A stretch of 32,000 nt of DNA, from the NCBI GenBank assembly GCA_016699265.1, contig CP064967.1:60001-92000 (forward strand), read 5' to 3'. The stretch's first letter is position 1; every line of letters starts with the position of its first letter. The DNA is from Candidatus Saccharimonadota bacterium. GTDB taxonomy: Bacteria > Patescibacteriota > Microgenomatia > UBA1406 > GWC2-37-13. Of this stretch, positions 1 to 32,000 are shown piece after piece. Made by a program: the position numbers and the translations under genes. The notes under the pieces were generated by a model. The model ran no database searches. It had not been told where the DNA came from and worked only from the letters and a program-made list of their open reading frames with translations.

Positions 1-1
1 G

Positions 2-895
2 ACGCTTTGCTTACTGATCGTAATATTTTGTCGTGTTCAAGCTCCAGTCGAAGCACAACGACTTGATCTAGCAGTCGCTCCCCCCAATATTGAGTTATTA
101 ATTAAACCTGGAGTGAGAATGAGAGTGCCGTTTACCATAACGAATCGATCAGATGAGATTAGTCTTATTCCACTAATAAAAACCTTCGCTATTCTAGGTG
201 ATGGGAAGTCTGTAGAGTATGGATCGGCGGAAGGCCTCCCGATTAAAGCGTCATTCTACGATGAGAAGTCAGAGCTTATCAAAAGTATAACCATTAAAAA
301 TGGTGAGGTAAAAAAAATATTTGTGGACCTTAATGTTCCAAGCTCAATTTCGGAAAGGGATTACAGTTTGGCCTTTATAGTTGAAACGCAACCAGAGCTA
401 TTGGATAAGCAGTATAGCGCAAGAATTAAGACTCAAATTGCGTCGTCCATATTAGTTACTATAACGAAGTCAGGAAAAACACAGGCAAAAGGAACTATTG
501 ATGTGTTTAAAGTTGCGAGAAACATAGTTGATAGTTTTGATTCGGTCCCCATGACGTTACATGTTATAAATCAAGGGAAAAACGTCGTATACGCAGGTGG
601 AGCGATTACTGTCCGTGGGTCGTTGGGGGAGAAGGTGATATATCCACTCGAAAGTCATAATATCTTGTCTCATTCAGGTCGACTCATGGTTACAAAGCTT
701 TCAAAAGACGAGTTTTCGATAGTTCTTAAGGGATTTTTTATAGGTCGATATAGTGTAAGTGCCGCCGTTACATTGGCCGATGATACTGTGCAGCTTAGTA
801 GATCGACAAAATTTTTTGCATTTCCATTCAAAATAATTTCCGTTGCGATTTTGGGTTCACTGATTGGTCTGATCCTCTTAAGGAATAAGAGATAA
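2..895 (+). CDS. Secreted/membrane-anchored protein of unknown function, 5' end cut by the window edge
   Basis: The frame of the listed 113..895 ORF has no stop codon back to nt 2. The upstream residues (..LCLLIVIFCRVQA/PVEAQRLDLAVAPP) look like the end of a signal peptide. The body is beta-rich, and the C-terminus has a hydrophobic helix ISVAILGSLIGLILL followed by RNKR. Confidence 0.6.
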   Translation, partial: TLCLLIVIFCRVQAPVEAQRLDLAVAPPNIELLIKPGVRMRVPFTITNRSDEISLIPLIKTFAILGDGKSVEYGSAEGLPIKASFYDEKSELIKSITIKNGEVKKIFVDLNVPSSISERDYSLAFIVETQPELLDKQYSARIKTQIASSILVTITKSGKTQAKGTIDVFKVARNIVDSFDSVPMTLHVINQGKNVVYAGGAITVRGSLGEKVIYPLESHNILSHSGRLMVTKLSKDEFSIVLKGFFIGRYSVSAAVTLADDTVQLSRSTKFFAFPFKIISVAILGSLIGLILLRNKR

Positions 896-897
896 TA

Positions 898-906
898 TGT
901 TACAAT
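898..906 (+). promoter_or_regulatory. Extended -10 element TGtTACAAT upstream of the second secE ATG (914)
   Basis: The hexamer 901-906 overlaps the first ATG (905) and ends 7 nt before ATG 914. There is no Shine-Dalgarno sequence. Confidence 0.4.
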
Positions 907-1123
907 GTTGGCTATGGCTCAGAATCAAGAAGCTGCTGTAAGAGCAACAATGTTTGATGGACTACTTAGCGAACTTAAAAAAGTTTCATGGCCTACTCGC
1001 AAGGAAACAATACGTCTTACCGTTATCGTATTATTGATATCCTTGATTATTGGCGCATATGTGGGTATAATTGATATTCTTCTAGCTAAGGTATTAGAAA
1101 TCTTGACAAAAACAACAAAGTAA
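905..1123 (+). CDS. secE: Preprotein translocase subunit SecE
   Basis: 72-aa protein with the VSWPTRKET motif followed by a single TM helix (LTVIVLLISLIIGAYVGIIDILL). It sits directly upstream of nusG, the conserved bacterial order. ATG at 914 (MAQNQ..) may be the real start. Confidence 0.85.
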   Translation: MLAMAQNQEAAVRATMFDGLLSELKKVSWPTRKETIRLTVIVLLISLIIGAYVGIIDILLAKVLEILTKTTK

Positions 1124-1135
1124 TTTTATTTTTTT

Positions 1136-1762
1136 ATGGATATAGATAAAAGTGCAACCGATGTCGTTGATGCTACTTCTCCCGAGATTCCTCAGGAAGT
1201 TCAGGAAGTAATTGAGGTTCAGACTGACCTTAGCAACGATCCGAAAAAATGGTATGTGATTCATGTGAAAACCGGATATGAAGGTAGGGTAAAGTCTGCG
1301 CTCGAGCAGAGAATTAAGAGTCTTGGAGTTGAGGATCGAGTTTTTGAGATTACGATCCCTGTACGAGAAACAGTGAACGTCAAAAAGGGTAAAAAAACCA
1401 AGGCAATGGAAAAAGTCTTCCCAGGATATGTCTTAGTAAAGATGATTCTTGATGATGATTCTTGGTTAGTGGTAAGAACCACCGAGGGCGTTACTGGTTT
1501 TGTTGGAGCGGGACTTAAGCCAACCCCAATAAGCAATAGGGAGGTCGACGCCATAATGAGGTTCGTGCAGCAAGAACAACCCAAGTTTAAGACCAAATTC
1601 TCAGTCGGAGAGGCAGTTAAGATTATTGAAGGTCCTTTTGCAGACTTTCTTGGAACTATTGAAGCAATTGATGATGAAAAAGGTAAAGTGCGCGTTTTGG
1701 TCTCAATTTTTGATCGAGAAACTCCGGTTGAATTAGATTTCTTACAGGTTGTGAAACTATAA
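1136..1762 (+). CDS. nusG: Transcription termination/antitermination factor NusG, with ~35-aa acidic N-terminal extension
   Basis: [15 protein letters not shown] start, FPGYVLVKM, and a C-terminal KOW region ([31 protein letters not shown]). Lies between secE and rplK. Confidence 0.95.
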
Positions 1763-1766
1763 AAAT

Positions 1767-2192
1767 ATGGCAAAAAAAGTAAAGACAATTTTAAAACTAA
1801 ATCTCGCAGCAGGAGAAGCAACTCCAGCGCCTCCAGTTGGTCCAGCACTAGGTCAGCATGGAGTTCCTATCATGGACTTCATCAAGGAATACAATGCTAA
1901 GACGGCAGGTCAAAAAGGCCAGGTCATTCCTGCGGTGATCACTGTATACGAGGATCGTAGCTTTACATTCGTAACCAAGCTTCCTCCTGTTTCTGAGATG
2001 ATCAAGAAAAAAGCAGGAATCACAAAGGGCTCCGGTAAGCCAAATATGGAGAAGGTCGGAAAACTAACGAAGGCTCAGGTAGCTGAGATTGCAACAGAAA
2101 AACTAAAAGATTTAAATGCGTATGATGTCGATCAGGCTTCTCGAATTGTCGCAGGTACTGCGAGATCGATGGGCGTAGACGTCGAAGTATAA
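1767..2192 (+). CDS. rplK: 50S ribosomal protein L11
   Basis: Canonical L11 sequence ([31 protein letters not shown]), 141 aa, in the expected synteny. Confidence 0.97.
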
Positions 2193-2233
2193 TTTTTAGT
2201 TCTTATTTTTTAGTTTTTAATGCATTAGTGTAA

Positions 2234-2287
2234 TTAGAAATTAGAAATTAGAAATTAAATAAGAACTTAGAAATAAAAATTTAGAAC
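2234..2287. repeat. Heptamer array TTAGAAA x3 in tandem (2234-2254), with further copies at 2267-2273 and 2281-2287 (TTAGAAC)
   Basis: Read directly from the rplK-rplA spacer. It is flanked by an inverted copy: tagttcttattt at 2197-2208 versus aaataagaact at 2257-2267. Confidence 0.8.
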
Positions 2288-2297
2288 TAACGAATAT

Positions 2298-3095
2298 ATG
2301 GGAAAAATAAGAACCAGAGTAATCGGCTTAGAAGACGTTGAAAAGGAACAAAAAAAAGAGCAGAAAAAGCGCGCTCAAGAAAAAAAGATTGTTACCAAAA
2401 CCGCACCTGAGCAGGAAGAGATAAAGGATTCTACTGCAGAAGTGTCAACTGAGGCTGTTGAGAAACCAAAGAAAATAAAGAAGGTCGTTATAAAGGAAAC
2501 TAAGAAACGTACGCGAGGTAAAAATTATCGAGGAGCGAAGGATCAAGTGAAGCAAGAAAAGGTCTACGCATTGGATGAGGCAGTCTCGATATTAAAGAAG
2601 ATCAAATATGCAAAGTTTGACGAATCTGTAGAACTTCATATTAATACTACAGCCGAAGGTCTGAGAGGCGAGGTTTCTCTACCTCACTCTACCGGAAAAA
2701 CAGTTCGAGTTGCGATTGTGGACGATGCGCTTCTCGATAAGCTTGCAGAAAATAAGATTGATTTTGACATCCTGGTTTCACATCCATCATTTATGCCCAA
2801 ATTAGCCCGATACGCGAAGGTTTTGGGTCCAAGAGGATTAATGCCTAATCCAAAGACCGGAACCATCTCTCCTAAGCCTGAGGAGATCGCTAAGAAATTT
2901 GCAGGTGGACTTATGAAGTGGAAAAGCGAGGCGAAGTTTCCCATCGTTCACCAGATGATTGGAAAAGTTTCATTAGACGATAAGGCCATTACTGAGAATG
3001 TTCAGACATTTATCCAAGCAGTTGGACCAGCTAAGATAAAGGAAGTCTTCATTAAGACCACCATGTCTCCAGCACTTCGAATCTCCGTTTCATAA
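2298..3095 (+). CDS. rplA: 50S ribosomal protein L1 with ~70-aa Lys/Glu-rich N-terminal extension
   Basis: The L1 core starts near aa 75 (YALDEAVSILKK..KFDESVELHINT.., VLGPRGLMPNPKTGT). No in-frame ATG lies between 2298 and the core; an alternative GTG is at 2442. Confidence 0.92.
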   Translation: MGKIRTRVIGLEDVEKEQKKEQKKRAQEKKIVTKTAPEQEEIKDSTAEVSTEAVEKPKKIKKVVIKETKKRTRGKNYRGAKDQVKQEKVYALDEAVSILKKIKYAKFDESVELHINTTAEGLRGEVSLPHSTGKTVRVAIVDDALLDKLAENKIDFDILVSHPSFMPKLARYAKVLGPRGLMPNPKTGTISPKPEEIAKKFAGGLMKWKSEAKFPIVHQMIGKVSLDDKAITENVQTFIQAVGPAKIKEVFIKTTMSPALRISVS

Positions 3096-3108
3096 TATTA
3101 CGTAATAT
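3095..3108. promoter_or_regulatory. Perfect 14-bp palindrome ATATTACGTAATAT after the rplA stop, overlapping the -35 position of the next promoter
   Basis: Self-complementary when read on both strands. Function unknown; it could be an operator or a weak hairpin. Confidence 0.35.
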
Positions 3109-3117
3109 CTTCCAGGC

Positions 3118-3126
3118 TGATATAAT
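3118..3126 (+). promoter_or_regulatory. Extended -10 promoter element TGaTATAAT, 10 nt upstream of the ATG at 3137
   Basis: Consensus TATAAT with a TGn extension and no Shine-Dalgarno sequence before the ATG. The predicted transcript is leaderless or nearly so. Confidence 0.5.
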
Positions 3127-3136
3127 CAATTCGTCT

Positions 3137-3706
3137 ATGAAATACTTCGGCTATGGTGCAAATAAAACTGCAGAGATGATGTCTGCTATTACGGGGAAAC
3201 CAATCGAGCAATTAAAAGGTGTTCCTGTTGTTTTAAAAGGGTATGAGCTTGGAGTTCAACGATTTGATCAAATACCAGACACTATGATGGTAGGGTCCAT
3301 GTTACCCGTACCGGTAAAAGAAATAATTGGAGGAGCATGGTCAGATCCAGAGTCCTTTGAAACGTATGTAATTCGACCAGGTGAGGGAGAGGTCCTCGGA
3401 ACAATGTGGGATTTAACAGATAGAGATAGAGCTTTGGTTCGTGACTGGGAGCTGGTAGGAGATTGGTACAAAGAGCAGATGGTGACGGTTACAGATGAGG
3501 AAGGACAGGAAGTTGAGATCCAAACAGAGATATTGGGCTATGGCCAAGATCTGGACCGAATAGTTGACGGAATGGATTACCCACCATTTCTCAGGGAGTT
3601 AAGCGAATTTCAAAGAGTTGCAGAAGGGGCGAGAATGCAGTTTCTGGAGCGGAATGGTCTATCGCAAGAAGGAGCGATTCCTTCAGAGGATATTTCTAGA
3701 TCTTAA
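3137..3706 (+). CDS. Gamma-glutamylcyclotransferase (GGCT/AIG2)-like fold protein
   Basis: The N-terminal YFGYGANK..MM..ITG and then LKGYELGV resemble the YGSN/YGTLK start and the following strand of the GGCT/AIG2 family. It is homologous to the two proteins at 8845-9950. The family call comes from motif memory only. Confidence 0.5.
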   Translation: MKYFGYGANKTAEMMSAITGKPIEQLKGVPVVLKGYELGVQRFDQIPDTMMVGSMLPVPVKEIIGGAWSDPESFETYVIRPGEGEVLGTMWDLTDRDRALVRDWELVGDWYKEQMVTVTDEEGQEVEIQTEILGYGQDLDRIVDGMDYPPFLRELSEFQRVAEGARMQFLERNGLSQEGAIPSEDISRS

Positions 3707-4466
3707 ATCTACTTTTTGCAAGACTGAGGATGATTTTTGCCGCATCATCTAAATTACAGGTCTCGCTTATTTTAATAACCAAGTCGTAGTGATGAGCTTT
3801 GCGTTGGTCATGGTTATATAACGATTTATTAAATTCATTTCGCTCTGCATCAATCTTATCGATGAGCAACCTTGCGCGTTTTTCCGAAATTTTCTTGAAC
3901 TTAATAATTGTCTTAACGCGGTCTTCCATATCGGCTATTATTCTAACCTTGAGCGCTGAGGGAAAAAGAAACTGAGCCCCTCGTCCAATGATAATTGCAT
4001 TACCTCTCAAACCGATAACTGACAAAATCTTAAGAAGGTGTCTTGAGTAACTACGGAGCGTCATGTAGCGCTTACCAAAGAAGTCTTCGGTCAATTCTTC
4101 GATAAGAGGTACATGCTTTTCGTCGATCTCTCGAATAAGCTTCTTTTCAAGACGCGCTTCCTTCGCAATCTCATTTACGATTTCCTCATGAAAAATTCTC
4201 CAGTTTCCTCCAAGAATAGGAGCTAGTTTTTGAGCTACGATGCTTCCTCCTGAGCCGTATTCACGCGAGATAGTAATGATTGGATGCCTGTCTCCTGCTC
4301 GACGATTTTTTATAAAGTCTTCAACTTTAGAGCTAAGAATGTTTCGATTTATAAGCTCAAACAGTTTTTTCATAGGATCGGAAAATTTTGCCTCAATTAT
4401 CTTAGTCTTTAATTGCAATAATGCAAGTGATTTTATAGCATTAAGTAATGCAGCACGATACGACAA
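3696..4466 (-). CDS. Cytidylate kinase-like family (P-loop) protein
   Basis: ITISREYGSGGSIVAQKLA matches the signature of the cytidylate-kinase-like family. The real start is probably the internal Met at 4373 (MKKLFELINRN), which would remove the 5' overlap with the divergent gene. Confidence 0.75.
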   Translation of the reverse strand: MSYRAALLNAIKSLALLQLKTKIIEAKFSDPMKKLFELINRNILSSKVEDFIKNRRAGDRHPIITISREYGSGGSIVAQKLAPILGGNWRIFHEEIVNEIAKEARLEKKLIREIDEKHVPLIEELTEDFFGKRYMTLRSYSRHLLKILSVIGLRGNAIIIGRGAQFLFPSALKVRIIADMEDRVKTIIKFKKISEKRARLLIDKIDAERNEFNKSLYNHDQRKAHHYDLVIKISETCNLDDAAKIILSLAKSRFKI

Positions 4467-4945
4467 CCGATTTTTGGAAATACATGTCCCAAAAACAGAA
4501 GGACTTAATTCATCAGGGCGACTTCATTCGCCACGAGGTAATTGAGGAGGGAAAGTTTAACTTCGATGACTATGCCTTCATGGTTTTTCCATACGCAAAA
4601 GCATACGAGGGGTTTCTGAAACAACTTTTCAAAGATATCGGATTCATTTCAGAGTCAGACTATTTTTCGGATCATCTGAGGCTCGGTAAATTAATGTCTC
4701 CTCATATGGTGGGTAAGTTAGGTGATGAATCGCTCTATAAGAAATTGGTCGATTTTGGAACAAGAGATTTGGCAGAAAGAATGTGGACTTCTTGGACCGA
4801 AGGAAGAAATAGAGTTTTTCATTACTTTCCCCACAATCTGGAGGCGATTACGCTTGAGGAGGCTGAGCAAAAAAAGGATATGATACTCGACACAATGATG
4901 TATGCGTACGAACAGCTATATCCATCAGATAGTGCTAAGGTATAA
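4448..4945 (+). CDS. Hypothetical alpha-helical protein, possible HEPN-like Rx4H motif
   Basis: 165-aa ORF with coding-like composition. It contains EGRNRVFH (R-x4-H) in the C-terminal third. No family is firmly recognised. Confidence 0.6.
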   Translation: MQHDTTTDFWKYMSQKQKDLIHQGDFIRHEVIEEGKFNFDDYAFMVFPYAKAYEGFLKQLFKDIGFISESDYFSDHLRLGKLMSPHMVGKLGDESLYKKLVDFGTRDLAERMWTSWTEGRNRVFHYFPHNLEAITLEEAEQKKDMILDTMMYAYEQLYPSDSAKV

Positions 4946-4947
4946 AT

Positions 4948-7359
4948 GTGATAAATATGCAGGGACTTTCTTCAGATCAAGCAGCGTTACTTCTCAGAGA
5001 ACATGGGCGCAACGAGATACCACATCCGAAAAAGCCTTCATTGGCGCTTAAACTATTCCAACAGTTAAACAGCGTTCTTATTTATCTACTTATTGCAGCG
5101 GCAGGACTGTCATTTTTTGTTGGAGAAAAGGTGGAGTCTTTTTTAATTCTCGCAATCGTCGTTCTTAACGCGGGCGTTGGAGTATATCAAGAAGGTAAGG
5201 CTGAGGAGGCTGTAGAGTTGTTGCAAAAATTCTCAAAAACAATAGTTAGAGTGTTTCGTGATGGTAAGGAGCAGGAGCTTGATAGTGCGCTACTAGTCCA
5301 CGGGGATATAGTATATATAGAGGATGGTTCGAAGATACCTGCAGATGCAGTAATCGTACAGTCTCAGGCCTTAGAGCTCAATGAGTCTTCTCTCACCGGA
5401 GAATCTCTATCTATTCCTAAGAATAGAGGCGAAGAGGTTTTTATGGGGACGATAGTTGCAAAGGGACACGGTCATATCAGGGTAGAAAAAATCGGAACTC
5501 ATACTAAGTTTGGAGGTATTACCAAAAATCTGTCCGAGGTTGAGAGAACCAAAACTCCGCTGCAGTTAAAGTTAGAGAGTCTATCGAGACTCATAGGCAT
5601 TATTGGTATTGCGATGTCTGTCTTTGTCTTTGGGCTTTCGTATCTTCAAGGTAACGGCGGATATCTCGCATTTCTTCTTGCTATTTCCTTGGCAGTAGCG
5701 ATCGTACCGGAAGGATTACCTGCCGCGATGACCGTAACACTCTCAATAGGAGTAAAGGCGATGGCAAGACGCAAAGCAATAGTTAGAAAGCTTTCTGCAA
5801 TTGAAGCATTGGGAAATGTAAACTTAATCGCTACTGATAAAACAGGAACGCTTACGACTAATCAGATGCGCGTGAAGGAGCTCTACGTTGAGAAGGATGA
5901 AAATCAGAGACTGATACTCTTAAACAGTGTTCTATGTTCAACTGCTTCGTTAGTCAAGATTCACGATCATGGCTCTTACGACTTTCTTGGTGATCCAACT
6001 GAGGGCGCTCTTCTACTATATGCTCAAGAACAAGGTCTGGATGTCGAACGGACTCGTAAGGAGTGGAAGATAGAAGATGAGGAGCCGTTTGACTCTGTAA
6101 CGAAACAGATGTTAGTTAAGGTCAGAAAGGGTGGAGTTGAACATATACTTATTAAGGGAGCTCCAGAGACCGTGCTGAAAGAACCGCTCAGTCCAAAGTT
6201 CAAAAAAACACTGAACGACTGGACAAATAAAGGATTCAGAGTAATAGCATTTGCAGATAAAAACGTAAACTTAGGTATCGTGGCACTCTATGACCCACCA
6301 AGACCAGAGGCGCGAGAGGCGATTGAACGATCGAGGAAGGCGGGAGTAGAGGTGGTCATGGTGACCGGAGACAATGCGCAGACAGCAGAGGCAATTGGAG
6401 TTCAGATAGGACTACTTAGAGAGGGTGAAGAAATTGTGACCGGGTCCCAGCTTGATGCCTGTTCTGACGAAGAGTTATTAACCAAACTGGAAAAGATTAG
6501 AATTTTTGCACGAACTAGTCCTATTCAAAAAAGTCGTATCGTCTTTCTTTACCAAAAATTGGGGAAAATAGTCGCGGTTACAGGTGACGGCGTCAATGAC
6601 GTTGTAGCTTTAAAACGGGCAAATGTTGGGATCGCTATGGGATTAATTGGTACTGACGTAGCGCGAGAAACAGCCGATATAATTCTTTCGGACGACAACT
6701 TTGCAACGATAGTAAACGCCATCGAGGAGGGAAGAAATATAGTTCAAAAACTCAGTAACACAGTTAAGTATTTGCTCACAACCAACTTAACTGAAGCTGC
6801 CGCTCTCATAATTGCTTTGACTGTAGGAGTGCCAACTTTGTTTCACCCGATTCAACTTTTATACATAAATCTTGTCTCCGACGGTTTGCCTGCGATAGCT
6901 CTCGCTTTTAGCCCGGGAGATAAAGGAGTGATGTCGGAAAGACCTGAACGGGAAATTACTATTTTTTCACGTTTCGACACTATTTTTATTTTTGTGATTG
7001 GAATATTCGGGTCAATAGTTGTTCTTGGCTCTTATTACGCATTTGTTCAATTTGGTGAGAGTTATGCTAGGACAGCTGCGTTTACAGTTCTAGCTCTAAC
7101 ACAGTCATACGTCTTTGTGGATATATGGCTCTCACACAGATCATTTGTCAAAAATATAACTCTACTTCGTTCGGGGATGTTCATAGTAGCATTTTTGTCA
7201 CCATTTGTACTCCAGTTCATCATGCTTAATGTGCCAGCATTCGCAAAATTGTTTGGCCTTCAGTTGGTGTCATTTAATTTGTTTATAATAATGGTCGCTT
7301 TATCCGCATGTGCTACAATTGGGATCTGGTTATATAAATTAATTTACAAACCTTCATGA
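4948..7359 (+). CDS. Cation-transporting P-type ATPase (type II, Ca2+/Mg2+-like)
   Basis: DKTGTLT phosphorylation motif, TGES, TGDN, GDGVNDVVALKRANVGIAMG hinge, and multiple TM helices. ATG at 4957 is an alternative start. Confidence 0.95.
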   Translation: MINMQGLSSDQAALLLREHGRNEIPHPKKPSLALKLFQQLNSVLIYLLIAAAGLSFFVGEKVESFLILAIVVLNAGVGVYQEGKAEEAVELLQKFSKTIVRVFRDGKEQELDSALLVHGDIVYIEDGSKIPADAVIVQSQALELNESSLTGESLSIPKNRGEEVFMGTIVAKGHGHIRVEKIGTHTKFGGITKNLSEVERTKTPLQLKLESLSRLIGIIGIAMSVFVFGLSYLQGNGGYLAFLLAISLAVAIVPEGLPAAMTVTLSIGVKAMARRKAIVRKLSAIEALGNVNLIATDKTGTLTTNQMRVKELYVEKDENQRLILLNSVLCSTASLVKIHDHGSYDFLGDPTEGALLLYAQEQGLDVERTRKEWKIEDEEPFDSVTKQMLVKVRKGGVEHILIKGAPETVLKEPLSPKFKKTLNDWTNKGFRVIAFADKNVNLGIVALYDPPRPEAREAIERSRKAGVEVVMVTGDNAQTAEAIGVQIGLLREGEEIVTGSQLDACSDEELLTKLEKIRIFARTSPIQKSRIVFLYQKLGKIVAVTGDGVNDVVALKRANVGIAMGLIGTDVARETADIILSDDNFATIVNAIEEGRNIVQKLSNTVKYLLTTNLTEAAALIIALTVGVPTLFHPIQLLYINLVSDGLPAIALAFSPGDKGVMSERPEREITIFSRFDTIFIFVIGIFGSIVVLGSYYAFVQFGESYARTAAFTVLALTQSYVFVDIWLSHRSFVKNITLLRSGMFIVAFLSPFVLQFIMLNVPAFAKLFGLQLVSFNLFIIMVALSACATIGIWLYKLIYKPS

Positions 7360-8012
7360 AAGTATATTTTGTAAGACATGGCCAAACGTTCGGCAATTTA
7401 TCTGAGGTGCATCAAGATCATTCTGATGAACTGAATGAGCGTGGTGTTCGACAGGCGAAAACAGTTGCGAAGCGTTTTGAGAGCATTGATCTTGACTGCA
7501 TTCTTTCAAGTGATTTTTCTAGAGCTCGAGCAACGGCAGATGAGATTGCACAGATTGTTGGAAAGGAAGTCGAAGTCACCGAGCTTTTACGAGAGAGAAA
7601 AAGACCAAGTGTGTTAGTTGGCAAAAGATATGATTCCGAGGAGGTTTTGAGTACGGTAAAGGAGATGGAGACTAAAAAACATCTGCCAGATTATCATCAC
7701 TCCGATGAGGAAAACCATACGGAAGCTCTTGAAAGAGCGCAAAAACTTCTTCGATTTTTAGAGCAACGCAGGGAAGAAAATATTGTAGTCGTTACTCATG
7801 CAACGTATATGCGATTTATCTTAACCTGCATTGTCTTCGGAAAAGAGGCGACAGTACAGCAATTTGAGAAGATATATGATGCGTTCAGAGTTCATAATAC
7901 CGGTATCACGGTCTGTAAATTCGGAGAAGGTATGCGTGGTTTGTATAAAAAAGAAGATTATTGGTGTGTTATCACATGGAATGATCATGCCCATTTAGGT
8001 GAGTTGAAATAG
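7356..8012 (+). CDS. Histidine phosphatase (phosphoglycerate mutase-like) family protein
   Basis: N-terminal VYFVRHGQT (RHG motif), SSDFSRARATA, and a later VVTHA motif. ATGA overlap with the ATPase stop suggests an operon. Confidence 0.85.
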   Translation: MKVYFVRHGQTFGNLSEVHQDHSDELNERGVRQAKTVAKRFESIDLDCILSSDFSRARATADEIAQIVGKEVEVTELLRERKRPSVLVGKRYDSEEVLSTVKEMETKKHLPDYHHSDEENHTEALERAQKLLRFLEQRREENIVVVTHATYMRFILTCIVFGKEATVQQFEKIYDAFRVHNTGITVCKFGEGMRGLYKKEDYWCVITWNDHAHLGELK

Positions 8013-8017
8013 TACAT

Positions 8018-8839
8018 ATGGTAAAAAATCAATTTATTCCCATTGCATTAACGGTGGTAGTTTTCGGAGCATTATGCTCTCTTCTATACGGCTTTATTCT
8101 TCTATTAAATCGTTTTACGGGAACCGACATTTTGTTGCAGGTGAGATGGGGTGATGTTTTGGTCGGTTTGACGATCTACTTGAAGACATCGGTGGACTTC
8201 GCTCTTCTGATTGGAAATCTTATGGCTGCGTATGATGGTGTAAAAAACAGAATAGCAATAGAGATTGGTACTGCGGTGGGGAATGCACTTGGGACATTAA
8301 TCGTCTTGACGATATGGAATTTTTTTAGAGATGTTGAGTGGCTTCTTGCTTTGATGATATTTATAGCCGCCTTAGTCTTGTTGAGGCTTGCTCAGGATGG
8401 ATTCGAGCATGTACATCAGTGGGATGCAAAATTTCCGAGCTGGTTTAAGACTTTCTCTGGCGGTCTGGAATCGACATTAACTAAAATTAACAGCTTTGTT
8501 GCTCCTGTTCTTAAATACATAATTCCACATCCAACACTAAAACCCACAAAAGGACTTACCTTTATTGGTCTTTTCGTTGCTTCATTCACAATTCCATTCA
8601 TTTTAGGCCTTGATGATTTTGCTGGCTACGTTCCACTTTTCTCTATTGTTAATGTATTCGGTTTTGCTATCGGAGTATTTTTAGGTCACATGGTTCTAAA
8701 TATGGCTCTTTTCATCTCACCTAAGAAAACAATCACGGCTGTCAAGAATCCATTAATCTCATTTGCGGGAAGCATCGTATTCATCGGTCTTGCAGTCTGG
8801 GGTTTCTGGGAAGTCTATAAAATTTTATTCCTACACTAA
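8018..8839 (+). CDS. Polytopic integral membrane protein, unknown function
   Basis: About 7 hydrophobic segments. Two similar motifs (TSVDFALLIG and LGLDDFAGY) hint at an internally duplicated transporter-type fold. Starts 6 nt after the preceding gene. Confidence 0.7.
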   Translation: MVKNQFIPIALTVVVFGALCSLLYGFILLLNRFTGTDILLQVRWGDVLVGLTIYLKTSVDFALLIGNLMAAYDGVKNRIAIEIGTAVGNALGTLIVLTIWNFFRDVEWLLALMIFIAALVLLRLAQDGFEHVHQWDAKFPSWFKTFSGGLESTLTKINSFVAPVLKYIIPHPTLKPTKGLTFIGLFVASFTIPFILGLDDFAGYVPLFSIVNVFGFAIGVFLGHMVLNMALFISPKKTITAVKNPLISFAGSIVFIGLAVWGFWEVYKILFLH

Positions 8840-8844
8840 GAAGT

Positions 8845-9402
8845 TTATCTTCGTTCTGGAGATGGACCATGAAAACGCCCTTCAAAACGTCTACGAGTTT
8901 TTCCAGCTGCTGCGATAGTGCCCTCGAGTCCGTTAGGAAATATTTCGCGATCTTCTATGGAAAGTTCTTCGTATGGTAGACCCTCTTTAATTAAGTGAAT
9001 TTTAGCTTCACCAACGGCTTCATTGTCATTACCTATTGAAACCGTGCCTTCTTTAGTAATAACACCGTCGAAGGTAAACATTCTTACTATTTCTAACTGT
9101 TCAGCTGTAAGTCCAGTGTACAGTCGCGCAGTAACAGAGGCAGTACGGTTGGGCACCAAGACTCTTGTACTAAACCCCGAGTCAACTACATCGGTTCTCA
9201 TTCTCGCATTGACATCGGTGCCATGTACAAGACCTAACATGAATCCCTGAAGTTCCATTTGATGTGAGGCGGGAAGTTCGCCAAGTAGCGCTTCCATCAC
9301 ACGAGAGTCTTTTAATGCTCCTGCTGCCATGTAGTGGGCATTGATTCTTTGATCGGTAGACATAAGAAGGTCATATTGTAGCACTAAGGAGGGCCTTGTC
9401 AA
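8845..9402 (-). CDS. GGCT/AIG2-like fold protein, paralog A
   Basis: Aligns by eye with the 9411-9950 product: AAGALKDSRVMEALLG / AIGPLKIPSVMSELLG, LQGFMLGLV / LSGFELVIV, LTAEQLEIVRMF / LTAHELELINKF, IHLIKEGLPYE / IHHLREGVPYV. Met at 9363 is an alternative start. Confidence 0.55.
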   Translation of the reverse strand: MTRPSLVLQYDLLMSTDQRINAHYMAAGALKDSRVMEALLGELPASHQMELQGFMLGLVHGTDVNARMRTDVVDSGFSTRVLVPNRTASVTARLYTGLTAEQLEIVRMFTFDGVITKEGTVSIGNDNEAVGEAKIHLIKEGLPYEELSIEDREIFPNGLEGTIAAAGKTRRRFEGRFHGPSPERR

Positions 9403-9410
9403 TAGATCTC

Positions 9411-9950
9411 TTATTTTCTACTTTGTAGGGGGAGGAGAGGGTGCTCCCTGATCTGTTTTGCCATGGCTCGATACTCATCCAGGAACGGATTAATCATTCC
9501 AAGCTCTGCTTCTGTGTAGATCGCCTCAATTATCGTGTCTGTTTCAGAGTCGAAGTCATACCTAACATAGGGAACTCCTTCTCGAAGATGATGAATAAGA
9601 AAGTGTTGTTTCAAACGTCCAAAACCAGTACGGTCTAACCGAGCTTCGTTAATTTCGCCAACTCTACAGAATTTGTTTATCAACTCTAATTCATGTGCTG
9701 TGAGGTCGTGGTACTGTGCCAGTGTAACTTCGCTATAATCAACAGGGTTGAGCGCAAACTGTGGAATGGTTTCGTTGCCATCCTTTACAATAACCAACTC
9801 AAACCCACTTAGATAAACGAGCTCTTTCTTTGGTGTAACAGTTCTTCCCAGTAGTTCGGACATAACCGACGGGATCTTAAGAGGTCCTATTGCGAGAAAG
9901 TTATTTGTTGCGTGAGTAAGAGATATTGAAGAATCGTCAGACATCCCCAA
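9411..9950 (-). CDS. GGCT/AIG2-like fold protein, paralog B
   Basis: See paralog A. It also aligns with the 3137-3706 product (G..K....MS...G[KR] then L.G[YF]EL). Confidence 0.55.
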   Translation of the reverse strand: MGMSDDSSISLTHATNNFLAIGPLKIPSVMSELLGRTVTPKKELVYLSGFELVIVKDGNETIPQFALNPVDYSEVTLAQYHDLTAHELELINKFCRVGEINEARLDRTGFGRLKQHFLIHHLREGVPYVRYDFDSETDTIIEAIYTEAELGMINPFLDEYRAMAKQIREHPLLPLQSRK

Positions 9951-11852
9951 TTATATACTATGGGATATAGAATGTAAAGCTTTTACTGCCTTAACAATAG
10001 CAGAGGCATCTATTTCTTGATAATGTAAATTTTCTTCAGGCGTGCCGCTGTGAGGAATATTGTGAACGCAGAGGTGATCGAAACTTTTAGCTTGTAACTT
10101 AGAACTTGCGAGTGAGGAAAGAACTGCTTCGCCTATTCCTCCAGCTGCATAATGATCTTCAACGACTATTATCGGTAAATGAGCGAATTTTTTTATTGTT
10201 TCTGCATCAATCGGCTTGATAGAGTAGAGGTCTACGATTGCTATCGAAATACCCTCGTTTTTTAGGGCTTCACGTGCCTTGAGCGCCTCATGCAATGTAA
10301 TACCGGCGGTGAAGACTACTGCCTTGTCATTCTGGCTCTGACGAAGAATTTTGGACCCGCCAATTTTCATAGATTTTGTCTCTTCTGTGGTGCATAAGAC
10401 CGGAAGAGTTGCGCGAGTCGTTCTTAAGTAATTAATTCCTTTTTGACCATGAAGTAATTTAAGCTGCTGTATCGCTGAATTTGCATCTGATGGGTATAAA
10501 ATAGTGCTATTTAACACGCTCCGAAACATCGAAATATCTTCAAGTCCCATTTGGGATGATCCATCCTGCCCCATTGAGACTCCAACATGCGATCCACAGA
10601 AGGTGAGATTAACATATGAGTACTGACTCATGCGAATTTGGTCAAAGGCTCTCGTAAGAAACGATCCAAAGGTTGAGATGAATGGTTTAAATCCTATCTT
10701 CGAAAGCCCCAACGCTACGGAAACCATATTTTGCTCAGCGATGAACATCTCGAAGAAGCGGTTGGGAAAAACTCTCTTAAATTTTTCAGAAAATGTTGAG
10801 TTGGACATTTCAGCATCAAGAACGACTAAGTTATCATCGCTTTTTCCCAGTTCAACAAGAGCGTCACCATAGGCTTGACGGGTAGCGATATTCTCACCTA
10901 GAGAATATTGCGTGGTTGTTAGCTCTCGGCTGTCTGTGTTCAGATTGTCGCTGACTACTGATATTTGATCATTTAAATCTGGAGAATTAATTTTGCCAAC
11001 CAAATCATAATTAACTTCTCCGAGTTCTTTAAGCGCTTCATCTAGCTTATCCTTTGGAACCGGTTTCCCGTGCCAGCCCTCTTTATTTTCGAGAAACGAA
11101 ACACCTTTTCCTTTTATTGTTTTGGCTATGAAAATGGTTGGTTGATTGTCAGGGAGGGTTTGCTGGTAAGCCTTTTGTATTTCATCAATGTTGTGACCGT
11201 CTTCTATTATCGCGACATTCCATCCAAAGGCTTTAAAACGGTCTGCATACGTTTGTAGATCCCATCCAAGCATTGTCTCTCCTCGTTGACCGAGACGATT
11301 CACGTCGAGGATTGCGATCAAATTAGATGTTTTATAATGCGATGCAAGTTCCGCAGCTTCCCAGACTTGACCTTCTGCAACTTCACTATCACCTAATAGA
11401 ACAAAAACTATTGGTTTTCTGTTAGTTCTGAGTTCTAAGTTCTTGGTTCTTAAATTAATTCCTAACGCCATTCCCAGACCGATTGATAAACCTTGTCCAA
11501 GCGATCCTGTCTCGACATCGTGATATGGGAAGAGTGGCGTTGGGTGGCCTTCCAGTCGAGAATTATGATCTCGCAACTTCATTAGGTCATCATCAGTTAG
11601 TGCGCCTGCAACGCGATACAGAGCGTAAAGAAGTGGCGATGCATGACCTTTGGAAAGGATAAATCTGTCATTGTTTAATATATGTGGTTCGTCGATGTTG
11701 TAATGGTATGGTCCTGAAAAAAAGAGCGTTGTTATAAGTTCGACAGCCGAAAGTGAGGAAGTAGGGTGGCCGGATCCGGCGTGTGTTGTTGAGGTTAGAA
11801 TATGGCGACGAACCAACTTACACAGTTCCTGAATTTCTTGTGAAGATTGCAT
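9951..11852 (-). CDS. tkt: Transketolase (full length: TPP, pyrimidine-binding and C-terminal domains)
   Basis: GSGHPTSSLS, GSLGQGLS, LLGDSEVAEGQVWEA, FIAEQNMV, and 633 aa in length. Confidence 0.95.
   Translation of the reverse strand: MQSSQEIQELCKLVRRHILTSTTHAGSGHPTSSLSAVELITTLFFSGPYHYNIDEPHILNNDRFILSKGHASPLLYALYRVAGALTDDDLMKLRDHNSRLEGHPTPLFPYHDVETGSLGQGLSIGLGMALGINLRTKNLELRTNRKPIVFVLLGDSEVAEGQVWEAAELASHYKTSNLIAILDVNRLGQRGETMLGWDLQTYADRFKAFGWNVAIIEDGHNIDEIQKAYQQTLPDNQPTIFIAKTIKGKGVSFLENKEGWHGKPVPKDKLDEALKELGEVNYDLVGKINSPDLNDQISVVSDNLNTDSRELTTTQYSLGENIATRQAYGDALVELGKSDDNLVVLDAEMSNSTFSEKFKRVFPNRFFEMFIAEQNMVSVALGLSKIGFKPFISTFGSFLTRAFDQIRMSQYSYVNLTFCGSHVGVSMGQDGSSQMGLEDISMFRSVLNSTILYPSDANSAIQQLKLLHGQKGINYLRTTRATLPVLCTTEETKSMKIGGSKILRQSQNDKAVVFTAGITLHEALKAREALKNEGISIAIVDLYSIKPIDAETIKKFAHLPIIVVEDHYAAGGIGEAVLSSLASSKLQAKSFDHLCVHNIPHSGTPEENLHYQEIDASAIVKAVKALHSISHSI
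11424..11451. repeat. In-frame heptamer microsatellite AGTTCTN x4 inside tkt
   Basis: agttctg agttcta agttctt ggttctt on the + strand encodes LRTKNLELRT on the - strand, within the loop just before the LLGD TPP motif. Confidence 0.8.
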
Positions 11853-11888
11853 AGAGTATAATTTCAGTATAAGCTATCTCATATTTTT

Positions 11889-12635
11889 ATGGCAGAAGGA
11901 CAAGAAACACCACGATTAGTAAAGCCAACAAAACATCCAGAACAGGTTGCGGGTTATGTTGCAAAAGGTGCTCCAGAAAAACTTGCTCGAGAAATTGTGG
12001 CAGATAAAATTATAGGTGGAAGGCGTGTAAAGAAGCTTGAGGAGTTAGCAATGGTAGATCCGCTAACCGGAGCTTTTAACAGACGATATTTTAATGAGGA
12101 ATTGCAGGACGCATTCAATCTTACGAGTCGAGAACAAAGTGATGGCATTAGGACGCAAATCGGAGTACTGATATTAGATCTCGATAGATTTAAAAGCGTA
12201 AATGATCGTTTTTCACATATGGAAGGGGACAGAGTTTTAAAATTATTTGCCGACAGCATTAAGGGTAAGATCCGAGAGGAAGATGTATTTGCGAGGCTTG
12301 GAGGGGAAGAGTTCGGACTCATAATTAGGGAGTCTCATAAACTAACGCCAGAGGATTTGGTTAAGATGGTCGATCGTTACAGGAAAACAATTGCGGAAAA
12401 AGTCATGACCGGCCATGTTGCCGGACCCAAAAACGAGTCTGTCACGACCAGTGTAGGTCTCGTTCTCTTTCCAAACGGTGCCCATATCGAGCGGCCTCAA
12501 GATCTCGTTCATTGTGCGGATCAAGCACTCTATCAAGCAAAAGCAAACGGAAGAAACCAAGTTGTGAAGTTTGAGGGAATTGACGATAACGGAACTCCTC
12601 AGTTTTCTAACGTCGAGGTATCTCCTAAGGGTTGA
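11889..12635 (+). CDS. Diguanylate cyclase, stand-alone GGDEF domain (GGEEF active site, RxxD I-site)
   Basis: [27 protein letters not shown] five residues before GGEEFG, and [16 protein letters not shown]. Confidence 0.9.
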
Positions 12636-13462
12636 CCAAGTTCCTGCGCTTTCAATACTCTACGCATTATTTTTCCACTTCTTGTTTTTGGTAACGATGT
12701 TACAAACTCGATCTCATCAGGCGTTGCGATTGGTCCGATCATCTCTCTTACTTTTTTCTTGAGCTCTGCCTTCAGTTCATCGGTTGGTTGCTGACCAACC
12801 TTAAGAATAATAAAGGCCTTGATCGACTCTCCTTTGACTTCGTGGGGTTTACCGATAACTGCCGCCTCGGCAACTGACGGATGAGCGACAAACGCACTTT
12901 CTAGTTCTGCAGAACCAAATCGGTAACCTGAAACCTTCAGAACATCATCATTTCTTCCGAGAATCCAAAAATATCCATCTTCATCGATTTTGGCAGTGTC
13001 TCCCGTGAAGTACACATTCGGAATCTCTTCCCAGTAAGATTTTCTATACTTTTCTTCGTTTTTATAGATATCCTTCATCATCGCTGGCCAAGGCTTTTTA
13101 ATTATTAAGAAGCCCTGTTTATTCCGTTCGACAGGTTGACCATCATGGTCTACAACGTCTAATTCAAGACCGGGGAAAGGCTTGAAGGCTGAGCCAGGTT
13201 TAAGCACAACTGATGGTAGTGGGGATAGAATGTGCATTCCCGTTTCGGTTTGCCACCAAGTATCCATTATCGGGCATCGTCCTCCTCCAATGACCCGATG
13301 ATACCATTTCCATGCCTCTGGGTTAATTGGTTCACCAACACTTCCCAAGATTTTTACATTTGAAAAATCAAATTTGTTTGGCCATTCTTCTCCATACTTC
13401 ATTAAAGCTCTGATTGCGGTAGGAGTCGTGTAAAACTTAGAAACTTTATATTTAGAAAGCAA
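12599..13462 (-). CDS. acs: Acetyl-CoA synthetase, C-terminal fragment of the same frameshifted gene
   Basis: [65 protein letters not shown]. The frame is open back to 13489, where it reads [14 protein letters not shown]. Confidence 0.85.
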
Positions 13463-14466
13463 AGACCACCATTTTCCAGGATCTGAAAGTCAGGCGGACC
13501 TTCATATATGAAGTTAGTTATTCCGTTAATAAGCGGAGCGTAGACTATGTAACTATGGCCTGTAATCCACCCTGGATCTGCGGTGCACCAATAAACATCT
13601 GTTGGTTGAAGATTGAAGATCCACTTAAGCGTTATATATATTCCAACCATATAACCTCCATGGCTGTGAACAATCCCTTTTGGTTTGCCGGTACTTCCCG
13701 ATGTGTAAAGAATAAAAAGGGGATCCTCTGCATCCATAATTTCGGTAGAACAAATGCTATCCTGTTTGGCGAGCACATCATCCCACCAGAGATCTCGTCC
13801 CTCAACCATTTCAACGGGATTACCGGTTCTTTTCACGATAATCATTTTTTGTACTGAAGGACAGTCTTTTACTGCATTATCCACCGTTTTTTTAGTGTCG
13901 ATGAGCTTCTCTCTAAAATGATATCCATCTGCTGTAATAACGACCTTCGACTCTGCTTCGGTAACTCGATTTTTCATTGCGTCTGTCGAGAATCCTGAGT
14001 ACACAACCGTATGAACGGCTCCAATCTTAGCGCATGCAAGCATACTGATTGTCTGCTCCGGAAGTCTTGGAAGATAGATGCTGACTCGATCTCCTTTTTT
14101 AATTCCGAGCGTTTTCAAGGCATTTGCGAGTTTGCAGACTTCATCGTTGAGTTGTTGATATGTAAATGTTCGCACGCCTCCATCCTGACCCTCCCAGACG
14201 AGCGCCATCTTATCCTTGGTCGCTGTCTTCAAATGCCTATCGAGTGCATTATTCACGATGTTGCACTTTGCTCCTTTAAACCAGTGGGCATATGGATACT
14301 GCCAGTCAAGAACTGTGTCCCACGGCTTGAACCAACTCAGTTCCTTAGCGATGTTTTCCCAGAAGGCCTCAGGTTGAGCTACAGACTCTGCATATAGTTT
14401 TTCGTAGTCTTTCACGTATGAAGATTCGACTAAGTCCGGAGAGGGTTTAATAGCAGTTTCGTCCAT
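13402..14466 (-). CDS. acs: Acetyl-CoA synthetase (AMP-forming), N-terminal fragment of a frameshifted gene
   Basis: [50 protein letters not shown]. Homology ends at YEGPPDF, after which the frame reads nonsense up to the stop. Confidence 0.85.
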
Positions 14467-14489
14467 GTAGAGTAATTATGCAGAAAGAG

Positions 14490-14525
14490 GGGATTGAATT
14501 GCAAGAGATATTTAGAATCAGTCCC
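14490..14525 (-). terminator. Possible intrinsic terminator downstream of tyrS
   Basis: 8-bp stem (gggattga / tcagtccc, one G.U pair) followed on the - strand by CTCTTTCT. The loop is long (~20 nt), so the call is weak. Confidence 0.25.
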
Positions 14526-14546
14526 TTCGCATCGCCGCATCGTGAA

Positions 14547-15683
14547 TCATCGGGTGACTTGAAAGGATATCACTCTTTCTAAGAGTTTTTTTGCCTCTTC
14601 ATTTTTCTCAAAATGCTCTCGCACTGGTTGTAATAGTTTGTCAAGTTCTGACGCGACAGAAACTTTGAGATCCTGTGGGTGAATTTCTTTTGCCGCAAAC
14701 TTATTTTCTAGATCCTCATACGAAGTTACGGTGAGATTTCCACCGAACTTTTCCGGTCGAACAATAGTCATAGAATCAACACTCTCAAAAATGATGTATT
14801 TGCAATATTCTAGAACAGGATTGTCCTTTACTTCACCCTCTAGACACCAAGCTTTGTTAAGTTTTCGTTTAATATCTTCAGTTGTATCGGTCATGAAGAT
14901 CGCTGAGTCGGGATGTGACTTGGACATCTTCAGAGCGATAGCTCTGGTCATAGCGCTCTGAGTTTTCAGTGGTCGGTCGTCTGTTGTCGGACCATTGACG
15001 GCCGATATCTGATTGCCGATATCTGTTGGGGGCTTACCAAGTCCCATGAGCATATGGTGACTTACGACAACCGGTTTCCAAAATCCAAGTTGGGGACCGA
15101 TCTCACGGGCAAGCATATTTAGTTTGCGCTGGTCCATTCCGAGTTGAGTTATTTTAGCTCCAAGCATGAAAATGTCCGCGACCTGCATACAGGAGTAGAT
15201 AATATGAGCGCCGGTAAGATTGTCCAGAGACTCCTCGCGTCCCATCATCTCCGCGGTTCTCACAAAGCGTTTAAGGGCGTTAGATTTGCCCACCTGAACA
15301 ACTAACTTCCAGTAGTCGGAGTTCTTTGCCATTTCAGATGCCCAGTGAAACTCCACCTTCGTCATATCCATTCCGCAGGCTTTCCAAACCTCGATGAAGT
15401 ACTTTCCGACCGTCTGAATTTTGTCGAGGTCTCCACCCATTTTATTGTTTGCCATGGCGTGCCAGTCGGCAACCCACATCTTAAACTTGATTCCGGCCTT
15501 GGTCATTTTATTTACATTGATCGCTCGAAGGAGTCCTTGAGCGATGTGGATTTGTCCAGAAGGTTCAAAACCGTCGTAAGCAGTCAGTTCTTCACCTGAT
15601 TCAAGGAGTTTTTTGAGCTCTTCCTCCTGAATTATTTCTTCGCCGACCTCTCGTACTAATTTAAGTTTATCGTCAGTTGTCAT
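14547..15683 (-). CDS. tyrS: Tyrosyl-tRNA synthetase, archaeal/eukaryal type
   Basis: From memory it aligns along its whole length with Methanocaldococcus jannaschii TyrRS: AYDGFEPSGQIH, MQVADI, MDQRKLNMLARE, KMSKS, RPEKFGGNLTV.SYEDLE..F..KEIHPQDLK. It lacks the bacterial C-terminal S4-like domain. Confidence 0.88.
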   Translation of the reverse strand: MTTDDKLKLVREVGEEIIQEEELKKLLESGEELTAYDGFEPSGQIHIAQGLLRAINVNKMTKAGIKFKMWVADWHAMANNKMGGDLDKIQTVGKYFIEVWKACGMDMTKVEFHWASEMAKNSDYWKLVVQVGKSNALKRFVRTAEMMGREESLDNLTGAHIIYSCMQVADIFMLGAKITQLGMDQRKLNMLAREIGPQLGFWKPVVVSHHMLMGLGKPPTDIGNQISAVNGPTTDDRPLKTQSAMTRAIALKMSKSHPDSAIFMTDTTEDIKRKLNKAWCLEGEVKDNPVLEYCKYIIFESVDSMTIVRPEKFGGNLTVTSYEDLENKFAAKEIHPQDLKVSVASELDKLLQPVREHFEKNEEAKKLLERVISFQVTR

Positions 15684-15728
15684 AGTAGTAATTGAAAAGT
15701 ATTATACATGAAACCATAGTAGGGTATA

Positions 15729-16718
15729 ATGGCTTCTAGTATGAAAAAAAGAGTATTATCTGGAATTCGAGCGACAGGAAGACTCCATCTTGGGAACTAT
15801 CTCGGTGCGGTCAAAGGAATGCTGGAACTTCAGGAAAATCCTGATTACGAAACGCTCTATATGGTTGCGGATCTCCACACCGTAACAACACCATATGATG
15901 TTGAGGAGCTGAAGGCGAATAGGAGAGAGGTTTATCTTGAGTACCTTGCCTGTGGTCTCGATCCAAAGAAAAGTATTATTTTTTTCCAGTCCGATGTTCC
16001 GGAACACACGGAGTTAGCGTTTTATTTTTCATCGGTTGCTACCATTGCGAGAATGCAGCATCTTCCCACCTATAAAGATAAGGTGAAGCAGTATCCGCAG
16101 GATAACACCATGGCTCTTCTAAACTACCCGTTGTTGATGTCTGCAGACATTCTCATTTACAAAGCGAATTTCGTGCCGGTTGGGATTGATCAGGAGCCAC
16201 ATCTTGAGGTAGCCCGCGAGATTGCTCGGAAGATGAATGATAAGTATGGTCTGAGTTTCCCCGAGCCTAAGCGTTTTGCTTCTGAGGGTGAATATATTCC
16301 ATCTTTGAAAGGTGAAGGAAAGATGAGTAAGTCGGTGGAGGGAAGCTTCATTAATCTTACGGACTCATTTGAGGAAGTCCAGAAAAAAGTACGATCGATG
16401 CCCACGGCCACGGTGGCTGGTGGTGAAATGAATGCCGGCATTAAGGCACTCTTTACGCTTGCAGATATATATCTTTCAGAGTCGGTTGGAGAATATAAAA
16501 AGAAGTTTGAGGCTGGTACTTTGCAGTTTTCCGACCTGAAAGATTCGCTTGCTCAGGCAATCTTCGAAAAACTGAAACCTATACAGAATAAAAGAATAGA
16601 ACTTGAAGCAAACCCTGAGTATATTGCACAATTAATTCAAGAAGGTGCGCGAAAAGCACGAGAGATCGCATCCCAAACCGTTGCTGAGGTTAAAAATGCG
16701 ATGGGTCTCTGTTCATGA
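15729..16718 (+). CDS. trpS: Tryptophanyl-tRNA synthetase, bacterial type
   Basis: SGIRATGRLHLGNYLGA, GIDQEPHLEVAREIA, KMSKS, ~329 aa. ATG at 15741 is an alternative start. Confidence 0.95.
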   Translation: MASSMKKRVLSGIRATGRLHLGNYLGAVKGMLELQENPDYETLYMVADLHTVTTPYDVEELKANRREVYLEYLACGLDPKKSIIFFQSDVPEHTELAFYFSSVATIARMQHLPTYKDKVKQYPQDNTMALLNYPLLMSADILIYKANFVPVGIDQEPHLEVAREIARKMNDKYGLSFPEPKRFASEGEYIPSLKGEGKMSKSVEGSFINLTDSFEEVQKKVRSMPTATVAGGEMNAGIKALFTLADIYLSESVGEYKKKFEAGTLQFSDLKDSLAQAIFEKLKPIQNKRIELEANPEYIAQLIQEGARKAREIASQTVAEVKNAMGLCS

Positions 16719-17590
16719 CCAATCTTCATTTCTACAATCTTCGCAGTCGTTTAGGAATGATGAATCTTCCTCATCGCATGGATGAGTTTAATGTGGGTGT
16801 GGAAGAGGGTGGCGACGCGATTTTGACCGAGGAGTTTCTTTCCCAATTTCCTCAGGTAGTAGTTGACTCTTTCACCTTCCCATTACCGGAAGAAATCGAG
16901 CGAAAAAAATACTTTGATTCGATCGTTGAGTACTCGCAAAAGGCGATAGACCTCCTTGAGGAAACATTGCAAGATAATGAAACTCAGGTGGTAATTGGGG
17001 GCGATCATAGCGTTGCTTTCTGCTCCTTAGTTGCGCTTCTACGTAGACTCCACTCGCACAGCATAGGATACATTCAGATCGACTCACACCCAGACATAAA
17101 TACGATCGCGACTAGTCCAACCGGAAACTTTCACGGTATGTGGATGAGGCCCTTTGTTGGCGGCTTTGAGAACGAGCTCATTAATCAATTAGTACCACAT
17201 TTTTTAAAACCAGAACAAATTTTCTATATCGGCAATCTCGATCTAGACCCTGAGGAGCAGGAGCTCATCGATCATAAAAAAATTCAGATACTCTCGATAA
17301 AAGGTTTGCGGAATAGTGACTCGCAACAGCGGATAAAAAGATTCATGGACTCATTTGATCACATACACCTTGATGTAGATATAGATGGTTTTGATAGTTC
17401 TGTAGCTCCAGGAACAGGAATTCCAGCAGAAAATGGGCTATTGCTCAAGGATGTCGAGCCGATTTTTGAGCTCTTTAAGAATAAAGAGAGTAAGTCATTT
17501 GATCTTGTTGAAGTAAATCCACAAAAAGATCAGGATGGAATGACGGTCAGTCTTGCTCAAAAATTGATTCAGGATGCATTTGGTTCTTGA
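16715..17590 (+). CDS. Arginase/agmatinase/formiminoglutamase (ureohydrolase) family protein
   Basis: Metal-binding motifs GGDHSVA, IDSHPD and DVDIDGFDSSVAPGTG. ATGA overlap with the trpS stop. Confidence 0.85.
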   Translation: MTNLHFYNLRSRLGMMNLPHRMDEFNVGVEEGGDAILTEEFLSQFPQVVVDSFTFPLPEEIERKKYFDSIVEYSQKAIDLLEETLQDNETQVVIGGDHSVAFCSLVALLRRLHSHSIGYIQIDSHPDINTIATSPTGNFHGMWMRPFVGGFENELINQLVPHFLKPEQIFYIGNLDLDPEEQELIDHKKIQILSIKGLRNSDSQQRIKRFMDSFDHIHLDVDIDGFDSSVAPGTGIPAENGLLLKDVEPIFELFKNKESKSFDLVEVNPQKDQDGMTVSLAQKLIQDAFGS

Positions 17591-17696
17591 TTTTTGCCGC
17601 TAATCGATGCTAGATTTTGATATAGCTACCAATTTTTCAACTGAAGGAGACCACCGTCGCACTAGGCTATGGTGGCCGAAGGAGGTGAAATAATTA

Positions 17697-17966
17697 GTGT
17701 CAAATAAACTCTACGTAGGAAATCTTCTCTATGAAGTTACCGAGGATCAGCTTCGCACATACTTCGAGAAGGTTGGCCCCGTGGTTTCTACAAGCATCAT
17801 TCGTTTCAAGGACTCGGGTAGATCAAAAGGATTTGGTTTTGTCGAGATGGAGACGGAAGAAGGAGCTCAACAAGGTTTAGAGCTCAATGGCCAGGATTTT
17901 GAGGGAAGAAGACTCATCGTCTCCGAAGCACGCCCGCCGAAAGTAAACACATTCGATGATAACTAG
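17697..17966 (+). CDS. RRM-type RNA-binding protein
   Basis: RNP2 KLYVGNL and RNP1 KGFGFVEM. GTG start preceded by a strong GGAGGTG Shine-Dalgarno sequence at ~17681-17687. Confidence 0.9.
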   Translation: MSNKLYVGNLLYEVTEDQLRTYFEKVGPVVSTSIIRFKDSGRSKGFGFVEMETEEGAQQGLELNGQDFEGRRLIVSEARPPKVNTFDDN

Positions 17967-18048
17967 TAGCGATCGTCGCTTTTGATACAAGCTCTGTCGC
18001 AAATGGTAGGGTTTTGTATAATACGTTGTAAGTCCGCGAAGTTTTTAT

Positions 18049-18081
18049 TTTGTATTTTGAAATTTGTATTGAATTTGTATT
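18049..18081. repeat. Three direct TTTGTATT repeats (18049, 18063, 18074) in the leuS upstream region
   Basis: Read directly from the sequence. The last two copies form an 11-bp tandem, AATTTGTATTG/AATTTGTATTT. Confidence 0.6.
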
Positions 18082-18124
18082 TTTTAAAAATTGAATAAAA
18101 AAAATAAAAAATTCAAATTACCAT

Positions 18125-20401
18125 ATGAAGAAGTATATTCCCAGCGAAATTGAAAAAAAGTGGCAGGAGAAGTGGCGTAAGGAAAAAACCTTTAGCCCTA
18201 ATCTTGATACCGCAAAAAAGCCCTTCTACAGCCTCATGATGTTTCCTTACCCATCTGCAGAAGGTCTTCATGTGGGAAACATGTATGCATTTACTGGAAG
18301 CGATATCTTCTCTCGACTCAAGAGATTACAAGGTTTTGATGTATTTGAACCGATGGGGCTCGATGGTTTCGGGATTCATAGCGAGAACTATGCGATGAAG
18401 GTGAATAAACACCCTATGGATCTTTCTAAGGTCTCGGAGGAGAGATTTTATAAACAACTCGAATCCATTGGCAATGCATTTGATTGGGAACGAACGGTCG
18501 AAACCTATAAGCCTGAGTACTACAGGTGGACGCAGTGGATCTTCTTACAGATGTTTAAGCAAAAACTTGCGTACAAAAAAAAGGCTGAGGTAAATTGGTG
18601 TCCTTCCTGCAAAACGGTCTTAGCAGATGAGCAGGTGATTTCTGGGAAGTGTGAGCGGTGTTCGTCAGAGGTTGGCAAGAAGATGCTAGAGCAGTGGTTC
18701 TTTAGAATTACTGACTATGCGGACAGATTGCTTAAAAACCTTGACGGCCTAGATTGGTCTGAGAAAGTTAAGACGGCCCAACGTAACTGGATAGGAAAAA
18801 GTGAAGGAATGATTATTGATTTTGGAGGGATTGAGGTCTTTACTACAAAACCCGAGACTATTGATGGCGCAACGTTTTTAGTGCTAGCTCCTGAACATGA
18901 AAAAGTTGCAAAACTCACAACTCAAGAACAATCAACTCAGGTCAAGGAATACATTGAGATGGCCAAAAAACGCTCAGAGTTTGAGAGAAGCAATCTCAAG
19001 GAAAAGACAGGCGTATTTACAGGGTCGTATGCAGAGAATCCAGTGACAAAGAAACAGATTCCTGTCTGGATCGCTGACTATGTGCTGGTAGGATATGGTA
19101 CTGGTGCAATCATGGCTGTTCCGGATGGTGATGATAGGGATAGGGAGTTTGCCGAAAAATTCAAGTTACCAATTGAGAGCACAAGTTACGAAGCTAAACC
19201 GGAGGGGGTAAAGAGAGTCAATTACCATCTCAGAGATTGGTTAATTTCTCGTCAGCGCTACTGGGGACCACCGATCCCAATGATCTACTGCGATTCGTGC
19301 GGAACTGTCCCCGTGCCTGAAAAGGATTTACCTGTTGTTTTGCCGTACGTTGAGAACTTTCGCCCTACGGGTACGGGCGTATCTCCTTTAGCATCTAACG
19401 AAGAGTTTTATAAGGTAAACTGCCCTACCTGTGGTAAAGAAGCTCGTCGAGAAACCGATGTTTCGGATACATTTTTAGATTCTGCTTGGTATTTCCTAAG
19501 GTACCTTTCCACAGATGAAACGAAGCAGCCATGGAGCTCAGAGCGACTCAAAAACTGGATGCCAGTAAATACCTATATCGGTGGAGCAGAGCACTCAGTT
19601 CTACACCTTTTATACAGCAGATTCCTCAGTATGGTATTTAAAGATATGGGATTGATATCTCATTTTGAAGAGCCATTCACCCAATTTAGAGCACACGGTT
19701 TGATTATTTCCGAAGGAGCCAAAATGAGTAAATCGAAAGGTAATGTGATCAATCCTGACGATTTTATTCGGGACTATGGCGCAGATACACTACGCGTCTA
19801 CCTTATGTTTCTCGGCCCCTATGATCAGGGTGGAGATTTTCGTGAACAGGCAATAGTCGGTCCTTATAACTTCTTAAAGCGTATCTGGGATCTGCAGAAA
19901 AAAGTTGATGGCTCGACTCAGGAAGGGCTGGGGAATGAAGATAAACTATGGCTTAATAAAACATTGAAAAAGGTCGTGGATGACGTATTAGAGCTTAAAT
20001 TTAATACCGCAATTGCAACTCTCATGGAATGGCTAAACTTTTTATCTAAAAAGGAAAAGATTGCCGTCTCTGAGTACAAATTATTACTCATTCTCCTTGC
20101 TCCTTTCGCCCCACATATAACTGAGGAGATTTGGGAAATATTAGGAGAAAAATTATCCATCCATTTTCAAATGCTTCCATCTGTAGATGAAAACTCAATG
20201 GTTCAGAAGTATTTACGAATCCCTATTCAGGTAAATGGAAAGGTACGGGCCGTACTTCAGGTCTCAAATTCTGAGCTCGAAAAAGATAAAATTGTCAAAA
20301 AAGCACTATTAGAGGGCTCTGTGACAAGGCATATTGAAGGCAAGGCATATGAGATTATCTACCTTGAGGGAAAGGTGCTCAATTTCGTACTTTCTTCATA
20401 A
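18125..20401 (+). CDS. leuS: Leucyl-tRNA synthetase
   Basis: PYPSAEGLHVGN (HIGH region), CP1 editing motifs (TTKPETIDGATF, GTGAIMAVPDGDDRD), KMSKSKGN, 758 aa. Confidence 0.97.
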   Translation: MKKYIPSEIEKKWQEKWRKEKTFSPNLDTAKKPFYSLMMFPYPSAEGLHVGNMYAFTGSDIFSRLKRLQGFDVFEPMGLDGFGIHSENYAMKVNKHPMDLSKVSEERFYKQLESIGNAFDWERTVETYKPEYYRWTQWIFLQMFKQKLAYKKKAEVNWCPSCKTVLADEQVISGKCERCSSEVGKKMLEQWFFRITDYADRLLKNLDGLDWSEKVKTAQRNWIGKSEGMIIDFGGIEVFTTKPETIDGATFLVLAPEHEKVAKLTTQEQSTQVKEYIEMAKKRSEFERSNLKEKTGVFTGSYAENPVTKKQIPVWIADYVLVGYGTGAIMAVPDGDDRDREFAEKFKLPIESTSYEAKPEGVKRVNYHLRDWLISRQRYWGPPIPMIYCDSCGTVPVPEKDLPVVLPYVENFRPTGTGVSPLASNEEFYKVNCPTCGKEARRETDVSDTFLDSAWYFLRYLSTDETKQPWSSERLKNWMPVNTYIGGAEHSVLHLLYSRFLSMVFKDMGLISHFEEPFTQFRAHGLIISEGAKMSKSKGNVINPDDFIRDYGADTLRVYLMFLGPYDQGGDFREQAIVGPYNFLKRIWDLQKKVDGSTQEGLGNEDKLWLNKTLKKVVDDVLELKFNTAIATLMEWLNFLSKKEKIAVSEYKLLLILLAPFAPHITEEIWEILGEKLSIHFQMLPSVDENSMVQKYLRIPIQVNGKVRAVLQVSNSELEKDKIVKKALLEGSVTRHIEGKAYEIIYLEGKVLNFVLSS

Positions 20402-20537
20402 ACTATTAGATCTGGCTTGTTCTGGCAATCTCAATTAAAAACAAATTAATTGAACAAAAGTCGATAATTTTCTATCGAAGTGCATGTCGGCCAAGATTAC
20501 GTTTAGCAAAAGATAAGAAAATAATTGAGTATTTATT

Positions 20538-20546
20538 TGGTACAAT
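20538..20546 (+). promoter_or_regulatory. Extended -10 element TGgTACAAT upstream of tRNA-Gln
   Basis: The hexamer ends 11 nt before tRNA position 1. It is the same TGnTACAAT form seen upstream of secE. Confidence 0.45.
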
Positions 20547-20557
20547 GACGAAGATAT

Positions 20558-20631
20558 TGCCCGGTCGTCTAATGGCAGGACAGCAGATTCTGGATCTGCT
20601 TATCGGGGTTCGAGTCCCTGCTGGGCAGCCA
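20558..20631 (+). tRNA. tRNA-Gln (anticodon CUG), CCA encoded
   Basis: Folded by hand. Acceptor TGCCCGG/CTGGGCA has a U1-A72 pair and one G.U pair. D stem is GTC/GAC. Anticodon stem is GCAGA/TCTGC with loop TTCTGGA. T arm is CGGGG-TTCGAGT-CCCTG. Discriminator is G, then CCA. Confidence 0.85.
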
Positions 20632-21160
20632 TTCGACTCTTCAGTTCTCAGTTGTCTAATGCAATCTCAATGTGGGGAGGTTGATTCCGACTGAAGGATT
20701 GAGGATCTCCCTTATGGCAGCTCGCCCCTAATCATTTACGACAGATATACAGCCGTTCTGTGACTTCTTAGATATCCTTCGTGTATTCAAGCTTTAGGGC
20801 TCGGAAAAGATGTTGGCCTTTTAGCTAATTGATCTATTTAGCATGCTATCGATTTGTCTGATGATCCTGCGCATTGATGATTCGGACTATGTATTAGCCA
20901 AGTACGGACAAAACTCTGTTTTCTAATAGAATGAGTGATTTTAAAGCGAAGCCTTCGTATCTATTAAAAATAGAGCTCTCTTCATAATGCATACAGGAGA
21001 TATATCAACCAATTCATATCCCTTATTGTGAGACGTCGAATTTGAGTATATATACAGTTATATTCTGTCAATAAAGTCTAAAGAGCAATAATAAAAGATG
21101 TAAAATCTTTAACAATGCATACTTATAGTATATATATGTTAAATCCTCATCTTTTCAGGT

Positions 21161-21188
21161 TTCAAATTTAATTTTGTACGTGTATACT
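21161..21188 (+). promoter_or_regulatory. Candidate promoter TTCAAA-16 nt-TATACT, ending 7 nt before the ATG at 21196
   Basis: Hexamers read from the sequence, with no Shine-Dalgarno sequence. The background is AT-rich, so a chance match is possible. Confidence 0.35.
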
Positions 21189-21195
21189 GATCGTC

Positions 21196-22479
21196 ATGAA
21201 GCCTGTACTTACAACCTTAAAGAACGGTTTAAAGGTCTGTCTCATAGACACGAACTCTTTTCCAAGTCTGACCACGATACTTCTCGTAGGCGCAGGCTCT
21301 AGGTATGAAAATGCAAAGAATAATGGCATTGCCCACTTCTTTGAGCATATGGCATTTAAGGGATCCAAGAACTTTCCGGATTCATTCACGATCTCTTCGA
21401 CTATCGAGGGTTTAGGGGGAGTGTTTAACGCCTTCACCTCAAAAGACCATACCGGCTACTGGATTAAAGCAACGAACGATCATTTCGAGACAGTCTTAGC
21501 TGTGCTCTCAGATATGATCATGAACTCATTTCTTCTTGAGGATGAAATAAATCGAGAAAAAGGTGTAATTGTGGAGGAAATTAACATGTATGAAGATACT
21601 CCTAGGTGGAAGAGTGGAGATTTATTCGAAGAGCTTATGTATAAAGGGAGTTCTTTGGGGATGGACATAGCGGGCACAAGAGATACCGTAACCAACTTCA
21701 ACAGGAAGACCTTTACCGACTACATGGATGAGCTTTATCACCCGAATAACGCTGTTTTGGTCGTGGCAGGGGGATTTGGAAAGGGCAAGGCAGACTACAT
21801 TAAGAAAATTGAAGAGCGGTTCGGAGGTTGGGAAAGCAAGAAGGTTAAAGGCACATACGGAGTTTTTAAGAAGATTCAGACGAGCCCACAAATACTTATT
21901 CATTCTAAAAAAACCGAGCAAACTCATTTTTGTTTAGGCTTTCACAGCTACAATATCGATGATAAAAGGAAGTATCCACTAGCTCTTCTGTCAACAATTC
22001 TGGGTGGTGGAATGTCCTCTCGTCTTTTCATGCAGGTGCGAGAACGAAGAGGGCTGTGCTACTACATCTCAACCGGTCGTACAAGTTATAAGGATGTTGG
22101 AAATTTCGTAACCTCTGCGGGAGTGACGAATAATCTAGAAAAAACAAAGGAAGCAATTAGAGTTACTCTTGAGGAGCATAAAAAGACAACAATGGGAGAT
22201 ATTACGGACGTAGAAATTAAAAGAGCTAAAGACCTAATAAAGGGAAGAACCATACTGTCTATGGAGGACTCTCAGAACGTTTCATTATATTTTGGCTTGG
22301 AAATGCTTCTGCAAAATAAATCCACCACGCCTGAGGAGATGATAGAGACAGTACAGAAAGTGACCAAAGACGAGATTCTAAGCGTGGCTAAGGATGTGTT
22401 TAACCGAAACAATATTAACCTTTCGTTGATTGGTCCTTTTAAAGAGGGAGATATCACGGCTGAGGACCTCCAGATTTAA
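21196..22479 (+). CDS. M16 (pitrilysin/insulinase) family zinc peptidase
   Basis: Inverted zinc motif HFFEH (HxxEH) followed by MAFKGS, then downstream EE..NM.ED. ~427 aa, typical of the family. Confidence 0.9.
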   Translation: MKPVLTTLKNGLKVCLIDTNSFPSLTTILLVGAGSRYENAKNNGIAHFFEHMAFKGSKNFPDSFTISSTIEGLGGVFNAFTSKDHTGYWIKATNDHFETVLAVLSDMIMNSFLLEDEINREKGVIVEEINMYEDTPRWKSGDLFEELMYKGSSLGMDIAGTRDTVTNFNRKTFTDYMDELYHPNNAVLVVAGGFGKGKADYIKKIEERFGGWESKKVKGTYGVFKKIQTSPQILIHSKKTEQTHFCLGFHSYNIDDKRKYPLALLSTILGGGMSSRLFMQVRERRGLCYYISTGRTSYKDVGNFVTSAGVTNNLEKTKEAIRVTLEEHKKTTMGDITDVEIKRAKDLIKGRTILSMEDSQNVSLYFGLEMLLQNKSTTPEEMIETVQKVTKDEILSVAKDVFNRNNINLSLIGPFKEGDITAEDLQI

Positions 22480-22529
22480 TCCTCCTACGCAAACCCACAT
22501 ACCAGCAAACAGGGCTACAGCGAGCAAGG

Positions 22530-22558
22530 TTGACAGGCTAATCCTTAACCCATATGAT
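22530..22558 (+). promoter_or_regulatory. Near-consensus sigma70-type promoter TTGACA-17 nt-TATGAT for the prepilin peptidase gene
   Basis: -35 at 22530-22535 and -10 at 22553-22558. The ATG at 22567 is only 8 nt after the -10, with no Shine-Dalgarno sequence, so a leaderless mRNA is predicted. Confidence 0.55.
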
Positions 22559-22566
22559 TATCTACA

Positions 22567-23328
22567 ATGATTCTGAGCTTCTTATTTATTCTCGGTCTAG
22601 CTGTGGGCTCGTTTTTAAATGTACTTATTGATAGGCTACCAAACGACCAAGGTCTCCTTGGACGATCCTACTGCGATTACTGTAAAAAAACACTACAGCC
22701 ACAGGACCTTATTCCTGTTTTCTCGTACGCTTTTCTTCGAGGAAGATGTAGATACTGTCAAAAAAGACTCCAGATTCAATACCCTTTAATAGAGTTGTTG
22801 ACTGGAGTGGTATTTATGCTAACGTGGTTATCATTCTCACAGGGAGGTCTTGGATACCAAATTTATACGATCGTCTTAATTTCTATTTTGATAGCAATGT
22901 TCTTTAGTGATCTTAAGTATCAAATTCTTCCCGATGAGGAGCAACTTGCTTTATTTATAGTAGGTTTAGCATATCTAATTGCTACAAACGTGCCTATACC
23001 ACAGATTGCAGAGCGTTTCGTACTTAGTTTTGTAGCTATGATGCCCCTTCTTTTGTTATTTCTAGCTACGAAAGGAAGGGGAATGGGATTTGGCGACGTA
23101 AAACTATTGTTTATATTTGGATTCCTCTTTGAACTACAAGGTGCCTTCATAATTTTGTATGTGGCATTTATAACTGGAGGCTTTTTTGGTCTTGTAGCTA
23201 TTTTGTTGCGTAAAACTAAGATGAAAAGTAAGATAGCCTTTGGGCCATTTCTTATTTTAGGTGCTATTTTATATCTTTTTTATACTAAGTACTTTATAAC
23301 AGAGTTCAATACTATATTGGGCATATAA
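22567..23328 (+). CDS. pilD: Type IV prepilin leader peptidase (A24 family)
   Basis: GSFLNVLIDRLP, the Cys pairs CDYC..CRYC, YPLIELLTG, GMGFGDVKL (catalytic Asp context), and a polytopic membrane profile. Confidence 0.9.
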   Translation: MILSFLFILGLAVGSFLNVLIDRLPNDQGLLGRSYCDYCKKTLQPQDLIPVFSYAFLRGRCRYCQKRLQIQYPLIELLTGVVFMLTWLSFSQGGLGYQIYTIVLISILIAMFFSDLKYQILPDEEQLALFIVGLAYLIATNVPIPQIAERFVLSFVAMMPLLLLFLATKGRGMGFGDVKLLFIFGFLFELQGAFIILYVAFITGGFFGLVAILLRKTKMKSKIAFGPFLILGAILYLFYTKYFITEFNTILGI

Positions 23329-23855
23329 AATACGTTCATAACTCTTCATAAAATTCTAGATTGCCATTTGATCAACCGGTGCATAGATTTCTGAAGCTAT
23401 TTATATTATTAATATAATTGTACAAATACTCCAATATGAAAGGTTGTATTATAGAATATTTACTATATATAAATGATTGATAAAAGAAATATGTATTTAT
23501 GCTATCTGCGATTTTGTAGTTCTTCTCTGAAATAAATAAGAACCTTTTTGGGTCTTCGTAAAAGAAATATATCTTCCTCTATCGAGTCATAAAAAAAACT
23601 AATAAGTTCTTACTTTGAAGAGTTAATTCTCGATTAAAGATTCAACTTGATTATTGATAAAAGAAGAGAAAAATATTGTCAAAATTATTAAATACTATTT
23701 GCGTAAAAATATCCTTAAGAAAATCGAATAAAATCCTTCTTTAAGGACCAACAAAGTTTATTCAATTTTCTATTCTAAAAAACATCATAAAAAAGAAAAA
23801 ATATACTGATCAAAATTTGTTAACAAATAGCATTTTTGGTTATTAATCTGTATAT

Positions 23856-23877
23856 TCGTACATCTTTCGTACATCTT
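23856..23877. repeat. Perfect 11-bp tandem direct repeat TCGTACATCTT x2
   Basis: Read directly from the sequence. It lies in the AT-rich spacer ~270 bp upstream of the giant gene. Confidence 0.7.
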
Positions 23878-24032
23878 TAAATATCCAGGAAATATACTAA
23901 CTCCAAATTATCAATGATGCAGTTTGATATAGAAGCTTAATAATGAGAGTTGCTGATCTTATTGAGTAACTATAAAATGCTTTACAGAGCTTTGGGGCTT
24001 TACATAGACTCATATAATTGAGAAAAGTGGAA

Positions 24033-24062
24033 ATCTATGCATTGCTTACTCAATGCATAGAT
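24033..24062. promoter_or_regulatory. Perfect inverted repeat ATCTATGCATTG-(6 nt)-CAATGCATAGAT, candidate operator
   Basis: 12-bp arms read on both strands. It lies 21 nt upstream of the -35 hexamer of the giant-gene promoter. Confidence 0.45.
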
Positions 24063-24082
24063 ATTTGAAGCTAAAATGCCTC

Positions 24083-24112
24083 TTGACAAGCGTTGCGTAG
24101 ATTTGTTCTAAT
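24083..24112 (+). promoter_or_regulatory. Promoter of the HTH-TM-repeat gene: TTGACA-18 nt-TGtTCTAAT
   Basis: Consensus -35 at 24083-24088, and a 5/6 -10 at 24107-24112 with a TGn extension. An alternative reading is TTGACA-20 nt-TAATAA (24109-24114), a MerR-like long spacer. The ATG is at 24143. Confidence 0.55.
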
Positions 24113-24142
24113 AAATCTTAGATCAATTATTCGCATAATTAC

Positions 24143-26209
24143 ATGAGCACGAGCCCTACATTAAAACCTAAAAAAAACCTAGTATCTATTGGTAAAGCTG
24201 CAGAGATTTTAGGGGTGTCAATAGACGCCATAAGAAGATGGGATAAAGCAGGGGCAATTCACACGTATAGAGAAGAAGGAAAAGCGAGAAGATTTTCATT
24301 AGATGAGTTGAGGGAAATGAAGGCCTCAAAACCACTCAGCATTTCCGAAGCAGCGATCAAATTAGGTGTATCAGCATCCACACTAAGAAGGATTGAAAAG
24401 AAGGGTCTATTAGTTCCTCAAAGAAATTCTATAGGTGAACGAGAATATTCACGAAATTCAATCAAGACTTATATGGCCAGAGAGGGCCAACAAAACAAGG
24501 GCGTGCCTCTTAGTACGAACGATGCTATCGAAACTGAAATTGACCAAATTCCTGTGCCTGCAAGGGTATTAATCGATAATTCTGTATATGCTTCAGAGAA
24601 GGCTAGAGAGTTTCCCGTATATGAGCCAAGAGCGGCAGGGATGTTTGCTTCTGAATCTGAATCTGCAAGGAACGAAGTAGAGCCGAGAATCGCAGATGCT
24701 GCCATCCGAAAAATCAGCAGGACACAGTATAAATTTAACGCTCGCAACATATTCATGGCTACCTCAATGCTTGGTTTCATAGCAATGCTTGTGTTCGGAG
24801 CTATAGGCGCTCAGACAGTATTCAACTCCGTAACTAAGGACAGAGCTGTTGCAGTTAGACTTAATTTTGAAAAAGTAGATAAACAGCCACAGGTTCTTGC
24901 GGCCAGCACAGATAAAGGTCTATTAAGCAGAATTAATGATTCACTATCTCAGTTACTAGCTCGGTTGCCTTGGAGTTCATCAGCAAATAAGAACGTATCC
25001 ATTGTGGCTCAGGTTAAGAAAGATGCTCAAGTAAATATTGCAGACGTACAAAAAGCCCTTGCATCAAGTGCTATTTCTGAAAAAGAAACGATCTATTTTG
25101 CCATACCCGCGGTCTTTCAAAAAAATATTACAGCCCCTAATGTAATATATAGTGTCACTGCTGGAACAGGAGTTACTATTACTGGAGATACTCAGAACCC
25201 AGTCATAAACGCCGTTTCTTCTACAGTTGCTTCTGGAGTATCGTCACTACAAGGTTCAACGGGATCGGTAGTGTTAACTGCAGGATCAGGCATTTCTATC
25301 GACGGTCTTACCATCAGCTCCTCCATCTCTTCATCTACAGAACAAACGTTTAATACGATTTCTGTAAGTGGACAATCGGATGTGGTAGCCGATAGCTCAA
25401 CAGACACCCTCACATTAACGGCTGGTACTGGAATAGTTATAACGACAGATGCATCGGGCGACATTGTAACGATTACAAATTCAGGTAGTTCAAGTGCCTC
25501 AGGTTTTATAGATAATGGTACGGTCGTGAGTTTAACAACCTCAACCGACAATGTAACGCTTGGTTCTACTACGGATCTTGCAAAACTTGGGATTGATGGA
25601 GAGGCGGATGAGATTCAACTTCTCGTTCAAGGAAACTCAACACAGACAACAAGTCTCATAGTTGCTGAAAATTCATCTGGGACAGATGTATATACAGTAA
25701 GTAATACTGGAGACGTAGTTCAAACCGGTTCCTTAACCTTCTCATCAGTCGGAACTGATATAACAACGGGATCTGGGGAGGATTTAACAGTTGTAGCAAA
25801 TGGGATAGGAATTATTAATCTAAATGACAATGTCGTTATCACTGGAACCACAGATCTTCAAGGTAACGTTTCAAACTCAACTGGAACTCTGACTTTTGCA
25901 GACAACGTCTCTGTAACGGGTAGCACAACCCTTGGAGATAACACCAGTGACACCATAACCTTTAATGCAGGTGTATCAGGTGCAGGTATATCATTTGCCT
26001 CCTCAACATTTGGAACATGTACCGCCCTTGAGACAGTCGGTGGAGTCTTGACCTGCGGATCTGATGCTGGTGGATCAGACTCAGGTTGGATTGATGGTGG
26101 ATCAAACGTCTATCTTATTACCTCCTCTGACAATGTAGGTATTGGAACAACAGCACCTGGGGCCAAGGAAAACTACAGATCGCTGGTGATACGGATGAAA
26201 TTCAACTAG
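24143..26209 (+). CDS. Bitopic membrane protein: 2x MerR/excisionase-like HTH, one TM helix, then a beta-strand-repeat ectodomain (first segment of a much longer reading frame)
   Basis: HTH-like units at aa 13-58 and 64-110, and a TM helix IFMATSMLGFIAMLVFGAIGAQTVF (aa 203-227, nt 24749-24823). The rest is S/T/G/N-rich with LTAG[TS]G.. repeats. The stop at 26207 is reached only after a frame slip at the A4 run 26169-26172. Confidence 0.85.
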   Translation: MSTSPTLKPKKNLVSIGKAAEILGVSIDAIRRWDKAGAIHTYREEGKARRFSLDELREMKASKPLSISEAAIKLGVSASTLRRIEKKGLLVPQRNSIGEREYSRNSIKTYMAREGQQNKGVPLSTNDAIETEIDQIPVPARVLIDNSVYASEKAREFPVYEPRAAGMFASESESARNEVEPRIADAAIRKISRTQYKFNARNIFMATSMLGFIAMLVFGAIGAQTVFNSVTKDRAVAVRLNFEKVDKQPQVLAASTDKGLLSRINDSLSQLLARLPWSSSANKNVSIVAQVKKDAQVNIADVQKALASSAISEKETIYFAIPAVFQKNITAPNVIYSVTAGTGVTITGDTQNPVINAVSSTVASGVSSLQGSTGSVVLTAGSGISIDGLTISSSISSSTEQTFNTISVSGQSDVVADSSTDTLTLTAGTGIVITTDASGDIVTITNSGSSSASGFIDNGTVVSLTTSTDNVTLGSTTDLAKLGIDGEADEIQLLVQGNSTQTTSLIVAENSSGTDVYTVSNTGDVVQTGSLTFSSVGTDITTGSGEDLTVVANGIGIINLNDNVVITGTTDLQGNVSNSTGTLTFADNVSVTGSTTLGDNTSDTITFNAGVSGAGISFASSTFGTCTALETVGGVLTCGSDAGGSDSGWIDGGSNVYLITSSDNVGIGTTAPGAKENYRSLVIRMKFN

Positions 26210-26576
26210 TTGTAACCGGCAATGCTACTCAAACCTCAAATCTTCTCACTCTCGAACAGTTTGGTGGTACGGATGTATTCACCGTTACTAATGCAGGTAA
26301 TGTAACTATCTCTGGTTCAGTCTCTGCTGGATCACTAACTGTTGGAGGGGACACCATCACAGACTTTACAGGTACAGGACTTAGTGCAGCTGGTAACACA
26401 CTTGTCACCACACTTGGTACCTCAATCTCAAACGGGGAGCTTGATAACTCTACAATCACCTTTGCTGGTGACTTAGGCTCCTCAACAACAGCATTAGGTG
26501 CTACAAGAACAATCTCAGGTGGTACAAACGGTATTGACACCTCAGACAACAATGCAGTGTACCTTAACCATTAACT

Positions 26577-27248
26577 TTGACTCTGCAGAGGTTGGAACCA
26601 CCACCTTTGGTTCAGGGTCTGCTTTTGCCTGGACCTTTGACTCAACTGCTGGAACCGATACCTCAATTGCCTTTGGATCTAACTCTCAGATCTTCACCTC
26701 AGGTACTGCTTCATTCTCAGGAAGACTTGGTAACAACCACTCCTACCGTTTCACTTGATGTTGTTGGTTCAGGTCTATTCTCCCAGAACCTTACAGTCAC
26801 TGGATCAGTCTCTGCTGGATCACTAACTGTTGGAGGGGACACCATCACAGACTTTACAGGTACAGGACTTAGTGCAGCTGGTAACACACTTGTCACCACC
26901 CTTGGTACCTCAATCTCAAACGGGGAGCTTGATAACTCTACAATCACCTTTGCTGGTGACTTAGGCTCCTCAACAACAGCATTAGGTGCTACAAGAACAA
27001 TCTCAGGTGGTACAAACGGTATTGACACCTCAGACAACAATGCCGGTACCTTAACCATTAACTTTGACTCTACAGAGGTTGGAACCACCACCTTTGGTTC
27101 AGGATCTGCTTTTGCCTGGACCTTTGACTCAACTGCTGGAACCGATACCTCAATTGCCTTTGGATCTAACTCTCAGATCTTTACCTCAGGTACTGCTTCA
27201 TTCTCAGGAAGACATTGGTACAACCGCTCCTCTGGAGTCTTCAACTAA
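26577..27248 (+). pseudogene. Repeat-protein fragment (first ~55 codons off-frame, remainder sense B module)
   Basis: The sense part reads PTVSLDVVGSGLFSQNLTVTGSVSAGSLTVGGDTITDF...TASFSGR. Confidence 0.55.
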
Positions 27249-27794
27249 CCTTACCGTTAACGGAACACAACCCTTGAGATAACACCAGTGACTTTAATGC
27301 AGGTGTATCAGGTCAGGTATATCATTTGCCTCTGGGGAACATACCGCCCTTGAGACAGTCGGTGGAGTCTTGACCTGCGGATCTGATGTGGTGGATCAGA
27401 CTCAGGTTGGATTGATGGTGGATCAAACGTTCTTATTACCTCCTCTGACAATGTAGGTATTGGAACAACAGCACCTGGGGCCAAGTTGATGTTGTTGGTT
27501 CAGGTCTATTCTCCCAGAACCTTACAGTCACTGGTTCAGTCTCTGCTGGATCACTAACTGTTGGAGGGGACACCATCACAGACTTTACAGGTACAGGACT
27601 TAGTGCAGCTGGTAACACACTTGTCACCACCCTTGGTACCTCAATCTCAAACGGGGAGCTTGATAACTCTACAATCACCTTTGCTGGTGACTTAGGCTCC
27701 TCAACAACAGCATTAGGTGCTACAAGAACAATCTCAGGTGGTACAAACGGTATTGACACCTCAGACAACAATGCCGGTACCTTAACCATTAACT

Positions 27795-28532
27795 TTGACT
27801 CTACAGAGGTTGGAACCACCACCTTTGGTTCAGGGTCTGCTTTTGCCTGGACCTTTGACTCAACTGCTGGAACCGATACCTCAATTGCCTTTGGATCTAA
27901 CTCTCAGATCTTTACCTCAGGGACTGCTTCCTTCTCAGGAAGACTTGGTATTGGTACAACCGCTCCAACCGTTTCACTTGATGTTGTTGGTTCAGGTCTA
28001 TTCTCCCAGAACCTTACAGTCACTGGTTCTCTCTGCTGGATCACTAACTGTTGGAGGAGACACCATCACAGACTTTAAGGTACAGGACTTAGTGCAGCTG
28101 GTAACACACTTGTCACCACATTTGGTACCTCAATCTCAAACGGAGCTTGATAACTCTACAATCACCTTTGCTGGTGACTTAGGCTCCTCAACAACAGCAT
28201 TAGGCGCTACAAGAACAATCTCAGGTGGTACAAACGGTATTGACACCTCAGACAACAATGCCGGTACCTTAACCATTAACTTTGACTCTACAGAGGTTGG
28301 AACCACCACCTTTGGTTCAGGATCTGCTTTGCCTGGACCTTTGACTCAACTGCTGGAACCGATACCTCAATTGCCTTTGGATCTAACTCTCAGATCTTTA
28401 CCTCAGGTACTGCTTCATTCTCAGGAAGACTTGGTATTGGTACAACTGCTCCTACCGTTTCACTTGATGTTGTTGGAGCTGGAGTCTTCTCAACTAACCT
28501 TACCGTTAACGGGAACACAACCCTTGAGATAA
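27795..28532 (+). pseudogene. Repeat-protein fragment that alternates between sense and off-frame text
   Basis: The sense islands SAGSLTVGGDTITDF and ELDNSTITFAGDLGSS..TFGSGSA are separated by short indels at ~28029, 28077, 28143 and 28328. Confidence 0.45.
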
Positions 28533-28638
28533 CACCAGTGACACCATAACCTTTAATGCAGGTGTATCAGGTGCAGGTATATCATTTGCCTCCTCAACAT
28601 TTGGAACATGTACCGCCCTTGAGACAGTCGGTGGAGTC

Positions 28639-29367
28639 TTGACCTGCGGATCTGATGCTGGTGGATCAGACTCAGGTTGGATTGATGGTGGATCAAACGT
28701 CTATCTTATTACCTCCTCTGACAATGTAGGTATTGGAACAACAGCACCTGGGGCCAAGCTTGATGTTGTTGGTTCAGGTCTATTCTCCCAGAACCTTACA
28801 GTCACTGGATCAGTCTCTGCTGGATCACTAACTGTTGGAGGGGACACCATCACAGACTTTACAGGTACAGGACTTAGTGCAGCTGGTAACACACTTGTCA
28901 CCACCCTTGGTACCTCAATCTCAAACGGGGAGCTTGATAACTCTACAATCACCTTTGCTGGTGACTTAGGCTCCTCAACAACAGCATTAGGTGCTACAAG
29001 AACAATCTCAGGTGGTACAAACGGTATTGACACCTCAGACAACAATGCCGGTACCTTAACCATTAACTTTGACTCTACAGAGGTTGGAACCACCACCTTT
29101 GGTTCAGGGTCTGCTTTTGCCTGGACCTTTGACTCAACTGCTGGAACCGATACCTCAATTGCCTTTGGATCTAACTCTCAGATCTTTACCTCAGGTACTG
29201 CTTCATTCTCAGGAAGACTTGGTATTGGTACAACCGCTCCAACCGTTTCACTTGATGTTGTTGGTTCAGGTCTATTCTCCCAGAACCTTACAGTCACTGG
29301 ATCAGTCTCTGCTGGATCACTAACTGTTGGAGGACACCATCACAGACTTTACAGGTACAGGACTTAG
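28639..29367 (+). pseudogene. Repeat-protein fragment, longest clean stretch (end of C module + B + start of next B)
   Basis: (L)TCGSDAGGSDSGWIDGGSNVYLITSSDNVGIGTTAPGAKLDVVGSGLF... stays in the sense frame until the 2-nt loss at ~29333. Confidence 0.6.
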
Positions 29368-30111
29368 TGCAGCTGGTAACACACTTGTAACCACCCTTGG
29401 TACCTCAATCTCAAACGGGGAGCTTGATAACTCTACAATCACCTTTGCTGGTGACTTAGGCTCCTCAACAACAGCATTAGGTGCTACAAGAACAATCTCA
29501 GGTGGTACAAACGGTATTGACACCTCAGACAACAATGCCGGTACTTAACCATTAACTTTGACTCTACAGAGGTTGGAACCACCACCTTTGGTTCAGGATC
29601 TGCTTTTGCCTGGACCTTTGACTCAACTGCTGGAACCGATACCTCAATTGCCTTTGGATCTAACTCTCAGATCTTTACCTCAGGTACTGCTTCATTCTCA
29701 GGAAGACTTGGTATTGGTACAACCGCTCCTACCGTTTCACTTGATGTTGTTGGAGCTGGAGTCTTCTCAACTAACCTTACCGTTAACGGGAACACAACCC
29801 TTGGAGATAACACCAGTGACACCATAACCTTTAATGCAGGTGTATCAGGTGCAGGTATATCATTGCCTCCTCAACATTTGGAACATGTACCGCCCTTGAG
29901 ACAGTCGGTGGAGTCTTGACCTGCGGATCTGATGCTGGTGGATCAGACTCAGGTTGGATTGATGGTGGATCAAACGTCTATCTTATTACCTCCTCTGACA
30001 ATGTAGGTATTGGAACAACAGCACCTGGGGCCAAGCTTGATGTTGTTGGTTCAGGTCTATTCTCCCAGAACCTTACAGTCACTGGATCAGTCTCTGCTGG
30101 ATCACTAACTG

Positions 30112-31077
30112 TTGGAGGACACCATCACAGACTTTACAGGTACAGGACTTAGTGCAGCTGGTAACACACTTGTCACCACCCTTGGTACCTCAATCTCAAA
30201 CGGGGAGCTTGATAACTCTACAATCACCTTTGCTGGTGACTTAGGCTCCTCAACAACAGCATTAGGTGCTACAAGAACAATCTCAGGTGGTACAAACGGT
30301 ATTGACACCTCAGACAACAATGCCGGTACCTTAACCATTAACTTTGACTCTACAGAGGTTGGAACCACCACCTTTGGTTCAGGGTCTGCTTTTGCCTGGA
30401 CCTTTGACTCAACTGCTGGAACCGATACCTCAATTGCCTTTGGATCTAACTCTCAGATCTTTACCTCAGGGACCGCCTCATTCTCAGGAAGACTTGGTAT
30501 TGGTACAACCGCTCCTACCGTTTCACTTGATGTTGTTGGTTCAGGTCTATTCTCCCAGAACCTTACAGTCACTGGTTCAGTCTCTGCTGGATCACTAACT
30601 GTTGGAGGAGACACCATCACAGACTTTACAGGTACAGGACTTAGTGCAGCTGGTAACACACTTGTCACCACCCTTGGTACCTCAATCTCAAACGGGGAGC
30701 TTGATAACTCTACAATCACCTTTGCTGGTGACTTAGGCTCCTCAACAACAGCATTAGGCGCTACAAGAACAATCTCAGGTGGTACAAACGACAACAATGC
30801 CGGTACCTTAACCATTAACTTTGACTCTACAGAGGTTGGAACCACCACCTTGGTTCAGGATCTGCTTTTGCCTGGACCTTTGACTCAACTGCTGGAACCG
30901 ATACCTCAATTGCCTTTGGATCTAACTCTCAGATCTTTACCTCAGGTACTGCTTCATTCTCAGGAAGACTTGGTATTGGTACAACCGCTCCTACCGTTTC
31001 ACCTGGAGCTGGAGTCTTCTCAACTAACTCTTACCGTTAACGGGAACACAACCCTTGGAGATAACACACAGGTTTAA
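30112..31077 (+). pseudogene. Repeat-protein fragment (sense to ~30850, then off-frame)
   Basis: The B-module text runs twice. There is an in-frame 15-nt loss (GIDTS) at ~30790 and a frame slip at the T run ~30850. Confidence 0.55.
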
Positions 31078-32000
31078 TCAGGTGTATCAGGTGCAGGTGT
31101 TTCATTTGCCTCCTCAACATTTGGAACATGTACCGCCCTTGAGACAGTCGGTGGAGTCTTGACCTGCGGATCTGATGCTGGTGGATCAGACTCAGGTTGG
31201 ATTGATGGTGGATCAAACGTCTATCTTATTACCTCCTCTGACAATGTGGTATTGGAACAACAGCACCTGGGGCCAAGCTTGATGTTGTTGGTTCAGGTCT
31301 ATTCTCCCAGAACCTTACAGTCACTGGATCAGTCTCTGCTGGATCACTAACTGTTGGAGGGGACACCATCACAGACTTTACAGGTACAGGACTTAGTGCA
31401 GCTGGTAACACACTTGTCACCACCCTTGGTACCTCAATCTCAAACGGGGAGCTTGATAACTCTACAATCACCTTTGCTGGTGACTTAGGCTCCTCAACAA
31501 CAGCATTAGGTGCTACAAGAACAATCTCAGGTGGTACAAACGGTATTGACACCTCAGACAACAATGCCGGTACCTTAACCATTAACTTTGACTCTACAGA
31601 GGTTGGAACCACCACCTTTGGTTCAGGGTCTGCTTTTGCCTGGACCTTTGACTCAACTGCTGGAACCGATACCTCAATTGCCTTTGGATCTAACTCTCAG
31701 ATCTTTACCTCAGGTACTGCTTCATTCTCAGGAAGACTTGGTATTGGTACAACTCCCTACCGTTTCACTTGATGTTGTTGGAGCTGGTCTCTTCTCCCAG
31801 AACCTCTCAACTAACAGTCTCTTGGAGATAACTGTTGGAGGACACCAACCAGACTTTAAGGCAGGACTTAGTGCAGCTGGAACATTTGGCCTCCTCAACA
31901 TTGGATAACATAATCACCTTTGACAGTCGGTGACTTGACATCTGATGAACAATTGGACAAAATGCAGGTGTATAACCAACTTCAAGTTCAGACAATGCTG

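Follow-up and report, generated by a model that had tools for sequence, protein, structure and literature searches.

ToxR, TcpP, and CadC combine a cytoplasmic DNA-binding domain, a single transmembrane (TM) helix, and an extracytoplasmic domain in one N-in chain. The gene described here follows the same plan but differs in both terminal parts: where these regulators have an OmpR-type Trans_reg_C domain and a small periplasmic sensor, it encodes a tandem MerR/Xis-type head and a fibre of up to ~5,000 aa. Canonical MerR-family proteins (MerR, SoxR, CueR, and NmlR) share with it the winged helix-turn-helix (HTH) fold and signature, and a half-site in a long 18-20-nt spacer between the -35 and -10 elements; however, our protein lacks their long dimerisation helix and effector-binding domain, and where they pair through a coiled coil, it carries two heads in a single membrane-anchored chain. 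BldC, phage Xis/excisionase, and the DNA-binding domain of RacA are likewise ~50-aa units without an effector domain, but they are small and soluble, whereas our protein joins two of them in one chain that continues into a TM helix and a giant ectodomain. The HspR fused homodimers, whose two MerR-type HTHs per chain would, to judge by the name of the model, form a pseudo-dimer on an inverted repeat, provide a precedent for the double head, although HspR is soluble and chaperone-linked; our protein is not a member of this type, since it matches the respective model (NF047377, NCBIfam) with only 25 bits against a cut-off of 300. Finally, RsgI and RodZ are laid out similarly: a regulatory or HTH domain at the cytoplasmic N-terminus is joined by one TM helix to a binding domain outside the cell, so that surface binding is linked to events in the cytoplasm. 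However, RsgI binds a sigma factor and not DNA, the XRE-type HTH of RodZ binds MreB, and both domain types are absent here.

A census of 50,302 TM regulators, among which single-pass forms are the commonest, includes MerR (386), MerR_1 (350), and HTH_17 (151) heads, and the accessible portions of its text and supplements name no Patescibacteria (Demey et al. 2023, PMC10269533). Very large membrane-anchored proteins, thought to mediate host attachment, are known from CPR bacteria (PMC8080830, PMC13059738), but these papers make no mention of an N-terminal DNA-binding head.

The 32,000-nt stretch of DNA analyzed here (the window) belongs to a Roizmanbacteria MAG consisting of one 928,688-nt contig. 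The ORF encodes, in this order, two winged HTH units, a disordered linker, one TM helix, and an S/T/G-rich ectodomain (Table 1). A literature search found no paper describing such a combination of HTH head, TM helix, and giant repeat fibre, as the earlier note on this DNA had anticipated; the protein is not a singleton, however, but belongs to a large Patescibacteria family, and MerR/HTH_17-type TM regulators already form a class in the census. We rate the gene among the TM transcription regulators, with a tandem MerR/Xis-type head and a giant fibre.

Table 1. Features of the locus (positions in the window)
Feature	Positions	Strand	Details
M16 (insulinase-type) peptidase and A24 prepilin peptidase	21196-23328	+	M16 21196-22479, A24 22567-23328; Pfam
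Distal motif copy TGCATAGATTTCTGAAGCTA	23380-23399	+	674 nt upstream of proximal copy; direct repeat D2, 90% identical
Candidate operator, perfect inverted repeat	24033-24062	.	ATCTATGCATTG-N6-CAATGCATAGAT; member of family-wide palindrome
Promoter-like element	24083-24114	+	TTGACA 24083-24088, 18-20-nt spacer, then TCTAAT/TAATAA
ORF	24143-26209	+	688 aa; stop codon 26207-26209
HTH unit 1, excisionase/MerR-type winged HTH	24179-24316	+	aa 13-58; Pfam MerR aa 15-51, HTH_17 aa 14-62
HTH unit 2, MerR-type winged HTH	24332-24472	+	aa 64-110; Pfam MerR_1 aa 66-108
Cytoplasmic linker, predicted disordered, approximately neutral charge	24473-24733	+	aa 111-197; pLDDT <50 for aa 119-192
Single TM helix	24734-24835	+	aa 198-231; hydrophobic core aa 203-227; AlphaFold pLDDT about 80-86
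Juxtamembrane and unique ectodomain part	24836-26014	+	aa 232-624; conserved 'APNVIYSVTAGTGVTI' motif, 'F.TISVSGQSDVVADSSTDTLTLTAGTGI' repeats
Higher-order repeat array	26015-32000	+	at least 4.7 copies of ~1.27-kb (~423-aa) unit; continues past window edge
Frameshift site and premature stop	26166-26209	+	run ...AAGGAAAAC...; stop 26207-26209

The head is matched by the Pfam models MerR (4.1e-18), MerR_1 (4.5e-16), and HTH_17 (7.7e-11), each in two stretches, which are consecutive (aa 15-51 and aa 66-108). Sequence identity between the two units is 33%, and the first scores above the cut-off of the TIGR01764 'excise' model (31.8 vs 28.8 bits). AlphaFold places two winged HTHs in aa 11-115 (pLDDT >90), and Foldseek relates the head to NmlR, the DNA-binding domain of RacA, mycobacteriophage Xis, and BldC; the last three are the best structural matches, with TM-scores of 0.8-0.84 relative to Xis and BldC. 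The profile search and the structure prediction thus bear out the two consecutive MerR/excisionase-type units read from the sequence in the earlier note. The MerR_1 profile match ends at position 44 of 69, and the following 80 residues are predicted to be disordered. The BldC and RacA family models score far under their cut-offs, and Pfam detects no OmpR-type Trans_reg_C domain in the protein, so that the ToxR/CadC-style layout proposed in that note holds for the bitopic one-chain plan and not for family membership.

The linker, whose length and sequence differ across the family, had been described as acidic; its charge is in fact nearly balanced (14 D/E vs 12 K/R). The hydrophobic helix noticed at aa 203-227 coincides with the core of the AlphaFold helix and is preceded by five K/R residues in 15 positions. 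In ~45 family loci a Kyte-Doolittle scan finds one TM segment at the equivalent relative place. There is no signal peptide, and a folded part of ~115 aa and a ~90-aa linker come before the sole TM helix. We infer an N-in/C-out topology (type II bitopic, with cytoplasmic head and extracytoplasmic fibre), as previously suggested; the layout is kept in intact ORFs of many independently assembled genomes. The junction between the HTH-TM part and the ectodomain is not chimeric, since an independent assembly (L081) has the same junction, with 640 of 641 residues identical over aa 1-641.

The ectodomain is rich in Ser (14%), Thr (14%), and Gly (11%), in agreement with the earlier reading, and contains recurring Cys pairs; structure prediction gave no usable model of it (pLDDT 44.7). 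Its unique part is kept in L001, L005, and P0047, and the 'F.TISVSGQSDVVADSSTDTLTLTAGTGI' repeat motif in it is common to ~336 mostly unannotated proteins, some of which have the phage T7 tail-fibre N-terminal domain. The PHROG tail-fibre families match the orthologue L005, whereas the ectodomain in the window has no Pfam or PHROG match and a single weak phage match. Each repeat of the array, with copies starting at 26015 (within the intact ORF), 27337, 28606, 29883, and 31126, contains two ~164-aa units and a Cys-X14-Cys motif; Tandem Repeats Finder reports a period of 487-492. The array appears to extend past position 32000, since the GenBank fragments IPH70_00535-00550 contain the ~1.27-kb unit yet have no match of 99% or more within the window; the C-terminal end of the gene lies outside the window. 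We propose that the outside part is an adhesin-like surface fibre because the stalks of the relatives terminate in a binding tip; the words fibre and adhesin reflect composition, repeats, and relatives.

The earlier note had taken 24143-32000 as one feature. The order of head, TM helix, and ectodomain stands, but not the single reading frame, as the part following the ORF is split over three frames, and GenBank lists the array fragments as separate hypothetical proteins on the 928,688-nt contig. The five repeat copies are ~97-99% identical, differing largely in private 1-2-nt deletions, and have about two dozen frame-breaking indels among them, mostly of this size. Addition of one base at the frameshift site gives '...APGAKGKLQIAGDTDEIQLVVTGN...', which aligns with '...APGGKVQILGDADEIQLLVTGN...' of the orthologue L001. 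The latter is open across the position equivalent to the window's stop, the corresponding region is uninterrupted in both L001 and L002, and L005 has an open frame of at least 1,988 aa. Moreover, the acetyl-CoA synthetase gene of the same genome is split by a 1-nt deletion, whose repair yields the canonical PDFPDPGKWW motif. Because of the near-identical copies with private small deletions, the split acetyl-CoA synthetase, and the open orthologues, the broken frames are most probably long-read assembly errors and not biology. If they were real, the window's copy would yield only the 688-aa protein, and the gene would be decayed or phase-variable, with the repeats as a dead remnant. Such decay, which would account for the stop at 26207 and for those indels that are 5-25 nt long or lie outside homopolymers, seems to us quite unlikely: it should have left many substitutions in the copies, a housekeeping-type gene is broken likewise, repeats of this kind are spanned by long reads only and defeat short-read polishing, and the frames of close relatives are open. 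Joining the frames into a fibre of >2,400 residues, as the earlier note did conditionally, is justified by L001, L005, and complete relatives of 2,538-5,145 aa, although the window itself contains no such single frame.

A tblastn search with the N-terminal query confirmed 356 relatives in species-representative genomes, and among the 80 matches listed almost all are from Patescibacteria. This widespread and unstudied family is Patescibacteria-wide (220 clusters at E<=1e-30). Relatives encode the same layout without interruption in ORFs of 1,900 to 5,145 aa, and the clusters include proteins of 3,742, 4,471, 4,863, and 5,145 aa; complete ORFs at the family loci range from 800 to 2,920 aa, and others reach the limit of the flank without a stop after 3,440 aa or more. 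The stalk can be nearly absent or as long as ~4,300 aa, and an SH3_3 or lectin-like domain frequently forms the tip (Laminin_G_3 and SH3_3 in L019; SH3_3 at aa 4418-4469 in P0177; a below-threshold H-lectin match in P0242). The number of HTH units before the TM helix reaches four in P0002 and eight in P0001.

The M16 and A24 peptidases indeed lie directly upstream of the gene, but the partnership in regulated proteolysis suggested for them is not supported. Both adjoin the gene in L001, L003, L027, and L035, and only M16 does so in L005 (5 of ~50 loci, confined to one sublineage), whereas 14 other family loci have a divergent HTH_17 + PIN pair instead; no neighbour is universal. A24 is a prepilin peptidase, but inspection of the TM segment revealed no prepilin-like G|F-type motif, and neither a site-2 protease nor a cleavage motif was detected. 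A contact- or mechano-sensor, in which engagement of the fibre would lead to proteolysis, possibly by M16 or A24, and to release or activation of the HTH head, therefore seems very unlikely, and nothing found here points to contact sensing, even though the layout, with binding tip domains in relatives and a disordered cytoplasmic linker, permits it and RsgI-type anti-sigma factors use an analogous logic. Besides, signal-driven dimerisation is unnecessary for binding, since each chain already carries two HTHs.

The genes of the family are preceded by a common palindrome, CCTATGCA-N12-TGCATAGG (TGCATAG-type). The 7-mer CTATGCA occurs within 220 nt upstream of 33 of the 50 family genes and of 6 of the 266 other genes at the same loci, three of these six sharing an intergenic region with a family gene; because the loci are phylogenetically related, the counts are not independent tests. 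In ~740 kb scanned, 17 of the 23 matches to the strict palindrome pattern fall within the 2% of sequence upstream of family genes. The motif also precedes 12 of the 23 soluble proteins whose HTH is related, in some cases in palindromic form and in others as three direct repeats spaced by 20-21 nt, and therefore goes with the HTH domain and not with the ectodomain. This association of the motif with the HTH type, across three unrelated architectures, is new. It makes DNA binding by the head more likely, and from the co-occurrence we infer that the head binds the motif.

Since the conserved motif precedes the family genes, the gene is probably under the control of its own product, the fibre protein, acting at the membrane. 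The best explanation as a whole, which we hold with moderate confidence, is a self-regulating TM transcription regulator with a giant fibre. The two fused MerR/Xis/BldC-type winged HTHs would form a single-chain pseudo-dimer, anchored by the one TM helix, and several thousand residues of near-identical beta-rich repeats would form the stalk outside, which in the relatives bears SH3_3, ConA-like, or lectin-like tips. Bound to the TGCATAG-type palindrome and to the repeats in the promoter of its own gene, the head could let the amount, and possibly the state, of the membrane-inserted fibre protein feed back on its transcription. On the other hand, the motif could actually be bound by a soluble HTH paralogue, and the operator position in the window (-107, upstream of -35) is unlike that of the majority.

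Alternatively, the HTH pair might bind DNA, perhaps at numerous sites, and so hold the nucleoid at the membrane beneath the fibre, much as RacA attaches the chromosome to the cell pole, or it might anchor the TM helix on the cytoplasmic side against pulling, transcription control being incidental. The fold match to the RacA DNA-binding domain and to the architectural binders Xis and BldC, together with weak matches to RacA models, would suit such a structural tether, as would the multiple HTH units of P0001 and P0002, appropriate for multivalent DNA anchoring, and the DNA-binding residues, which hardly vary across phylum-level lineages. Nevertheless, we consider it unlikely, given the concentration of the motif at family promoters and the score of the RacA-type NCBIfam model (18.8 bits vs 170). 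Highly improbable is a RodZ-like role of the HTH pair as a protein-binding module of an envelope or morphogenesis scaffold, with the motif belonging to another regulator. Family forms of ~316 aa with an HTH, a TM helix, a Pro-Thr-rich linker, and a small beta domain (SH3_3) do resemble RodZ-like proteins, and single-pass 'HTH_25,SH3_3' proteins are listed in the census (PMC10269533); yet Pfam finds neither HTH_25 nor DUF4115 in our protein, the domain is of the MerR/Xis type, its close structural matches are all DNA complexes, and the motif tracks the HTH type.

Returning to self-regulation, the recognition-helix residues of the head are near-invariant, and so are the half-sites of the palindrome. 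A protein-binding DNA site is favoured over an RNA hairpin, because the halves are conserved by sequence without compensatory changes and the element may stand before or after the promoter. At many loci the 3' arm shares bases with an SD-like AGGT, always at -31, and may for this reason have a translational RNA role; where the site covers the 5'UTR at -31, repression seems likely, the site of the window lying instead upstream of -35. BldC/Xis-type proteins bind direct repeats head-to-tail, and direct TGCATAG repeats are present in the window, L054, and L080.

The candidate operator of the window is near-identical in L001 and L002 and partly retained in L005 and L012. The promoter-like element, whose spacer contains a further half-site TGCGTAGAT (24094-24102), is kept in L001, L002, and L005, and CTTGACA/TTGACAA is enriched upstream of family genes; a consensus promoter scan did not call the TTGACA element at 24083 because its -10 hexamer is off-consensus. 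Exact TGCATAGAT sites occur three times in the 32-kb window, all in the intergenic region before the gene, and a comparable distal copy of the motif exists in L001.

The intact ORF encodes a 688-aa protein that opens with two MerR-type helix-turn-helix (HTH) stretches, at residues 15-51 and 66-108, in both of which the Pfam models MerR, MerR_1, and HTH_17 exceed their cut-offs (E-values 4.1e-18, 4.5e-16, and 7.7e-11, respectively). The two units are 33% identical, which indicates that the pair arose by internal duplication. In the AlphaFold model, calculated from a 20-sequence alignment, residues 11-115 form two winged HTHs with pLDDT >90. The fold matches detected by Foldseek in PDB were DNA-binding MerR-type domains only, namely NmlR, the RacA DNA-binding domain, mycobacteriophage Xis, and BldC, with TM-scores of up to 0.84 relative to these small targets (0.8 for Xis and BldC); the confident head model thus resembles DNA-bound MerR-type structures. 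Profile searches, model, and fold comparison agree on the N-terminal double HTH proposed in an earlier note, the first 110 residues yielding both an HTH match and an HTH fold. Across the family, the head is near-invariant in I16, A19, L23-G24, S26, D28, and R31-R32-W33, among other positions, and linker, stalk, and tip vary. The pair behaves as a duplicable module: P0001 (623 aa), a family member, has eight HTH units, or four excisionase/MerR pairs, followed by a single transmembrane (TM) helix, and P0002 (289 aa) has four units.

Among the NCBIfam models, TIGR01764 'excise' matched unit 1 above its cut-off (31.8 versus 28.8 bits), and HspR, SoxR, RacA, BldC, and the 'fused homodimer' HspR type gave sub-threshold matches only (17.9 bits for HTH_BldC with a cut-off of 77, and 18.8 bits for RacA with a cut-off of 170). 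The 'fused homodimer' type provides a precedent for a single-chain layout of an HTH pair. Membership of the window protein in the BldC, RacA, HspR, and RodZ families was ruled out by their models. The N-terminal MerR-type winged HTH is common to the window protein and the canonical MerR regulators, to which it does not belong because it lacks their dimerisation helix and effector domain; the MerR_1 match spans only profile positions 2-44 of 69, and the equivalog models SoxR, CueR, MerR, and ZntR all scored far below their cut-offs. A RacA-like nucleoid or mechanical tether is suggested as an alternative function by the Xis/BldC/RacA-like fold and by the eight HTH units of P0001; RacA itself has a C-terminal DivIVA-binding coiled coil, and in the window protein no coiled coil was modelled by AlphaFold downstream of the HTHs. 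A rival reading has the HTHs binding protein, as in RodZ, and the RodZ domains HTH_25 and DUF4115 were both absent from Pfam scans of the window protein and its relatives.

The linker behind the head, described earlier as acidic, contains 14 D/E versus 12 K/R and is not markedly so; its residues 119-192 are disordered in the AlphaFold model (pLDDT <50, no helix). It leads into a long helix (residues 198-231) with a hydrophobic core at 203-227, in agreement with the single TM helix predicted from the sequence, and a hydropathy scan found one such helix in most family loci. Since five K/R lie within the 15 residues preceding the core, no signal peptide was found in the window protein, and the segment C-terminal to the helix is rich in S (14%), T (14%), and G (11%), the N-in/C-out orientation anticipated earlier is a reasonable prediction. 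The protein fits the operational definition of a transmembrane transcription regulator, a DNA-binding domain with at least one TM region (Demey et al. 2023, PMC10269533). In that census such regulators are widespread and mostly single-pass, MerR, MerR_1, and HTH_17 heads accounting for 0.3-0.8% each (PMC10269533). The likeness to ToxR and CadC drawn in the earlier note holds for the layout of DNA-binding domain and TM helix, but not for family membership, because Trans_reg_C has no Pfam match in the window protein even at E<=1. The class of transmembrane transcription regulators is extended by a new head type, the fused MerR/Xis pair, and by an extreme ectodomain. Giant membrane-anchored proteins are a recognised theme in CPR bacteria (PMC8080830, PMC13059738), and in the CPR literature we found no description of an HTH-TM-fibre protein or of a DNA-binding head on a giant protein, in line with the earlier statement that no characterised example is known.

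The HTH-TM-ectodomain architecture is real. An independent metagenome contig retrieved by the promoter pattern (L081, OBLX010000041.1) matches window positions 17887-26066 at 99.78%, and its protein is identical to the window protein in 640 of 641 residues (aa 1-641); the available stretch covers the first 51 nt of the first repeat and then stops, which is where a short-read contig would be expected to break. This contig and many intact relatives rule out a chimeric join of the HTH-TM and repeat parts. The comparison with other genomes proposed in the earlier note found 356 relatives in a scan of species-representative genomes. Almost all of the 80 matches listed come from Patescibacteria, including Woese-, Davies-, Chisholm-, and Andersenbacteria, Saccharibacteria, and Microgenomates, and about 50 of these 80 loci have one TM helix behind the double HTH. 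Complete ORFs range over 800 aa (L013), 1,912 (L021), 2,492 (L039), 2,538 (L019), 2,698 (L051), and 2,920 aa (L045), while in L010, L011, L026, and L038 the frame is still open after at least 3,440 aa, at the flank limit; it is open for at least 1,988 aa in L005 and at least 862 aa in L001. Exhaustive searching with HMMER yielded 220 clusters at E<=1e-30, among them proteins of 3,742, 4,430, 4,471, 4,863, and 5,145 aa, in all five of which the profile match is N-terminal.

The window gene itself was first read as a giant repeat protein running to position 32000. The repeats are present; the single giant frame is absent from the window and appears only after error correction and in relatives. 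Beyond 26209 the DNA is not a single reading frame, and it consists of a higher-order repeat of about 1.27 kb, each copy comprising two units of about 164 aa, with copies beginning at 26015, 27337, 28606, 29883, and 31126. Because the first copy starts within the intact ORF, the DNA that follows is part of the same gene. All copies are near-identical and differ by about two dozen indels, none a multiple of three, mostly private 1-2-nt deletions and often in short runs (GGGG to GG, TTTT to TTT). The stop at 26207 is due to the loss of a single base from ...AAGGAAAAC... (about 26166-26174), and restoring it gives APGAKGKLQIAGDTDEIQLVV, which aligns with the orthologue in L001. Elsewhere in the window, the split acetyl-CoA synthetase (see the table), which regains its canonical PDFPDPGKWW motif when the base is put back, points to indel errors left in the assembly. 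Assembly errors are a very probable cause of the frameshifts, because only long reads can span five near-identical 1.27-kb repeats, within which polishing with short reads does not work; genuine decay into a pseudogene in this genome, which the broken frames would also produce, is unlikely. The genome is a single contig of 928,688 nt (protein accessions QQR63995-QQR64016; the M16 peptidase of the window is QQR63995.1), in whose GenBank record the pieces of the repeat array are annotated as individual hypothetical proteins, IPH70_00470 to IPH70_00550. Four of these fragments (IPH70_00535 to 00550) bear the repeat unit of the window and do not map to it at >=99%, so the array appears to extend past position 32000; a search of metagenome contigs with a pattern from the end of the window gave no match. 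Long-read MAGs break such genes into dozens of 'hypothetical proteins', by which the architecture is hidden in GenBank.

The opposite end of the design is seen in short forms of about 316 aa (L008, L009, L017, L028, and L031), which consist of the head, the TM helix, a Pro/Thr-rich linker, and an SH3_3 domain. P0177 (4,471 aa) combines the family head with SH3_3 at residues 4418-4469, the L019 protein has Laminin_G_3 and a C-terminal SH3_3, and P0242 a sub-threshold C-terminal match to an H-type lectin. Because these proteins share one layout, the family design can be described as head, TM helix, stalk of variable length, and binding tip. Between the common double-HTH head and the SH3_3 tip, the stalk varies from almost nothing to about 4,300 aa; its length appears to be freely evolvable, which suggests that it serves as an evolvable reach parameter. 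Collagen-like Gly-X-Y runs (GPTGSTGNTGATG...) occur at the open-ORF ends in L004, L006, L035, and L052 and suggest possible trimeric stalks. The stalk repeat of the window, F.TISVSGQSDVVADSSTDTLTL.AGTGI.ITTDA, is common to several hundred mostly unannotated proteins, one of which carries a T7 tail-fibre N-terminal domain (PF03906). The L005 orthologue matches the PHROG tail-fibre families phrog_9942 (4.9e-10) and phrog_18345 (2e-4), residues 301-688 of the window protein have no PHROG match, and tblastn of the window ectodomain against phages gave one weak match, to a hypothetical protein. The AlphaFold monomer model of the ectodomain (aa 318-676, 18-sequence alignment) was unusable, with pLDDT 44.7 and short strands only.

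Location of features in the window around the double-HTH gene
Feature	Position	Strand	Remarks
GGDEF domain protein	11889-12635	+	248 aa
Acetyl-CoA synthetase, two ORFs (354 + 287 aa)	12599-14466	-	1-nt deletion in TTTC[C]AGAT, near 13470-13480
tRNA-Gln (anticodon CTG)	20558-20631	+	between LeuRS and M16 peptidase; sole Rfam/ARAGORN match in the window
M16 peptidase	21196-22479		upstream of the HTH gene
A24 prepilin peptidase	22567-23328		directly upstream of the HTH gene
ORF-free leader, 814 nt, 28% GC	23329-24142		between A24 and HTH genes
Fourth motif copy TGCATAGATTTCTGAAGCTA	23380		immediately after A24 gene
Perfect inverted repeat ATCTATGCATTG-N6-CAATGCATAGAT	24033-24062		directly upstream of promoter
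Promoter-like TTGACA / 18-20 nt / TCTAAT			spacer holds further half-site TGCGTAGAT
Double-HTH ORF, intact	24143-26209	+	688 aa

The 32-kb window contains three exact TGCATAGAT sites, all of them within the A24-HTH intergenic region. In the 30-bp palindrome, the centres of the two half-sites are 18 bp apart. L001 and L002 keep the operator/promoter block nearly intact, although their proteins are only about 40% identical to that of the window over aa 1-357. Canonical MerR regulators recognise a dyad inside a -35/-10 spacer of 19-20 bp; in the window the spacer (18-20 nt) holds the half-site TGCGTAGAT, and the full dyad lies upstream of -35. In 33 of 50 family loci, the start is preceded within 220 nt by the 7-mer CTATGCA, and the family consensus is (A)CCTATGCA-ttGGTTAACCaa-TGCATAGG(T). 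A generic promoter feature was ruled out, the 7-mer preceding only 6 of 266 other genes at the family loci, three of which share the intergenic region of the family gene. Of 23 matches to the strict palindrome pattern, 17 fall within the stretches upstream of family genes, which make up 2% of the sequence; the p-values for the motif are only indicative because the loci are related. From this conserved TGCATAG palindrome at the family promoters we infer that the family proteins may regulate transcription from the membrane.

Among 23 soluble proteins that have a related HTH, 12 are likewise preceded by the motif, which takes the form of a promoter palindrome in the C5 methyltransferase-like genes fused to an HTH. 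Since the same core motif is found before these soluble genes, it tracks the HTH type and not the ectodomain. Proteins of about 416 aa that begin with a related HTH are encoded by patescibacterial genes in L055-L079 (e.g. L063 9850-10001, L069, and L076), which have ATAACCtttGCCTATGCAatGGTTAT at the promoter, adjoining the TATAAT box, and the L068 protein contains the C5-methyltransferase motif GGFPCQAFS. Three TGCATAG(A/T)TT copies precede soluble HTH proteins of about 250 aa in L054 (9860-9995) and L080 (9870-9998); the direct TGCATAG repeats of L054 and L080 are 20-21 nt apart, an arrangement resembling the head-to-tail binding sites of the BldC/Xis type.

The palindrome lies at -31 from the ATG in many or most relatives and upstream of -35 in the window, and its halves are conserved in sequence and often imperfectly complementary (TAAGCA...TGCATA). 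Because of these features, including its change of side relative to the promoter, an RNA hairpin is less likely, and a protein-binding operator fits better. At the -31 loci, the 3' arm overlaps an SD-like AGGT, so the palindrome may also have a translational role there. The ends of the leader carry copies of a TGCATAGAT...GAAGCTA element 674 nt apart, and the 785-nt leader of L001 (9216-10000) has matching end elements and an interior that cannot be aligned with that of the window. No RNA element was found in the window leader by Rfam, and no conserved small ORF in its comparison with L001; the leader may serve in looping or encode an RNA.

The domain order and its conservation are observed, as is the association with the motif; from them we infer the following mechanism. 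The fibre protein would insert N-in, and its fused HTH pair, as a single-chain pseudo-dimer, would bind to the palindrome or the repeats of TGCATAG in its own promoter, by which the protein would report its own abundance to its own gene from the membrane. In cells this small, any locus would be near the membrane; more speculatively, the head, being translated first, could act in cis while the 10-kb-plus transcript is still being made. An extended version, in which binding or tension at the SH3_3 or lectin tip of giant host-facing patescibacterial fibres passes through the one TM helix and alters operator binding by the head, making a one-protein mechanosensor that couples attachment to transcription, is a long shot; if true, it would suit ultra-small episymbiotic cells, in which every gene is within reach of the membrane. 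Contact sensing as such, proposed earlier, found no support. The same holds for release of the head by contact-triggered proteolysis, also raised in the earlier note, and for involvement of the M16 and A24 peptidases: their genes do lie directly upstream, but this synteny is limited to L001, L003, L027, and L035 (M16 alone in L005), 14 other loci have an HTH_17 and PIN pair instead, and clustering of neighbouring ORFs in 49 loci revealed lineage-specific neighbours only and no universal one. The family, for which an operator is now predicted, is large, clade-specific, and uncharacterised. In the CPR/Patescibacteria, where very few regulators are recognisable and the host-attachment machinery is largely unknown, it couples a DNA-binding head to a surface fibre of up to about 5,000 aa and offers a concrete, testable link between the surface and gene control.

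The gene order TrpRS, arginase-family protein, LeuRS, M16, and A24 is the same in L001 as in the window, and these housekeeping-type neighbours, together with tRNA-Gln, rule out a prophage origin. Small membrane proteins are encoded downstream of the family gene in 7-8 loci. In 14 loci (L007, L008, L009, L011, L015, L017, L019, L022, L028, L029, L031, L033, L041, and L044), a divergent pair encoding HTH_17-like (about 95 aa) and PIN-like (about 142 aa) proteins lies about 150-900 nt upstream on the opposite strand; the pair, absent from the window, looks like a putative toxin-antitoxin system. Finally, the GGDEF diguanylate cyclase domain protein of the window (Pfam E-value 4e-37), in a genome of about 0.93 Mb, hints at possible c-di-GMP signalling in this organism.
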